A DNA stretch of 63,773 nucleotides, the filler included, from Hausera hauseri (Eukaryota): NCBI GenBank assembly GCA_046269625.1. It is 11 parts of 11 records of this genome, joined end to end, with 100 filler letters (N's around TTAATTAATTAA, not from the genome) between each part and the next. Parts side by side here need not be neighbours in the genome. Positions count along the whole stretch, not along the records: positions 48,105 to 63,773 come from JBJURY010399922.1; 10 more parts are not named here. One strand, 5' to 3'. Under the pieces are notes generated by a model. That model made no database searches, had not been told where the DNA came from, and saw only the letters and a program-made list of their open reading frames with translations. The translations under genes and the position numbers were made by a program. Of the stretch, positions 1 through 63,773 are shown in pieces (within the stretch, counting starts at the first letter, position 1; every line of letters begins with the position of its first letter).

Positions 1-1263
1 ATGTGATAATTTGTTTGAATAATGTCAATTATATAATTGAAATATAAATTGATATGGAATCTTCTAGTTCTCTTACTTCCAGTATTCTCAGATATTTTTT
101 TTGAAATATTACTATACATTTTACTTGTTTAAATACATTATTTAAATGAATTTCAATAGAATTCTAAACGTTTGAACTTGACTACTCTTGTACATAATTC
201 TCCCATAACACAAATCACCAATTTTACTATAATTAATAGTGTCCATCTAACTCTAAACATATTTCTAAACCTAATAAGAAATAGAATTAGACGGACATCA
301 TGGACTGTAGTAAAATTGGTGTTTTTTAAACAGTGGGGTGTACAGGAAAGCGTTATCTTATTTAACATTCATTTAACACCACCACCCATTCCCAGCAGCA
401 TATTTTATATAATTGTTATACAAAAAATGTTCACCAAAAATGACAATAGTTCTCAAGTTTTCATTTATGGCTATAAAATAAACTACAAAATGCCACTGTC
501 ATTGCCTAAAATATTGTTCTTATCTATTTGTACAAGACTGGCAATTTTGAAACGCATTTTCTGTTGTTTTTTACTATTCGCTTCATTTCTTCAATCAAAG
601 TCTTTTTGATTGTGTTTTATCCAATTTCATCTAGTGTACGAATTCATCCTAGGCAAAGTAGTTCAAAGGATTGATAGAGTGAATTTTATCACAATTTAAA
701 ACTGGGAAAATGTTCCTTACACCTTTTTATTGAAAGGTAGAGTCACCGCAGAACATGATCAGCCATTCCGCTGACAAGAATTACCAATAGAGTTACTACT
801 TTTGAAGATGCAGCAGGTCAAATCAGAATTTTTCTGGAAATTTACTTTTCTGCTTTACTCCACCGTTTTCATCATATTCTTGACAATTCACAACTCAGAA
901 ACGTTAATTCCGAGCAGTGCAAATTCCAATCAAATTAAATATTTTCTCCTCCGAAGAAAGAATTCGTAGAGTTTATTCGAAGAGTTACTACGAATCCCAT
1001 TAGAGAACTTAACTCTTCTGGCTTTATATGTCTTTCAGTGCTGGTTCAATTCTCATAGATCATTTATCAATATCCTTTGAACGCTCCTTCTGAAGATATC
1101 AAATTCAGAAGTCTATGTTTGTGAAGAACTTTCATCATTAGTTTGAATGACACGTGGAAAACTTGCTAACTTCGTTATTTGAGCAGAGCCGATCTCGTCG
1201 ATCATTTTACGCCTACATATTTGCATAGGTCAATGAAAACTGACGAAATACCGTGTTTATGCA

Positions 1264-2358
1264 TCACCCATTTAAACAAATTTTGAAATAATTGCTACCT
1301 TGAACAGTAAATATCACAGTTTGATTGAACATGTATCGATTGTTATCAATTACATTCCAAGCTGAACAATTTAATTCCCATTGCGAGTCTCCAGGCGCCT
1401 TTTCATTCAACGCGAATTCCTGATTATTCTTTCTGATTTCAAAATAATTTTCGGCATGTGGAGGACCAGAAATGAACGACCATTTTGTTGTTGGTGTTGG
1501 ATTTCCATCGAATGGGAGACATTTTAAAATACTTCCGATTTTGATTCTGTTATGGAATTTTGGTTCAATTCGTACTTTAGTTGGATGATCTACAAAAATG
1601 GCATATTTAAAAAGAATTCACAAATTTTACTAACGAAAAACTTTAATTTGGAAATACTTCTTTAATTTTCCTGACTGACATTTGATAGTTCTCATGTGAT
1701 CTGTCTTTTCCACTCTGAATATGATCAGTCTTTCTTGTTTCTTCTCATTGAATGTGTTGGATAAAATTGCCATGTCACTGATGAAGGATATTTCCGGTTT
1801 CTTTTCCCCAATGCAGCTGATAATTGCGGTTGCCCCTGCAATGATTTTACTTTTCATTTTGTCCACAGAGTAGACTTTGAATTTTATTTGACTTTGATTT
1901 ACGAGTTTGATTTTCGACTTCAACAACTCAATTGAACTGTGAAATTTGTTTGTCTGGTGGATGGTCAAATAATGCTCACTGGACAATTCCTTCAGCATCA
2001 GTCCTACTTTTAATGATGACTCATCTGGTGACATATGAATGTCATCAACAGTAATATATTTGCCTTTGTACGTTTCTCTTACCATATCTGTGTCTTCTAT
2101 GGCAAATTTGTAAGAATCTAAGGATATTCCATTTGAATCTTTAACTGCTATCGTGATTATTTGACCGAAATAATTGGACATTAATTCTGTGTCATTTGGT
2201 GGTTTGAATATCACAGAAAATTGTTTATTTGCATAGTATGGGAATTGGACATCCATTTTTACAGAAAATTGTTTGGATTGTATGGAATGAACATGAATTA
2301 CCAGAAGGAAGGAGGTTAACAAAATAATTGTTGGATAATTACGAAGTACTGTTGTCAT
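1264..2358 (-). CDS. Secreted or cell-surface immunoglobulin-superfamily protein (at least 2 exons: 2358-1635 and 1589-~1299)
   Basis: The ORF starts with a signal-like peptide (IILLTSFLLVIHVHS). A 45-nt phase-1 GTTAGT...TTGTAG intron (1634-1590) joins it in frame to an exon encoding ILKCLPFDGNPTPTTKW...WELNCSAWN, matching Ig C-x-x-x-GNPxP-W and CxAxN motifs. The 3' end is uncertain (donor at 1298 or stop at 1264). Confidence 0.6.
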
Positions 2359-3381
2359 AATTGACGAAATTGACCTGCGATGATTTATTGTCTATTTATA
2401 TAGTTGATTTATTGACAACCGATTTTACTTGGATGTTCTAAATTTGTAGGTCAGGAAATGCTATAATGGTAACAATTTCTGCTAAATAAATTTATAAATT
2501 TAATAATAATTTACAGGAAAATGGAATATAATTAAATAAGAATATTTTTGTATACCGGATGTGACTATAGGGTAAATAGAAACATGTGTAGCATATGAAT
2601 TAATACAGTAAATTTAATTTGAGACACATTCAGGCAACATTTAGTTTTATGATTTTTACACCACGTTATGAATGTCTGAAATCGGTAGACAAAACTTTTG
2701 TTAATTATAATATTTCGCCTCTTTCCTGTGAAAATTTCCATACAGTACAATGAGTTGGTTTACCGAAACTTTTCAAAGTATCAGTTTTATATTGAATATG
2801 CTAATTTTGACTATTATTATGAATACTAAATAGTTTGATTGTTAAGAAAATTATACACGATTAAACATTAACCAAATTATTTAAATAAAATTAAACAATT
2901 GCTTGTTGCGGTAGTTCTCATGAATCCGTCACCAATTTATCTATACACAGTAATTTAATTAAAATGACTAAATATAATTATGGCTATACCATAAATGAGA
3001 GGATGTCAGCGACAATTTCAAACAAATAAACATTGGCTATTTATGGTGAAATCCAAATAAATCACAAAACAAAAATAGTTTTATCAAAACAACCAAATTA
3101 TTAAATGAGGCTAATTCGGTTATGTCGGATTTAAATTAGCCAGACTTAAACAAAATGTACGATGGATTGTTATCAATTCCGAATATTAGAAGAAGTAACT
3201 TAATCAATAACAAGGGCTTGGGAGGTTATATAAATGAAGGTATAGATAAAGCAAACATATCTCCCACATAATAATTTGGTAATCAGAGGTTTGTAGTTGT
3301 GATATAACATGCTTAGAATATTGTTCGATTCTCGTCTAATTTTGTTACTTCTCAGTTATTCATACTTCATGGAATGCGAAG

Positions 3382-3402
3382 GTGTGTGTGTGTGTGTGTG
3401 TG
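3382..3402. repeat. (GT)10 microsatellite
   Basis: Directly visible. Confidence 0.9.
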
Positions 3403-4483
3403 CCAACGACAGTTCAGACATTGAAAGTCTTTGTTAAGAATCTGTACAATAATAGCAAATCAGCATCTAATACAATAGTACAAAAGCTTATGTCCGGTTA
3501 CCATTAATTTCAGTTAGATTTTCTAGAAGTCTCATTTATATATATCATCTAAAGACTACAAATGAAATAAATATTTAATTATTTTGGTTTTTAAAGGGTG
3601 CCATATTCACCCAATAATGTAGTGCATAGCTGATATGAATATTCATTTTGTAAAACGTTTACCTCGCAACTTTTGGTTTGATCTTAAATCACAAAGAGAA
3701 GAGAGGTATTTAACATGGACATTAATGGTTCCATGCTGTTAAATGTAAAGGATCGAGTATGGCGACTGCACTGTTTGTACTATTTCATTTACATTTACAC
3801 CTTACTAGAATACAATTTTGACAACTTTCCTCTCTCCTTATTCCAATCTATTACGTTCCATACAACTTTAAAAGTCTACTGAATCTCTATTTTAAATCGT
3901 ATCCATTCAAATGTTAGATGAATGGATACCGATGAGAGAAACAATAATAATAACAAGATTGAATACGGCTGTTACAATTTCATTATTGTGTGGATAACAG
4001 GTAATAGCCGATACCTAAAAATAAGAAAAACATTTTGTTTTAATAATCTTGAATAGCGTACTTTCATCTATTCTTAAAATGATAAAAGATAGTCAGAGGG
4101 ACGTGCAGAATATAATGATAATAAATAATATGAAAATACTTTTCCTTAAGGAAGTCAAAATAATGGAATTGGAGATTTTAAATGAGACAGCATTTTACAC
4201 TTTTTCAAATCTCCCCACTATGTTTAGAAATTTTGAACTTTTACAAAATTTTCATTCGTTTTATGGTGATAATTTTCATTTAATATTCGATTTATAATGT
4301 TCTGACGAAATAAAAATACCCATCGAATATTTGATCTATAGTTTGTAAATGAGAGAAAATTAACGAATACATTTTAGACTGATATCCAGAAAACCTAGTG
4401 GGGAAATGTGAACAAGTGCGAAATGATGTCACATTCGTTTGAAAAAAGTATTTTCATATTATTACTCAGTATTATATTTTGCA

Positions 4484-4583
4484 NNNNNNNNNNNNNNNNN
4501 NNNNNNNNNNNNNNNNNNNNNNNNNNNTTAATTAATTAANNNNNNNNNNNNNNNNNNNNNNNNNNNNNNNNNNNNNNNNNNNN
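4484..4583. other. Artificial contig spacer; the same spacer occurs at 9387-9486, 13542-13641, 18592-18691, 23310-23409, 28342-28441, 33445-33544, 37916-38015, 42577-42676 and 48005-48104
   Basis: Identical N44-TTAATTAATTAA-N44 linker with stops in all six frames. Confidence 0.99.
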
Positions 4584-4645
4584 GTTATTCCCCACAGACT
4601 CGGTAAATGCGAATGCAATTTTTATATGGATATATTTAAACTAGA

Positions 4646-7627
4646 AATATTTGGCTTGTATGTTTGGCAAAAAAGTAGAACAAAGCATCGCCAAGGCGGA
4701 GAGATTAAAGGAGAGTCTAAAAGAGCGATATGCTGCGTCAGTTGCACCAGTTGTTGCAACTATTACTCCTAAAGAAGTTTCGTCTGAAGACAAGGGACCA
4801 ATTTCATCGCAGCGTCTTTATCAGCGAATACGTAGCAACGCCGATATCGTCATAGTAGATGTGCGGTCACGCGCGGAATTCTCTAAATGTCATATCCACC
4901 ATGATGGTGTAATTAATGTGCCGAGTGATGAATTGCGACTTGGGTAAGTTGATTCATTCATTTGTTGTCGATGCTGTGTAGTTGCTCAGTCACTGACGTT
5001 GACCGACTGCTACAAACCGATGGTTCAGAACGAGAACGAACCGTTTGGGGAAATAGAAATCATAGATCGACTGTTGTTATGGTAGACTGGTCGTCAGATG
5101 ACTCGGCAGCAGTAAGGATGGTGAGGGATGCCATATATAAGGTGATGACGTAATATAAAATTATAATAATTGTTATTTATTAAGTGGGATGCTACACATG
5201 CCATCTGTGAACCGTTATTGCTTATGGGTGGATTACAGGCGTTTATTTTGCATTATCCAACTGCTGTAACTAACGCCCAGTATGTTAGTCCAGTGACCAA
5301 TGAATATGCATCTTTAACCGTCGAATCCATAAAATATCCCGATTTGGATGGTTGCAAACAGCCAGCAATTGCAGGTGACAAATTTCCATTAGATGTTGCT
5401 GTCAAATCTCCGACAGATGGTGCGCCAAAGTTGCCTATAGGTAATGCGGTTAAGTTACCAACAGATAATACTGCTAAATCGCCCGCAATGGGTACTACCA
5501 GAGTTCCAATAGATAATGTTAGATCTAAGTCTCCCGCACATGACCCAAACAAATCTCCAACAAATGATCAAAACAAATCTCAAACAAATGGCCCAAATAA
5601 GTCCCCAACAGTTGGCGCCAATAAGGCATCGAGAGATAGTCCTAACAAGGCTCTAACAGATGCTACAATTATCGTGAATAGGTTGTTGAAGCCAATCATG
5701 ACTAAATCTGTTGTCCAGCAGCCGCCTGAAGCGCCAGTGCAACCAGATATGAAACATGAAGAAGTCATCGATGAAAAGCAGACGGTAGTATTGAATAAGC
5801 CGGATGCCGTCGTCCCATCAGTAGTCGTTAATCGGTCATTGAAGCCAAAGGACAGCGGCGGTAAATTGTCCGATAGCAGTCGGAATGGGGCGGAGTTCAC
5901 AGCAAAGGGTGGAGCGAAATCGATACCACCACCGGGAGCAACAAAGGATGACGGGAGACAACAGGTACATCAGTGGATGGCAAATATGGATGGTGGAGCT
6001 GCTAGTAATGCATATCGGCCGTCGGTGCCTCCAGCTGAAGAATGTGAGTGATTGCCTTTTTAATTGTTCAATTTGTGTGTAGTTTGTGATATTTACATGC
6101 GATTTTCATATTATAATTGTTTTTGTCATCTACCATTGTTATATTATAATAACAAAAGTCTCTTCATGTATATTACGATATGGCTTTTTGATATTTGCTA
6201 TAGATAGTACTAGTCCACCGTCTTCATTTGCCGATCGGGTGGAGTCACTGAAAGATCATTCATCCGTTACACGTCGCAGTGGTGGCCTGAAAAGGTCAAG
6301 TAGTCAACCGAATCTATCCGAAGAGATCGCCGATAGTGGCAATTTATCTTCAGATGCAACGCCAGTACTCAACCGATTGACGAAACCAACTCGAACGCAA
6401 CCATTGACAAATTTCACTGCAGCTCAGATCAGCAGTTTCAGTCCCTTGTACCGGTCAACGGTAAGGAATAATTTCCGGTGGCTCATTTTACTTTATATAG
6501 TATCCTGGATTGACGGGGTTACGTAACATGGGCAACACTTGTTATATGAACAGCATTGTGCAGGCACTGAGCAACACTAAATTTTTGGCTAATTACATTC
6601 TTACTGAGAACTATTTACACGACATTAATCGAAATAATCCATTGGGGCATCGGGGCAAAGTCGTGACTCACTTTGCTCGTCTGTTGGTGGCTCTATGGGC
6701 TGGCACATATGGGGAATTGTCGCCCGTCGATTTCAAACGAGTTGTTGATGAGCATAACGAGATGTTTCGTGGCGGTGAACAGCACGACAGTCAGGAATTC
6801 CTCATCTTTCTTCTCGATGGACTTCACGAGGATTTAAACAAATCGAGCCATCGACAAGGTGCGTTGGCATCCGATAGTGGCAATGACAAACTGAGTGACG
6901 CCCAGCGGGCAGATCATGCATGGGCGATGCATCTGTCGATGAACGACAGTGTAATTGTGCGGCTGTTTCAGGGACAATTTAGATCTCTTGTAACGTGCAG
7001 CCATTGCGGCATGACGTCTGTCACGTTCGATGCGTTTATGTACCTGAGTTTGCCGCTGGTGCCACCAGGACAACACAAGTGTACACTGTTTGTGAGTGTC
7101 CCATTGCCTGTTTGCTGGTGTGACTGACGTGTACAGGACTGTATACGGTTGTTTCTGGCCGAGGAACGCATGACGGGTGGCAGTCAATGGCACTGTCCAC
7201 GGTGTGCTGTTCGTCGTGATGCCATCAAGAAAATCGACATTTGGAAATTGCCACCGTATCTGCTGATCCATCTGAAACGGTTCTCGTGCAGTGGGCAATT
7301 TCGACAGAAACTAAACACGCAGGTGGAATTCCCCATGGACGAATTGGATGTCGGGTCACTGATGGCCGGTGGTGGAGGACATCACAGCAAGTATCATCTG
7401 TATGCAGTGTCGGTGAGTAATGTGTTGTCGTAATCTCTATGTGTGTTATCATTTGTCATTCAGAATCACCACGGCAACATGGAGGCAGGTCACTGTATGA
7501 TTATATTGTCATAGAGATTCGTTCTATTTCCATTGTAGACACGTCCTATTGTAAAAATGCCCGTGATAATGATTGGTACTGTTATGACGATGATATCGTC
7601 TCCAGAATGTCTCCTGCAGAAGTCAAA
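4646..7627 (+). CDS. USP8: Ubiquitin carboxyl-terminal hydrolase 8 (multi-exon, partial at both ends)
   Basis: Rhodanese-like domain (IVIVDVRSRAEFSKCHI...INVP; LLLMGGLQAFILHYP), 14-3-3-type RSSSQP, Cys box GLRNMGNTCYMNS, QHDSQEFL, IWKLPPYLLIHLKRF, His box NHHGNMEAGHYT across short GT-AG introns, and WYCYDD. Confidence 0.9.
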
Positions 7628-8942
7628 GTGAGTGGGAAAATTAACTTTCCATCATAAATAAGAGTCTTTCTAACATTAATAAAACAATGGCCAATGTTGT
7701 AAAACATTTAAGCGACCAGGGAAACACTTTGCGGAACAATAACAGCTCGGACTGATTATTGTTTGCTTTAGGTGTTCATGTGGATTGATTCGACGTGAAA
7801 TAAAGATTAATTATCGTCATATTATTAACTTCAACAGATAATACAATTCTATTAAATAATTCATTTAAACAAGAGAACAGGTGTGAAATATAGTAGAAAA
7901 TAATAAAAAAATACTTTTCAAATACTGCATATACTCCAAAACAAAGTTAGATTTGTAGTATAAATTAAACTGAGCCCGAAATCGTGAGTCCGGGGGATAC
8001 TAAATTAGGTTCTAAAATTTTAAAAGTAAATGTGGAATGTCCCACAATTAAATGTAACCGGTTCCGGGGTTATTGTTCAAGGTCACTAGTATAGAAATGC
8101 GGGTTCTGGATTACCCCCGCGGGCCGCCCCCCATGCAGACAATACGAAGCGTGCTTGATGCGCACACAGGCACTGGATTTGTCAATTCGGTGACAGATTT
8201 TAAAAATCACACCGGGAAAGTTGCACGGTGCATCCCGGAAGCTGGGGAAGTGCACGAAAAAAGTGGATGTTAGAAGGAAATGATGGGACACAGATAACGC
8301 ATCAAATGCCGAAGGAACGAAGTCGATCGAATGGAGCGCAGTGGCACGGGGCGATGGAGAAAAAGTAATCCAGAACCCGCATATGGTTTATGAGGAAGTG
8401 GGAAACGTTATCAACCAACGGTTGATGGTCTCATAACAATGGGCCCGTGAGTAGCCGAACGGAACCGGAAAGAAAGTTGCATGATGCACCGACGACGTCA
8501 GACACCCATGTGTGCATTGATGATGGAATCCCGTGTCGAGTGGAATAGGAAACAAAAGCCCATAATGTGGGCTAGTCGATGATGGTGTCCGAATGGAAAT
8601 AACCCATTGCCGAACGGAACAACGATGGAAACCGTCAAAAATCGCCGGAAAAAATAATTTCATCAAAATTCAACATAACCGGGTTCAATCGATCGGTCAT
8701 CGGTTACTGATTATGGCTGTGTGTCGCAAAGTTTTAACGCATCGCCATCAACGTACAGAAGAGGAAAACGAATTTTCTACGTACATGTGAACATTGAACA
8801 CACGAACTTTTATGCGGTTTTAGACATACCGATTTTTTTCGGGTTTATGGATGTCATTTAAAGTACATATATTTATATCACACACAATCACACCCTCAAA
8901 CACAAAAAAGTATAAGGCATAAAAAAAGTAAATTTAAGCAAT

Positions 8943-9386
8943 ATGATATCAACAATAAATTATAGGGGTTATATACGTGGAACAGCTGAACATTTACAAT
9001 TCAATAAATGGAAACCGCAACAATGTGTATTGAAATTGTACAAATATAGTTTGGTTATTTTCAAAAATGATAAATGTAGAGTAATGAGTTGTAAACAACC
9101 AATAGAGAAACGGGAAATAATTATTTCGAAACATAAAATTGTAGTCATCATTGAAAGAATCCAATCAGTAACTGTTACATGCAAGTTAGAACTTCCATCA
9201 GTAAATTTGTGCAAACTGGCAGGAAAAATGGATTGCTTATATGAACCAGAATTGTTCCCTGCTGTACAATTAAATATGTACAGACCGTTGTGTGTAAATG
9301 TATTTTCCAATGGAAATATAGTCATTCTAGGATTAAAATCAATAGAATCAATTGATGAAGATGTTCATAATATAGTTAGTAATATT
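8943..9386 (+). CDS. Divergent, intronless TATA-binding-protein-like protein (runs into the contig end)
   Basis: YEPELFPAV...VNVFSNGNIVILG matches the TBP second repeat; LVIFKNDKCRVM resembles the first-repeat motif LIFxSGKxV. Confidence 0.7.
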
Positions 9387-9733
9387 NNNNNNNNNNNNNN
9401 NNNNNNNNNNNNNNNNNNNNNNNNNNNNNNTTAATTAATTAANNNNNNNNNNNNNNNNNNNNNNNNNNNNNNNNNNNNNNNNNNNNTAAGCACTGTTGTT
9501 AATGAATCAAACGAGGTGTAATAGTGCAGATGTACCGAATTATATAGAAAATAAGTTATGGAAAACTTAATTACAAATCATTAAAATTGTAAAGGAAATT
9601 GGTGCCATAAAAATGTCAAACAACACAAAAAAGAAAATCGATAAAGTACCCAAAATTAAGCAGAACGCACGAAAATTTATACATTTGTATTTAACAAAAA
9701 AAATCTGAAAGAAAGCCCGAAAATCTATTAATT

Positions 9734-12700
9734 TCAACGATCTTTTCTAACTTTCTTGAGTTTCTTTGACTTCTTGTGTTTGTGTTTCTTGTGTTTTTTC
9801 TTGCTTTTACTATCATCATTTTCATCGATTGCCTTCTTGTTCCTGTGGAAATAAATGACAAACGTCAGATTGTTGAATACAGTTAATTTTTGATACTTTT
9901 TCCGTTTCTTGATCACTTCCCGATAATCATCGGATAAATACGAGTCAGACAATTCTCGTTGGTGAGTAGAGTTCACAAGTAATTTGTCTGATTTACACTT
10001 GTCTGATTCTGATGACCGTTTACGGGATTTGTTGTGATTTGTGTTGTCATCGTCTGCTGGATGGGAAGAGGAATCTTTCAAATTCGGTAACGATGAAACA
10101 TGATTTAAAGAAGGCTGCTTATTCGGTAAATATTCGCTATCTGAATGAGTCTTTGATTCGGATTTTATGTTGAAACGAGATTTATGTTCATCCTGACATT
10201 CAGGATCTTTCGTTTCCTTATCGTCATTGTTTGTTAGAAACCTTCAAAAATTATAAAAAAATTACGGGAAAATTTTTCAAACTTCAGAAAAGTCGTAATG
10301 GAATCTTGCATGAACTTCGGATCGATCGTTTTGATATCGGATTTCGAATAATTGATCTTATACGATGACGTGTTCAGTTCATCTGAATCGTGTGTGGATT
10401 CGTTATGTCTTATTCGTGATGACAAATCTGTCCCGTTGGATGCCACGTCTTTCATCGACGTTTGATTCTCATCCGAATGGTAATGAGTACGAGTCTCCTT
10501 CTTATCCCGGCGACTGTTATGATGATATTTCGATGAATCATCAACAGGAGATCGCGAATAACGACTACGGTGTTGGTGCCTCAGTGGCGGACGAATTCTA
10601 CGAAAATAATTGATCACAAAACAAAATACGGACGAGTTACTTTTTGGCACGTAACTGACGTTGTTTCTCGTAGAATTCCTCTTTAGTGAGTATTCGATTG
10701 ACGGCATTCATTGGATGATTTGGAGGAATGGCGAGATTGTTGTTCAACCAGATTGCTGCTGCTGATGATGATGCAATAGCGGCGGCATTTGGATTGATTG
10801 AACTACCGAATAGTGTTTGTAATTGTATGTTATTGTATACAGGATTAATAATCGGCCATGGGATAGACTCTATAGTATTGAGTGGAATACCAGCAGCACC
10901 AGCACCTGGATTTGTCAATAACTGATGTTGGACTGATGTTACCAGCGGTGCCGGAGCAGTCGGAAATTGGTGATTGAGCAAATGAGACGATGTTGGGTCG
11001 ATACCAGGATTGATACTAGAAAGATGATGAAGAGTTGATAGCAATTCAGCGTTTTTCACAGCGTCCAATCGCGAATAGATCGTCTGCGCTTTTGACTCGA
11101 GTTTTCGATCGACACATTTGTTAATCACGTCCATTCGTTTACCGATTGTCTCAATTTTTGATGTTTGATCACTAACAGCCCATTTCAGTTTGTCCGGTGA
11201 TTCCGATTTCCCAATTACCATCGCATTACTTGATGTACTATTGTTGTTATGAATATGATCATCATCATAATCATCAACTTTATCAAAGATATAATCATTC
11301 ACATCGATGTCCTTCTCAACAACCGGCACATCTTTCTCTAACAATTTTGAACAAGACTCACCGTCTTTCGTATCTGTTAGCAATTGATCTTCAGCAATTT
11401 TCCCAACTATCGTATCCCCTCCACTGATCGTCGGATTGAACACTTTCGGTTTGAGCATTCGACGGTTATTGACGAATACCTCAATGCAAATATCCAATTA
11501 ACGAAAAACGGACAAAATCCAACCCCATACCTTTTCTTCCGGATCAATTTTAACGCTCTTCAATTCACTATCAACATTGGCCGAATCATATTTCATTTCT
11601 GGAGATTTACTAGAATCCTGAATACCAAATATTATAATCACCGTTACACATATCATTGAAATCCGTCCGACACACACGCGCACACACACAGGCAGACAAA
11701 CTAACCCAATAAATCAAATCACAATCCAAACGACCGTGATGTTCGGTGATAAGCGATTGTACAAAATTTATTTGGCAAATAAAAAAGAACAAAATATAAA
11801 AATCTTGACAAAGATAATTGAAGATGATCTCAAGAAAAGTCGAAATACTCAACGCAACCAATCCGGTACAAAATATTATTCGTTAACAGTAGTAAATTGG
11901 AATTCCGGGTGAGATGATGCAAATTCTTTTGGGTTTTTATTGGCACTTCTTGTATAAGTTTATTCACAGAATGAGTGACATTTCTCATGTGCAATCGTTG
12001 GGAACCATCTATGCAAGAGGTACCATATTACTCAGATTTTCGATAACATTCCCCAGCAAATATTGTGCAATTAAAAAGATGGATTAAGAAAGAAATTACT
12101 GTTAATGACAATCGTCCAGAAAACCTGTCAAGACAAAGAGAATTGTAAAAGGTGTTGTTAAGATGGATAGTATTTATTAGACCCTATAGCATCTCACCTG
12201 GAATAAATTGAAAGAAATTGGAGATTTAAAGATCGTTGCGAAGAGTATTTAATAGAAATTTTAAATGCACTATTTACTTCATTAAGTTCAGTCTTTTTAA
12301 TTGAATACTGATTCAGATTGGTAAGACAACTATCGACTATTTCTTTTGTCAGCATATTGGCTTTCCAACATTGGATCAATTGACGAAGGAGTTCGTTTTC
12401 GATAAGAGATGTATGGTGTTCGATCAGAGTTTGACACGTGTGACATTTTCGTGATCCGTTCATTTCAGGATCATAAAGATAATCAGTAATACATTTTTCA
12501 CAGTAAACAGTTGCACAACATGGTGTTGTTGTTGGGTTTTCAATGAGTTTCGAACAAAGAGGGCATTTCAATTTCGATGGAAGTTCTTGTTCTTTCTCGA
12601 CATAGGGAGGATTTTCTTCGATAGAAAAGGAACGTTTTTTTTCTTACCCATAGCGTATGCTTCAGCATCTTTGATGGGTACCATGTACTTGCCCTCTTTG

Positions 12701-13278
12701 GTTAGGTAAGCCCCTGGTGTTCCTGGGGAAACTTCCAATAGAAATTCCTGGGGAATGCCCGTCGGTCGTTTGACTATTTTAAAGTCCAGCAATCGGCCGT
12801 CTTTATCTCTGAGACCAGGACATTCATGAATCCGATGACCATTTACCGTTAAAAGTAAAGTTTTTCTATCATCCTTAATTTCACAATGGTGAATATCGGG
12901 AAAATTCCAAGCCTCAACCAGTTGATGTCCCTTATCGATTTCGGTCAGACATATCCGAATATTTTGGACGTGAAAAGTGTACCATTCATTAATGCGAAGT
13001 TTCGTATAGCTTTCATTACTTTTAACGAGCCGTAAACAGAAAAGCAGATCTGGTAAATACTTTCGAAGAATGTCTTTTAACTTAATATGTCCGGTGAAAG
13101 AATTGTCCATTAAAAGGAAGAAACATTCTTTCTGACCAATTATTACAAAGCCGACATCTCCAGTCCCGCATTCGTAACCATAAATATAAATAGCTTCAAT
13201 TAAACCTTTCGTGTTTAAATCAATCATTTCGGCGACAAGACAATCGGCAACTCGATGAATGCACGTTATTATGCGCAT
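9734..13278 (-). CDS. RBBP6: RBBP6/Mpe1-like E3 ligase, multi-exon, with an atypical N-terminus and a frameshift near 12615 (possible pseudogene or chimera)
   Basis: GHRIHECP (half zinc knuckle), KRPTGIPQEFL, EAYAMGKK..PFL, RING CPLC...TPCCATVYCEKCI...CHTC, LTKEEFYEKQRQL, an RS-rich segment and a K-rich tail KKKHKKHKHKK. Confidence 0.75.
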
Positions 13279-14155
13279 GACCTTTCTCCATTTTGTCTTT
13301 CGCTTGCAAAAATTTACTTCTTGTTCAAAATTACTTCTGTATTCACCATCAACAATTATAAATGCATAAATCGCTAAAATATGAATTATTGTGAATGCTA
13401 AAGCTGAAAGTCGAATTTAAATGACCTTGAGAACTGTTCAACTGCTATCGAATGGCCCCGGCCATTTTTATGGGACCCGTTGGTACGAGTTCTCTCGTTT
13501 TGGTTTTGCCGAATTCTGAGATCTGAATAGAGAATGTCTGGNNNNNNNNNNNNNNNNNNNNNNNNNNNNNNNNNNNNNNNNNNNNTTAATTAATTAANNN
13601 NNNNNNNNNNNNNNNNNNNNNNNNNNNNNNNNNNNNNNNNNTTGATAAACTACGAAGTTAAAATTGAATGCCGAACCTTACACACTAATCCAATCATAAT
13701 TTTAAAAAACAGTAGAGAAATCGAATGTAAATCTTTGCGGCCGCAACACGATTATGTAATCCGAATTACTGCCAAGGGTTGAAGACCTGAAACTTTTACG
13801 GCGCGGACTCGTAACGACAAATCAAGAGCAACACGATATAAAGATCTTAGTACCCGTAATGTGCTTACCACAAAAGGGCCTAGTGAGGCGAATAGTTTAC
13901 CGATAATAACTATATTCGGTTTGTCAACTTTCGTTCTTGTCAGCGACGATTTTCTTAGTTTCCAAAAACTGCAATAAACAGCGCAAAAATCAACAGAGGG
14001 ATAAACGGGAAAAAGGGTACCGAGACGGGCTTTAAGATAGTATAACCTGACAATTACAGACCGGGTTATCCTATCATCAGACAGAGGAAGTGTTTTGGTT
14101 CAAAACGATGATATGTCTTAGAATTGACATTTATTTTTATTTTAGCAGAGTAAGT

Positions 14156-16516
14156 ATGACCGACAAGGCGAAGAATTCAACGCCCAGTACCAGACACGAT
14201 ATCGACGACTTCCTACAACAACATGTGACAGTTTTGAAGCCACCATCTGAAAGCTTATACTATTAGATCGGAGAAAGTCTAAAAAACAAAACTTATGTAG
14301 AAATTAATCAAAAAAGCAAAATACAAAATGGATTGAAATGGGGCTTAGATTAAAACGACTAATTCAATTATACGCTATGCGGGATCCGAAGGATGCACGA
14401 GCATACCTTCTAAAAGATATGATCCCATATGAACCGACGCATCAGCAATTGTACATACATGTCGCTGACGGGGAAGTCCAATACAGGATAGCAGGGCAAC
14501 CCTGGAGCACACAAAGAGGACAACAGTGGAAATTTAGCACCTACGAGTTGTGTTGCTATAGTCTCATATGTTTTGGAGTTCAGAATTGCCGAACTTCCAA
14601 CCAAGCTTATGTTTGAATTAACCTTGCTGACCGAAGTGATGAGACCACTACCACCTATACTATGTATACAGAAACCCTCGGAAGATAAGATAAAACAAAA
14701 TGGAGAATCGTTCAGACTAGTTCCGGACGACCGAAATACTCGAATTTTAGCCGTAAACTATGGAGAGAAGGATGACGGATGGTACACCCCAATCGAAGTC
14801 TCTATCCGAAGTATAAACGGAGAAGAAATTATAAACAAAATAATCTTACCTAGAAATAAAGTAAAAGATACATTTCCTGACGTTACCTGAATTACGAAAC
14901 TACAACTTGAGAAAGGCAAAGATTTCTTAGAAATCCAAGAAGATATAAGCCATTGCTTGTATGGATTCATTAAAACCGGATTCACAGTACATGAAATGCT
15001 AGAAAGGCTATGGATTAAACAAGAATTCGTGGAATTCGTGAACTGAGTCGGAACCCGACGGCTGTAAACCGCGTGGAAAACACCCTAATGAGAAAGAGAA
15101 GATGTCTACTTCGCTCGGCGTCACGAGAATCACAGTTTAAGATGATTCTTGAAGCCATGAATGGCGAAAAATTTAGATTTCCTAAGTTGATGATGGCAAG
15201 CCAACGCACGAAAATAAGAGAGATATTTACATATCGCTACGATGGGAACACGAGTGAAAATCCAGAAACCCTATACAGAATATGATCTCTGACAGTAATC
15301 CAAAAATTTTAATGCAGGAATTCCGTAACGGGTTTAGTGAATACCAGATATCCAGACAGATTGAATCCCAAGGGCACAATAACTTCCAAATAACCGTTCA
15401 GAACGGTCCAGCCAAACCATTCAAACCAGAAGGACCAAATAAGTACAGCCAAGCCTCAATTGATCGAGTCCAAACCAAGTACAGACCGGCTAAAGAATTA
15501 CAAAGACGACAAAAGAAGAAACCGTCTTTCTTTGAGTATATCAGCAAGAAGGAAACCAAGACAAATAAAAACTGTGCTAAGGGATAGAACCGTCCACTAG
15601 CAGCCTAATGCCGACGGCCCAAGAAGAAATAATAGAATCCAAGGACAAACTGAAAACGCCAGAACCCGGAAAAACCACCGGACAAGGAACGGAAACGCTC
15701 AGTTGCGGATCACCTAAAACGGAAGTGAACGTTCTCCGAAGAAATTTGGAAAAACCAGCCTCTATCGTGGTAACCGAGTTCGGTCAGATTAAAGAATACG
15801 CCCAAATGCTTCTTATGGCCGAGTATTATAGCATAGGAAAAATTAAAGAAGCCATGCTTTATGTCTCCACAGTTCCTAGAAGAATCGTAAGTGGAAACGG
15901 ATATACCCGAGAGGATGTAACCATTGGCTGATACTTGGCCCCAATATTCCAGTCGAAAAATGGTATTAATAGACTAACCATCCCAGTAGATACCCAAGTC
16001 CGATTACAACTTAAAAGACAGTACAAGGAAACCGGAATACCCGACTTAGATAAACAATAAATCATTGAATGGACGTTGGTCACCGTGTCAGATGACCTTA
16101 AGAAAAGTTCTATAGACCCCAAAAAACGGCTATACGGATATCTATACCAAGATAAAAAGGGACTCGTATTCGAACAAATGGAAGTTGATGAAAACCTCGT
16201 AGACATTGATAGGGGTGAAAAAGAAAAATGTCCCGTTTGTGATGCAAATCTATATCAATGATTTGTAGCATTAAATAACAAAGATTGCACCCATAAATAT
16301 TGCCGTTATTGCTTAAAAACGTGGACCCTAAGAAATGGGAAAACGACGTGCCCAGTATATAGAACCAAAGGTACAAGACTGAGATATTTCTTTAACAGAG
16401 AAAAAACAAAAAGATAGTGGAAATATTTCACCAAAAGGCCAACACATCATACCACTTTGACCTACGATCACCCCAAGATGAATCGAATTCGGAAACAGAC
16501 TTACGCGGACGAATGA
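14156..16516 (+). pseudogene. Accessory ORF-B with C-terminal RING finger (RING about 16229-16360)
   Basis: Fragments at 14338, 14573, 15073, 15282, 15608 and 16076 join into a homolog of 50033-52375; CPVC...CTHKYCRYC...CPVY. Confidence 0.75.
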
Positions 16517-16582
16517 ACCGTCTACTCGGCACCTCTTCTGACGTAATTGGCACATTCGAGAGTGCCGTTCAGGGAGGAGAAA

Positions 16583-17170
16583 TGTTGTAAAAGTGGCAAG
16601 GAACGTTGTAGAAAGTGCAAGGAAATTTATAATAGAAACCGAAACCGAAAGTAAAACGGAATTTAACAAATAATTATTTAACCACAAATTACGTAACGAT
16701 TATTTAGTGCATGCAGTTATTTAATTTACAACGAATGTAAAAATTGTAAATCAGATAAATAAAGCAGATTAGGGCACACAAATTCCCTGTCGATGAACCG
16801 GACCGATATTTCCAAATTGTGGAGATTGACTTCGTATTATTTTTGTTGATTTCCGACTCTACGATTGTACGTACGGTATTTTTGTTATTGTAAATAAAAT
16901 TGTGTTCTTTCAAAATTCTTTATAGCTTTCCGTCGCTCCTTACGAGGGACTTATACCACATTAAGGATTAAAATTAAAAATAGTATCTATACTTAGGTCG
17001 AGAACTTGCTAAACTACGCAGAGCACAGCACACAGTACACGCATCATAAAACAGTACAAACATTCTAACGAGAACGTTAGGTCTTACCTGCTTATAAATT
17101 CTTGTTCAATTCGAGTTTCATTTATTGTTATAGTTGGGTGTTGAATAGGGCCCACCTTCAACTATTAACA
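16583..17170 (+). repeat. LTR (588 bp), PPT at 16571-16582, degenerate PBS at 17173-17190
   Basis: TGTTG...TAACA termini, preceded by AGGGAGGAGAAA and followed by TT-TAGCGATCCTAGCAGAAC. Confidence 0.85.
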
Positions 17171-18078
17171 TTTAGCGATCCTAGCAGAACAAGTTTGTAC
17201 TTGCTAGACTTTGACTTTTATTGAAAAGTAACGACACATTACCGATCAGCGCTATCACAGCAAATAATTGATTATAGAAGTGTTGGAAAATTAAAATTTG
17301 GGATTTATAGAAACTCTCGGTATTATAACGACATACTATTGAATCGAGAACGAATATTGACAGACATAAATCGGACGATAGTTTAAATTTAATTCCAAAC
17401 GGTAAAAAAATATTAACTTACTCAAAACACGCAAGAATATGTACAGACGGGATAAGACGTTGAATAAACGCACTCCATCTGAAACGAATTTAGCTAATAT
17501 TAAACTCATTAGTTTAAACGTTGTTGAACAGCCGATTGAAGTCAAAGTTCCTGTTAAGCGAATTAAAACTCGTAAGTTAATTAAGCATAATTTAATAGAC
17601 GTTGAAAACATGGTTGAGAATGAAGCTGTAGCGTAGAAGCTCGACATTTTTACATTTGACTCTCTAAATCTGCCGGCGTACGACGGAGATCCGGACGGAC
17701 TTCATGAGTTTTTGACAACCTATAAATTGCACGCAGAAGGTGCTGGACTCGCATCGAACGTAATTATTAAACGTTTGTCATTGTTACTGAAGAATTTGGC
17801 CGCTGATGCCTATAGTGAGCTCACTGATGATGAGAATAAATCTTGGTCCTTCCTGGTAGGAGCCTTAAATCGAAAACTATTACTGACAGTAACTCAGCAA
17901 CAGAAACTTATGGCTTTCCAGAATAGGGTGCAACAGAAGGGTGAATCGGTAACCCAGTTTGCATTCGCTTTTAGTTATGTGAACACTTAAAAATAGCCAA
18001 TATAGCTTAGGCTAAGAATGATGCGGAACACGAGGCTGCAGAAAATGCAAGTCCTCCAGACCTAGACGTCATGATGAT

Positions 18079-18591
18079 TGTGAGTAAATCGCGTCTCTAC
18101 CATCCTACCTCAACATCACTTGATGATTGTAAGATTGATTTATCCATAAGATATTTATTATAAAAGTTTTATACAACACTTATCATCACTCATTAAATGA
18201 GTCTTATTTTCCTCCTTTCCTGAATTTCCTGATTTTCTATTGGCTGTTTACTGAATTACCTTTGAATTAAATTTAAACTTTAATATCCTTTTCAATTCCT
18301 CTTCACATCCCTTTCCTTTAAGAATTTTTGCAGTTTCTCCACATTTCTTTCCAGGATTCAGCCGTCGCGTGTTGTAGTACATATCGTCGGTCGTGTTTTC
18401 TCTCGATGACTTCGTATGGCCCTTCATATTTGTTTTTATCTCTTGCTCATGATTCCCTCTGTATTAGTATGCTTTCACCGACCTGGAATATCCTTTTACT
18501 GGTATCCTTTCTGGGTCTTTTTTCGTAGTTTCTTCTGTTGATTTATTCTGTCCATGCCATCTCTCTCTATGTATTTTTCTTCCAAATATTA
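18079..18591 (-). mobile_element. Nested LTR retrotransposon 3' end: integrase GPY tail, PPT and 229-bp LTR (18079-18307) inserted into gag
   Basis: TGTGA...TCACA termini, minus-strand PPT AAAGGAAAGGGA (18308-18319), minus-strand YEGPYEVIE; gag homology stops exactly at 18078. Confidence 0.75.
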
Positions 18592-20987
18592 NNNNNNNNN
18601 NNNNNNNNNNNNNNNNNNNNNNNNNNNNNNNNNNNTTAATTAATTAANNNNNNNNNNNNNNNNNNNNNNNNNNNNNNNNNNNNNNNNNNNNACAACCGCA
18701 GTGATATAGGCCCGCTTAAGGAAAGGCAGACAGACGTGATTTTGTCAAAATTTCTAAGGGTTTGCCACCCACAGATAGAAAACTGTGGCAATTTGACAAA
18801 TAGTCCACAATTTTTTACGACACACAAGCGATTTTATCAATCAAGCTAATTAGGGCCTTTGGCTTTTATTTTCCTTTTCAAAAAAGAGACAATTAAAGTA
18901 TAAGAATAATAAAAAATTAAAGAAATTAACACCCACTTGTAGGTATTACCAACCAGTCCAAGGTTTTCAAAACCGACCCATAGTTACTATGCTGACTCAG
19001 TCATAAGCTTCAAAATTGGCAAATTATTAGATCGATGAACATCTAATCAGTGAGAACGATGAGAGTAGTTATACAAAATTTATTTGCTTTCTTCAAGAAG
19101 AAAAGAATACAACTTTTGATTCATGATTATCAACATCAGCATTATATAGTTAATTTTCTTTGTTAAAAAAATGTAATTTGCAGACATCATAATGAGATTT
19201 GTTCACGAAGAATATACACAATAAAAAAAATTTACAATAGCAGATGATAATTACTCCGCATTCACAATTACAACAACCACAGGAGGTACTTATCACTCCA
19301 CAGTCACAGAAACAATTAGAAAACGACAGACGGCAATACTCTCGTAATTAATACAATTAATTACATTTACAAAGAAGGAAATGATCAACACATTGAGACA
19401 TAATTCACCCTGTTCTCATAACAATACAATAAAATTTTTACGACTTGCTGTTGAAAAATTAACAAGTCAACTGACTTGTATTTGATTAATAATATCAGTG
19501 CTCATCTTTCTTTGTTAGGAAGATTTGTTTACGTTCACTCTGATGTTATAATTGTGACAGACACACGGATTCAGTTCCTTGTTGATGGTGTTGGAATATT
19601 TGTTGGATGGATTAGCTTTGATTCTGTTCTTATAATCGTTAAATTGTGAGTCTTGTCAAATTAACAGGCTGTTTATAGCTGAATTGAAATAGTAACAAAT
19701 TTAAAATGTCGCTTTCTCTTTTTCTTGGTCACAAGTAAATTGTTATTCACGTTTATCCTTAAACATTAATAGAAATATATCGGATGCCTTTACTGTTAGA
19801 TTCTCGTCCGTCACAAGTTATCTAAAAAGCATAAAATATGGAGAACGTTTAAGGTCGTCAATCAGTTTCAAATAGGGTCGTTAAAATATATTCCAATCTG
19901 ACAAAGTACAATGAACGTTATGAAAATAATGGGAACATGGGGAAAAATCGATGGGAAAAATTCAAACTCTAAAAATTTCCCATTGCTCAAGTCCAACAGC
20001 GACGGAAACTCAGTGAGCACGTAGCCCGTGACAAGAAGCACATTTCATATTATTAGCGCATCACGATGGGATGATTGCAAGTTGGTGAAAAATAACGCGA
20101 AAAGGCGTTAAAATCTAAAGTTTTGTGTTTGTCTTGTCGTGTCGTGTCGTGTTGTACAATAATCGAAATGGAAATTTTCAAAATAATCAGCAATATTATC
20201 ATCGTCATCATTCTCAAACCATGAGCACGTAACCAGGTACTACCAATACCTCTGCTCACTGTGAACAAGAGGCGCGAGAAGGTGATTGACAACAACTGAC
20301 CTGCTTGGTTGCATGCCTGTGTGCGTGAAACTGTTTGCTGCAACAACTGCGCAAAATGAAGAGTTCTTGCACCAAACAAAATATTTCTGTGCGCCTGTTT
20401 TTAGAAAAAGTGCTGGGAAAAATAACACACACATGTATAACAAACTACTGTATTTCTCAAAATGAACACAAAGTAAATAAGTCGGTAAGCAGTAGTAGTA
20501 GTATTGTTCAAAACATGATAATGATGACCATTGTTCATCCAAGTGTCTGTAATGTAAGCCACAATAAGCAATAACGTCTACACAATACGTCAGTGGATGT
20601 TAACAATAAAGTATGTTATATTCAACACGATATGACGATTACCTTTTAATTCGAGAAACTAACGATGACGGATAGTAAAATCCGAGCGGATCGAATACCT
20701 TGACGGCGAAGTTCGTAGGATGTACGTATACACCAATCCAATGTTCGCTAGGTAACGATGACGTGTGTGTGTATTGACAATGAAGCCGCCACCACCGTCA
20801 GTTTGTCGTAAGTCGCGCGATCCAGCAGAAAAACATCGCAAAATTTCTAGCCCATGAGTAGTTTTCCGTAGCGACTGAGCTCGATGGAGCTAAATGTAAA
20901 ACGTGGGATTAAAGCGTAACAATATTAATAATCAATTGTTTCATATTATTGAGTAGTAGTATGGCAAGAGTGATGCATTAGATTTAT

Positions 20988-21997
20988 TTATACAATGACG
21001 GTTCCGTTTTTTGTTATTTCAACCCCAGCATCAAATACACCGTAAATGTACATCACGGTAAACTGTACCAACGCTTTAGCAAAGTGAGCCTCCAATCGCA
21101 GGTTTCCCTGTTGAAATAATTGAGCCTGCTCAACGTCATAGTCCGGAGCCAGGACAAATATGTAGAATTGGTAGGTGGACTTGAATAAATCCATCGATAT
21201 GCCATTGTTGACATTTTTGTTTAGCAAACGCATGTTGCGCACGATAGATTGAATATATGTGCAAAGATAATCGCCGGTTTTGAAATCCTGCCTGTATGTC
21301 TCAATGAAATCCGCATTCTTACCCAAACTGATCTAATTCACATTGCTATGAGTAAACTTTTCCGAATCGGTCGTATAACTGCCCGTTTGTTAAACATATG
21401 GTTCGACCTTTACACAACGTACGCATAATCGTCGCCGCATGAGCCGAATCATGGCTTTAACACCGTGCTGTACGTATTTCGGCTGATCGAAAAAGTCAAA
21501 GTACAGAGGTCCACACATTGTAAGTGCTTTGATTCTGCCACAAATGCCTGACGGTTTGCTGTAGTGACGTTATACCGATGGTTTTCGTCAAATGAGTCGT
21601 TTTCGTGTCAGTACTGTAATTCAGAGCAGTTTGAATGAATGCTTTGATACTGTATATACTGGTGTTGTCTTCGATTTTGATCTGTTTAGTGTCAGTGAAG
21701 CCTCCTGGAACGGTGTGAGGAAAAGGTAATTGGCCGGTGTGACAATGTCTGTTGAGCGAGAACCGTTGATGTATCCTTTTTAACAACAACTTTTACATAG
21801 ATTAACGTATCGTTCAAATCCATGTATTCATTGTCAGATGCCATAATGTTGAATTGATTGTCAATGTTATCGTTCGTTGAAACCAAATCAACGGGGTAGA
21901 TTTCTTCAAACGGCGCATTGTCAGCAACAACTTGCAGCGCGGCTTTGTCAAATATACACAATTTAGATTTTGCAGATGTCGTTTGTCTATTAATCAA
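20988..21997 (-). pseudogene. Polinton/Maverick major capsid protein, degraded
   Basis: N-terminal KSKLCIFD...EEIYP...YMDLNDTLIYVK, YSIKAFIQTALNY, and C-terminal GNLRLEAHFAKAL...YGVFDAGVEITKNGTV, typical of Maverick major capsid proteins. Confidence 0.8.
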
Positions 21998-22342
21998 ACA
22001 ATCGAAAATTGTACGACGATGACGTTTATTTATAGTTGATGAGCTCGATGATACTCTACGGCATTTTTTCAGTCACTGTCAGCGAATTGTTTTTTGACGT
22101 ATTCAACAACTCCCGGTGCAGCGCTTTTTATTTTTGACAAGGCGTGTTACTTCAATGATGGTAAAATCGATTTGTTTTCATATAGTACATCCTGTACTGT
22201 TTTTGCTGCCACGGCTCCAATACGTTTCAACATTGGAAATTATAATCGTGCCAATATACACGACCATCCAAAGCCATACTGTTTACCAACGAAATACGGC
22301 AGTTCATCGCTCTGCTGAGGTTTACTGTAAATGAAAATAATT

Positions 22343-23309
22343 TCAGAACCAATCATGTTGTTGGATTCGACGGAAATGAAGAATTAGACTGGTTGTAGTA
22401 CCGTACGGAAATTTAATAAGGCAGCCCGCGTCACATCGGATATTGACTTCAACTTTGTTTATAGATGTAGTTACCACAGGTAGGTACATTGGATTATCAA
22501 GATTGACAGTGACATTTTCGCCAAAAGTATACTTGTCGCTTTCCGGATAAATCACACGGAGTAGCGGTACACATACTCCACCCATCAAAATCGGTTCGGT
22601 GACGTTCATGTAAATGTACCTTTAATTTAGTGCAGTTTTCAGTTCGGGTTTAAGTGTTGCAACATGTAATGCCGCCGTGTTCGTATTCGATGTCTCAAAA
22701 CCAATGTTTTTCAAAACCCAATACCATGACCGAAGCTTTTTTCAATGAAATATCGACAGTATCCTTAGCCGCTTCAAATTTAATGTACCCACTTGCATCT
22801 GACTCGAAAGCTTTACATTTCGCCTTCTACTTTTGATTGAAAAAGTGTTGGCAGACATGGGCTACAGATTTGCAATAGACATTGCCTCCAATCGATACGT
22901 ATGATGTTGACACCCTTTCCGCTGTACAGGTAAATTTCACTGTTGTCTGGTAATATACGGGACTTAATGTTGGACCAACTACATATTCACTTTTAATATG
23001 CTGATCTTTGTACTCTGTATTTTTGAATCCAAATTTCTGCGCCATCTCAGAGGACTCAAAGATAACAGTAAATTCGAATATGGTCGTGAATATGGCCGAT
23101 TGTCCAACTGTTTTTTATTGTTAGTAAGTGTCAGACGACAAGAATGTGTTTTGATTTCAGTAACAGTTTTGTTGTACGTTATTTTCATACTACATTTCAA
23201 TTTTACCGGTTTGTATGGAAAGTTAAATTCCATCAGTGCAACCTCCCATTTTCCAGATAAATCCAAAGGATTGTTCCAATCTACAACGTATTCACTGGCT
23301 GAATTGTTC
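22343..23309 (-). pseudogene. Polinton/Maverick minor capsid (penton) protein, degraded
   Basis: LSGKWEVALMEFNFP, and EPILMGGVCVPLLRVI...MYLPV...VNIRCDAG...LILHFRR. Confidence 0.8.
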
Positions 23310-24789
23310 NNNNNNNNNNNNNNNNNNNNNNNNNNNNNNNNNNNNNNNNNNNNTTAATTAATTAANNNNNNNNNNNNNNNNNNNNNNNNNNNNNNNNNNN
23401 NNNNNNNNNTTGATTTGACACTGTTGTTCTATCATCTCTTCTGGAGCTGGCTTGGATCACTGCATATGTAATTTTCGTACTTCTGTATCTTGGCTTGTCA
23501 GACAGACTGGGTCACCGTACAAACAACTGGTTCTGTCAGCTGAGGGGTCACCCTGAGACTGACAGGCTCTCAGTTCAGGTACTTTTTGATCAATTTTAAG
23601 GTGTAATCTAAATTTCCATGTTCAACTTGTAGAAAATTTGTGTCACAGGGAGGAGTAGTCAGAAGGTACTGATCAACCAATAATACGGTAAGTCTACTTG
23701 GGATAAAATAGCTTTAGACAATACAAATAATTACATTTCTTGACGTCCAACCATACTTTGTATAATGTATAATATTTTGTCAAATCTTACATAATTATAT
23801 ACTTTCAGGATTGTATATCAAACTTAATCTTTCACTCGAAACCTCTGTGTAGGACTGAAGATCTAGTTGATGATATTTAATTTTGACTCAAGTACCATCT
23901 TCTTAAATTGCTCGACATTACACTAATGATTCTCGTGGTTAATAGCTGCTAATTTTGACGGAGTGCCTAAATGTGAAGTTCTTTCATGCAGTGAACCAGT
24001 CACTGCAAACAGATATTCGAAATTTTTGCTAAGATTGTTTATGTTTACATGTGAACAATCCAAACCTCATGGTGCACGCACTGTTCAATTGTAGATGGAT
24101 GAAAAGTGCATTATTTTATTACACCAGTCGCTATATTCTATGAACTGAGATTTTCAGGTGTGATGAAAATTTGCCAACAAAGACCTTGCAGAAAGAAAAA
24201 TTCAAGTCTTTATTTGTTGTTTTAAAACGATAGCAAAGACCAAGTCAAAACTTTTGGCACCAATATTGAAAAGATGGTGAAAAACAGTGGTCTACTCGAC
24301 GTAATTTTAAAGAAATATTTTATTGATTTCCAATTCATTAAAAATTCCAATTGAAAAATCTTCTCATGAAAATAACACTCATTTTATAAAGGAAAAAATT
24401 AAAATGACAATTATTCACAACAGAAATTTGTGCCCATTTATCATGATAAATTTCTGTTGACTCTACATCATTGGAATAAATTTGCAATATTGGCAATTTG
24501 AATTATTTAAAAATAAAAATGAAAATGACTAATTTTATGACAATACCGCATCAATTCGACAATTGTTTTCTACCTTTGACAAAATTCATTTGAAATGAAT
24601 TAGGACAATACTCGTCTAAAATTGCCAGATGGAAATCAGTTTGTATTCCTTTGAAAGATGCCGAAAACAAATGAATATAAAGGATGAGTCAACAAAAAAC
24701 TACCGATGAAAATGAACGATAAATCCATTTACAGCATTGATACTGACAACCGGCAACATCAAAGGCATTTACAAATACTCGTAAAATAT

Positions 24790-25640
24790 GACTATTCCGT
24801 CATGTCACAATGAAATCGTACAAATTCGACAAAATTTTCATGTTACAACTGTACCTCAAGAAGTTCCAGACGGAAAACATCAAAATTATATCCGGTGTAC
24901 TGGGAACGGGAAAAACATTGGCAGTCATCAGTGTATTGAACAATTTGCAAAATGAAAATTCAGATTTGCCAATATTTACCACGGAAATTGCCAACGGAAT
25001 GCAAATAACCAATCGCCCATAATTTGTATACCAAAATCTATGAACACCGAACTAATAAACGAGTTTCCAAAATCAGTCTGTTCAAAAACTGAAATTCGAA
25101 TTATTTAAACGCAATCGTTATCCGTCTGTCATTTTGATCAATGAATTGCATCAATTGTATCGTAAAAATTTAACACGACGTTCTCTATCCGTTATTTGAC
25201 TGGTTTCTGACGAAAAATACTCGAATGGTTATCATTGCAATTGCCAGTTCTATTGTTGTAAAGTCGTCTAAATTTGTAAATACTGTTATAAGCAGCACAT
25301 GGTAAATAATTATTATTTTATGGCATTTTTCGTTATTGTACGAACTTAGGAATTTGTACAGATTTTAACAAGAATATTAGTAATAATTTGGCATACTTTT
25401 TAGAATTGTTGGAAAAACCATTGAATTTATATTAATTTTTAAATCTGACAATTCTGAAAAACCAGTTGAAAACTGTTTATAATTCCAAGAATATGAAATT
25501 AAATCAGTCACGTACGCAATCGCATTGGTATATAAACGTGCAGCAGATATGAAATAGTTGAGTTGTTTTCAGAAGCTTCCTTAGCGAAGGTAATTGGAAA
25601 TTTTGACAAGTTAAATTGAGGAAGCATTTCGAAAACCGTT
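24790..25640 (+). pseudogene. ORC1: ORC1-like AAA+ pseudogene
   Basis: IISGVLGTGKT (Walker A), IANGMQIT, ILINELHQL (decayed Walker B) and VLYPLFDWF...MVIIAIA parallel ORC1 motifs; multiple stops and frameshifts. Confidence 0.7.
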
Positions 25641-26299
25641 GAAGAATTATTGTTGGTTTTTGCGAAACAGATTCCTGAACTAGTTGATTCCGATTTACAA
25701 TCCGATACCAGAGGTGTATCCAGTCGATGACGTAATTGTTGTTATTGTAAAAATATATTTATTGTCTAAAATTCTTAAATAGTTTATCATTGCCCCATAA
25801 GGGTGATTAGACTACAGTAGGAACTAAAATCTCACTGTAAAATCATATAGCTAAGACCAGAATATTGTTAACCATTTTGCACAGGACCGCAAGAGAGTAC
25901 CAGCATTACTGAATTAAACTTATTGAAATGAGGTACATTCTGTCTATTCGATAACGATAGACCTTACCCGTATTTGAGGTACTCAAATTTCAAGTGTAAC
26001 TATTGTTATTTAGTGAGAGTTGTATAAGGTCCATCCCAGTATATAACACTATGGACATGCTGGAACGAATGTTTCATGGCCGTCTTACTATTCAATTGGG
26101 TTTTACGAAATACACATTTTCAATTATATACTCATCAGCAATTGATAACGATAATTGGGGCACGGTTATCTGATGATCAGTATGGTTGTAATTTTGATCA
26201 ATAGGCAATTGAACTTACGGCTCGTAAAATTGCTGCAGGATCTGGTGATCCTTGATGTACGTTAGATATCTGTCATCGTGCTGCAGAATTAAAGAAGTC

Positions 26300-27260
26300 G
26301 GGTGAAAATATTGATTTGGCACCTATTTACACTGTTATTAAACCGCAACCTTCATCATCTGAACAATCGACACAGACCATATCTTGATATCCAGTATTCC
26401 CATGGCGATTTTGCTAACGTTTCTGACTTCAACCCAATATGGAAACAAATCCATCATTACTAGGATGCATCTCTATCCCACTTTAGATGGTTTCATTGGT
26501 CCCATTATGTTCCACAATAGAATTTGTCATAGATATTCGGTAGTCAATGATTTATACACTTTTCTTTTTCAGGAGGCTTCCATTTTTGATAAATTAGGCA
26601 ATTTCGTACATGCTCTTTGTTATCATCAAATATTTTAGGCCACCAGAATAATAAAATTAGAATTTTATACGTCTTCTCCATTCCGAAATGACCCAGCGAA
26701 TGAGCTGACTCTAATATAGTTGATCGTTTCTCTTGTGGAATAAGACGCTTGTTTTGTTATTTATCCATAAACCAAACCTTTCCATCTGCGACTTGTAATT
26801 TATTTTTAATTTTAAAATACTCTTTTTATGGTTTAATTTCTTTTTCTCTCGTTACCTGTTCAAAATCCTCATCGATTTCCTTAACTGCTATTGAGTTTAT
26901 CTTTAAGCGTCTAGATATTGAATCTGCATTTCCATTTTCCTTTCCTGGCCGATATAATCTTTCAAATGAATATTCGTGCAGCAGCATCAACAACTGTGCT
27001 ACTCTCCTCCATGAATCTTTTATATTTCACCGCAAATACTATGGCCAGTAGCTCATTCTCAATCACTGAATAGTTCTCTTCTGCTCCTGTTAATACTCTG
27101 CTCGCATAAGCAATATGTCTCTCTTGAATCCCAGATCCTTCACGTATTATTTCTCCCACAGCACTTTGTAAAGTATCAGTAGCAATCACAAACGGTTTGG
27201 AGAGATCTGGCCATTTTAAAAATGGAGGATAAGTGAGCAGCCATTGTTTTCTTTTAAAAT
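26300..27260 (-). mobile_element. Degraded Ty3/Gypsy RNase H-integrase fragment
   Basis: PFVIATD, HIAYASRVLTGAEENYSVIENELLAIVFAVK, IIYRPGKENGNADSISR and GHFG. Confidence 0.85.
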
Positions 27261-30234
27261 CCTCATCCCTTTAATAATTTATCATTTTTCATTATTTTTA
27301 CTACTAGGTCGTCCAAAACAGGCCATAGTCTGTTGGTGCTATGTCAGCGCTGTAGGGAGGATGTGGTAATACTTCAAATTCATTTAATTCTCTAATTTTT
27401 TGTTTGGTTAATTTAGCACTATGTGCTGGGGTATTGTAAAGAGCACGTTTTCGGTTCGATAAGGCAGGATGTTTTCAACTAACCAACCTAAAATATGTTG
27501 ATTAGCATACCTTTTGAATAATGAGCCATAAATGTAGATTGTTTAAAATTTTTACTAATGAAAAATTTACAAAAATTAACAATTAATGTTTTGGAATCAT
27601 TTTTATAATATTCTATATTTATTATTTTATTTTCAATATTATTTATATTTAAAGTTGCTAAATTCCATTCATTTATATCATTTATTAATTTAAAAAATTT
27701 CAATTTTATTTTGTAATTTATAAAATATTTTTCTTTCATTCTATCAGCATTTGTTTGAGTTACTTTAAAATCAAAAAAGTATATTTATTACTAATTTTAA
27801 ATATTCCTTCATTATTTTTCATATAACATTTATGTTAATTAAAATGTGATTTGTAAAATTCATTGCAATAATTTAAACCACGTTCATGTTTGATGTGAAC
27901 TAAAATGTTCTTGCTTACATTTAATTATTCAAAATTATCTCATTTAGATATCATAGAAAATAATATTAAAAACAAATCAAATAGAATTGATATATCCGAT
28001 ATTTTAATGACTAGATTATTTGAAATGAATGCATTTAATTTCATTTTAGAAGCAAAAACAGGTAGTAGTAAAATATCTTACTTTACAATATATATTACAA
28101 ATTATTTATCATCATTTAATATAAGTAGGGGGAAAATACGCTTTCTGCCCCCCGGGGGGGTTAATCGATAAATCGATATTGCACATGTGCCGATCGATAG
28201 TGCATCCGGAGCACTATCGATCCATAAAGTGCTAGGCAACGGTGCCGTTAGTGACGGTTGCTAGGGGCATTTTTGCACATTTGACAAATCGATCGCTGCA
28301 CAGTGCAGTATTGATCGAATCGATCGGGATAAAGTGCTAATNNNNNNNNNNNNNNNNNNNNNNNNNNNNNNNNNNNNNNNNNNNNTTAATTAATTAANNN
28401 NNNNNNNNNNNNNNNNNNNNNNNNNNNNNNNNNNNNNNNNNATTACTGGGAAATTTGATGACCCAGTTTTTTGATTCTAATATTGATTTTAATATTTTCT
28501 GGGAGAAGATTTGTCCTTTCTAAAATTCAATCCGAGGGATTTGGTATTTTCAGAATTTGTTCGTCTCTGCTCTGGTTTTCTTGTTGATGATTTAGTAATC
28601 GTGGAAATTTGAATTTTCAAATTTTAATCTGATTTGCCGACCACAGGAACTCCACGTCTGTCACCAATTCCAAAAATCTAATCATGCTATTATGTAAATT
28701 GGAACTATCCACAGCTTTCAGTTTCAGAATTATGCAAATTTGGGGCTTTCTGAAAATTTTATGATTGTCCTCGTAATTTGAAATTTTAGATTTGAATTTG
28801 TTAATTATCGTTCATTAAACATCGATAAATTTACAAAAATACTGATTTTCATTAAAATCTACTTTATAATATATTTTTAGTCTTTTATTTTCAATAATAA
28901 AATATTCACATACATATAAGAAGTCACTAAGATTCTGCATCTACGGGATGAAATTCTGGGGAATGGAGGAAAAATAAAAATGGCTAGTGATTTAATATTT
29001 TTAATATTAGCTATTTTCCACCAATTTATTAATTTGTTGCTTTGGATATAAAAAACATAAAAGCAGTAGTGGTTGTTATACTCATCAAGGATTTAACAAT
29101 ACTTAAACGAGAAGATATTTAACGTAATACAAGTTTTATTATTTGTACACAAATATCACACTGTCATAGTGAATTGCTAAATTGTCAGGATTTCGAATCA
29201 CATTTATAAATGATATTCGGTTGTTCTGCAATATTCGGATAAATGTAATGTCAAATGTTCAATTATTAAATGTTACACACATAAATGTTATTCGATAAGT
29301 TAATGTTGCAGTATTCGGTTTCCTTGTTCGATTTGGTCCGATACTGAATTGAATTGAGATTTTCTATTTGGATTTGGATTTTATTTGTTGTCGAACAATA
29401 ATATTTGCCATGCACGTAACAAATTAAAAATTGTAATTATATAACCTTGTTTTATGATGTGATATACAAAATTTCTGGAGTTCATTTCAGTAGATTCTTT
29501 GTTTCACCATTTTTCTCACTATGCACTGTGCACCAGAAATCAATTTTTGTTGTAAAATATTTCCTGTTTTGTTAGCCTTAACAAACCACAAAGTGATAAA
29601 TCAAATGAAATTGTCAACATATGATTAATTTTGTAATAAAAGTAACGATTTTCTTCATTGTAATCATTAAAATAGTAATCATATTTGTTCAAAAATTGTT
29701 CAGCTTCGTCTGACATTAAATTTATGTTCGATGCATTTCCTTCGTCGATTAAAACTTAAAGTAGTTTAACATAATTTGGTAGCTCTCTTTTCTTTTTATA
29801 TAAGCGTATTTCCATTAATGATTTTGACAACAAAACCGAACTAGAAGAATTCATCGCTCAAGCGAATACGTCAAAAAGTAATGTAATCGAGAACATTTTC
29901 TGCAATGACATTCTCTATTTGCATGATGTATTTTCCTACGAGCCTCACTACTTTCTCCAATTAAACCAGCTGACAACGTAAGTATAATAATACTCACTTA
30001 TGAATGAGCCAAAGTGTTATAAGCAGACATCAGTTATATCCAAAAACATGATAGACCAATTTTTGAAATTGGTCAGTTTAGCTCAAATGAGAATGAACAT
30101 TGAAGGTGTAATTGAATTTATTCTGGTGAACTGGATTTACATATTCGAAAAACCAAAATCAATTTTGCTTGAATATTCTAAGTGCCTCATATGAAGCAAA
30201 TTCAGAGAATTCTTTCAAACTTTCGAAATCGAAA

Positions 30235-30330
30235 AAAATTTAACAGTTCATCCCAGCGTCAATCGAATGGTTTGGTAGAATGAGTTATCCGAACATCCTG
30301 TGCTATGATAATCACAAGTGTAACAGGTAC
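30235..30330 (+). mobile_element. Small integrase remnant
   Basis: Decayed HPxQSNGLVE*VIRT motif. Confidence 0.5.
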
Positions 30331-31717
30331 AGTGTAAAGATAGTGTTTGAAACTTGTGCGAAAAATCGAATTTCCACTTAATAAAACAGTCTAGATTACA
30401 ACAAGATACTTACCATTTAAAATTGGCTGATACTTATGATACTACTTAAAATATGATTAATTTTAACAATAAATTTATTGGAAATTTAAAGGCTAAAGAA
30501 TATTATGAATAGTTACTCAATTTGGAAATTGTTAAGTTGCACAGATATTTTATATGAATTTCATTAATATGTTCTCACTAATAAATAAAACGTCATAAGG
30601 TTTAAAATATTCCAAAATTACCAAAAACATATTTTGAAAATTCGCGTATACGATTGTTCTTTGTGTCATATTCTCCATACATGTGGAAACAGTTGGAGGT
30701 TTATTTTATTTTCTAAAAATATTTCACTTTCCTCTTTTATTAACATCTTCAAGTTATAAATATTTATACCATTCTGCTGATTGACATGCTAATGTATAAC
30801 TTATACAGTTACTACATAAAGTACTATTTTCCTATTAAACCATATGATAACTGAACATTTTCTTATATAATTTCCGTATTTCTGTACTGTGATGACAATT
30901 TATATTTAACACTATGTTGAACTTGAGAAGTTATTGTTATCTCATGTTATTCCAAATTATATCGTCCCAGAATATAGGAAAAATTTAATTTTTCTTATTA
31001 AAATCAAAACATAAATGATATAAAAAAATTTGAACATGATTGTTATTATACTCATGTTTAAATTATTTATTTAACATTTAGCATGCTTATTCTTTACATT
31101 TATTGCATTTTGAAAAGTCTTTCTGCAGTATCAAAAAGAATAGAAAATTACGAAAGAATAAAGCACGGATATTTATTACACAATGTCCAATTTAGCAGAA
31201 TACTTTGCATTGATTTAAGATATATAGTACGCTTATAATGCCTGTTTACAAAAATAAATATTACATTTTTATATTCCATTCATGTGATATATAACTTCTT
31301 ATAGATTTATTATTTGAATATATTGTGACCTTTTTGGACATCAGTAGTTATAAAATATTTATTAAAATTCTAATCAGGGTTAACTTACAACCATAAATGT
31401 TTTGTAATAATTCACGAAATCCCCATTTTTAACTTTCCCAAAAGTCTATTACTGTTGTAATTTAGAAAATTAATGAATATTGAAAATGCTGAATTTCTAA
31501 TATAGATTTTGTGAAATGTTTCTATATAAAAATGAAAATATCTTAATCAAAGCAGTTTTCTTAAAGAAATTTAAAATACCTTACAAATTGTTATTAATTG
31601 ACAAATAATTGCGTAAAGCTCAAATTAAACATAAATTCGAATGACGAAAGTAGGATTGATACCAAATTGAATTACTGTTACGCAAGTTGGACATCATACT
31701 CACACACAGCGCTGTTG

Positions 31718-31728
31718 CATATATAAGC
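31718..31728 (+). promoter_or_regulatory. Candidate TATA box of the metallothionein-like gene
   Basis: TATATAAG about 40 nt upstream of an ATG with an A-rich context (TTTCAAAATG). Confidence 0.55.
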
Positions 31729-31760
31729 TGTTGAAAATCTGTTCAAATAACAATTTCAAA

Positions 31761-31856
31761 ATGTCTGACGAACAAAACCAAAAGTGCTGCGAATGCGAAT
31801 GCCAAGGTGAAGTTTGCAAGTGCGCCGAAGAATGCGAAGATTGCCCATGTCAATAA
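31761..31856 (+). CDS. Metallothionein-like peptide, 31 aa
   Basis: MSDEQNQKCCECECQGEVCKCAEECEDCPCQ*: 9 Cys in CC and CxC patterns, no aromatic residues, a GC-richer island in very AT-rich DNA. Confidence 0.78.
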   Translation: MSDEQNQKCCECECQGEVCKCAEECEDCPCQ

Positions 31857-33544
31857 TCTGAGTGATTTTTCAATGTTAATAAATTTTTGTTGATTTGAAT
31901 GTTGATGACTTACTTGTGTATATTTTGTTATTGTTTTATATTTGGTTTCACATTTTGTTTCACTTTTCATAGAATATTTTATTAAGCTTATTTATCTATA
32001 GTTAGTTTGTTATTTGACAAATACTTAAAATTTATCAACGTTAATATTTTCTAATAAATGTAATTCAAAATTAAGTTCAAGAAAATTTTATTTGAGTAAA
32101 TGTTAAAATACTTGATTCATAAATACATAATTTTATTTAGTTTAATTAATTTTCTTAGTCTTAATCTTTAATCCTTCATCGGTATATATTTTTAACATTA
32201 CGTAATAATTCGACAATTTGAAAATGGTTTTTACTTCAATTCCAATTAATACAAACGAACTTTTACATCAATAGAAAATATTCTGAGAATCTTTATTGAA
32301 TTATTTGGATTTTAAAGTAAACTGGGTACTGTAGAAATGATATGTAGGCTGTGTCAAATCTTAACCATTCTGAGTAATATTTACTTTATCTAGAAATTAT
32401 GTGATTAAAAATTTGTTATTTAAAATAAATTTTTAAAATAATGTAAATATTTTCTAGTTAAGTCTTATGAGCAATAGCAAGCGTAATAATTTTGTTATAA
32501 AATTATTACAAGTAGAAACATTAATGTTTATTTCACAGTATATCAATCCTACGTCAAATCGATTGGACATTATTTGGATATCTCGTAGAATTAAATTTCA
32601 AAATTGATAAATGGTTCCACGGTGGTACGGCGACCTTGTGATCATCTACTCCTAAAGGCAATTTCTTGATTCAATATTTATTGATATCACAAAGTGTTAG
32701 ATACGAGTAAGTGGCAAGACTTATAGAAAAATTTATGTAATTAGCCGAAAGACATTTCATTTATTTATCTGTATTTAAGGGTATAGAAAATTCGAATCTT
32801 ATTTACCGACATCAAATTTTTGGTCGTTATTTCGTTCTCTTGGTACATTCATTTTGTGAGTAACATTTTAATCGACGTGAGAACTTGTACTAACTGTAGG
32901 TTATGACGTATTGTATTTGAGATCTCTTATCGCAAGAATGTGGTCGTTCAGAATGTTGCCTAGTTTCGCGATCCGTTAAGTTGATGTTTAAGTCTTCTGT
33001 ATACAATATTCGTTGTAGGATAGCTTGTAGTGAGTGTATAGACGTCGCAAAATGTTAGATGAGGACGAATAATTTTTCGGCTGGTATATCGTGAATAAAT
33101 TTTCCTTGTTTCGTGGAATAATTGACAGTGAAAGTTTTGGTTGTTCAATTCTAAAAAATTCCATACAATAGTAATAATCACGGTATCAGAATTTACCTAT
33201 GACAATCGCTAGAGAATCTTCCTGGAACTTTTGTAAATGTTTCTTAACAAAGTTGAATAGTAATAATTGTAGTAGTTTGTCCAGTTGTGGCAGTTTACAT
33301 ACGGCAGTAAAATCGAGTTTAAAAAATTGAATTATAAAAATTCGATTTATGATTTTTCAAATTTCTGATTACTGGGAAATTTGATGACCCAGTTTTTTGA
33401 TTCTAATATTGATTTTAATATTTTCTGGGAGAAGATTTGTCCTTNNNNNNNNNNNNNNNNNNNNNNNNNNNNNNNNNNNNNNNNNNNNTTAATTAATTAA
33501 NNNNNNNNNNNNNNNNNNNNNNNNNNNNNNNNNNNNNNNNNNNN

Positions 33545-36500
33545 ATAAACTTACAATCAGGATCAATTTGTCCTAATAATGAGGATAAACCCCCTAGTTA
33601 CAACAAAACAAACATCTGGTTAGGACATGTTGAGAAAATACCACCCAATTCTCAAATGGTTATACATGTTGGAACAATTTTCCCAGACAACCGTGTCATT
33701 GAATTTGTGCCGAATACTCTTTGAAGTGGGCTATTATTTCCACATTATTGCGTTAATGCAATTGGAGAAACTATTCCAGTAGAAGTTTTAAACCCAACCC
33801 CCAAATATGTCACGTTGTTCACAAAAGCAAAAATCGGACAAGCTTTTGAAACAACTCGTCGTGAGAATTACGATAACAAAGTCGCGACCGTCTCTACCAC
33901 GGAACAAGAAAATACCGAAGATATATTAAATGTCGTTCTCGCAAAAGCGAAGAAAAATCTATCAGATGAATATCTAAAAAATTTCCCAGATCTCATTTTT
34001 GAGTATCTTGATATTTTTGCAAAGAATGAAACAGATATCAGACAAACAGGAAAAGAAATAGATTTATTGCGACAACCTATACCAAAATGGTACTCTCCTG
34101 CAAAAGCACTCCAAAAGGAAGTTAAAGAACAAATTCAAGCTATGCTCGATAAAGGCATTATAGAACCAAGTCAATATCCATGGCCCTCTCCAAGAAGGCT
34201 AATACGACTAAACACCGTTTGTGTGTAAATTATGTTACCTTAAATAAGCACCTGATGAATCATGCTTATCCGATTCCTCGTATACGAGAGATTATAAACG
34301 AACTTAAGGACTGTAAATATTTTACCACTTTAGATTTACAAAGTGGATTTTGTCAAATTCCTGTGGCTGAAGAAGACCGATAGAAAACTGCATTCAACAC
34401 ACACACCGGAGTCTATAAATTCACTCGTATGCCATTTGGTTTAAAAACAGCACCCACATTCTTTCAAGAATTTATTCGCCTGGTGCTAAAAGGAGTACGA
34501 GGTTTATCATACATTGATGACATTCTCATTGCGTCCAAGATATGGTCTGCGCATTTAGCTGAATTGAAAGAAGTATTGGATCAAATTAGACTTGCGAAAT
34601 TAAAGTTAAATCCAAAAAAATGTGAATGGTGCAAGAAGGAAGTTAGATATCTTAAATTTGTTGTTTCTAAGCAAGGAATTTCGACTAGTTCTGATTTAAT
34701 ATCCAAAATTATGGAATATCCCCCACCAACAAATGTCCACGAAATGAAAGCTTGGCTAGGATTAGGAGGATTTTATGCTACATTTATACCTGACTTTGCG
34801 GAAATCAACCAGCCTCAATATAAACTGTTAAGAAAGGACCACAAATGGAAATGGACAAAAGAAAACCAAAATGCATTTGACGAGATCAAAAAACGAATGG
34901 TATTCGCACCTATATTGAGATACCCAGATTTTTCGTTACCATTCATTCTGAAAACCGATGCAAGCATAAAAGCAATTAGCTATATATTAGCCCAGCAAAG
35001 TCCAGAGGAAACAACCGAGCATGTAATCGCCTACAGAGGACGAAGTTTAAATAATGCAGAACGAAAATACTCAACCACTGAATTACAGTTATTAGCCATT
35101 CGCGATGGATTGCGACATTACGAGTATTATGTTTACGGTCATAAAATCATATTTACCGACCATAAGGCACTTTTATCTTTACGCTCCGACAATAGACATG
35201 TATCAAGTCGACTCCAAAGATGAAAGTTGAAGCTTTTAAATTATGACCTTGAATACCTATATCGTCCTGGCAAAGAAAACATGGATGACGACGCGCTTTC
35301 GAGAATCCCATATTATAAGATAGTAGCTGCAGTTTATAAACCATTAGATAATGAGAATGACAAATAACTAAATGAGAAAATCATTAATGATATGTTGCAA
35401 GAACAACGCCAAATTAAAGTAGGAAATATCGAGACCTTACAAAACCAAGATCCCTTTATTGTTCGAATCAAACAATTAATCAACGGACAATCAGTTGACT
35501 CAACATCGAACCATATTCAAAAATTTTATGAAAAGAACCGAGAAAATCCTGAGATCGAAAATGGCGTTTTACGACTAAGAGTCGGAGAAAGAAAACTGAT
35601 CCTTGTACGCACACCGGCCATCAAGGCTGTCATGCTACAGGAACACGATTCACACTTGGCTGGACATCCATCTTTAAACAATACCTTGAAGCGTATAACC
35701 GCAAAATATGACTGGCCTCAAATGAATAAAAATATTGAAGAATGGATAAGTTCGTGTAAAATATGTGCTACAAGAAAAGATAGAGGATCTCGTGTAAAAC
35801 CATTTTTAGGAAGCTTACCTGAAGCACGGAAGCCAATGGAAGTGTGAACAATGGATATCTCCGGACCCTTCTCAGCTTCAGACTCAGGATACAAATATAT
35901 ACTGTCCCTTGTTGACTACTATTCTCGCTACGTCAGACTGGTGCCATTAAAAACCATGACGAGTAGCACAGTTGCTAAAGCCTTTTTCTATAAAATTTTT
36001 GCTGTACTAGGCACCCCGAAACAGCTGCAAACTGACCGTGCACCATATTTTATCAGCGAATTTTTCGAAAAATTGTCAGAAATATTCCAGTGCAAACATT
36101 TGCTAACGACATCATACCATCCGCAATGTAACGGCATGGTTGAGAAAATGAACCGTATCATCCAAGGTATCCTCCCTACAAAGGTAGCAAATGATTAAAC
36201 CATTTGAAAACTACGTCCTTTGCAATTAACACTACGCCTGTCAAAAGTACCAATCATTCACCTTTTGAGATAATGTTTGGACGATTACCTTTACTACCAT
36301 TAGATACGGATTTACTACCATCATCCTTATTAACCAGTGATCACATGGATGACCAATACCAGATTTTGCTAAAACGACTTGAATACATTCAACGTGAAGC
36401 AAAAGTTTGAAGAAAAATACAGAGCCGGATATAAAAAGCAATTTAACAAGAAAGCACGACCACATACTTATAAGATTGGAGACTAATGGTTCATTACCCT

Positions 36501-36782
36501 GCAGCAAAGAAAGGCAAATCGTTAAAATTAACGCGTACAGGCCAAGGACCGTACAAAGTTGTTTATGTGCGTCCACAAACGCATTTCATTCAGAAAGGAC
36601 CTGATAAATACAAGACCATGTATGTTCAACGAGTAACTCGAGCGCCTACATCATATAACGACTTCATACGCGAAGCAGAGCTAGAATCGCCCAACACAGA
36701 AGAGCCCAAAGTAGCAGAACTATGCAAAACTTACTCGATGAATAACTCAGAATATTACTCATTTCATTTCATTCAGAGCTGA
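33545..36782 (+). mobile_element. Degenerate Ty3/Gypsy pol (RT-RNase H-integrase-GPY), related to the large element
   Basis: LDLQSGF, MPFGLKTAP, SYIDD, ILKTDAS, HDSHLAGH...CKIC, QTDR, YHPQCNGMVE and VHYPAAKKGKSLKLTRTGQGPY. Confidence 0.93.
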
Positions 36783-37700
36783 TACATGGCTATCCTTTCT
36801 TCATGCGTTTATCATGCCTATTACAACTGAAGGCATCAACCTAACGGTAGCACCACTTAATGTATTGGTTGAACGCACCACAATTATCAATGTTGATACA
36901 AATAAACCTAGTATTTGTCTTCGAACCCACTTGCCGGTAATAATACATCATAAAGTTGATTTTGTCTTCACATTACAATATAATGTCTTCTCAGTGTGCA
37001 CAATTCTTGAAGCACATAACGAAACTTCCTGTTCCGTCAATTACGAATCAACGTATACGTACTATGTAACACTGAAGGTCAATAATACCGATGCAATTCT
37101 TTGGCAGCCAAATATGACTTTTTCACGTTCCCACTCATCAAGCAATGAACATATTGAAAACTTCCGATGTATTTTCGCGCAATCCTTTTATCGCCTATTT
37201 CTTACAACATGATATTGAAATTTCTAGTATCGATCTTGTAAGACAACCACCTTGTATGAATTTCCGCACCACACAGTTATTACCCATCAAATTTGAGATC
37301 AGCATATGGATCGACCCTATCTCTACATCTATACAACAACCACATTATTGTTATCTTAAGCGGAATGATATTCGTTCATGCTGCACGCTCTATCCAGACA
37401 TCTAGTACAGAATCCGTTTAGATGCATATCAAACAATGGAAAATAGTCAATCCATTAGAGTGCATTCTCATCGCATTCCTATTTTATTTTCAGTTAAACC
37501 AAACATACATATTCCAGCCCTTGCCATGAAGCGCATTACTTCTCCGCGATCTACGAAACAGATGATAACACCGAAATTAGGCACTACACCCACCTATAAG
37601 GATAGGGGAGACCGAGACCAAGACCGAGACCAAGATCGAGATCGAAACCAAAATCAAAATCTCAAATGAAAGTCAAAAGTTCAGATTAAACCACAGAATC
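36760..37700 (+). pseudogene. Post-integrase accessory ORF-A homolog
   Basis: PISTSIQQPHYCYLKRNDIRSCCTL aligns with PLNTSIPKPGYCSLARRRITVCCVL of 48579-49487; followed by a T-rich segment and a GACCGAGACCAA-type repeat. Confidence 0.7.
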
Positions 37701-38569
37701 AGTATAAATACAGGATCAACGGCCATATACGTTGAAACAGAAATTACATAAACATGTATTTTATGGGAAATGGATGAAAGAATTTCCATATACAGACCGT
37801 GTTGAGATAATACTGTAAAACACAATGAATGAACGAAACATCATGGTAATATGTACAGGTTCTGACGAAAAAGTTATTATCAAGTACGAGACAAATAAAA
37901 AAATTCTGTAAAAAGNNNNNNNNNNNNNNNNNNNNNNNNNNNNNNNNNNNNNNNNNNNNTTAATTAATTAANNNNNNNNNNNNNNNNNNNNNNNNNNNNN
38001 NNNNNNNNNNNNNNNCGATGATTTTGAAATATCCGTCGTTTTCTCGGAGCTGTTCAGGCTGCGTCCGCTCTCCACGGCGTCCTCTTCAGTACTGACGGCT
38101 TTTACAGTGACGAACCACCATTATATAGGGTTTTTGTGGTGACGTCACTGGAGCTTCTGAACGCATCTTAAGCGCCATTAAGCGTTAATATCGTGTTACA
38201 CCAAGCAATGATTTTAATAAGATGGAAAGAATTTCAGTGACAACCATTATGTTTATTAAACATATGTAAACTGTCACCTAGACGCTGCTAACTGTGTATC
38301 ATAATATATTTTTACCCCACGTATACTACTACCATCTACTGACCAACACTTGTCTTTAGTTTTGTCCCTTAATTACTTGTTTAGATTAGAAATGTATAAT
38401 TTGTATTTATTATAAGCTGTTGTGTATTTATTGTACTGTTGTGTATTTTATTGTTTTGCACTTTTGTTTTATGTTGCACCATGATCTCTGAGGAACATTG
38501 ATTCGTTTCATTATGTACCTATATATAACTGAAATGAAAATGAAGACTCTCTGGCTCTGACCTTTTTTT

Positions 38570-39040
38570 AGAGGTAGTTGTATCCTGGTTATGTATGTGT
38601 GTTATGGCTCTTGAAGCACTGACTCAAGCAGAAGTCTCCCCTAAATTCTTGAATTGCCTTTTCTTGACACTTTTTTCAAGGCTGCGGTTATGCTTGTTGC
38701 TTGTGCACCTTTTCTACCCCACTTTTCCTTTACCTGAGGGTCTTCATGACTTAACCAGACTAAGGGACCATTTAATGGCTGGGAAACCCTTGCAGGTGCT
38801 TTGTGTTGATTAGCTGAATCGAGTGTGACACAATGAGTCTACAATATTAAACTTTTTTCACAATATACTAATTTTCTGAGATAATGACTTTTGGGTTTTC
38901 ATTAGCTGGGAGCCATAATGGTCAACGTTGAAAGAAATAAACTCTTGAAATAGATTACTCTGTAATGAATGTATATAATATATGAGTTTCACTTTTTGAA
39001 TTGAATTACAGAAATACATTTCCGTGATATTCTAATTTGT
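38570..39040. mobile_element. Tc1/mariner-like non-coding remnant of a type common in teleosts
   Basis: Recognised from memory: CAAGGCTGCGGTTAT.C.TGTTGCTTGTGCACCTTTT and TIR-like GAGTTTCACTTTTTGAATTGAATTAC. Confidence 0.55.
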
Positions 39041-40609
39041 CCTATGAGTTTGGACCAAGAAGCCACATTCCTCTAATATATAAAATTCTTAGCAAGACTC
39101 AGTTGAGACAAAGATGATTAAAGGTTAAATATACACTTCAGATCATCAGAATACATATTAAGTTGTAGAATACAGCAGACCAGATCGAGACATATAATGG
39201 TCCATTGTCCATATTAATTAAATTAAGCACGTCTCAAACATGCTCTTATACATTTTAGAAACATTTGTGTTGCCTTTTAACTGAGTACATTATGGGGTAA
39301 TTCTGCACAAAAACAAGCTATAACTAGGACTCATCTTAGTAGTGGACACATTTTCACTGTCTTTTGGTTTATCTGGCATGGGCTTCTTTGGTTTTCAACT
39401 GCTCCCATTCTGTGACGCCACAGATGATTCTGCATTACTGTGACTAACCATTTGTCAATCATAACAAGTATACAGTATTTTGTTTTAAATTTTATTTAGA
39501 TTTATTGTTTGTGTTGCCTGGGTCACTGTTAAAATTATAGTCAAAATTTGGGCTGATTGAAAAACCCCTGATATATACATCAAGTGTAGTGTACAGTAAA
39601 GTAAAAATTCTATCCCAGCTTGTCATAGCACAAGGCCAGACATAGCATGCCCTGTAATTTATGAACAAGATTAGAAGCTAAATTCATCTGATTAATAGTC
39701 CACAGCCACTACTGCTAAATATATTCTTAGCAGATGATAAACAGTTGAAACTCTTGTTGATTAAACACAGTTACTCAAGATGAGCAATTTTAAGTTTTAA
39801 AATTACTTTAAACATTACAATAAGAATGCTTCTAAGAATGCATGACAGTAATACATGAGTAAATGATAATCAGATTGCTCACTGTTTATAATCTGGTATA
39901 AAGAGTTGTTTTTCATTAGAGACATCTGCACAATTGCACCTGCACATTCACACTCATAATTATCCAATCCACCATTCATGTGACAGCAACAGAAAGTAAA
40001 AATATGCATTTGAAGTTAACTAACCAAGTTTAATAATAAGAGATAACTACTAATCATTGAGATTCCTTTCGTCTTTTGTTTAAAATTTTAATTAAGAGAG
40101 TATATGACAAATTTTATGTCACATAATGTTACATGTTAAAATAAATTGTAATACTTTAATCATAAATAAATACAGATTATAGCATTTGACAGGATTACAT
40201 GATTTAGTTATTAAATGTCCCCCAACTTGCAGATAATATAAGATAATCCTTTATTAGTCTCACAGTTGGGAAAATCACATTCAGATGATAGTTTACTTCA
40301 ATAACCTTAATTATATTATCAACTGAAAGGTCAGGTTGAGGTCACTTTCTATTCTTTTTTTCCCTTTCTTACCCCCCCTTTCTCTTCTCGTTGTCGGATA
40401 ACTAGTGTCAGTGCCCAACAGTGGAGGGGAAGTGACAGGCTCCTCAGCCTGGAGGGTATTGGCATAGTATCTCTGGAAGATCTCTTGCATGACATGACAT
40501 TTGCCAGTAGGTTTGTGTTTCAACAAGATCAGATGTGATTGTTACAACATTTAGGACAAGTGCTATTATTGAAAATGGACTTTCTTGTGAATACAGTGTA
40601 AACTTTCGT

Positions 40610-40860
40610 CTTTACACTGGCTACCAGTTAAATTCCGCATTGACTATAAAATACTTTTACTAACTTATAATGCTCTAAATGGACTTGCTCCTCAGTATTT
40701 GAGTGAGCTTATTGACCACTACAACCCAGCAATGATCACTTCATTCACAAGATGCAGGGTTACTTCTAGTTCCTAAAATCAAAAAGGTCACAGCTGGAGG
40801 AAGATTTTTCTATATTTGGTCTAGGTTAAAAACATATTTATTTACTCAGGCTTTCTACTA
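40610..40860 (+). mobile_element. L2 LINE ORF2 C-terminal fragment
   Basis: LHWLPVKFRIDYKILLLTYNALNGLAPQYLSEL ... RLKTYLFTQAF. Confidence 0.85.
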
Positions 40861-41779
40861 AGCCTTCAAACTAGGGGTGTGTGGCTTCACTCCTGGGTGT
40901 TGCTGTTATAGCTAGGGGTGCTGGAGTCGAAATTTACTTTCTAAATCTGTACACTCTTAATGATTTCACTTTTTAACTACATCTTCTGTGGTTTCACTCC
41001 CAGGTGATATTTATGATGGTAACCTGTTCACCTCTCGAGTCTGCACTACTCGACTGACATGCCATCAGTCCTGATCGATGAGGCGGGACCAGGCGTGCTT
41101 GCTGCAAGACCTTTTAAAAAACCTTTTAGACTATTTCAAAAACTGGACCGATTGATTGAAGAACTATTAATTTAGTAAATTCATTTAATTCAAAGAAACA
41201 TTTGACGTATTATGAAATTCTTTTAATTTCTATTAAGGTCAATTATTTTGATGCTCTCAGAGTTTTCAGAATGTAAAATTCCTTATTTGGTCTAATTTGA
41301 ACCGTGATCAATCTGGATCAAATGTCTATTTCTTGCCAAAATGATATTGTTTTGACGAGTTTTTATTTACTTTATATCAAATTTCAATTCTACGACTTTT
41401 CCTTTCACGATCTTTCTTTTAGATGTCACTTACGATTGTTGATATGAAATTATTCGTGGTGGTAATAAAAACACAGCGAGTCATTTATATTGATAAAATT
41501 TCCATCATGCCCCGCCCCTATATCAGTCGCCAATGAAGACTACTCAAGCGTATTATCCCAGTTTGTCTTGTATTGCCTACAAGGTTGCATTTTACAGCCT
41601 GGTCCAGACTTTACTTTCAACCTCAGTATTTGTCATTTTGCCAAAATAAAAACCTGTCACTTGCAAGCATGGATATCATTGTATTGTCATTAGTGATTTC
41701 AACAGTCACTCAGAAAGATTGGGATACACTGAGATTGACAAAAGAGGAGAGGAAGTAGAGGACTGGGAAATAGACACAT

Positions 41780-42576
41780 AACTGTTTCTGATAAACAAAG
41801 GAGATGACAAAGCCAGCTACTATTCCAGAATTTGCCACACGACTTCGACTCCCCTAGCTAGCTTTCTCCACAGGGCACATCATGCACAAAATAGACCGAC
41901 AAGTACTCGAACAGCTGGCAACAAGCGACCACAGACTAGTGAAGTTAGTGCTGAACATGGAATATGTGCTGCAGGAACAAAAGCCACTGCCCAGATGGAA
42001 CTACAAGCGATCAGACTGGGACAAATTGTCAGTGCTAACAAATACTGTGAGGCCATAAATACAAGAAGCAACAATAGTTGAAAGCTTTCACAAAGCAACA
42101 CTACAAGCAGCTGCTGAGTCCATCCCGAGAGGGGCAAGTTGAACTATAAACCGTACTGGACAGAGGCGAAGTAGCAAAGGCAGACAAGGAGCTGACAACT
42201 GAGGCAAACATTTCACTTAATGCAGCCTCTGCAAAGCACACTAAAATACTAAATCAGACAACAAGAGAGTGCTGGAAAGAAAAAAACTGAAAGTCTGAAC
42301 CTAGATAGGGATGGGAACAAGTTATGGAAATTAACCAGGGCCCTGGAAAATGAATGATACCACACCAAACAAATCACACTTAAACAGAATAAATATATAC
42401 TTACAGGGACAAAATAACCATCGTGCTCATGGAACAATATACACAAGCAAGCCACATCGACGTATTAATAGAGAGAAAGAAAACCATCTATGAAGGAGAA
42501 AGCATGCATGACAACCCAATGAATTCTCCAGAAGAACACATAATGGCTAATCTAACTATGAATTAGATGGAAGAAG
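41780..42576 (+). mobile_element. Degraded non-LTR retrotransposon ORF2 (endonuclease-RT linker)
   Basis: SDHR, IPRGA..YKPYWTE and WKEKTESLNLDRDGNKLWKLTRAL. Confidence 0.7.
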
Positions 42577-43059
42577 NNNNNNNNNNNNNNNNNNNNNNNN
42601 NNNNNNNNNNNNNNNNNNNNTTAATTAATTAANNNNNNNNNNNNNNNNNNNNNNNNNNNNNNNNNNNNNNNNNNNNAACGCTCTTTTTTCCCCTACTCTG
42701 GCAGCATTTAGGTTGTGAGAAACAATATAGTTGCCTGTTGCTGCAAGAAAGAGGAAGAGCAGAAATTGCAAAACAGGTGTCAACAAGGAAAGAAATGGAT
42801 GCGTCAGACTGCATGGTGTTGATGGTTGCTTGAGTAAAGAAGACGGCTGTTTCAGCTGTTTCAGCTGAGTGTATAAGAATAGACTGCAAAGATTCGTGAA
42901 GGCCCATACCATAGGTTGCCTCACCCTTTGGCGGCCTTATAAGCTTAAAGCTGATGATGTGCTGTTAGATGGAGATTTTCTGCGGTTGCAGTTGGGAAAG
43001 CAATTTTTTGCATTATCACCATATGCAGCATGGGAGACGCAAAGTTCTCATATTATGGA

Positions 43060-43900
43060 TGCACCTTTGTTGCGAAAATTGCAACCGATATGACATTTAA
43101 TTGCTCTATCACCGAAGCGTTTGTAGTAAAAGAAGATCAGTCCTCGACTGCAAATTTCGGATCTGTGACGAGACGCAGATCTGTTGAGTGACGGGACAGT
43201 TGAACTATACTCATGTAGTCACTGGAGTGACTGGTGCACATTGTCATTCTGGACTGTTTGTACCGTCATAAAAGTATTTGGAGTTCCGGTTAATTTAACT
43301 TCGGTCGATGAATCTGGCAGAAACTTTGGCTCCTGCGCAGGCGTGGCTGCTATGGTGGGTGATGTTGTCATTGTGCACATCGCTTCTTGTGGAGGCTGTA
43401 GGGGTCGTAAAGATTCTAAAGAATTTTCCGCCATTACTGCAAAATCGTTAAGGCTTACCGTTGGCGGAACAAATGGGAAGAAAATTTCCAGTTCGGGAAG
43501 AAAACTGTGCAAGAACAGCCGTTTCAATAAATTCTCATTTTCACTAACGTTAATTTTAAGTCTTAAAAAGTCGTCCGGACGTTTCAGAACCTATCGGGTT
43601 TGTTGTATTTTTTATCAGTTCGTATGTCTGCGTTTCTGACAACTTAATGATAACTTGACATAAAGCGTCGTAAGGCTGTTCTAATACGAGCAATTCCGCT
43701 ATTTCCGTAAGTCTTTGTTGAAGTTCGGTATGTATTTGAGAAAGAAGGGAATAAGCTTGCGCTTTTGTGTTGATCAGATTGGTATCTGACAACCATTGTC
43801 TGTGTAGACCAAGCCATTGGCTGGCAGAATCATCGACTTTGAAGAATGGAGGGCATGGAAAGCTGTTGGTGGATGGTGGTGATTGTTTAATTTTTTGCCG
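43060..43900 (-). mobile_element. Degraded Gypsy gag-like ORF
   Basis: PPFF...QW, YSLLSQI...YDALCQVII, and FYYKRFGDRAIKCHIGCNF resembling the CxYHxxFG..A.KC..C gag motif. Confidence 0.55.
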
Positions 43901-44608
43901 TGATTTTCCTATCGGTGAGCCACTTCTTAAGCCGACGGAAATTTCTAACCTTTCGGGTTTTCCAGATTTGAAAGAATTGGAAATATTAGTTAAAGTAACG
44001 TATATAAGGGTTGAAGAATATCCTATGATCAGATTTATGTGTGAAGGACAAGAATGGGCTGTTTTTATTGCTTTAATTACGTGTTAATGTGTTACATGAT
44101 TGCACAGTAGAATATTAAAATATTTATTAATAAATCGAAACCGAAAATTAAACATAGAGAACAAGGGTTGAATGCTGAGTTTGACGTTACTTTTCATTTG
44201 AAAAAGATTATTGTGTTCCAATACAATTGTATAAACACGTTAGAATTGTTGATCAATCGTTGTCCGATTTACTATTGAGAGTTTTGAATATGACACAGAA
44301 TTTAGTTATTACGTACTGGAGTATCATTTTTCGACATTATAGGCTGAATTTGAAAAATTTTAAAATCATAATACATTAAGATATTTGTATTTATACTTAC
44401 GTTATTCTGTTCCTAACGTAAATTGACAACAGAGCTACTTATATTTTTAACTACTTATATTTAATAACTTGAAAATTACAAGAATAAACATTATTTTATT
44501 TACTAACATAAAAATGTATATTGTTTTTAATAACTAAATTATTATTTTTATTTCGGCTGAGATTTGTTTGATAATTCATAATTACAAGTATACAGTTCTG
44601 TGTGACAC

Positions 44609-47589
44609 TAGACCTGGTTAAAAAATTTTTCTTTAATTTTGAAATGCATAGTAGTTATTATTTTTCCTTTTCCCAATGATAGTTTGCGTGAAAAAAATCC
44701 CATTAATTTAAATGTTTTTAGAGGTTGCTTAAAGCACATTAACTTTCCAAGCATGATGTACACTATACAACATTTATTATACACAGGCATATTCAGCCTA
44801 GAAAAGACACCATAAACTTATTCCAGTTTCTAATGTTGTGAAAATATAATAAACAGAAAAACCATAAATGTTCATCATTGTCCACTCTACTAAAGTTCCA
44901 TGATGCATCTATTTCCGACGTGCCACATAGCTCCTTGGTGTTCTCTTGCATGAATCTGGAACACGTCTCCGGTGATCCTCCACAACCTGAATTAGGCGTT
45001 GCATATCGCCTTCATTTTTGGTGAAGGATTAGTTGAAGGAGGACATGGAACAAATTGACATCTCGGCTGCATTGTTGATAATCTTTAATGATTTGATAAT
45101 AGCTCTTGAGTGTTGAAAATCTGAATTGTCCATCCAAGTTTCAGTATCATTGTTGAACAGGAAGTCAACATCCACACCAAGAGTCTAAAGACTGCTAGTA
45201 GAAAAAGAATTTACGAACTCCCACAATTCTTTGTTTTCCAGATCTTCTGAACTTTCCAGCTTTGTGATTCTCGTATTATTATCATGTTGACATTGCTTCA
45301 TGGCGTATACCATTTTGCTTTTCTCAGCCGTCGACATCATTTCCAAGAACAGGAATAGCGGAATTAATTCTGATCCAAGATACCACAGATGGCGCTTAAA
45401 TTTTTGCATCACGCAATCGGAAATTGCCTTGTTGACTGTAGAATACTGCTTGATGTGTTTGAAGAAATTCAGATCATTAATTGGCGCATCGCTGACAAGA
45501 AGACATGAAAGCCACGCCTTGACATATACCAAACTGGCAAACAGGCAGAAGTGAGTCAGACTCTTTTGCTCTTCGATAGTGATTTTAAACTGTTCCCTGA
45601 ATAGAGAGATCTTAAAACAATAAATAACCTTAGCCATCCATCTAGCCATGTGATATGTACCGTGAACTCTGAAGTGATATGAACCATGCAACGGAAGAAC
45701 TCCAAGGATTATCAGACAAAGTTCAGCAACTTCTCTATAATCATCTCAAGCCATATATCCATCGATCGATTATAAGAAATTTTGCGTCCATGTTAAAACC
45801 TCGTTCTTAAGCGACAGAAATAACAAATTTTGGAGGTTGGTTTCATTTAATGGAATGTATATCTTACTGTCAATGTTTTCCAGCAATGTTTGAAGCGCTC
45901 AAAGAGAGGAATGTTTAGACTTTTGGAGGAACGAAATAATTCTTTGAACAGTCCAGCTATGACAACTTCGCGCATATGATGTCTACATGCCAGATGCAAC
46001 ACGTTTCTACCCAACATCTGCTCAAGTAAAACACACGCACCACTATTAAAACCCGCATTTGAAGCGGTGGAGTGATACTTCACACAAAATAAGCAACTGG
46101 GCAGTAGCGTTTGCTTGAGCTTTCCCTGTACCAGACTGGATCTTGGCAATTCCCAGTATTTTGTTAACTTGGAGACCTATGATGCATATAGCTAAGCAAT
46201 CAGCTTTTGATCTATCCTGACATCGGCTGGTGGTATCTTACATAATATTTCCATCTCAATGTAATACAAGAGATGGTTTGTCACTCGCTCTAAATTCATG
46301 TTGAATGTTAGCATTAACTGTTTTTCTGCGCACCTTACTTCTTCGATAAACTGTTAAACGAGGTAGTGGAACTCGACATATATCTTCGCCGCTTGCTTTA
46401 CTGATTGCAGCTGACAGGATGGTGAACTTTGCGTCTGATAAACTGACACGATCTAATGCTGAAACCATATCTGATGACTGCACAACGTTTTAAAGTGTTC
46501 GTAATTCCCGAGTATCGGGTTCATCATTAAGACAAGTGTCGGCTGTACTTAACTGCCGACGAGTATAAATAGGAATTCCAAACTCATAATCGCTGTTCTT
46601 TGCCTCGTCATTGTCACCGTTGCTAATGTTGCCTACACTAGAATTATCTACCTTTCCCAGGGTACCAGCGCTTGGCACTCGTGATACGGCAGTTGTCATT
46701 GCTTTTCATCTAGCCGCTCTGTCCACACGTTTCGGCTCCTGCTGTTTTCGTTTTCTACTTCGCTCTTCTTTAGCTGTTAACTTCTTGTCCTCTCTACCCA
46801 CCGTCATTTTTCTTTGTTCACGCTGATCCTTCAAGAACAACCGGTTCTCCTTAATGGAAATCAACTGTTTTGCATTTTTGTGTGCGATATCAAACAGTTT
46901 CTGAGAATCAGACATCCGCCCCTTATTTTTCTTCATAAAATTGTACTTGTCAACCGCAGCTCTCATATTTGAAATTATATTATGTTGAAATGCTATTGGG
47001 ATACGTGATTTTGCCCAGTTTCTTTTAGGTTAACTGAAATAGTTCTATTCAACACTTTGTGGTTATAGAAGAATGTTTTTAGGACATCACCAACCGTTGG
47101 TGATACAGTCACTGGAAGTTTTTCGCAGGCTGTCCTATTAGCCACACTTCAGTTTTTTGCAGCTAGGTGGCACATGATAAAAATATAATACCTCTTCCAT
47201 TATCTTCATCAAGAATTAATCTTACAAATCTAAAATATAAGATCTGTTTTACAAATGTATTTTGTACATATAACAAGATTTAAATTTCTAACAGAAATAA
47301 CAGCATAAATTACCACAGGAAAACAACGAAAAGAGAAATTTAGTTACTGTTCCTATAATTATAAAACGGAATGTATTATAAATATGATAATGAAAATGAG
47401 CAGATTATAACACTTATATCAGCCTTCAACGCATAATAATCAAACTTCATCGATGTTGAGCAACTTGTAAATTTATTTTTATTTAAAAATCCCTTTTTTA
47501 GGATACTAATTGTCATATGGAACACAAAAAATCACTATGCTTTGAAATCTGAGGAAATTTTTTTCTTAATAATATCGTGAACAGCCCTA
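44609..47589 (-). mobile_element. Degraded hAT-superfamily (hATm-like) DNA transposon
   Basis: TASNAG..SGACVLLEQMLGRNVLHLACRHH, YHMARWMAKVIY, HLWYL and LFDIAH; weak TAG-initiated inverted termini at 44609 and 47589. Confidence 0.7.
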
Positions 47590-48104
47590 TTGTCACATAC
47601 ATCGATCGCTTTACGAGAGATTTGGTTTATTTTCTGTCATTCGACACAAGATAAAATCAATTTATATCTAGAAATACCAAATCGGTCAATCAAAATATGA
47701 GATTGTGATTGGTAGTAATTACAAAGAGAAACTACTTTATGTTTTGAAAGGCGCTCAGATACATAGCATCTCATGTTATGGTAAAAATACGTTATAATTT
47801 AGCAATTATGACTAAGCATGTAATGTAAGTGCTTAGTTTCGTTTCATTATTATTTACTGTTATCAGTGATTTTTTGTCATATTATAATGAGCAACTACAA
47901 AAAGTGATTCTGTGTGAATGAAGCTTTTAACCGTTTGCTAGCAGAGACCGATTCAAATGAAAAAGAAAATGACAGTGTGGATAGTCAATTGAATGAAAGT
48001 GATCNNNNNNNNNNNNNNNNNNNNNNNNNNNNNNNNNNNNNNNNNNNNTTAATTAATTAANNNNNNNNNNNNNNNNNNNNNNNNNNNNNNNNNNNNNNNN
48101 NNNN

Positions 48105-48536
48105 TTCTTAGAAGGCACACAGTTCGCCATTAATACTACTCCACATCCTGCGACAGGATTCACTCCATTTTTTATGATGTAAAATAAAGAAGCTGTACTG
48201 CCTACAGATTTAGGATTGATTCCATATACAACTAGAAGGAAGGATTTAGAGCAGAATTTTATCGAAGTATTACAATCAAGATTTCACAAATGTTGGGAAA
48301 TAGCCAAAGAATTATCTAAAGAATACCAGGAACAATTCAAGAAGCAGTATGATAAAAAGGCTAAACCACACGATCTAGAACCCGAAAACTTGGTCTACGT
48401 ACACTATCCAGTAGCCAAGAAAGGCACGTCTCTTAAGCTTACTAGAACAGGTAGAGGACCTTATGAAGTTACTAAGGTTACACCAACCACAGTTTATATA
48501 AACAAAATTGGCACGGAAGAGGTCATATTAATTTAG
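48105..48536 (+). pseudogene. Integrase C-terminus with GPY motif (continues from 63119-63773)
   Basis: FAINTTPHPATGFTPF, KKQYDKK and TGRGPYEV. Confidence 0.9.
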
Positions 48537-48578
48537 AGAATAGTCGAAACGGAAATAAGGCCAAATAAACGCTATAAT

Positions 48579-49871
48579 TTGCCTTCAGGCAAAACAAATA
48601 AAGAAAAGAAAACGTCGTCGATAGTGACTAGACCAATATCGTATGTGCAAATAATCCTGGCCTTATCGTTAATCGCTTCGTATATACCCACAGTGAAATC
48701 CATCACTCAGACCGAAAAATGGAAGGATATCCAAAACTTACAGTCACTTAGAGTACGCGATATGGATTGGAGAAAACCATGTGCATGGTTTGAAGCAAGC
48801 GTACCTATTCGGAGCCGCGTAAAATTTCAAATAATATTTGTAACCAGGAAAACGATGAGAACGTGCGATTTTCCGTACGGAATTCATAGGAAATTCTGTA
48901 GTTTAGATTTTGGACAAACCTACGGATACGGATTTCAAATGTTTTATTTATATCAGTTCGGAGCTCAAGCCTACATAAGTACGGAGCTCTCAATAAGAGT
49001 GCCCCAACGAAAACACGATAATCAAGCGAAGACGGACGAAATAATTAGAAGCATTGATCCAGTTAAAAGGTTCTTAGACTACAACATTATTGGAATTCAC
49101 AAGGATTTGAAGAACCAATGTATTCGAATTGAGACCAAGATCGGACTACCAGAAGACAAGGAAATATCTGTACAATTTACACCATTGAACACTTCAATCC
49201 CTAAACCGGGATATTGTTCTTTGGCCAGACGACGAATTACGGTGTGCTGTGTACTGCTACTAGGACAGGAGTATCAGTTGCAATTCGATTTGTACAATAC
49301 GTATCTCGGAGAACCAAGTATCTATATAAAAGGATATCGTCCGAAAAACGGAATAAGGCAGCTTCCGTTTCCAACCACTACGAGACAACCGTCCACAGTT
49401 ACGAGCACAACTCTCACTACTACGATAACCACTTCAGACGAAATGCCAAGGGGCATACCTGTTAAGATCTTGGAAAAAAAGCGATAGGATTCTATTCTAC
49501 GCTGAAGAGACGTTAAATCGGGACGTCAAAACTGAATGTCGCACCCTGCACACCAACCAAGTTATGATTCTGAGAAAGAATAGTCAGAAAACTAAATGCA
49601 GGTCATTACAACCACAACACAACTATATAATCCGAATCACCGCAAAGGGTAAAACCCTAAAACCTTCACAGTCCGAACGCATGACGACAAAATCGAAGTA
49701 ATACAGTATAAAGATCTTAGCACTCAAAATGTGTTCACCAAGGAAGGTTTTACTGAGGAAAACAATTTACCGATAATAGCTATATTTAGTTTGTCAATTT
49801 CCGTTCTTGCTATATTAACGGCGATGATTTTTCTAGTTTCCAAAAATTGTAATAAGCGCAGTAAAAATTGA
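48579..49871 (+). CDS. Accessory ORF-A: type I membrane protein (signal peptide, Cys-containing FN3-like repeats, Thr-rich stalk, TM helix); disrupted after 49487
   Basis: YVQIILALSLIASYIPTVKS; LDFGQTY, LLLGQEY and SLQPQHNYIIRITA; TTTRQPSTVTSTTLTTTITT; TM IIAIFSLSISVLAILTAMIFLV (~49773-49838) then KNCNKR. Confidence 0.7.
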
Positions 49872-50032
49872 GAGGGAGATAAAAGGGAAAATGGGCACCA
49901 AGACGGACTCTATGATTGCATAAACTGACAAATACAGATGGGGTTATCCTATCATCAACAGAGAAAATGTTTTGTTTCAAAACGATGATCTGTCTTAGGA
50001 TTGACCTCTATTTTTATTTAAGCAGAGTAAGT

Positions 50033-52375
50033 ATGACCGAGAAGGCGAAAAATCCAGCAATCAGTTCCAATTACGATATCGATGATTTCCTCCAGCAGCA
50101 CGTCACTGTTCTTAAACCCCTGTCCAAAGGTCTATACCGACAAATTGGAGAAAACCTGAAGACTCAGAAATATTTAGAATTCGGCTAAGAGAGTAAAATA
50201 CCAAACGGACTAAAATGGGGCTTGGAAGAGAATCGACTGTTTCGATTATACGCCATGCGAAACCCAAAGGATGCACGGGCATACCTTTTAAGAGATGTAA
50301 TTCCCTATGAGCCGACACATCAGCAATTGTACGTACATGTCGCTAATGGAGAAATTCAATACAGGATCGTAGGACAAACCTGGTGTACGCAAAAAGGGCA
50401 GCAGTTGAAGTTTAGTTTTTATGCGCTATGTTGCTATAGTCTCATGAATTATGCCCTGAAATTTAGGATCGCAGATCTTCCGACCAAAATCATGATCGAA
50501 ATGACGTGGCGAACCGATGTAATGAAGCTGCTACCACCGTTATTATATGTACAAAAACCATCAGAAGATGAGATAGAGTAAAATGGAGAGTCCTACAGAT
50601 TAGTTCCAGACGGTAGGAACACCAGAATATTGGCCGTGAACTATGGAGAAATGGATGACGGGTGGTATGTTCCAATCGAGGTCTCTATTAGAAATACCAA
50701 TGGAGAAGAAATCATAAACAGAATAATTGCACCTCGAGCTAAGAAAAAGGACACTTTTCCCGACGTCACAGGAATTACAAAAGTACAGCTCAAAAAGGGA
50801 AAATATTTCTTGGAGATCCAAGAAAATATAAGCCATTGCTTATATGGATACGTCGTTACCGGATTCCGAGTTCACGAAGCGTTGGAGCGACTAGAAATTA
50901 GGCAAGAATACATAGCCGGAATTCGAGAAGTAAGCCGAAACCCAGCCGTTGTGAGCCAAGTAGAAAATACTTTGATGCGGAAAAGAGGTTGTCTGCTTTC
51001 TCCCTCAACATCTCGCGAATCACAATTTAAGATAATGATAGAAGCCATGAATGGCGAACGATTCAAATTCCCTAAGCTAATGACCGCAAGTCAACGGACC
51101 AAGTTTATAAAAGATATCTATGACTCAATACGATGGGACCACGAGTGGAAATCCAGAAACCACATGCAGAACGCAATATCCGAAAACAACCGCAAAATTC
51201 TGATACAAAAATTTCAAAAAGGGTTTAGTGAATACCCGAATTATCGGCAAATTGAACCACAAGGACATAACCAATTCCGAGTAACAATCCCTAATAATCC
51301 AATGGAAGTTCCAGACAGCCGACAGAAACCACTCACCAGAAAGTCTCGAAAAGAAATGACAGTAAAACCAGATTCAAGAAGACAAAAGACAAAGATGACT
51401 TTTTAGAATTTATTAGTAAAAAGAAGGACAAAATCAGTAAGAGTCAAATAGAAGAAATCAAATCAACAATAGACAGCTTAATCCAGGAAAGAAAAATGAG
51501 CGATCAGAGAGAAGCGTAGAATCAAGACAAAAACCACGGTAATCAAACGAAAATTCCCAAATCCAGAACCCTTAAAACGGAAGTCAACGTTATTCGGAAG
51601 AACTGGGAGGAAGATACCACGATTACAGGTACACAATTTGGCCAAGTGAAAGAATATAAACGAATCCTCGTCATGGCCGAATACTATAACAAAGGAAAAA
51701 TTAAAGAGGCTATATTTCATTTATCCACCGTCCCGAGAAGATTAGTGAGTGGAAACGGATATGCCAGAGAAGATCACACTATCGGCAGATACTTAGCCTC
51801 AATATTCCAATCAAAGAGCGGCACCAACAGACTAACAATTCCTGTGAATACCCAAGTCAGAATTCAGCTGAAAAGACAATACAAGAAGACTGGAATACCC
51901 GATTTGGACAAACAAGAAATAGTAGAATAGACCCTGGTTGCGGTATCCGACGATCCGAGAAAAAGCTCAATAGACCCCAATCAAAAGAGACTGTACGGAT
52001 ACTTATACCAAGACAGAAAAGGACTGGTATTCGAGAGAATAGAAGTGGACGAAAACCTAGTGGACATTGATGCCGCTGAAAAAGAAGAGTGTCCCGTCTG
52101 TGACGCGGATCTCTATCAAGGATTTGTAGTCCTAGACAACAAAGATTGCAATCACAAGTATTGTCGGTACTGCTTAAAAACGTGGACCCTGAAAAATGGG
52201 AAAACGACCTGCCCTGTATGAGAGCCGAGGCTACCAGACTAAGATACTATTCAAATGGAGAAAATAAAAAGATAGTAGAGATAAAACCCGAATAGGCCAC
52301 TACGTCCTATCATTTTGATTTGCAATCGCCGTCGAACGAAACGGATTCAGAAGCGGACTTACGCGGACGAATGAA
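50033..52375 (+). pseudogene. Accessory ORF-B, unknown N-terminal domains plus C3HC4 RING finger (52090-52221)
   Basis: Fragments 50033-50188, 50222-50581, 50630-51406 and 51646-51930, then CPVC-x15-CNHKYCRYC...CPV*. Confidence 0.78.
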
Positions 52376-52428
52376 CCAATTACGCGGCACCTCTTCTGAC
52401 GCAATGGGCACATCCGAGAGTGCCTTTC

Positions 52429-52440
52429 AGGGAGGAGAAA
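52429..52440 (+). promoter_or_regulatory. Polypurine tract
   Basis: AGGGAGGAGAAA abuts the LTR TG; identical at 16571-16582. Confidence 0.88.
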
Positions 52441-53151
52441 TGTTATAAATGACTATGAACAAATTGTAATTATGTACAGAACCGAAATGAAAGCGAAACT
52501 AGTGAAACTAGACTAATAAAACCACGATAAATCAATTGATTAACTATGAAATATCACAAAATGCCAGTTAGTAAATGTCAGGCGAATTTAATCAATAGAA
52601 ATGGCAGAAAATTCCAAAAAATGTATAAAATTAGGTAGCAACGACGCTATGTAAGTAGTCAACGTAATATATAAAGTTAGTTAATTATTGCCAGTGTAAT
52701 TAGTTAATCAGTCAGATACGAATTAGCAAATATTACTATCAGGCGAATTGTTCAGTTATTCCAAAATTTTGAAAGACTTGACGATTAAATCCGGTACATT
52801 GATTGCATTGTTGAAAATTACTAGTATTGCTGATCCGACATTCTCATTATCGGTGTGGTATTATTGTTGTTATTGAATAAACTATTATATCTTAAAAATT
52901 TCTATAGTTTTTCGTCACTCCTTACGAGGGACTTGCATCGTACTAAGTTCTAAAATCAAATTTTAAAATTTTTAGTTAGGTCGAGAAATTTGTAATTTAC
53001 GCAATCACTGCACGCAGTGCACACATCTTAAAATAGTGCAAACATGCTAACGAGAACGTTAGAACTTATCTGCTCAAATAACATTTAAATTTTGAAAATT
53101 ACTCATTGTTATAGTTGGGTGTTGGATAGGGTCAACCTTCAACTACTAACA
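52441..53151 (+). repeat. LTR (711 bp)
   Basis: TGTTA...TAACA inverted termini, TATAAAA near 52624, AATAAA near 52877; bounded by PPT and PBS. Confidence 0.88.
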
Positions 53152-53153
53152 TT

Positions 53154-53171
53154 TGGCGACCCTAGCAGGAC
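53154..53171 (+). promoter_or_regulatory. Primer binding site (probably tRNA-Arg)
   Basis: TGGCGACCCTAGCAGGAC lies 2 nt after the LTR; its complement TCCTGCTAGGGTCGCCA resembles tRNA-Arg 3' ends. Confidence 0.8.
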
Positions 53172-53588
53172 AGTTTGAACTTGCTAGTCTTGACTCTTAG
53201 TGAAAAGTAACGACATATTAGCGATTAGCGCTATAACATTAAATAATTGATTGCAGATTATTGTGAAATTAAAATTTGGGATTAGAAAGAAACCCTCCGT
53301 ATTATAACGACATATTATTGGGTCAAGACGGATATTGACGGACATAAGTTAGAGGATAACCTAAAACTCATTCTAAACGGTAAAGTGAATATTATTTTTC
53401 GTGAAACACGTAATAGAGTTTATAGAGAAGGTAAGACGTTGGGTACACGCACTTTACCCGAGTCAAATTTAGTTAATACCGAACTTATTGATTTAAACGC
53501 TGTTTAACAGCCTATTGAATTTAAAATTCCTGATAAGAAAGTTAGAACTCGTAGGATAATTAAGCAAAATCTAATAAACGGTGAGAAT

Positions 53589-54660
53589 ATGGTCGAAAAT
53601 CAAGCAGTAGCTCAAAAATTGGACACTTTTACATTCGACTCTCTGAATCTTCCGGCGTACGACGGAGACCGGGACGGACTTAACGAATTTCTAAGGACAT
53701 ATAAGTTGCATGCAGAAGGTGCTTGACTAGCAGCTAACGTGATGATTAAACGTTTGTCGTTATATTTAAAGAATTTGGCCGCTGATGCCTATAGTAAACT
53801 CATGGATGATAAAAGAAAACTTGTTCCTCACTGGTAGGAACCCTGAATCGAAAATTATTGCCGACTGTAACTCCGCAACAAAAACATATGACTTTTCAGC
53901 ATAGAGTACAACAAAATGGTGAATCAATAACCCAATTCGCTTTTGCATTAAAGAAATTGGCAAACAGTTACGTAAGCACTTTAAGAATAGCAAATATAGC
54001 TAAGGCTAAAAATGAAGCAGAACGCGAAGCCGCAGAAAAGGCAAGTCTCCCCGACATAGACGTCATGATGATGACACAATTAATAAATGGTATTTGGTCT
54101 AAAGACATAGTAAAGCAATTGATTCTAGCACGTCCCGAAAATTTTGATAGGACATTGCAATTAGCTCAAGACTTGGAAATGACATTGGATAGATATGCCA
54201 GAAACAATGACAGAAACGATAGAAATAATGATCAAGGTGATCGAAGCGATAAAAATCAAAATAATAGAAATGATAGACGATTTAATAAGAATTACGGAGA
54301 CCGAAACAAGAACGGTAATTAAATTCGCAGAAACGAGCGATATAGTAATCAGAATTTTGATAACAGTCGAAATAGTTTTTCTAATAAATCAAACTATACT
54401 ACGGATAAACGTATAGATGGCTCTAAAAATTTTAATCGACAAAGCGACAGTCGAAATTACGATAATCGACAATATGGAGATAATAGACAGGTCCGGCACA
54501 GCAGAACTACAATAGAAATCCGGGTAGATCGAAATCCCCGTTAAACGAAGATGACCGACAAAAGATCGGAAGAAATGGCAATTTTATTTGTTATACGTGC
54601 GGACAAGAAGGACACAGCGAGATCCTGTCCAAACCCGCGAAGCGTCTCGTTTGTTGAACC
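53589..54660 (+). pseudogene. gag with CCHC zinc knuckle (54589-54628)
   Basis: LPAYDGD..GLNEFL, RVQQNGESITQFAFALKKLA, QLINGI, an N/D/R-rich linker, and CYTCGQEGH/ARSC split by a frameshift. Confidence 0.85.
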
Positions 54661-55357
54661 TAGTAAAACTAATGCAATTAAAAACGAAAACTTTGAAGTA
54701 ATTTACGGTGTCCGTAGAGACACGGGTATGATCATCGAGATACAGGATTTACGACGTTTTTTAAAAGTCCAACCCTTTACTACAGACTTTAAAGTCTTAG
54801 TGGCCAGAAACGAGTATGAACACAAGTTACGACTATTAGAAGTTTATCACTGTCTGTGCGAACCAGAAACAGAATATGAACGTTTTATTGCCCGCCATGG
54901 CTTACTGATATGACACGAAAAAAGAACATTCCTAAGGCAAGCAACGGGTCAGACGAAACAGAAAATCCTGAGATACCGAAATAGGTAGATATAGATGTAG
55001 AAACCGAGTATACTATAAAAACGGTAATCACGGAGACAGAGGCCGACAAAAAAGAAGAATTTCTGGAACCGCTTATACTTAAAATTACCAAGGATAGAGG
55101 CCGTAGTCCATCATTGAGACGAAAATGCAAGGACCGATCGAGATCCCCAATGATAAGGGAAAAGTCAAGCACAAAGAGAGAAGCCGAGATCGCGCTAGAA
55201 AGCGACACAGAATGCGTCTTGAACATTCCGGAAATTGATCTAGTTACGCCAAGCGAAAAAAGGAGCTAACAAAATATATAAATGAAATAAACGAAGTATG
55301 TCCTCTACCCACTAGCGAAAAGGAAACAGAACAATAAGAGAAACTCGATCCTAAGAA

Positions 55358-57499
55358 TTGGAAAGTCAGACGCTCATGGAAAATGCTAATAAATTAAAAA
55401 GAATGAGGACCAACTGTCTAAACCCCGAAGTAGTACAACAGAATATAGAGAAACTTAAAGCAATGAGTGAACAAGTGGATATTTCGGGCAAAGAACAACA
55501 GTTTGTAGAGAGATTATATAAAAAGATAAACCTATATAATGAAGGGAAACTAAGCGAAGCCATAGACTTAGATCAGCCCAAAGAAGTGTCGAAGGGAACT
55601 TTATCTCAGTGGAAACACGAATTAGAACGCTGGAGCAAATGAAAGACAAAATTTCCGGAGACGTGAGATAAAGCTACCCAAGACATTGAAACTAGAGTTA
55701 ACCAAGCACAATCGCTACTAACTACATTAGAAGCCAACCCGAAACTAAAAAGAGTAGCACGTAATTGGAAGCGTATTATGAATGAAATTAGATTTGCGAT
55801 AGCCGAACAACTCAAGGGAAAGCCGGTCAAAGAATGAGATGCAAATGACCTAGAGATGTTGGGCATAGATTCAATAGACATTCCACCCTTGATGGAAATG
55901 ATGAAGGTCGCTTCGACAGCATCAAAGCAATATACAAGTTTGGAAAATCGTATTAGAATTGAAGCCGAAAAACGGTCGCAGATATATGGTTTAAGGAACA
56001 GAATTATGCACAACGGTAACGAGGAAACACATAAAATAATTATGGCTTGCATCCTCGAGTTTGATGAATACAAAGATGAGTTTGACTATGCCTACCGGAT
56101 CGTAGATTTTATTAAAGGCCCAGATGATGAGCTAGAAGATGCTCGTAACATGTTAAGCAAAGCAATATTGGCAAAGCCAGAAATCGCCAATCAGTTGAAT
56201 GAATGGTCCAAAGTAATAAGAAGGTTGAGTGCATTAATAAAGAATCGAAGAAGCGAATTCCCGGAAAGTGAACCTACAGTGAAGAAGCGTCTAAAAGAAG
56301 ATGCCCGAAATCTAGATACAATGAACGCAGAAATTGACATCCAAACCCAATTTGAGGCATTACGCCAATTGAACTTCATGGAAAAGAAACAAGAACTAAC
56401 GATACTAGATGATATCTATAAAATGATCGAGGAAACAAATTTCATGAGGAAACGGAATGCGACTTGCGATTTCTGTCCGCGATTGAGAGACGTCCGCTTA
56501 AAAGGGATACGATATTTGACGACTAAGCCTATCAAGGAAATCTCGATTCAAGATCTTAAAACTTTGGACTTTTGTCCCGAATATCGGTCTGTCGTCAAAG
56601 AAACGGTGCAGTTCTTGCATCACTCACAAAGATGGGCGGACGGAACAGATCAAAGGCATCATACTGAACTAATTAAAATAAAAAACGACCATCACCTCAG
56701 TTTCGAAGAGATCAAATTTGTAAAAAAATTATTAGATGCGATAGACCCAGATTCACTATTGATAGCAGAAATGGCAGAGATTAGTGACGAGAAGCTAAGA
56801 CAATTGCTGCAACAAATACAACAAGTTGAAGAAACTTGCATTAAGACGAAACAGACAGCAATGAGATTAGAGGAGTTAACTAGAGAACTCGAAGGCTATA
56901 AAAACAAGTACGCTCTTACAGAAGCAGAAAAAGCCGACAAGTCACAATTCGTGCAAAGGTGGCAAAAAGATGTCACGTCCGAACTGACGAAATATCAAGA
57001 AAAAGGGTTAATTTCACCGAAAGAACTATGTTCGATGTTAACACTGCTCCATCAAACGTCTAATAATGGACATTGTTTCCGAACGACAAAAATAGTTCAG
57101 TTGCTACAGAAACTACAAGAACTCAGAAAAATTACATGGACTGAAAGTGTGGATATGCCAACCGATACACCTTTAAGGGACTATCAACTGCCGAATAACG
57201 AGAATGAAACAGAATGGGAGGCATATTTGGATGCAATGATCGCTGAAAACCCGAAAACTCCCGTACGATTAAGCGAAGCAGAGGTATATTTTTCGGACCA
57301 AAGATTTAATGTGGGAATGCTACTAGACCCAATACAAACTGAGAAAGATTTAATTCAGTTGATCGAAGTAAACCTCACGGAAGTTCAATTAAGACAGTTG
57401 GTCCCTACTCTAACTAAATTAGCTAGCGAAGGTACGATATATAGTACGGTACCAAAACTTTTACTTAAGGAATATGCCAAAATATTGAAAACAAAATGA
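55358..57499 (+). CDS. Large helical/coiled-coil region of unknown function inside the element (547-aa open segment 55856-57499)
   Basis: Long E/K/L-rich ORF colinear with gag, with heptad-like stretches; no recognised motif. Confidence 0.7.
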
Positions 57500-58097
57500 G
57501 AAGAAAGAATTTCAGTAAAGATAGTAGCAGACTGGATGGTCGAGAAAGAACACGAGTTCACTACACACTTTCGTGTAAAAGATGTAATAGAGTGGATAAG
57601 AGATAATGGACCAGGAGTTAAATTACAGACTCTATTTTAGAGGAAGAATATTAGAGGAAACGGAACTGCTAATAGAGGTCGGCATTATTCCAGGTGAAGC
57701 ACACCGGATAGTTGTAACTATCCCTGTCGAAGAAACAAAGGAAGAAGCTATAAGAAAAGCTAAACAGAAACAGTGCGTAGGACGAATCATAGGAGTTCGA
57801 GATCCCGTAATGTATTTCGAGTACTTGCAGACAGATAGAGATGATGAACAATATGATAAGAATTTAGCACCCATAAACGGTAATGTACCTCCTATAACAA
57901 AACAGAGGCGTCCTGTCGGCAGACCACGGAAGTTACGAGAAGAAGTCGATTATAATGGAGACCTAATCAAAGAGTGGAGGCAAATGTCTATACCAACCTG
58001 CAATGCAAACAATGAGGAACTGAACGAACTTATGAAAAAATTGATACGTATAGTAAACCATTCTAGTTTCAGCAGCGATATATTAGATGAGAAATAG
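57500..58097 (+). CDS. Ubiquitin-like domain (~57509-57725, one frameshift) followed by an AT-hook
   Basis: ISVKIVAD...RVKDVIEWI / YRLYFRGRILEETELLIEVGI resembles ubiquitin [29 protein letters not shown] follows. Confidence 0.65.
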
Positions 58098-58448
58098 AAG
58101 GCCATATTTAATGCCGCCAAGGTTATGAAGAGTCTTCGATGTAAATTATCTAGAAGTACCTTGAGCAACGAAATGATAATCGAGAAAATTATGGTAGAAA
58201 ATACCATAGAAGAATTGAGAAAAGCGATGTTATATCTGGCCATTAAAACTAACCCAAACCGAGAAAACGAATTTAACAAGGCTACTACTTTGGCAAGGAA
58301 GGCTGCCAGGAAAATGCCTCGGGAAGTAAATTGGTCTAAGTTATTCAAAAAAGAAGAAGAACATCCAAGTGGATTTTTCTTCGATAACAATAAATTCGGA
58401 GATCTGTTACGAAACGTAACCGGAAACCGCACAGGAAACGAATCGAAC

Positions 58449-60633
58449 TGGCTAATTAACTTTTTGACCATGATGATGTTAATAAGGCAAATGAGCGCAG
58501 TTACAGTGTATGACTGCGACAAATTTAGACTTGGCCAGAAATACTCATTAATGGATTTAGAAATGTGGGAAGACACGAGACCCCACAAATTAGAAACAAA
58601 AGAAAGGAATTACGTAGAGGCAGGAAGATTAGACATGCACACCGGACACTGTCAAAGTGCAGAATACGATACCGGGAAAGGATTAGAGTCAAATGTCGTA
58701 GTAGTAGACTTTTATGAAACCGAAATGCGCGTACAGAAAGTGATGTTCCATAGTGTTACTAAACTTTATACTGAGAACCATAAATGTCACATTCAAGATG
58801 GCACATGCCCATTTCGAAGTTCCGTAGTAATTTGGGAACCCACAACTAAGTCTGATTGCAACTTTATCAGAATTAAAGAACTAAAATTTAACGAGACAAC
58901 GGGAAAACGGTACGTAAGTAGCACTGAAACTAATTCCAAAACACGAGAAGATGATCGCTGATACTCAGGGGCTTAAGTTTGTTAAGAAAGATGTATTCAC
59001 AAGATGCGATGTTATAATGTATGCTACTAACTATAAAGCATTTTTTGTGGCCGAGACGGAAATAAACGTCCGAACGTTTAAGCTCGAGACTCAAGACATC
59101 CGGATTGAGGATTACCTGAAAAACAGAGATGACTATTTCTATTATAAAGGACAGGCCGGAATAGCTAAATTGTACCACAAAATGATAAAGAATGACTGCA
59201 AGTTAGATTTAGAGGTTATGAGAACTAAGCTAGCCCTGATATATGTTAATCCTGAGTTGGCATCACCAATAATTCCGATGAACGAAGGTGTTTTTGGACG
59301 AGTAACCGGAGAGGTTTTATTGACGTATGAATGCGAAAAGAAAGACGTACCAATTAATGTAGAAGAGAAAAGGTGTATACAAGAGTTTCCAATGATATAC
59401 CAAGACGCACCAAGATTAGTAACCCCAATTACCAGAGTGTTGTTGGCAAATGCCACGCAACCGACAATTTTGAGAGATTGTAAGACTAGCTTAGGAGAGC
59501 CGATGTTCAGACGTAGCGAAACCGACTGGATAAGTTTACCGAATGGCGGTATTATCGCACTTCCTACCAAACTGACAGGAACAAATTTGATAAAAGGAAT
59601 AACCGATGATAAATTTCAAGATACAGCAGCAAAAGGTATTAACCGACAAAAAGAGGTAGAGGCATTTAGACAATTCCTCTCTTTTCCCCGCCAGCGTACA
59701 CATGAATTAAATAGAGCGATGCATACGATACTAGAAGACTCGCGCCACCAGGCGAAATGAGAGTCATTACTCGATGTTGGTTATTACAAGAAGGTAACTA
59801 CAGAAATATTGTACAAAATTTGGGGAAGATTCCTGATATTCGGACAGGCCGCGTCAGGGTTTCTAGCGATATACTTCTTAATTCAACTAGTAAAAGCCAT
59901 AATTCAAGCAATCATAAATGGATACGAGATATTCACCTTGACAGGATTTTCGCGTAAAATTTTAACGGCTATTATTACTCCCTTCGGCAAAGTCCTAAAG
60001 GCTTATGAAGAGGGTAAATGGAAAACAGATGTGAAGAGACATGTTGGCTACTATAACCGAAAGCGGAAAAGACGCATAATTAATTACAAGCAAAAATTCA
60101 TAGATAGTAAGACACGAAGAAATAATTCTGACGATGAGAAGCCTAAGGGAGGAGACGCCATCTCCAGATTGAACCGGCACAAAAATTACTCTATTATGAA
60201 ACTACTATTACCGATATTGCCGACAATGGTACCTATATATGAAGATTGCGAGAAACAATCTATAAGCTTATGCAAGACAGACGTCTATCAGAAACCATTT
60301 AACATAGAGGACCCCTATGAAGGAACAAAACGCTACGGGATATTGCGTAAGATCCGCGAAACAGAGAGAACGTTTATTCCTCATCGTCGCTGGGCAGTCG
60401 ACGATCACGGTGTGATGTATTCACCTAGAGTGCCTAAGCCAAACGAGACGCAAGCATTATTTTCCAGAAGCCGTGAGGTACACAATCTCCAGAACCAAGA
60501 TGTTAGGCTACCAATTCGAAATCAAGGAATGGAAAATACGATGAATACGAATAATGAATTATACCCCATTGGAGAACTAAGGCAATTAATCGAGCAACCA
60601 GTTGGAACCACTGAAGTTACCATAAACGATTAA
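58449..60633 (+). pseudogene. Envelope glycoprotein, chuvirus-G-like (probable class III fusogen), frameshifted
   Basis: Internal signal WLINFLTMMMLIRQMSA followed by VTVYDC; CHIQDGTC..VIW..C; GVFGRVTGEVLLTYEC.......CIQEFP; LVTPITRVL; C...PMF....W; pre-TM and TM IWGRFLIFGQAASGFLAIYFLIQLVKAII. Confidence 0.78.
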
Positions 60634-60636
60634 AAG

Positions 60637-63600
60637 ATGTCCACGGCACGGCGCCCCAAGACAGCACCAAGTTATTACGGTACAATAATCGAAGGTAGGC
60701 CCTTCGCAAAGATTCAATTAGAAGAATGGGAGGTTTACGCGCTAATAGATACAGGATCTGAAATATCACTAATAAAATACGATTCGATACCACAATTTCT
60801 ACGGAAACAACTGTATCCACCTCTTACGACAGACTCAGGAAGCACTGGAGCTTTCGGACAGTCATCGAAAAGTAAATTTCATTGGAAACCAGAAATTCAC
60901 ATAATGGGACAATGCTTCCGTCACGGATTTTTAGTAATGGAGCAATTAGCGGATCATGTAGTATTAGGGTGTGACTTGTTGAGGCAACTATTTAATATAG
61001 CAATCGATTTCAATGCAGACAAGTTAATAAAACTTGGTCCAATAAAAGGAGTTAAAACCACTGAAGACAGGAAATTTGGAGAAGTGCAGATTCCAGTGGA
61101 CGAAACCATACCACCCAGAACAGAAATTTTGATATATGCTCAGATACCTCAGGATGACGATCAGCCAATATATTTTGAACCAAAGGAATCGCTCGATCCA
61201 AACATCGTGCTCAGCAATGTCTTGACAAGATTATCAACAGGCCGCGCGCCAATCAGAATATCGAATAATGCGCCTACTCCAAACCAAACTGTACGCCAAT
61301 ACTACTCTAGGACACACGTGTAGAGTATTATCAATTACCATCGAGGAGAAACCGTATAAAGGCGCTGAGTTTCCGCCCCACGTCGAGACTATATTTTTAC
61401 CGGAATCCTATTGTCGATTCTACGAATTACTCTGCCGTTACAGCTTTATTATCGCTAAAGATAAAGAAGATATTGGCCGAGACAAGACCTTAAGGCTCAC
61501 AATTCCACTTAAAAAAAGCCTAGATCTAACGACGAAATAGACTTAGAGGATCAAAAGATGTCGAAATGGTATCCTCCTCCACACTCGTTACGGCCAGAAA
61601 TAACTAAGGAAGTTGAAGGAATGTTAAAGGCTGACATAATTAGACCAAGCTGTAGATCTTGGTATTCAGGTATCCTCATGGTTAAGAAGAAAGGTGCCAG
61701 TAAGCACAGATTCTGTATCAACTATCGAGCATTAAATACACGTATGATGAAGGACTCTTTTCCGTTACCATCAGTAAAGGAAGCTTTGGACAGACTGTCT
61801 GGAGCCAAATAGTTCACCACGCTTGATTTGCAAACTGGATATTGGCAAGTAGAAATAGAAGAGGAAGATCGTTACAAAACGGCATTTAAGACACATTACG
61901 GCATATATGAATTTAATGTTATGTCTTTTGGGAATCACTACTGGACCAGCCATTTTTACCCTTATGATGAAGAAAATGCTAATGCGACTAGAACACGCAT
62001 TTGCCAATTTGGACGATGTTATGATTGCATCGAAAACGGACGAGGATCATTTAAAGGACATTGAAGATACACTTATGAGACTAGAGCAGGCTGGACTGAA
62101 ACTGAATCCCAAGAAGTGCAAATGGGCTCAAAATGCTGTGTCGTACCTAGGACATACTGTAGGAGAAGGAGGATCAAAACCGGATAGATTACTATTGAGC
62201 AAAATATCGGACTGCATGGAACCTCAGAACCAGAAGGAGTTAAAACACTGGTTAGGGTTATGAAGATGTTATGCGACCTATGTACAAGATAATGCGAAGA
62301 TAAACGCACCTTTATATAGCTTATTAAAAAGGAATTAAATGGATATGGACCGATGTCTAACAAAAGGCTTTTGATGAAATGAAGAAAATTCTAACTAGCG
62401 AACCAGTTTTAAGATATCCTGATTTCAACCTGCCTTTCATAATCAAAACATACGCAAGTAGGGAAGGTATCGGATATGAATTAGCTCAAAAACGCGAAGA
62501 CGAGGAGCTAGAACACCCAAACGCATATGGAGGGTGTTTTCTAAAGAAAGCAGAAAAGAACTATTCTGTTACAGAGTTGGAAACGTTAGCGATGAAAGAA
62601 GCCCTGCGACATTTTAAAGTGTATGTCTATGGACAAAAGATCGTAATCGTTACTGATCATAAGGCAGTTACAACTTTAAAGGGTAGAGCAAATAATCCGA
62701 CCTGTAGACTTAACAGATGGATTGAGGAGATCTCACGTTACAATATTAAATTTCAGTACAAACACGGAAGTAAACATGTCGACGCTGATGCATTATCTAG
62801 ACTTAGAACTAAAACGAGCACCGTTACGATAATGAAGAAGGCTCACCTTGAAGGTCTGGTAGAGAGACAACGGACTCTTGTGTTAGATAAAGCATTAAGG
62901 ATTTCTGTCGAACAAAAGAAGGATAGAGTGATACAACAGATTATTGAGTTCGCGAGCACCGGCAAAATGCCACAAGGCCACCAATTGCGAAAACATCTAA
63001 GAAAATATGGCAACAAATACTGCTTAACGGGAGATTCGAGTCACGAAAATGTGTTATACTATGAGCGAAAAGGACGGAAATTAGTCGTCATGCCGAAAGA
63101 TTACGTACAGAAGTACTCATGGCGGAACATGATTCATACTTAGCCGGATACATGTCGTGGAAAAAGACATTGGAAAGGATATTAAATAAGTATTATTGGC
63201 AATGCATTTATATCGACGTAAGGAATTGGGTGAATACTTACGAAGTATGCGCAACCGAACAGAGAAAGGTGAAGAGTTACATTGCCGAACTTAAGCCCAT
63301 TGACGTGCCCGATAGACCAATGCAAGCAATGTTTATGAATATTGTAGGACCCTTGCATACAACCCACAAGAATGATAAATACATACTGACCTGTGTAGAT
63401 CGATTGACTCATTTCGTTAAACTTATAGCATTATTAGACCAAAAGGCCGAGGCCTTGGCAGAAGCGGTAGTCTGGAAAATCATTTGCAGATACGGGCCAC
63501 CCGAACAAATATTGACAGATCGAGGAAAAAACTTTACGAGCGAATTGTTTGAGAAAATTACCAAGAATTTTGAGATTGAACGATTAACTACCACAGCTTA

Positions 63601-63773
63601 CCATCCCCAATGTAACGGAATGGTCGGGCGGATGAACGTGACCGTTATACGGATCTTATCCACAGTAGTCGCAAAGACCAGAAAGATTGGAATGAATTCT
63701 TAGAAGGCACACAGTTCGCCATTAATACTACTCCACATCCTGCGACAGGATTCACTCCATTTTTTATGATGTA
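60637..63773 (+). pseudogene. pol: aspartic protease, RT, RNase H and integrase (stops and frameshifts)
   Basis: ALIDTGS, RFCINYRALN, LDLQTGYWQ, NLDD, YSVTELETLA, VTDHKA, ADALSR, LTDRG and YHPQCNGMV. Confidence 0.95.

Follow-up and report, generated by a model that had tools for sequence, protein, structure and literature searches.

The window analyzed here, a 63,773-nt stretch of the Hausera hauseri assembly, ends in a contig (48105-63773; JBJURY010399922.1) that is one 15,592-nt unit (~15.6 kb) with ends identical over 77 nt and one long terminal repeat (LTR). The end join falls within the integrase, and the integrase of relatives aligns across it at consecutive positions by tblastn. Because the contig is closed with one LTR, neither a second LTR nor a target-site duplication can be seen; with two LTRs, the element measures ~16.3 kb. 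Read from the LTR, its parts are Gag, a helical region, a putative ubiquitin-like domain (Ubl), an AT-hook, a glycoprotein, protease (PR), reverse transcriptase (RT), RNase H (RH), integrase (IN), a second membrane protein, and ORF2. An initial annotation had described this contig as a single 15.6-kb unit joining a Gypsy core to a chuvirus-like glycoprotein, a ubiquitin-like domain, an AT-hook, a large helical region, a second membrane protein, and a RING ORF; every part was recovered where it had been placed, with uneven support. The window holds a second closed contig of the same type. The features of the unit, followed by its relatives in the window, are as follows.

48105..48181 (+), 77-nt end repeat identical to 63697-63773; the join lies within the integrase
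48105..48536 (+), integrase C-terminal part, broken (tblastn with P0014, P0017, and P0166, E 1e-15 to 1e-20)
48537..49871 (+), broken frame of the second membrane protein, continuing that of the integrase (hydropathy, homologue, dN/dS)
48636-48701, its signal-like segment (hydropathy; hydrophobic signal at 48651)
48768-49010 and 49110-49350, its two Cys-containing repeats
49374-49436, its Thr-rich stalk
49483-49698, its third FN3-like domain
49764-49835, its transmembrane (TM) segment, then a short tail (hydropathy; TM at 49773)
49916..52448 (+), ORF2 (~840 codons; broken), with an N-terminal part of no assigned family, a DEDDh-nuclease-like part starting at 50582, a linker, the RING, and a tail
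52087..52218 (+), C3HC4-type RING finger with a disrupted end (Pfam zf-RING_2, E 4.4e-7, above the curated cut-off; dN/dS 0.04)
52430..52440 (+), polypurine tract (sequence; same tract in the sister contig)
52441..53151 (+), single 711-bp LTR, TG...CA, 5-bp inverted ends (sequence comparison)
53154..53171 (+), primer-binding site (sequence)
53589..54700 (+), Gag, one degenerate CCHC knuckle near 54589 (zf-CCHC, E 8e-4; P0018, E 7e-7; dN/dS 0.08-0.09)
54700..57499 (+), charged, helical cargo matching no known family, with one open stretch of 553 codons
57500..57725 (+), putative ubiquitin-like domain, split by a frame change (weak matches)
57906..57932 (+), AT-hook, one motif (motif search)
58443..60633 (+), gB/Monjiviricetes-class fusion glycoprotein, broken: internal signal-like segment, TM at ~59836-59920, cytosolic tail
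60694..60990 (+), aspartic protease, catalytic motif present (Pfam RVP, E 3e-7)
61000..61300 (+), beta-rich PR-RT intersegment (weak alignment to P0163 and P0166; dUTPase-like by position only)
61540..63773 (+), RT, RNase H, integrase zinc finger and core, broken (Pfam; RT catalytic motif degenerate)
13642..18078 (+), sister-subfamily fragment in contig 13642-18591: FN3-like tail, TM, ORF2, polypurine tract, LTR, primer-binding site, gag
33725..37560 (+), distant relative in contig 33545-37915: RT-RH-IN, then a homologue of the second membrane protein

The unit is assigned to Ty3/gypsy by a TG...CA LTR with a polypurine tract before it and a tRNA-type primer-binding site after it, and by the pol order PR-RT-RH-IN (Pfam, E 3e-7 to 2e-28), which bears out the proposed Gypsy core. 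The primer-binding site may match tRNA-Arg. Within the LTR, the interior stretch 52470-52877 is unique to this copy. Troyka was considered and excluded, having CG termini in the available text of PMC12440569 where TG...CA is found here. In a tree of unnamed proteins only, the RT shares a long branch, separate from the rest, with that of the second element of the window (33545-37915) and falls outside a 98/97 clade of six env-pol proteins. The suggestion of a complex retrovirus-like member of the Metaviridae holds as a complex enveloped-type Ty3/gypsy element. Pfam gave no match for the PR-RT intersegment, and an Rfam search returned none.

This copy is dead. Its coding regions are interrupted at least 39 times, by stops or by changes of frame. 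The minimum density of these breaks is 1.4-3.6 per kb and alike in every coding part (gag, cargo, env, pol, tail, and ORF2), whereas the LTR plus leader has 14 per kb and shuffled sequences have at least 8. This low, even density relative to both controls, together with the natural relatives P0018, P0022, and P0026, which run gag-env-protease without a break, underlies our reading of a single frame. Related contigs fill 30 of 30 bins of the unit in both sequencing runs compared, and neither internal repeats nor non-coding gaps were seen across it. The unit is a decayed copy from a multi-copy Ty3/gypsy family, and the two halves of its contig may derive from two neighbouring copies.

The two related elements claimed for the window were both found: the sister fragment, collinear at 73-77% nucleotide identity, and contig 33545-37915, whose homologue of the second membrane protein follows the integrase (E 1e-12). 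In the coding frame, dN/dS of the 3' cargo is 0.04-0.23, comparable to gag; positions 54072-63773, which have no close paralogue in the window, lie outside this measurement. Among the controls, one frame of the 3' untranslated stretch is also low (0.20), a value we attribute to the tail of ORF2; for the LTR plus leader, one frame gives 0.59. The 3' cargo (second membrane protein and ORF2/RING) is under purifying selection. The collinear sister copy, this selection, and the equal density of breaks in cargo and pol argue that the cargo is native, in keeping with the earlier view of one element rather than nested insertions.

Support for the parts downstream of Gag is graded. The helical region has Pfam matches of coiled-coil type, all weak. 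For the Ubl, the matches are likewise weak, with E 0.05 to Pfam ubiquitin and a domain E of 0.006 to relative P0014; all four PDB matches are ubiquitin-like, though at E 0.19-0.37. The AT-hook motif recurs in 2 of 11 relatives. A Bcl-2 reading of the helical stretch before the env drew no support from sequence-level tests, with no match in Pfam or to the Bcl-2-like stretch of P0013/P0020. PDB sequence searches returned nothing useful for the Ubl-to-env stretch or for the env.

The glycoprotein matches PF24664 (Monjiviricetes_fusion) at E 3.7e-42, which confirms its chuvirus-like character, and sits before the protease, between gag and PR. It has an internal gap and is ~80 residues shorter than in relatives near 58610; its TM segment was found by hydropathy, and its signal-like segment aligns with relatives but lies below the hydropathy cut-off. 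A word-indexed protein search with the env matched none of 6,082 candidates, a weak blank because the same method missed env relatives found by HMMER. In the env tree, polyprotein-embedded envs form a clade (support 100) apart from 41 stand-alone glycoproteins of 600-730 aa. The env here groups with the embedded forms and not with the stand-alone ones. The chuvirus-glycoprotein elements of mosquitoes are of the Pao/BEL type, another superfamily. What is shared with these mosquito LTR elements, in the available text of PMC7642597 and PMC10084718, is the glycoprotein class.

The second membrane protein was also correctly anticipated. Its ectodomain reaches an Atlas FN3 score of 0.81, a lead only, and Pfam fn3 E 0.08-0.11; its dN/dS is 0.14 and 0.23. 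Env-pol polyproteins extending >250 residues past the integrase (the unbroken database proteins P0014, P0017, P0028, P0163, and P0166) show a signal-like segment followed by a TM in five of five cases at a looser hydropathy cut-off and in four at a stricter one. None of 12 ordinary gypsy Pol proteins has this pair of segments, though only one has a comparably long tail, and relative P0164 stops at the integrase end. Profiles of the relatives' tails gave no significant match to the window tail, and a profile of their FN3-like core scored 6.9 bits against the window domain versus 5.8-13.9 in shuffled controls, which leaves layout and a short motif as the basis for tail homology with these relatives.

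ORF2 modifies the earlier call of a RING ORF: the RING is present but is the C-terminal part of a larger broken frame rather than free-standing. Its tail runs through the polypurine tract into the LTR, and its breaks fall at different positions in the two copies, between which dN is ~0.15 and dS near or at saturation. The nuclease-like part scores 0.88-0.91 in the Atlas, to RNase_T and arenavirus NP exonuclease clusters, with no match in Pfam or PDB; the word-indexed search with ORF2 matched 0 of 3,354 candidates, again a weak blank for a method that missed known env relatives. Single-sequence AlphaFold models of ORF2 (pLDDT 36) and of the second membrane protein (pLDDT 33) are too low to judge either fold, and the nuclease and FN3 labels are therefore leads only. 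In both copies the first DEDDh motif departs from the canonical form. ORF2 differs from ORF3 of the bdelloid elements Juno/Vesta in this non-canonical first motif, in lying beside an env, and in being joined to a RING. There, a DEDDy ORF3 with catalytic residues shown replaces env, and the shared feature is a DEDD-family nuclease(-like) ORF downstream of pol (available text of PMC5408684).

Much of the overall plan is published. The objection that a described family shows the same plan, raised with the initial proposal, applies in part, and an undescribed architecture is not supported. In the available text of PMC6431247, planarian Burro/GYPSM1 encodes one polyprotein (Gag, coiled-coil, Ubi/SUMO-like, mononegavirus-like env, PR, dUTPase-like, RT, RH, IN) together with a RING-type motif and accessory ORFs, with proposed meddling in host ubiquitination. 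GAG-ENV-POL errantiviruses of HSV/gB type are catalogued in Platyhelminthes, Nematoda, and Bryozoa (Smed 1-6, Pcro 1-2, Mlig 2; PMC13524379), which also dates the premise of a single F-type env after pol. Like them, with listed spans of 12-18 kb, our element is multi-copy and places a gB-type env between gag and pol, its ectodomain flanked by a signal-like segment and a TM; their intact, uninterrupted ORFs were an inclusion rule, against the many breaks here, a difference of copy and not of family. The main text of that paper has 0 mentions of fibronectin, RING, ubiquitin, exonuclease, or Burro, and describes the way in which elements with gB enter cells as unknown, since herpesvirus gB depends on partner glycoproteins. 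The architecture is thus described in its general plan; a second membrane protein after the integrase and a nuclease-like-RING ORF were not found in the literature searched. The element is largely a variant of the published plan.

We hold the structural reading of the element with high confidence, and consider its best explanation, a dead GAG-ENV-POL Ty3/gypsy copy whose active forms likely made a polyprotein with two membrane proteins and a separate RING protein, to be probable. From the observed gene order, decay, collinearity, and 3'-cargo selection, we infer the following cycle for such forms. LTR-driven RNA would be translated in one frame that starts with Gag and spans ~3,950 codons up to the final TM segment, and two internal signal sequences would thread the chain twice through the ER membrane, leaving Gag, cargo, and Pol cytosolic and both ectodomains lumenal. 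Signal peptidase would release both ectodomain N termini, and the element's protease would release Gag and Pol. Particles would bud carrying both membrane proteins and move between cells. A two-protein entry role, in which the gB-class protein is predicted to fuse membranes and the FN3-like protein to attach, is a tentative proposal from sequence. Equally tentative is a counter-defence role for ORF2, as a RING ubiquitin ligase with a catalytically altered nuclease-like domain as its binding adaptor.

A competing account, possible although we doubt it, makes the copy a small decayed member of the Burro family, in which the extra ORFs would also be present but never annotated. The order Gag, coiled-coil, Ubl, env, PR, dUTPase-like, RT appears to fit both in the available text of PMC6431247 (with a weak Ubl and a dUTPase-like segment by position only here); ahead of their env, relatives have pieces that are Ubl-like, AT-hook, and Bcl-2-like; and this env resembles the Smed_errantivirus_1/2 rows by eye, with no exact match of motifs from those rows in the closest relative proteins. 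Burro is nonetheless twice the size (>30 kb in total, internal part up to 25 kb, vs. ~16.3 kb), the element here has a 0.7-kb LTR, one CCHC knuckle, and no Pfam match to MATH, BIR, ankyrin, or BCL2-like domains in the segments scanned, and the available Burro text names no post-integrase membrane protein or nuclease-like ORF (PMC6431247). The RT also lies outside the env-pol clade, Burro being compared by description only.

It is somewhat unlikely that the element is intracellular, its membrane proteins anchoring assembly or promoting cell-to-cell contact by FN3-like adhesion with no free virion. The combination of FN3 domains and a Thr-rich stalk is characteristic of adhesion proteins, and the Atlas clusters nearest the second membrane protein are animal FN3 proteins. 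Env-less cell-to-cell transmission is reported in Drosophila (available text of PMC11952523). Against this, the class III fusion-protein match is kept in all close relatives, most simply for fusion. A chimeric assembly, or insertions stacked within one another, is very improbable. In its favour, the contig is closed with 77-nt identical ends, no single related contig spans the whole stretch, and a second closed contig lies in the window; against it, the sister contig is collinear over tail, ORF2, LTR, and gag, the integrase-to-tail order recurs on the separate contig 33545-37915, the env-pol-tail order recurs in five unbroken proteins, and gaps and internal repeats are absent.

In its fullest form, that reading becomes a two-glycoprotein entry machine (gB fusogen plus FN3-like receptor binder) within a Gag-Pol polyprotein that crosses the ER twice, plus a pseudonuclease-RING ligase that captures and destroys a host anti-transposon factor. 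This conjunction is unlikely as a whole; if true, the machine would provide elements with gB with the partner for attachment that they seem to be missing. The second membrane protein, which lies where env usually does and is maintained by selection, is a concrete candidate for the partner of gB, and ORF2 is a candidate counter-defence ligase. With this copy, the pattern extends to a compact, RT-divergent family, and the layout is therefore not limited to one clade.

The last of the window's eleven eukaryotic contigs, which are joined by N spacers, occupies 48105–63773 in its entirety (15,669 nt), and its first 77 nt are identical to its last 77 nt. The contig join falls within the integrase: alignments of relatives run through 63667–63771 and then 48123–48500 at consecutive positions. 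Read across this join, the contig holds the following, among which are all the parts that the initial annotation had listed:

52430–52440: polypurine tract, directly before the LTR
52441–53151: single LTR, 711 bp, TG...CA
after the LTR, ahead of Gag: primer-binding site
53589: start of Gag
zf-CCHC (Pfam E 8e-4)
between Gag and env: charged and helical coding stretch of 2.8 kb without known family
between Gag and env: ubiquitin-like domain, weakly supported
between Gag and env: AT-hook
preceding the protease: Monjiviricetes_fusion glycoprotein (Pfam E 3.7e-42)
protease, RT, RNase H, integrase and RING: Pfam matches
3′ of integrase, in its frame: second membrane protein (the tail), with a signal-like segment, two Cys-containing repeats, a Thr-rich stalk, a third FN3-like domain and a TM segment
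about 49916–52448: ORF2, after the tail

The frame past the RING (52222–52448) shows codon-position bias and a dN/dS of 0.20; it crosses the polypurine tract and stops just inside the LTR.

The contig is one element, now dead. Decay was measured as the minimum number of breaks (stops or frame changes) that each region requires, with the LTR plus leader and 50 shuffles per region as controls. By this measure gag and the tail require 4 each, the helical cargo and pol 9 each, env 3, the ubiquitin-like region 2, and ORF2 8. Coding regions thus come to 1.4–3.6 breaks per kb, whereas the LTR plus leader has 14, and the shuffles gave far more breaks than the real coding regions. In the short ubiquitin-like region the reverse strand is no less open than the forward strand, and env lacks ~80 residues near 58610 compared with relatives.

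A sister copy at 13642–18078 is collinear with the element, at 73–77% identity across tail, ORF2, LTR, and gag; it breaks off sharply within gag, and 18078–18591 is unrelated sequence. Between these two copies, whose comparison reaches the element outside 54072–63773, dN/dS was 0.14 for the FN3-like domain, 0.23 for stalk plus TM, 0.08 for the N-terminal half of ORF2, 0.07 for pre-RING plus RING (RING alone, 0.04), and 0.08–0.09 for gag; the nuclease-like part of ORF2 gave dN 0.15 with saturated dS. Off-frame controls ranged from 0.67 to 3.5, with a single exception at 0.35. In sequencing run X1, 26,214 contigs match the element, most 85–95% alike and covering 30/30 bins, and run X2 also covers 30/30 bins; summed depth in these runs does not equal copy number, and X1 is possibly the source sample.

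The closed ends would be produced equally by a head-to-tail tandem—an arrangement known already (PMC5932611)—by a collapsed local duplication, or by a circle, so the two halves of the contig may derive from adjacent copies. The more distant relative at 33545–37915 gives independent evidence of the integrase-to-tail order (E 1e-12). A single run-X1 contig covers 52640–52741, at depth 21, like exact internal pieces (15–23), which puts the count near one LTR per unit; among run-X1 contigs, no twin with ≥88% identity occurs. Related contigs are nearly absent over the LTR interior (52470–52877) and many over its flanks, and against the sister contig this interior gives a poor alignment (57% over 256/391 nt). 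The interior is private to each copy (52470–52877; 16622–16879), whereas the family as a whole shares the 3′ third of the LTR and a short cap at its 5′ end. Another contig, 28442–33444 (5,003 nt, ~27% GC), also has identical 77-nt ends. Two host genes lie elsewhere in the window: at 5170–7433 a ubiquitin-specific protease (Pfam UCH E 6e-35), at 12194–12643 (−) a RING/U-box-like ORF. A fragment of another gypsy RNase H is at 26700–27270 (−).

HMMER returned 277 env relatives at E ≤ 0.001, the best at 30–36% identity and mostly long unnamed env–pol polyproteins. In a tree of the window env and 79 of 150 listed matches (≥440 aa, 180 aligned residues), it sits in a 15-row clade (support 100) containing all 10 polyproteins, and 41 stand-alone glycoproteins fall apart from that clade. 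The label "chuvirus-like" thus fits the class of protein, although its closest relatives are envs of retroelements. In an RT/RNase H tree of 10/12 pol matches (without P0004 and P0011), 8 env–pol proteins, and both window elements with breaks as X, the window elements pair on long branches (100/99), outside a six-member env–pol clade (98/97).

Several relatives have distinctive features. P0014 (HBK71150.1), an env–pol–tail polyprotein labelled hypothetical protein in a Flavobacteriaceae MAG, is probably animal sequence that was binned as bacterial. P0163, P0017, P0015, and P0022 carry several aspartic-protease copies, some 3′ of integrase; ankyrin and C2H2 motifs are further features of P0163. 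P0013 (by eye) and P0020 (Pfam E 1e-3) carry a Bcl-2-like stretch immediately 5′ of env, as in Burro.

A signal-to-TM ending recurs in 5/5 env–pol proteins running well past integrase (4/5 at a stricter cut-off). Four of these five tails share a two-Cys FN3-like motif, present in 5/168 fetched proteins, one a near-duplicate; against a profile of the four tails, the window's FN3-like domain did not score above shuffled controls. For ORF2, Atlas similarity leads place 50582–51403 near RNase_T and arenavirus nucleoprotein exonuclease clusters (0.88–0.91; top three matches unnamed), and Pfam, PDB, and folding gave no confirmation of a nuclease. Its first motif departs in both copies from the canonical form. 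A single putative ORF fusing a nuclease-like part to the RING fits, since the breaks of one copy do not coincide with those of the other.

The architecture had been proposed as undescribed, a claim that is supported only in part. PMC6431247 gives Burro/GYPSM1 nearly the same plan, PMC13524379 catalogues gB-type GAG–ENV–POL elements, and PMC5408684 describes a DEDDy ORF3; for the second membrane protein and ORF2, however, we found no published description in the literature consulted, and Repbase, GyDB, Sacco 2022, Grohme 2018, figures, and bioRxiv supplements may annotate these extra ORFs. The element resembles Burro—whose BURRO1 is PIWI-controlled (PMC8532177)—in its enveloped-gypsy way of working, but it does not match Burro in size or in domain content. 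Beyond the demonstrated gene order, decay, and selection, we infer a mechanism in which a single polyprotein of ~3,950 codons would pass the ER membrane twice via two internal signals and be cleaved by signal peptidase and the element's own protease; P0018, P0022, and P0026 are unbroken natural gag–env–protease proteins. The gB protein would serve fusion and the FN3-like protein attachment, and ORF2 may act as a RING ligase equipped with a binding adaptor.

Follow-up and report, generated by a model that had tools for sequence, protein, structure and literature searches.

Ty3/gypsy errantiviruses with a GAG-ENV-POL order and an HSV/gB-type envelope protein are known from Nematoda, Bryozoa and Platyhelminthes (Chary and Hayashi, PMC13524379). 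In the available part of that survey, the 14 elements with LTR calls among the 30 rows listed measure 8.9-13.5 kb, the search window having been about 14.5 kb; herpesvirus gB is described as needing gD, gH and gL, and the entry of the gB-type errantiviruses is left unexplained. The planarian Burro/GYPSM1 elements carry between gag and protease an in-frame, mononegavirus-like env as well as ubiquitin-pathway cargo, with a total length of more than 30 kb and an internal region of up to 25 kb according to the available text (Arkhipova and Yushenova, PMC6431247). The hookworm Atlas virus, of Belpaoviridae type, has a fusogen and a second glycoprotein, and its GN-like protein is the more variable and is thought to bind the receptor; its class II GN-GC pair is made as one precursor and was acquired as a single block from phenuiviruses, the FN3 there being domain III of GC (PMC9094657, available text). 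In addition, Caenorhabditis elegans Cer1 (CERV) and the bdelloid ORF3s place a non-fusogen ORF at the post-pol env position and express it from spliced RNA; in the available texts, CERV is a nuclear RNA-export protein and the rotifer ORF3s encode esterases, exonucleases or short TM proteins (PMC10309623, PMC5408684).

The window analysed here, a stretch of 63,773 nt from Hausera hauseri (assembly GCA_046269625.1), consists of 11 contigs with spacers of N and TTAATTAATTAA between them, and three copies of a membrane-protein gene sit on three separate contigs. We found that the contig at 48105-63773 has an identical 77 nt at both ends and is circular, as expected of a collapsed LTR element. It represents a collapsed, decayed Ty3/gypsy element of about 16.3 kb (15,592 nt plus one 711-nt LTR), in which the order is LTR, gag-like region, ORF X, possible ubiquitin-like domain, fusogen, protease, RT, RNase H, integrase, FN3-like gene, ORF Y, RING ORF and polypurine tract (Table 1). 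The RNase H region matches Ty3 (E 3e-19), and the fusogen sits between gag and pol, inside the same LTR unit as the FN3-like gene. These data support an element-encoded, predicted FN3-like type I membrane protein that shares one LTR unit with a gB-type fusogen. The host of the element is probably an invertebrate, and its layout makes a flatworm plausible.

Table 1. Positions, in the window, of features of the circular element (48105-63773) and of homologous copies on two other contigs
Feature	Position	Strand	Remarks
Integrase C-terminus with GPY motif	48105..48560	+	runs on from 63773 over the 77-nt contig overlap
Splice-acceptor-like site	48573..48588	+	about 35 nt 5' of signal peptide; 8/11 pyrimidines + CAG; weak, post hoc
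Broken gene, type I membrane protein with three predicted FN3-like domains	48624..49928	+	tblastn with P0001: 30% over 477 columns, E 5e-62; terminal residues align
Signal-peptide-like segment	48624..48701	+	near-identical in P0001; cleavage point judged by eye
Domain 1, FN3-like, with Cys residues and a C-x-W in strand B	48735..49001	+	seven predicted strands (P0001 model); IL-9 receptor alpha chain aligns at Z 7.3, rmsd 2.6 over 83
Domain 2, duplicate of domain 1	49071..49346	+	hhalign 92%, E 5e-7, 0/40 column shuffles; Z 6.4, rmsd 2.6 over 73
Ser/Thr-rich stalk between domains 2 and 3	49362..49445	+	15/28 residues S/T; P0001 12/26
Domain 3, FN3-like, two frames in window copy	49455..49680	+	Z 6.9, rmsd 2.8 over 76 to ROBO1 FN3
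TM helix	49773..49838	+	hydropathy 2.61; helix 433-465 in P0001 model
Short cytoplasmic tail ending Y-D-x-I	49839..49928	+	stop at 49869 interrupts
ORF Y, broken	50033..51406	+	about 450 codons; dN/dS 0.06 over 110 codons (purifying selection)
RING-finger ORF, broken	51520..52221	+	PF13639 E 4e-7, above cut-off; dN/dS 0.07 over 209 codons
Polypurine tract	52429..52440	+	abuts TG of LTR; identical in contig starting at 13642
LTR (TG...CA)	52441..53151	+	single copy because contig circular
Primer-binding site, begins TGG	53154..53171	+	primer presumably Arg tRNA
Gag-like region with broken zinc knuckle	53508..54650	+	read by eye; no Pfam match
ORF X, long helical/coiled-coil region	55355..57499	+	553-aa open stretch; weak Pfam matches only
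Possible ubiquitin-like domain over two frames	57500..57740	+	FERM_f0 E 0.11 (first half), ubiquitin E 0.11 (second half); weak
gB/chuvirus-type (Monjiviricetes) fusion glycoprotein, broken	58450..60000	+	PF24664 77 and 55 bits, cut-off 27; TM at 59860
pol: protease, RT, RNase H, integrase	60634..63773	+	Pfam; several stops and frame changes
Homologous gene right after integrase, distinct pol subfamily	36786..37915	+	includes domains 1 and 2 and the stalk; domain 3 probably begins at the contig end
Homologous domain 3, TM, tail in sister subfamily	13642..14050	+	followed by ORF Y, RING ORF, LTR, gag

The element resembles the gB-type errantiviruses in its gypsy pol order, LTR, primer-binding site and gB/chuvirus-type fusogen between gag and pol (PMC13524379, available part), but differs in its length, its second membrane gene after pol, its ORF Y and RING ORF, and in that the copy is not intact. 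The published catalogue takes elements with uninterrupted gag, pol and env, and here many stops and frame changes interrupt the frames; the contig being decayed or a mosaic of copies, this speaks about the individual copy rather than the family. With Burro/GYPSM1 the element shares the mononegavirus-like env in frame before the protease and the ubiquitin-pathway cargo, and possibly a ubiquitin-like domain before env, represented here by the two half-matches at E 0.11 (PMC6431247, available text). Its size is about half theirs, and membership of Burro was rejected on that ground; MATH, BIR, ankyrin and BCL2 domains gave no match in the ORFs scanned, the short broken pieces having been scanned in part. 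In contrast to Atlas virus, a class III fusogen and an unrelated predicted FN3 array flank pol on opposite sides. The env tail and the protease lie in one frame with one stop between them, and other breaks hide the remainder of a possible gag-env-pol polyprotein. Searches with the fusogen piece against longer proteins matched none of 1,713 candidates, no fusogen match occurred on the other 10 contigs of the window (the contig starting at 33545 itself begins inside pol), and viral contigs contained no locus related to either the fusogen or the membrane gene.

Several further segments of the element were observed. About 1,000 codons (55355-58450) separate gag from the fusogen and include the helical ORF X, with a CxxC, the possible ubiquitin-like domain, and the sequence RPVGRPRK, which we take to be an AT-hook-like motif. 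Between the fusogen TM and the protease there are about 230 open codons (59920-60630), among them YPIGEL, possibly a late-domain-like motif. ORF Y, which had no Pfam match below E 0.04, has a counterpart at about 14150-15400 in the contig starting at 13642. The RING ORF occurs in two copies (51520-52221 and 15710-16363), each just 5' of the polypurine tract and under purifying selection, and is a candidate for a retroelement-borne E3 ligase.

The membrane-protein gene had been placed at 48579-49871 from the sequence alone. It is not intact there: the copy has no in-frame ATG 5' of the signal peptide, frame changes near 49480 and 49650 (in domain 3) and a premature stop at 49869, and homology to an intact protein puts its limits at about 48624 and 49928. 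The stop at 49869 was absent from all 24 contigs of one public run listed at that position. For the 316-codon open frame at 48537-49487, Pfam gave nothing near cut-off. Among 1.84 billion protein representatives, a search gave a single match, P0001, a protein of 479 aa that is 35% identical (E 2e-50) and is a singleton from a 4.9-kb contig. P0001 is intact and intronless-looking, aligns to all three window contigs carrying the gene, and consists of a signal peptide, domain 1, a helical linker, domain 2, a Ser/Thr stalk, domain 3, a short stalk, a TM helix and a cytoplasmic tail of 28 residues ending in YDRIT. A two-row profile search again matched P0001 alone among 7,996 candidates; a word-index search with the 316-aa ORF gave no homologue among 932 candidates, metagenome contigs contained no related locus, and a PDB sequence search gave nothing at E 10. 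A further candidate locus (L001) was rejected, its integrase-tail match being weak and P0001, RNase H, integrase and fusogen all lacking a match there.

The membrane anatomy proposed by the sequence-only reading was partly borne out. An N-terminal hydrophobic segment at 48621-48677 (Kyte-Doolittle 1.72) agrees with the claimed signal peptide, and the TM helix is predicted from 49773. The mucin-like stalk is indeed rich in Ser/Thr, but it lies at the junction of domains 2 and 3 and not between domain 3 and the TM helix. Similarly, the motif L-x-(P/G)-x-x-x-Y, claimed for three segments, fits domain 3 (LQPQHNY), whereas domains 1 and 2 read L-x-x-G-x-x-Y; the L-x5-Y spacing of a tyrosine corner with Pro/Gly in the E-F loop is kept in all three domains of both the window copy and P0001. 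By hhalign, domains 1 and 2 arose by duplication, whereas domain 3 scored a probability of only 0.2-1.7% as a repeat of either and is linked to them by the E-F motif alone.

Structure prediction from the single sequence gave a pLDDT of 33. A model of P0001 built on a six-row alignment (pLDDT 48, pTM 0.26) contains a TM helix and three domains made up of beta strands only, with 7, 6 and 7 strands of at least three residues, consistent at this low confidence with the FN3/Ig-like fold and TM that had been anticipated. In Foldseek, all 44 matches listed were FN3 arrays or FN3-containing receptors, going by their titles, and the best had E 3e-8; TM scores were 0.13-0.19 and rmsd 17-27 A because the arrangement of the domains is not modelled. 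Single-domain alignments by VIA had rmsd of 2.4-3 A and Z of 6.4-7.3, non-FN3 Ig-like folds scoring equal to FN3, and Z stayed below 8 for all 48,161 chains. In the Atlas search, matches to FN3 clusters scored 0.84-0.88, below 0.9, and are leads only. The Pfam fn3 model (PF00041, cut-off 25 bits) matched none of the whole proteins and reached at best 14.4 bits (E 0.044) in one of seven pieces, that of the copy at 13651. Judging from these results, an FN3/Ig-like sandwich is likely.

We found that the gene is retained in a second lineage at the same place. The contig starting at 33545 carries a homologue (tblastn E 8e-13, 29% identity over 166 columns), with z=6.4 for the pair of domains 1 and z=16.5 for the pair of domains 2, each exceeded in none of 300 shuffles, and the homology claimed for 36760-37700 thus stands. 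The last 150 nt of that contig may be the start of domain 3: this had z=2.9 (11 of 1000 shuffles) when compared with P0001, but the two other window copies did not support it (319 and 715 of 1000 shuffles). In four blocks, the pol of that contig shares 39-55% identity with that of the circular element, in agreement with a distinct subfamily. The homology claimed for 13642-13990 was also confirmed (z=29 for the pair of domains 3, with 73-77% DNA identity between the two contigs). The gene had been described as common to three elements; there are indeed three homologous copies, but the contig at 13642-18591 belongs to a subfamily of the circular element, and the gene is present there only from domain 3 onwards, through to the tail. 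Over the 113 codons shared with this copy, pN was 0.18, pS 0.68 and dN/dS about 0.11, a rough ratio because dS is near saturation, and the codon comparison indicates that the membrane-protein gene is under purifying selection close to that of ORF Y (0.06) and the RING ORF (0.07). In one public run, which may be the source sample and not independent, 3,814 and 5,080 contig pieces, mostly 80-95% alike, covered two stretches with 30 of 30 bins each, and both families are multi-copy, membrane gene included.

The same data bear on the question of whether the gene is a passively carried piece of host DNA or an assembler chimera in a collapsed repeat. The circular contig with its 77-nt overlap may be a mosaic of copies, no single contig of the public run spans the whole stretch, and the copy is broken. 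However, the same junction recurs on an independent contig whose pol is distant, a third contig keeps the downstream order, the dN/dS is low, an intact intronless-looking homologue exists, and diverged copies cover every bin in both families. A passenger or chimera is therefore very improbable, and this explanation has already been largely refuted.

Attachment proteins such as herpesvirus gD and the paramyxovirus H/G proteins work as partners of their fusogens. We tentatively favour such a role, that of attachment partner of the element's gB-type fusogen, on the basis of the anatomy of the protein, its linkage to a class III fusogen and a divergence faster than that of pol. The gene has the same place after GPY in two lineages, and its faster change, with an identity of about 29% against 39-55% in pol, fits a host-facing protein. 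In such a scheme, the protein would enter the secretory pathway, either from the end of a polyprotein by cutting at an internal signal peptide or from a spliced RNA; the binding head would consist of domains 1 and 2, stabilised by disulphides and raised on a stalk bearing O-glycans; the YxxI of the tail would sort the protein to the membranes where fusogen and particles gather; and on particles or producer cells the protein would grip a host surface molecule, upon which gB would fuse the membranes. More broadly, a two-part, herpesvirus-like entry may exist in an invertebrate gypsy lineage, in which a class III fusogen within the gag-pol region is combined with an FN3 glycoprotein behind integrase, acquired separately for receptor binding, the two being co-inherited across deep pol splits, a possibility that we raise with reservation.

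Several points weigh against an attachment partner. Class III fusogens of the chuvirus/mononegavirus type, to which this fusogen belongs, usually bind receptors unaided. Many gB-type elements may manage without a partner, as the available part of a survey of 1,512 env elements names none (PMC13524379). The weak model (pLDDT 48, pTM 0.26), with no VIA match at Z 8, also weakens this reading, and the RING ORF and possible ubiquitin-like domain would fit host-modulating cargo equally well. The protein may instead be an anciently captured, signalling-dead receptor on the producer cell, which would act as a decoy for a cytokine-like ligand or block competing elements and form a module with the RING/ubiquitin-like cargo. 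In favour of this, a pair of FN3-like domains that contain Cys and C-x-W is reminiscent of a cytokine-binding module, the structural matches often are cytokine receptors (IL-9R alpha at Z 7.3, gp130, IFNAR), a poxvirus interferon-gamma-binding protein is also among them (Z 6.6), and the 28-residue tail lacks Box1. The planarian Burro elements bear apoptosis and ubiquitin regulators (PMC6431247, available text). As in class I/II cytokine receptors and poxvirus decoys, tandem FN3-type sandwiches with disulphides are predicted here and domain 1 contains C-x-W; unlike in those proteins, WSXWS and Box1 are lacking, the identity in structural alignments is 4-15%, and no sequence match exists. A sequence scan for WSXWS, Box1 (as PxP in the 28-residue tail) and RGD found none of them, and membership of the class I cytokine receptors was rejected on the first two. 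These receptors have four Cys, paired A-B and C'-E, whereas domain 1 has three or four in strands B, C' and E and none in strand A; domain 2 is a duplicate of domain 1, and cytokine-receptor and generic FN3/Ig-like matches tie, with a Z difference below 1. The sequence-only reading had named a captured host receptor or decoy as an alternative, but a recent capture is not supported, with no host paralogue at E 0.001 among the 1.84 billion representatives and with WSXWS and Box1 lacking. We rate the anciently captured receptor, as decoy or interfering protein, somewhat below the attachment partner but close to it.

A third role, in cell-cell adhesion or trafficking, would have the protein join producer and target cells, or escort or retain gB by means of YxxI, rather than serve as the receptor-binding part of the particle. 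Fibronectin, contactins, sDscam and neogenin rank among the best Foldseek matches, and the terminal Y-D-x-I is present in two of the three sequences that reach the end of the protein, the third having a stop at the position of the Tyr. Nothing sets this role apart from that of an attachment partner, however, and RGD is lacking; we regard it as unlikely.

If the attachment partner and its two-part entry are real, the FN3 protein would supply the component for attachment or triggering that the gB-type errantiviruses have lacked so far; the 2026 survey calls entry of gB-type gypsy elements unknown in its available part (PMC13524379), and a conserved second surface protein with an intact homologue is a concrete candidate. 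As a decoy, the protein would represent a receptor mimic carried by a retrotransposon, like those of large DNA viruses, and would point to an invertebrate ligand. Under either role, these elements carry accessory surface genes overlooked by gag-pol-env surveys. The words 'fibronectin' and 'accessory' are absent from the main text of PMC13524379, as are 'fibronectin' and 'FN3' from the available text of PMC6431247 and 'fibronectin' from those of PMC10309623 and PMC5408684; none of the terms sought in PMC6338049 occurs there. We did not find an FN3 membrane gene described in a gypsy element, figures, Repbase and the 2018 planarian genome paper lying outside the search. The gag-env-pol gB elements are already published; for a conserved second surface gene of FN3-like type, no printed account was found.

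As to expression, the reading frames confirmed that the gene lies in the frame of the integrase tail with one TAG between. This TAG (48534) falls within the part over which the two integrase tails can still be aligned, and several further stops and frame changes occur in pol; from the alignment it is probably better read as decay, and programmed readthrough was rejected for its position in the aligned tail amid many lesions. A polyprotein cut at the internal signal peptide and a spliced RNA have about even chances, and both may hold. The former is suggested by the signal peptide region being in the integrase frame in both lineages and by env and protease sharing a frame, the latter by a Met just 5' of the signal peptide in P0001, by an ATG at 36786 after a stop in the copy on the contig starting at 33545, and by upstream acceptor-like sites. 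The sites at 48588 and 36776 have backgrounds of 1.15 and 3.2 per kb, with thresholds set after looking. The post-pol ORF of Cer1 is expressed by splicing (PMC10309623, available text).

Elsewhere in the window, another gypsy element has left decayed pieces of its RNase H and integrase on the minus strand at 26592-27237, on a contig with no match to the membrane gene. Also on the minus strand, 9734-13416 contains four open frames of 157-286 aa, two of which were scanned and had no Pfam match below E 0.05. A second circular contig (28442-33444), with a 77-nt overlap, a unit of 4,926 nt and 27% GC, has no frame of 150 aa on either strand and is a collapsed repeat. At 6501-7127, in the contig at 4584-9386, a ubiquitin carboxyl-terminal hydrolase domain (PF00443, E 6e-35) adjoins a 293-aa ORF with short tandem repeats.

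Follow-up and report, generated by a model that had tools for sequence, protein, structure and literature searches.

We identified two diverged copies of a retroelement accessory gene in the window, by which we mean the whole 63,773-nt stretch of Hausera hauseri DNA that was analysed (all features below lie on the + strand). Copy A (14156..16590) and copy B (50033..52448) sit on separate contigs that are joined here by N-spacers. As the original prediction had placed it, the gene is retroelement-encoded and lies at the 3' end, being the last gene of an env-carrying Ty3/gypsy LTR element with gag-env-pol order and standing immediately before the polypurine tract and LTR. The copy B contig is 15,669 nt long, its ends share 77 identical bases, and it has collapsed into a circle, so that paired LTRs and flanks are out of sight. 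The gene's last codons extend over the polypurine tract (52429..52440); copy A has the same junction, and 10 of 14 related loci have a junction of this kind directly 3' of the gene. The LTR is bounded by the polypurine tract and the primer site in both copies; that of copy B (52441..53151; TG...CA) is present as one collapsed copy and is followed after 2 nt by a tRNA primer-binding site starting with TGG (53154..53171), while that of copy A (16583..17170) is followed by a primer site and then by the beginning of gag (to ~18078).

In the element containing copy B, gag, env, pol, and a second accessory frame are also broken. A gag frame (53390..54900) with a zinc-knuckle remnant has a dN/dS of 0.14-0.22, and its copy A counterpart matches (E 3e-9) the gag of a related locus, L001, that Pfam confirms. 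Between gag and env lies a long helical region (55200..57499), coiled-coil-like as judged by eye, which includes a 553-codon open stretch and has no Pfam family above cut-off. The class III (gB-type) envelope glycoprotein gene (58098..60300) is positioned upstream of pol and was recognised through PF24664, Monjiviricetes_fusion (E 8e-22 and 6e-15), at 58918-60000, ahead of the protease. The pol gene (protease, RT, RNase H, plus integrase; 60634..63773) resumes at 48105 across the circular contig end, gives the Pfam order RVP, RVT_1, RT_RNaseH, Integrase_H2C2, and rve, and has Ty3 as the best PDB match of its RT (E 1e-9). A second accessory frame after the integrase (48640..49870) has, in translation, a signal-like stretch, a Thr-rich stalk, and a transmembrane stretch, with no Pfam family above cut-off.

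Neither copy of the accessory gene can still encode a full protein. Copy B spans approximately 805 codons with five stops and two frameshifts, and copy A has at least six premature stops and several frameshifts, with one of the stops falling within its RING finger; when the copies are aligned, none of 11 premature stops is held in common. The earlier description of a long ORF conserved between two diverged copies thus holds for the frame, which is conserved, but not for its openness, since it is open in neither copy. The copies share 73-77% nucleotide identity, and comparison of their frames over 696 codons (73% amino-acid identity) gave a dN of 0.159 against a dS of 2.27, the latter being near saturation. 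By part, pN/pS in the coding frame was 0.17 for an N-terminal barrel, 0.18 for an exonuclease fold, 0.14 for a conserved domain preceding the RING, 0.08 for the RING itself, and 0.33 for the tail, as compared to 0.9-3.0 in ten control frames. The gene was therefore under purifying selection in every domain and in the coding frame only, and a dN/dS near 1, which had been named as grounds for abandoning the prediction, is far from what was found. The selected frame does not end with the RING, as had been supposed, but runs approximately 75 codons past it to a stop just within the LTR, at 52448 in copy B and 16590 in copy A; a gene end at 52375 was rejected, since the stop there belongs to a frame without selection. 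At the other end, a pyrimidine-rich tract with a terminal AG (50005..50025), 7 nt upstream of the ATG, is a putative splice acceptor, likely for a subgenomic mRNA. The tract and AG are found in both copies, and 11 of 14 related loci have a comparable T-rich tract with AG just upstream of the first or second ATG.

The C3HC4 RING finger that the original prediction described is present in both places, with the motif CPVC-x15-CNHKYCRYC-x12-CPV at 52090..52221 in copy B and its homolog at 16229-16360 in copy A, and Pfam recognises it above cut-off (zf-RING_2, E 4e-7; zf-C3HC4, E 1e-5). A RING pattern occurs twice in the six frames of the window, whereas 100 shuffled versions gave a mean of 0.02 and none reached two. 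With 88% identity between copies, the RING is the most constrained part of the gene. Seven of the eight zinc ligands are readable in each broken copy. The eighth had been read as TGA in one copy and TAT in the other: a Tyr does stand there in copy A, but the apparent TGA of copy B marks a frameshift of one base and is no plain stop codon. Since two independent contigs and one unrelated record carry the RING, we rejected the idea that it arose as an assembly artefact.

An intact natural relative, P0003 (870 aa; E 4e-66; identity 42% and 54%), shows what an unbroken gene of this type encodes. In tblastn it covers copy B in three frames (identity 40%, 54%, and 33%) and copy A in five segments, and its C-terminus is made up of residues identical to those encoded across the polypurine tract in the window. 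The search for further full-length intact relatives returned P0003 only; the 114 matches in the representative library comprise this protein, 7 that cover the N-terminal half, and 106 that cover the RING region only, and among viral contigs no relative was found with the P0003 query (5 candidate stretches) or with the exonuclease alignment (96 stretches). The RING of P0003 has all eight ligands in C3HC4 spacing (C747, C750, C766, H768, C771, C774, C787, and C790) and scores 30.8 bits against a cut-off of 21 for Pfam zf-C3HC4. It also has V749, W778, P788, and R791 at what we take to be the usual E2-contact positions (loop-1 hydrophobe, helix Trp, and loop-2 Pro, respectively) and the linchpin Arg, a placement that agrees with alignments to RLIM and RING1B. 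The lack of an eighth ligand, raised at the outset as a possible fatal defect, is accordingly confined to the broken copies, and the low dN/dS together with the intact ligand in P0003 upholds a retroelement-encoded RING as a candidate E3 ligase.

The N-terminal domains, at first left unrecognised, include two predicted folds. The region at 50618..51148 is predicted as an ISG20/REX4-type DEDDh exonuclease fold from structure matches and motif comparison. A model of P0003 residues 243-418 aligned to human ISG20 with Z 17.3 (rmsd 2.5 A for 157 aligned residues) and to ISG20L2 with Z 16.8, and Foldseek returned E 7e-8; the input alignment of this model included distant, catalytically intact rows. 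Atlas features for the region scored 0.88, with the ten best named matches all in one family or clan, and its profile matched ISG20L2 at E 4e-18, while a profile of the close rows alone gave weak exonuclease matches (DnaQ, E 0.07; ISG20L2, E 0.7). None of the five catalytic residues (D, E, D, H, and D) is present in P0003 or copy B, they are absent from copy A by alignment, and they are also absent from the exonuclease domain of P0004 where it is covered. As judged from these residues, the region is a pseudo-exonuclease and not a member of the active ISG20/REX4-type enzymes, and their absence from both copies and P0003 indicates that selection kept the domain after its catalytic death. The dead domain shares with active relatives a conserved substrate-side motif around P-R and the G-I stretch. 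P0003 has 23 K+R and 23 D+E in this domain (28 and 23 in copy B), and with no net positive charge in P0003, nucleic-acid binding is not evident from its sequence.

Upstream of this fold, the region at 50072..50512 is likely a double-stranded beta-helix barrel of AlkB-like appearance. The barrel model of P0003 (residues 49-206) matched Ofd2 (Z 9.8, rmsd 4.3, 137 aligned), ALKBH6 (Z 9.5, rmsd 3.3, 136 aligned), and ALKBH5 (Z 8.6), as well as prolyl hydroxylases and pirin (Z 8.4-9.2). The match to AlkB is moderate (Z 8.4-9.8) and near the level of a common arrangement, such that the scores of the model leave the AlkB subfamily ambiguous; AlkB was not among the PDB sequences matched by the barrel profile, which gave one unconvincing match only. 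The H-x-D/E metal motif is absent from the barrels of copy B, P0003, and P0004, and a single His is invariant across 14 barrel rows, with A, I, S, or G two residues on. At the level of these motifs, the barrel lacks the iron triad H-x-D/E...H of AlkB and the 2OG-Fe(II) oxygenases.

A poorly conserved linker (51149..51648) with clusters of basic residues and one frameshift follows the exonuclease fold; the copies share approximately 35% amino-acid identity here with many indels, and the model is of low confidence (pLDDT <50). The next domain (51649..52074), which we refer to as the pre-RING domain, is 80% identical between copies and has no match outside its own family in Pfam, the Atlas, or profile searches of related loci and proteins, so that for this segment the earlier description still applies. 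It was modelled with low confidence as part of the longer protein, and among the sequences compared it co-occurs only with the RING.

Relatives without the RING occupy the same slot before the 3' LTR. In none of 12 relative loci examined does the barrel-exonuclease ORF carry a RING. These RING-less genes keep the D-x-E in 12 of 12 loci, the third acid in all 11 loci that are covered, and the H and D in all 10 covered. In P0006 and P0043 the exonuclease is also dead and no RING is shown; to judge from these two sequences, catalysis seems to be lost independently of the RING. A tree of 18 exonuclease proteins, which omits L002 and L003 as near copies of L001, places P0006 and P0043 loosely (support 59 and 57, long branches) and does not tell whether catalysis was lost before or after the RING was gained. 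In L002 and L004, RING and TRAF proteins come from distinct genes of the same 3' cluster. Derivation of the RING from the separate RING genes of L004 found no support, as these rank 104 and 106 of 121 listed matches, among which good RING matches are already over-represented.

The original prediction drew an analogy with ICP0. Herpesvirus ICP0 is a viral RING ligase, and arenavirus NP and coronavirus nsp14 are viral exonucleases that act as active enzymes. Like ICP0, the gene described here is a mobile-element-encoded C3HC4 RING; the analogy is otherwise loose, given that the remainder of the protein is built on an AlkB-like barrel and an ISG20-like exonuclease, both dead, and searches for relatives, profiles, and structures found no match to ICP0 beyond a generic RING. 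The viral exonucleases use a DEDDh fold in conflict with the host, but are active, unlike the dead domain here, and we know of no ligase of the ICP0 type or exonuclease of the arenavirus NP or coronavirus nsp14 type that has both modules.

Given the dead barrel and dead exonuclease beside the RING, closer comparisons are PML isoform 1 and the cargo of ubiquitin-pathway domains in planarian Burro elements. PML-1 joins a RING to a pseudo-exonuclease (PXL) that binds G-rich RNA (PMC13659232), and PML-I is reported to promote degradation of L1 ORF1p (PMC10123124). PML isoform 1 resembles the P0003-type protein in combining a RING with a DEDDh-derived domain devoid of catalysis; its PXL binds nucleic acid, and PML is tied to ubiquitin-dependent control of retroelement proteins. 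It is nevertheless a host restriction factor of TRIM architecture with an N-terminal RING and a TREX-like domain, as opposed to a retroelement gene with a C-terminal RING and an ISG20-like domain, and the resemblance is analogy rather than homology. The Burro/GYPSM1 giant gypsy-like LTR elements are similar to the present element in having an env related to mononegavirus fusion proteins between gag and pol, a long coiled region after gag, and RING and other ubiquitin-pathway cargo, and their domains, as in this element group, occur fused or as separate ORFs (PMC6431247, in the parts consulted). They differ in size (>30 kb, with group membership set at a length over 25-30 kb, versus 15.7 kb here) and in pairing the RING with BIR, where the RING here sits in a 3' gene of its own, joined to barrel and exonuclease folds that are dead. 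The Burro polyprotein carries TRAF, BIR, and BCL2, none of which was found by Pfam in the scanned frames of this element, and the same parts of PMC6431247 mention no exonuclease.

The GAG-ENV-POL errantiviruses of Nematoda, Bryozoa, and Platyhelminthes (Chary and Hayashi, PMC13524379) have, as here, a Ty3/gypsy pol, a class III env before pol, an LTR, a polypurine tract, and a primer site, and the env of the window resembles, by eye, one flatworm env row of that study. This element differs in having at least two extra genes after the integrase; the portion of the article's text consulted names no RING, ubiquitin, or accessory genes, and a word search of its supplements gave no RING, exonuclease, or AlkB. 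Bdelloid rotifer Juno/Vesta LTR elements and Terminons, by the sections of PMC5408684 consulted, carry a DEDD-family 3'-5' exonuclease as a 3' accessory ORF in a gypsy-type context, as here, and the DEED variant of Juno/Vesta ORF3 is that of the RING-less relatives. ORF3, however, is DEDDy (RNase D-like), catalytically intact, and without barrel or RING, whereas the domain here is DEDDh (ISG20/REX4-like), dead, and fused.

We hypothesize that the intact protein is an RNA-binding E3 ubiquitin ligase directed against those host proteins whose action restricts or silences the element, a leading but tentative reading that we place a little short of even. The gene product, with its predicted dead AlkB-like barrel and dead ISG20-like fold, pre-RING domain, and complete RING, would be expressed from a spliced subgenomic mRNA; the two dead domains would bind nucleic acid, the RING would recruit an E2, and host proteins sitting on element RNA would be ubiquitinated, with PIWI/Argonaute or antiviral RNA-binding proteins as candidates. 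Action against host restriction or silencing factors, also part of the original prediction, is something that we infer, and the substrate could instead be picked by the pre-RING domain. In terms of history, an older two-domain barrel-exonuclease gene may have lost catalysis and gained the pre-RING domain and RING in this lineage. A narrower version, which we consider rather unlikely, is that the dead barrel reads methylated RNA and the dead ISG20-like domain holds an RNA end, while the RING ubiquitinates a host silencing or antiviral protein there.

The ligase might instead serve the element's own cycle, binding genomic RNA and ubiquitinating Gag or RNP proteins in export, assembly, budding, or uncoating, in the manner of CERV, an accessory regulator of Cer1 that serves RNA export (PMC10309623, parts consulted). 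The element does have an envelope gene and a second membrane protein, the accessory gene is likely read from a spliced mRNA as CERV is, and the basic clusters of the linker could be a nuclear signal. This alternative is possible but somewhat unlikely: close relatives in the same slot lack a RING on the protein, which makes the ligase dispensable for the basic cycle, and the TRAF and several RING genes of related elements point to host signalling. It is also conceivable, though on balance unlikely, that the dead domains are protein-binding decoys that mimic host ISG20L2/REX4 or ALKBH, or that the pre-RING domain picks the substrate, which the RING then destroys. Such a role would accord with the lack of a basic surplus in the dead exonuclease domain and with a pre-RING domain that is as conserved as the others and found only with the RING among the sequences compared, but the substrate-side motif is shared with active relatives, and known pseudo-DEDD domains retain nucleic-acid binding (PXL of PML, PMC13659232; Maelstrom and EXD1, cited in PMC5408684; each in the parts consulted).

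Burro elements, with their RING, BIR, TRAF, and BCL2 domains (PMC6431247, parts consulted), suggest a further role in tuning host cell survival or immune signalling to the benefit of host stem cells, instead of an attack on defence, as Burro1 B-IAP, an IAP-type RING protein, is reported to protect planarian stem cells (cited in the part of PMC13465017 consulted). TRAF genes in L002 and L004 are compatible with such a role, yet no BIR, TRAF, or BCL2 was found in the element's own scanned frames and the domains fused to the RING are folds of nucleic-acid enzymes, making it improbable here. Finally, both copies in the window are dead and have lost the eighth ligand, and certain RING domains are without ligase activity, as would suit a RING that binds zinc only for structure or dimerisation, or one captured as passenger DNA. 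We regard this as very improbable, as the RING is under the strongest constraint in the gene, P0003 keeps all ligands and E2-contact residues, and the breaks are private to each copy.

RING cargo in planarian Burro and exonuclease cargo in rotifer elements have already been published, while no paper describing a fusion of dead barrel, dead exonuclease, and RING was found in open-licence PMC and bioRxiv (supplements of PMC13524379 only). To our knowledge, a mechanism is known for few of the counter-defence proteins that animal LTR retrotransposons encode. The slot shared by these genes, ahead of the 3' LTR, offers a natural comparison of a barrel-exonuclease gene that is catalytically intact without a RING, dead without a RING, and dead with a RING, and the existence of an intact natural RING-bearing protein, P0003, makes ligase activity, RNA binding, and substrates directly testable. 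If the reading of methylated RNA were borne out, a retroelement would have converted an accessory enzyme that degrades RNA into one that is guided by RNA and degrades proteins. On that same narrower reading, PML/TRIM-type restriction factors would have a mirror image made by a transposon, and an invertebrate would harbour a ubiquitin-based protein opposing piRNA or RNA immunity. More generally, if silencing factors are the target, the protein would reveal how complex invertebrate retroelements stay abreast of piRNA and antiviral pathways.

The RING motif lies where the original prediction placed it, at 52090 in copy B and 16229 in copy A, the two copies of the accessory gene occupying 50033-52448 (+) and 14156-16590 (+). 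Two instances of the pattern are present in the window, a number reached in 0 of 100 shuffles, and 96 codons of copy B that include the RING score above the Pfam cut-off for both zf-RING_2 and zf-C3HC4. ORF calling overlooked it, since the short stretch that holds it lacks a start codon and is flanked by a stop and a frameshift. The gene had been described as a long ORF, and neither copy is open: copy B carries 2 frameshifts and five premature stops, copy A several frameshifts and at least six stops, and 0 of 11 aligned premature stops are common to both. The TGA reported at the eighth zinc ligand of copy B marks a one-base frameshift. Nor does the gene end at 52375, as the selected frame continues across the polypurine tract and stops at 52448 (dN/dS 0.24, the other frames giving 0.92 and 1.53).

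Substitutions between the copies are concentrated at third positions, and the dN/dS comparison proposed earlier gives a ratio that is not near 1 (dN 0.159, dS 2.27 over 696 aligned codons, with dS near saturation). In the coding frame, uncorrected pN/pS amounts to 0.17 for the barrel, 0.18 for the exonuclease fold, 0.14 for the pre-RING domain, 0.08 for the RING and 0.33 for the tail after it, each with an interval below 1, while ten control frames give 0.9-3.0. Given constraint in the coding frame only and near-saturated dS, copies A and B descend from two long-separated, formerly active subfamilies, each copy having decayed after insertion.

The copies lie on separate contigs, the window being made of 11 unrelated contigs joined by spacers (at 4484, 9387, 13542, 18592, 23310, 28342, 33445, 37916, 42577 and 48005) of N-runs flanking a 12-base sequence with stops in all frames, so adjacency across them is without meaning. 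The first and last 77 bases of contig 48105-63773 are identical (48105-48181 and 63697-63773), which marks the assembly path as circular or collapsed, and the contig is therefore one element of about 15.7 kb, collapsed and permuted circularly. A second contig, 28442-33444, has identical 77-base ends as well (28442-28518 and 33368-33444). The element is ordered as LTR (52441-53151), primer site, gag, a long helical region, a class III envelope gene (PF24664, E 8e-22), protease, reverse transcriptase, RNase H, integrase, a membrane-protein frame, the RING gene and the polypurine tract; the nearest PDB match of its reverse transcriptase is Ty3. On the contig of copy A, the corresponding RING gene is likewise followed by the LTR, the primer site and the beginning of gag. 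In run X1, 26,214 contigs map to the element over its whole length (all 30 bins), mostly 85-99% alike, with just 1,439 at least 99% alike and transitions predominating, which points to a large, old and decayed family.

The second accessory gene after integrase (48640-49870 and 13642-13990) encodes a membrane protein with a signal-like stretch, a Thr-rich stalk and a transmembrane stretch; 48640-49870 has no Pfam match, and one motif is reminiscent of fibronectin type III. Between it and the RING gene, 49818-50030 has a dN/dS of 0.22 in one frame despite stops and may be a small ORF, a tail or an RNA signal. Both copies have a perfect hexamer resembling a splice donor downstream of the putative acceptor and ahead of the ATG (50027-50032 and 14150-14155), possibly a micro-exon or recursive splice site. 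Elsewhere, 33725-37400 holds a second, different gypsy pol (reverse transcriptase, RNase H, integrase) followed by an unassigned frame in the post-integrase slot. Host-like genes include a rhodanese plus ubiquitin hydrolase that we take to be USP8-like (4645-7433), a short TBP-like frame (8916-9360) and an unrelated, presumably RBBP6-like RING (12194-12643, -). Fragments at 20988-23357 (-) and 45185-47029 (-) lack Pfam matches and are reminiscent of Polinton/adintovirus genes and of a DNA transposase.

The domains upstream of the RING, originally called unrecognised, include two predicted folds, and the 140 conserved residues directly before the RING have no match in Atlas, Pfam or profile searches. 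An Atlas search with residues 55-470 gave RNase_T exonucleases as a lead (0.88). Seven proteins in the full library match the N-terminal half besides P0003, the intact database relative, and four of them exceed the Pfam RNase_T cut-off; a profile including the library proteins matches ISG20L2 (E 4e-18), and one from close rows alone gives a weak exonuclease match (E 0.07-0.7). The P0003 structure model, built from a 16-row alignment, has good confidence over most of residues 55-420, fair at the RING and poor elsewhere. Its residues 243-418 are predicted to form an ISG20-like DEDDh exonuclease fold (human ISG20, Foldseek E 7e-8; Z 17.3, rmsd 2.5 A, 157 aligned) and residues 49-206 an AlkB-like barrel (AlkB-type and other 2OG-oxygenase barrels, moderate Z of 8.4-9.8, with weak matches among Foldseek results). 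None of the five catalytic exonuclease residues is found in P0003 or copy B by motif comparison, or in copy A by alignment, and the barrel lacks the H-x-D/E motif. Because these motifs are missing, the protein falls outside the active DEDDh and AlkB families.

P0003 (870 aa, on a 16,242-nt contig) was the only full-length match in the database protein and full-library searches, and its two halves resemble the window gene at 42% over 428 residues and 54% over 224. The N-terminal 325 residues are also matched, at 53%, by P0004, a second relative that is truncated. The eighth ligand, whose loss from the consensus was the original concern, is kept in P0003 along with the other seven, and the usual E2-contact residues and linchpin Arg are present, at positions we assume for them. 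Its C-terminal residues are those encoded across the polypurine tract in the window, which suggests that its gene occupies the same slot of an LTR element.

Scanning metagenome contigs confirmed 14 related loci among 451 candidate stretches, and 12 of these (two near copies being left out) were examined for catalytic residues and RING. No RING is joined to the barrel-exonuclease ORF in any of the 12, and every catalytic residue that is covered is intact. The PPT/LTR junction that follows the gene in the window recurs after it in 10 of 14 loci, and L001 has a downstream gag related to the window's. L002 and L004 encode RING and TRAF proteins as separate upstream genes: their 3' cluster (L004:1-6727, L002:54-4652) comprises two RING-H2-type genes, one further RING, a full TRAF (RING, zinc finger, MATH) and two small coiled-coil ORFs, with the intact barrel-exonuclease gene last before the LTR junction. 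A membrane-protein gene of similar build precedes the exonuclease gene at L006:1-1512, with no detectable sequence match to the window's. A T-rich tract with AG before the first or second start codon, seen in 11 of 14 loci and both window copies, suggests expression from spliced subgenomic mRNAs. Two further relatives, P0006 and P0043, have lost the catalytic residues and show no RING; catalytic loss is thus independent of RING gain, and the exonuclease tree does not settle their order.

Planarian Burro elements, in the available text, share the layout with env placed between gag and pol, and their cargo includes RING, TRAF, BIR and BCL2 domains (PMC6431247), the Burro1 RING-BIR region being reported as stem-cell protective (cited in PMC13465017). 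The window element is half their size and lacks their TRAF, BIR and BCL2 domains in the frames scanned, and we therefore do not class it as Burro. Published GAG-ENV-POL elements with a gB-type env come from nematodes, bryozoans and flatworms, with RING or accessory genes unmentioned in the accessible text and supplements (PMC13524379); the window env looks like one flatworm env row by eye. The host is an animal with introns, and this likeness, along with the gene order, makes a flatworm a plausible candidate. Among accessory genes, the accessible accounts describe intact DEDDy exonucleases as ORF3 of rotifer LTR elements (PMC5408684; also named in PMC6338049) and CERV of Cer1, a spliced accessory protein in RNA export (PMC10309623). 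On the host side, the nearest architecture in the sources available is PML-1, with a RING and a nucleic-acid-binding pseudo-exonuclease in one protein (PMC13659232, PMC10123124), an analogy without kinship. A retroelement protein in which a RING is fused to barrel and DEDDh domains that are both dead was not found in the Creative Commons PMC papers and bioRxiv preprints searched; the fusion gene itself is real.

The gene is selected, multi-domain and last in its element, with dead enzyme motifs and a RING that is intact in the natural full-length form. Both predicted folds stem from families acting on nucleic acid, and they would have been retained after catalysis was lost, and a RING would have been added; the simplest use would be to bind RNA and ubiquitinate proteins located there. 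We tentatively propose an anti-host ubiquitin ligase of this kind, a plausible reading that falls somewhat short of probable: the dead exonuclease domain has no basic surplus, the barrel match is moderate and there is just one intact sequence. A protein-decoy adaptor is unlikely, and survival signalling quite improbable. A RING without ligase activity seems very improbable, the protein appearing ligase-like by all sequence tests. That the gene serves the element's own cycle is rather unlikely, since close relatives, which have other genes for ubiquitin signalling, replicate with no RING attached to this protein. For the same reasons, the RNA-binding ligase would somewhat more likely have acted against the host than in housekeeping.

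Follow-up and report, generated by a model that had tools for sequence, protein, structure and literature searches.

The giant gypsy-like element Burro/GYPSM1 of planarians carries env in frame between gag and pol within one polyprotein, and this env matches mononegavirus-type fusion glycoproteins (PMC6431247, available part). The 'ancient errantiviruses' of Platyhelminthes, Nematoda and Bryozoa show the order GAG-ENV-POL with an ENV of the HSV/gB type, and the available part of PMC13524379 raises the question of how gB-type errantiviruses enter without herpes-type helper glycoproteins. A chuvirus-type glycoprotein inside an LTR element is known from the BEL/Pao element Anakin of mosquitoes (PMC7642597, available part). 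In the Atlas virus of hookworm, env lies within a single stop-free Gag-Pol-Env polyprotein, which is thus a precedent for membrane entry at an internal position in LTR elements; unlike the element analysed here, it is a belpaovirus with class II phlebovirus-like Gn/Gc and a C-terminal env (bioRxiv 10.1101/2021.11.23.469668, available part). Cer1 was checked as a further precedent and rejected (PMC10309623, available part).

We have analysed a stretch of 63,773 nucleotides from Hausera hauseri, an animal that is probably a flatworm (hereafter the window), in which the contig at 48105-63773 is one decayed Ty3/gypsy LTR element in a circular assembly. The homology to integrase runs from the contig end on into the contig start (tblastn of relatives), and a single LTR-like segment is accompanied by both a putative primer-binding site and a polypurine tract. 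Because the assembly is circular, it shows just one copy, in which two LTRs are probably collapsed, and neither an LTR pair nor a target duplication is visible. No tRNA gene was found within the window. The order of the element is gag, X, G (the glycoprotein), protease, RT, RNase H and integrase, with the features as follows.

48105..63773, + strand: whole element contig, 15,669 nt, 77-nt end overlap
52426..52440, + strand: polypurine tract directly before the LTR (sequence; a paralogous contig has the same tract)
52441..53151, + strand: putative LTR, TG...CA, 5-nt inverted end, AT-rich (sequence)
53154..53171, + strand: putative primer-binding site starting with TGG, just 3' of the LTR (sequence)
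53580..54650, + strand: decayed gag, capsid-like N-terminal part and N/R-rich tract (tblastn of relatives)
near 54590-54630, + strand: broken CCHC knuckle in gag (tblastn of relatives)
54985..57499, + strand: X region, interrupted by stops and changes of frame; its longest piece spans 55838-57499 (553 aa)
57500..57740, + strand: probable ubiquitin/SUMO-like domain, frame switch near 57635 (profile of 5 relatives)
57903..57935, + strand: AT-hook-like motif, also before G in P0003, P0005, P0010, P0151 and L002
58095..58097, + strand: in-frame TAG 5' of G (sequence)
58098..58400, + strand: segment at the place of the relatives' Bcl-2-like domain, likeness weak
58446..58499, + strand: predicted internal signal sequence, hydrophobic (hydropathy)
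58500..59829, + strand: chuvirus/gB-type class III fusion glycoprotein ectodomain, broken (PF24664; fold of a relative)
59830..59919, + strand: predicted transmembrane anchor of G (hydropathy 2.05; PF24664 positions 522-601)
59920..60690, + strand: basic low-complexity linker from anchor to protease, in-frame TAA at 60631-33
60634..61323, + strand: retropepsin protease (PF00077, E 3e-7), then a segment aligned to the relatives' protease-RT linker
61513..63143, + strand: reverse transcriptase and RNase H, interrupted by stops and changes of frame (PF00078, E 9e-16; PF17919, E 2e-28)
63065..63773, + strand: integrase zinc finger and core (PF17921 and PF00665, each E 1e-13)
48123..48536, + strand: integrase C-terminal part, across the circle junction (tblastn of relatives, E down to 2e-21)
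48537..49871, + strand: second predicted type-I membrane module, broken, after integrase
48621-48704, + strand: predicted signal of the second module, in the same frame as the integrase tail with one TAG between
49761-49853, + strand: predicted anchor of the second module, in a frame different from that of its signal
50189..52221, + strand: remains of an accessory 3' ORF with an exonuclease-like segment and a terminal RING finger

The order protease-RT-RNase H-integrase and the gypsy-type RT place the element in Ty3/gypsy (Metaviridae), and the RT matches, where named, are of Ty3/gypsy type or generic pol. A first-pass annotation of this DNA had cited the capture of chuvirus G by BEL/Pao elements of insects. 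The element here is not BEL/Pao-like: RT and RNase H match gypsy-type families and proteins, unlike an Anakin-type BEL/Pao pol, and no BEL/Pao family of Pfam was matched in the 24 pieces of the window that were scanned. Anakin differs from the element of the window in being a BEL/Pao element of insects, and the in-frame position between gag and pol is not described for it in the available part of PMC7642597. In the integrase tree, the window is not joined with support to the G-bearing relatives.

The likeness to Burro was judged from its published description (PMC6431247, available part). Burro has a Ubl/SUMO-like and then a BCL2-like segment before env, for which relatives of the window element show probable counterparts, and it shares with the window element a CCHC knuckle, a RING motif, accessory ORFs, high copy number, and decayed copies with stops and frameshifts. 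The Ubl and Bcl-2 likenesses are weak in the window, unlike in Burro, though they are visible before env in the relatives L001, L002 and P0023. An env in frame within one polyprotein is found in the relatives; for the window copy, whose frame is broken, we infer it. The element is about 15.6 kb against more than 30 kb for Burro, and BIR, MATH and ankyrin, which Burro carries as cargo, had no Pfam match in the 24 window pieces, so the element is Burro-like but not assigned to Burro. In addition, neither membrane topology nor a post-integrase membrane protein is mentioned for Burro in the available part of the article.

With the ancient errantiviruses, the window element shares the Ty3/gypsy pol, the env between gag and pol, and an ectodomain between signal and anchor; their env has a gB-type fold resembling the Chuviridae G (PMC13524379, available part). 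A class III env fold is likewise found here through the relative P0008, and a stretch of the window G has, by eye, 11 of 29 residues the same as a Schmidtea entry in the available supplementary file 2 of that article. The errantivirus catalogue consists of intact multi-copy elements, with no discussion of a single polyprotein or its processing in the available part, whereas the window copy is broken, larger, and has X, the post-integrase module and accessory ORFs. Intact ORFs are the rule for inclusion in that catalogue; with its numerous stops and changes of frame, the window copy is a decayed example of these elements and falls short of catalogue grade. Overall, a mid-polyprotein env layout is real and was already published. 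The first-pass annotation had the order right, with env between gag and protease, but here the layout lies in broken frames, and its presumed novelty is lost since the 2019 account of Burro already has an in-frame env between gag and pol (PMC6431247, available part). With the layout known, there is little to gain from this copy alone, and its decay is too advanced for direct study.

Upstream of G, gag was recognized by tblastn with P0006 (E 6e-6) and with the Gag and knuckle of L002 (E 0.012 and 0.008, respectively), while Pfam found no match in the gag region. It lies ~3.5 kb upstream of G, with several frame changes between (55838-57499 is in frame 2). The X region gave weak helical Pfam matches alone, and no match in an Atlas search. 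The ubiquitin-like piece scores 8.4 bits against a profile of five relatives, with 1 of 500 shuffles higher, and its counterpart in L002 matches Pfam ubiquitin at E 0.005, which is below the cut-off. The ATG at 57606 falls inside this probable domain and, judging from its position, is probably not a start. The Bcl-2-like segment scores 5.0 bits, a value that 7 of 500 shuffles attain as well; P0008 matches Pfam Bcl-2 at E 0.001, also below the cut-off, and pairwise comparison at this place was negative. When the Ubl, Bcl-2-like and post-integrase segments were each represented by a profile of three sequences, the window pieces went undetected.

The identity of G is much clearer. Its two pieces match PF24664 with E values of 8e-22 and 6e-15, and a HMMER scan of the whole library gave 277 homologous proteins at E<=0.001, the best of which are retroelement polyproteins rather than free viral G. 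A word-index search with the G piece had no match, although the full HMMER scan of the same piece succeeded. Neither viral nor metagenome contigs held a locus matching the window G piece; with alignment A3 as query, 3 loci came from metagenome contigs and 0 from viral or genome contigs. Against the PDB, the family profile matched herpes gB alone (38 of 38 sequences, best E 5e-5). The fold comparison used P0008, a natural relative with 31% identity to the window piece; its model (pLDDT 81) is closest to chuvirus-type G (E 8e-45, TM 0.53) and then to herpes gB (E 3e-14). The profile and structure searches that the first-pass annotation had proposed thus reached PF24664, chuvirus-type G and herpes gB alike, and its term 'chuvirus-like' is supported by the Pfam family and by the modelled fold of the relative. 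Its internal signal and C-terminal anchor are also predicted from hydropathy, at 58446-58499 and ~59830-59919. The signal ends in Ala, three residues ahead of a conserved G start motif at 58509, and 10 of 12 relatives have Ala or Gly at -1.

On the other hand, G is no longer one ORF as had been supposed. The frame switches from 3 to 1 near 58918-58961, a TGA stands at 59758-60, and 84 aligned residues are missing at about 58614, so that two conserved motifs are 172 codons apart, compared with 254-280 in all 12 aligned relatives. The distance from the anchor to the protease motif is 307 codons, against 129-389 in the nine relatives in which the anchor is correctly located and a protease motif is present.

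The intact relatives support the idea, put forward in the first-pass annotation, of an ancestral single Gag-X-G-Pol chain. Among the 27 best G matches, 15 reach the anchor; in 11 of these the same chain goes on into protease, recognized by Pfam in 10 and by its motif in 1, and 4 end at or shortly after the anchor. G through integrase in one chain, without any stop between, is seen in P0002, P0005, P0016, P0027, P0151, P0154, L001 and L003, and Gag or a zinc knuckle together with G in P0006, P0010, P0014, P0027 and L003. Actually, L003 runs from Gag to integrase as one frame of 2,693 codons. Aligned to the window, these chains run collinearly through the positions of both flanking stops. With about 30-40% identity the relatives are distant, and the subfamily of the window itself could differ. 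Two hydrophobic stretches precede G in L003 and P0027, and in many relatives the anchor is followed by a second, weak stretch.

The two stops beside G stand just as annotated. The stretches 57606-58097 and 58125-58961 have + frame 3 in common with a single TAG (58095-97) between, and 59809-60633 and the protease ORF have + frame 1 in common with a single TAA (60631-33) between. Along the 11.6-kb path, the copy has at least 14 in-frame stops and ~11 frame switches, the counts in the X region being approximate as it is unalignable, and at the observed stop density the chance of a linker containing a stop is ~0.6. There are further stops within G and RT, and at the stop inside G the sister contigs differ from this copy in 6,910 of 7,003 depth units. 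Since G itself contains a frame switch, a stop and a gap, the flanking stops are 2 of many lesions; they are likely ordinary post-insertion mutations and not gene ends.

A different view of these stops is that gag-X, G and pol are separate frames in this subfamily joined by leaky stops, where readthrough would keep G and Pol scarcer than Gag, as many retroelements do. Making Gag, Env and Pol in equal amounts is wasteful for retroviruses, which speaks for such a design, and so does the location of both stops, in frame and in linkers. L002 also has a single stop directly before the G signal in an otherwise open 4.3-kb contig, but it is elsewhere in position, and the close relative P0001 is open there. 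The eight uninterrupted chains and the many other in-frame stops of the copy argue against leakiness, and the sequence around the two flanking stops does not resemble classic readthrough signals. We regard this explanation as improbable.

A separate env gene sited upstream of pol seems about equally improbable; its message would be spliced or would start internally, as that of Drosophila gypsy does. From the ATG at 58125 a frame leads into G, but this ATG lies more than 100 codons ahead of the signal; the first stop past the G anchor comes 270 codons later, and the closest relatives are fused on both sides. Free-standing G proteins of ~650 aa do predominate among the weaker matches, where 0 of 79 anchor-reaching ones have a protease motif behind the anchor, and the available part of PMC13524379 treats GAG, ENV and POL as ORFs without the word polyprotein. 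A spliced message may exist alongside the polyprotein. That the arrangement is an accident, i.e., a chuvirus gene inserted in this copy or an assembly chimera of repeats, we consider extremely improbable. The element is a high-copy repeat whose copies are collapsed in this contig, and none of the contigs of the sequencing run spans the stretch by itself; nevertheless, each of the 30 bins of the element has sister-contig coverage, the order recurs in independent intact chains and loci, and the best G matches are themselves retroelement polyproteins.

We are therefore highly confident that the contig is a dead copy of a high-copy Ty3/gypsy element, in whose relatives a single-frame capsid-fusogen-enzyme protein is predicted to be threaded into the ER and then cut. 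The domain order, the G family, the single frames of the relatives and the decay of this copy are observed directly, while a lumenal G with a cytosolic Pol is predicted, fitting a simple hydropathy pattern and the conserved signal-peptidase-like site. Translation would start at gag in the cytosol, and the internal signal would take G into the lumen, where signal peptidase would cut directly ahead of the conserved G start motif, with Gag-X staying anchored through the signal. As the G anchor would stop the transfer, the linker, protease, RT, RNase H and integrase would come to lie on the cytosolic side, to be freed by the element's own protease. The second signal, after integrase, would likely bring another surface protein into the membrane. 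In this way, equal amounts of capsid, fusogen and enzymes would arise on one membrane and bud as enveloped particles. A literature search for signal-peptidase processing of gypsy polyproteins found none, with subscription papers mostly outside the search.

The predicted signal-plus-anchor module after integrase is the less-known part of the element, and it is present in at least 7 relatives as well. Its ectodomain has a Thr-rich stretch and is possibly Fn3-like, with leads from Pfam (E 0.1) and Atlas (0.80). The model of the L001 post-integrase ectodomain shows two strand-rich parts around one helix, but since it is of low confidence (pLDDT 55), the Fn3 identity is just a lead. A search with the post-integrase region of P0154 had no match, and a literature search for a fibronectin-like membrane domain in gypsy elements, again with subscription papers mostly outside it, found none. 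We give about even chances to a flavivirus-style multi-pass polyprotein with a lumenal fusogen, a possibly Fn3 receptor-like protein after integrase and, in L001, a third lumenal module between two protease domains. If so, RT and integrase would arise within a cytosolic loop with membrane attachment on either side, and the second surface protein may be the attachment partner that gB-type fusogens usually need. The module is a concrete candidate for the helper whose lack is at issue in the gB-type errantiviruses.

Further downstream, the exonuclease-like segment of the accessory ORF matches the RNase_T-like accessory ORF of L001 (E 5e-8), and the terminal RING finger matches zf-RING_2 (E 4e-7).

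The window consists of contigs joined by N spacers. The two ends of its last contig (48105-63773) overlap by 77 nt, which indicates circular assembly. Followed across the junction, this contig reads as a single LTR element, with the order polypurine tract, LTR-like segment, primer-binding site, gag, X (the long uncharacterised stretch between gag and the glycoprotein G), G, protease, reverse transcriptase (RT), RNase H and integrase. The integrase runs across the circle junction and is followed by a membrane-protein frame, and then by accessory frames with a RING finger at their end.

Features of the element, in window positions
48621-48704, second signal, 3' of integrase, predicted from hydropathy
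49761-49853, second anchor, 3' of integrase, predicted from hydropathy
52441-53151, LTR-like segment, 711 nt
58095-58097, TAG 5' of G
near 58614, 84 aligned residues missing from G, and three conserved cysteine columns lost thereby
near 58918-58961, frame switch inside G
59758-59760, TGA inside G
60631-60633, TAA between G and protease

The first-pass annotation had placed a chuvirus-like env between gag and protease inside one polyprotein, and the frames and both flanking stops, read directly in the sequence, are as it described them. Its outline of G holds, but G is not intact, given the switch, the TGA and the gap inside it. The 11.6-kb coding path is interrupted by 14 in-frame stops and changes frame about 11 times; these figures are approximate, as the path through X and the gag end is uncertain. 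At this stop density, the chance of a stop in each linker beside G is ~0.6. At least 27 sister contigs (6,910 of 7,003 depth units) differ from this copy within the TGA codon, which makes the stop inside G specific to this copy among the sister contigs listed. The element is a real feature in a dead copy, correctly read in outline.

From X1, the one sequencing run that contains the element and possibly the source of the window, 31,419 contigs fall on the element, mostly at 80–95% identity and covering 30 of 30 bins, so the family is large and diverged. A paralogous decayed element, 73–77% identical, lies at 13642-18591 and extends from the accessory frames through the polypurine tract and the LTR ends to the start of gag; it seems to be broken at other sites. 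The element's accessory frames 3' of the polyprotein (50189-52221) include, besides the terminal RING finger, a segment that resembles an accessory protein of RNase_T type from the metagenome locus L001 (E 5e-8). By eye, other window contigs carry apparent spliced animal genes, with apparent host gene pieces at 5170-7127 and 9734-13416 (a USP8-like ubiquitin-specific protease and an RBBP6-like RING protein). Elsewhere are a minus-strand 253-aa open frame with a signal-like stretch at its N-terminus (1630-2391), and a 27% GC contig whose ends overlap by 77 nt, through circular or tandem assembly, and in which none of the ORFs listed reaches 130 aa (28442-33444).

As to the identity of G, two of its pieces fall in the Monjiviricetes fusion glycoprotein family, PF24664 (E 8e-22 and 6e-15), and the Pol domains after it follow the Ty3/gypsy order (protease, RT, RNase H, integrase). 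When the whole library was scanned with the middle piece, 277 proteins scored at E<=0.001; a profile built from 52 of them matched 38 sequences in PDB, every one a herpesvirus gB (best E 5e-5). The model of a natural relative, P0008 (pLDDT 81), likewise hits herpes gB in PDB (E 3e-14). Against viral models, its top rows are glycoproteins of chu-like viruses and of Tacheng tick virus 4, a chuvirus (E 8e-45, TM 0.53, 22% identity), with xinmo-, qin- and rhabdo-like G lower down and gB from rank 43. The proposed likeness to viral fusogens is borne out by both profile and structure searches, and 'chuvirus-like class III fusogen' is an apt name for G. This likeness does not amount to evidence of capture from a chuvirus; PMC13524379 argues that the origin of env is ancient.

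The top G homologues are long proteins. Among the best 27 of the 277, 15 extend to the G anchor and 11 of these continue into protease; of the other four, three stop at the anchor and one is a free-standing G. At ranks 38–150, none of the 79 reaching the anchor continues into protease. G runs to integrase without a stop in six proteins (P0002, P0005, P0016, P0027, P0151, P0154) and in two metagenome loci (L001, L003), and the frame of L003, complete at 2,693 codons, extends from Gag with a zinc knuckle to a membrane anchor behind the integrase. The single-chain arrangement across G is seen in intact relatives, whose chains align collinearly to the window, with G 5' and protease 3' of the TAA. 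The window TAG is preceded by an AT-hook-like motif and a probable ubiquitin-like domain, both of which relatives carry in frame, though the ubiquitin-like and Bcl-2-like likenesses of the window pieces are weak (1 and 7 of 500 shuffles, respectively, score as well).

On the other hand, L002, a further metagenome locus, has one in-frame TGA (3058-3060) directly 5' of the G signal, in a contig otherwise open over 4.3 kb, with no ATG ahead of the hydrophobic core. Its close relative P0001 is open at the same site, and the TGA is a lesion, an error or a leaky stop. An integrase tree of 45 rows, in which coverage filtering left 43 of 47 matches, also counts against a single chain: the one partner it gives the window element is a second pol, that of contig 33545-37915 (97/91), and it supports no deeper placement. 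In pairwise comparison, seven of the eight best integrase matches are G-bearing chains. That contig carries a decayed gypsy pol and then a signal-bearing frame (36742-37212). Among the relatives, P0005, P0010 and P0151 have two to five retropepsin-like motifs per chain, some 3' of integrase, and in P0151 (4,844 aa) there are ankyrin repeats and a C2H2 finger as well. A Flavobacteriaceae genome bin lists P0002, a full G-Pol polyprotein of this kind, as a hypothetical protein; the sequence is probably animal DNA that ended up in a metagenome bin.

Env between gag and pol is already known, and the element adds another example of this layout. The account of Burro in PMC6431247 presents an env in frame between gag and pol as the first such case; this env matches mononegavirus fusion glycoproteins and is preceded by Ubl and BCL2-like segments. 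The element works in the same way, but we do not file it as Burro, because it is half the size and is without the Burro cargo domains tested. PMC13524379 describes GAG-ENV-POL Ty3/gypsy elements in nematodes, bryozoans and flatworms, with a gB-type env resembling Chuviridae G, and its supplement has nine flatworm entries; env likeness would point to a flatworm host for our element. For the BEL/Pao Atlas virus, bioRxiv 10.1101/2021.11.23.469668 places env within a single Gag-Pol-Env chain.

The predicted topology and a second membrane module are worth further study. A hydrophobic stretch lies directly before the conserved G start motif in the window and all 12 relatives checked; in 10 of the 12, the residue where cleavage is expected is Ala or Gly. 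G ends in one strong hydrophobic segment. From this hydropathy pattern, the established rules of ER insertion predict as the simplest topology that Gag-X would stay cytosolic, G would enter the lumen and Pol would return to the cytosol. Signal peptidase would free G, and the element's own protease, of which relatives have up to several copies, would free the enzymes. The two hydrophobic stretches 5' of G in L003 and P0027, together with a weak second one 3' of the G anchor, leave this topology in some doubt.

The second signal and anchor 3' of integrase also occur in P0002, P0005, P0151, P0154, L001 and L003, and by eye in P0157, at least seven relatives overall; P0016 is less clear. In the window, 48537-49871 is predicted to encode a second type-I membrane protein, with signal, possibly Fn3-like ectodomain, Thr-rich stretch and anchor. 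The C-terminal ends T-x-V (P0151, P0154, L001) and E-I-V (P0157) of four relatives resemble PDZ-binding motifs. In L001, a third module of signal, ectodomain and anchor (4745-5320) lies between two protease domains of the 3,426-aa frame, which would give this polyprotein six membrane crossings.
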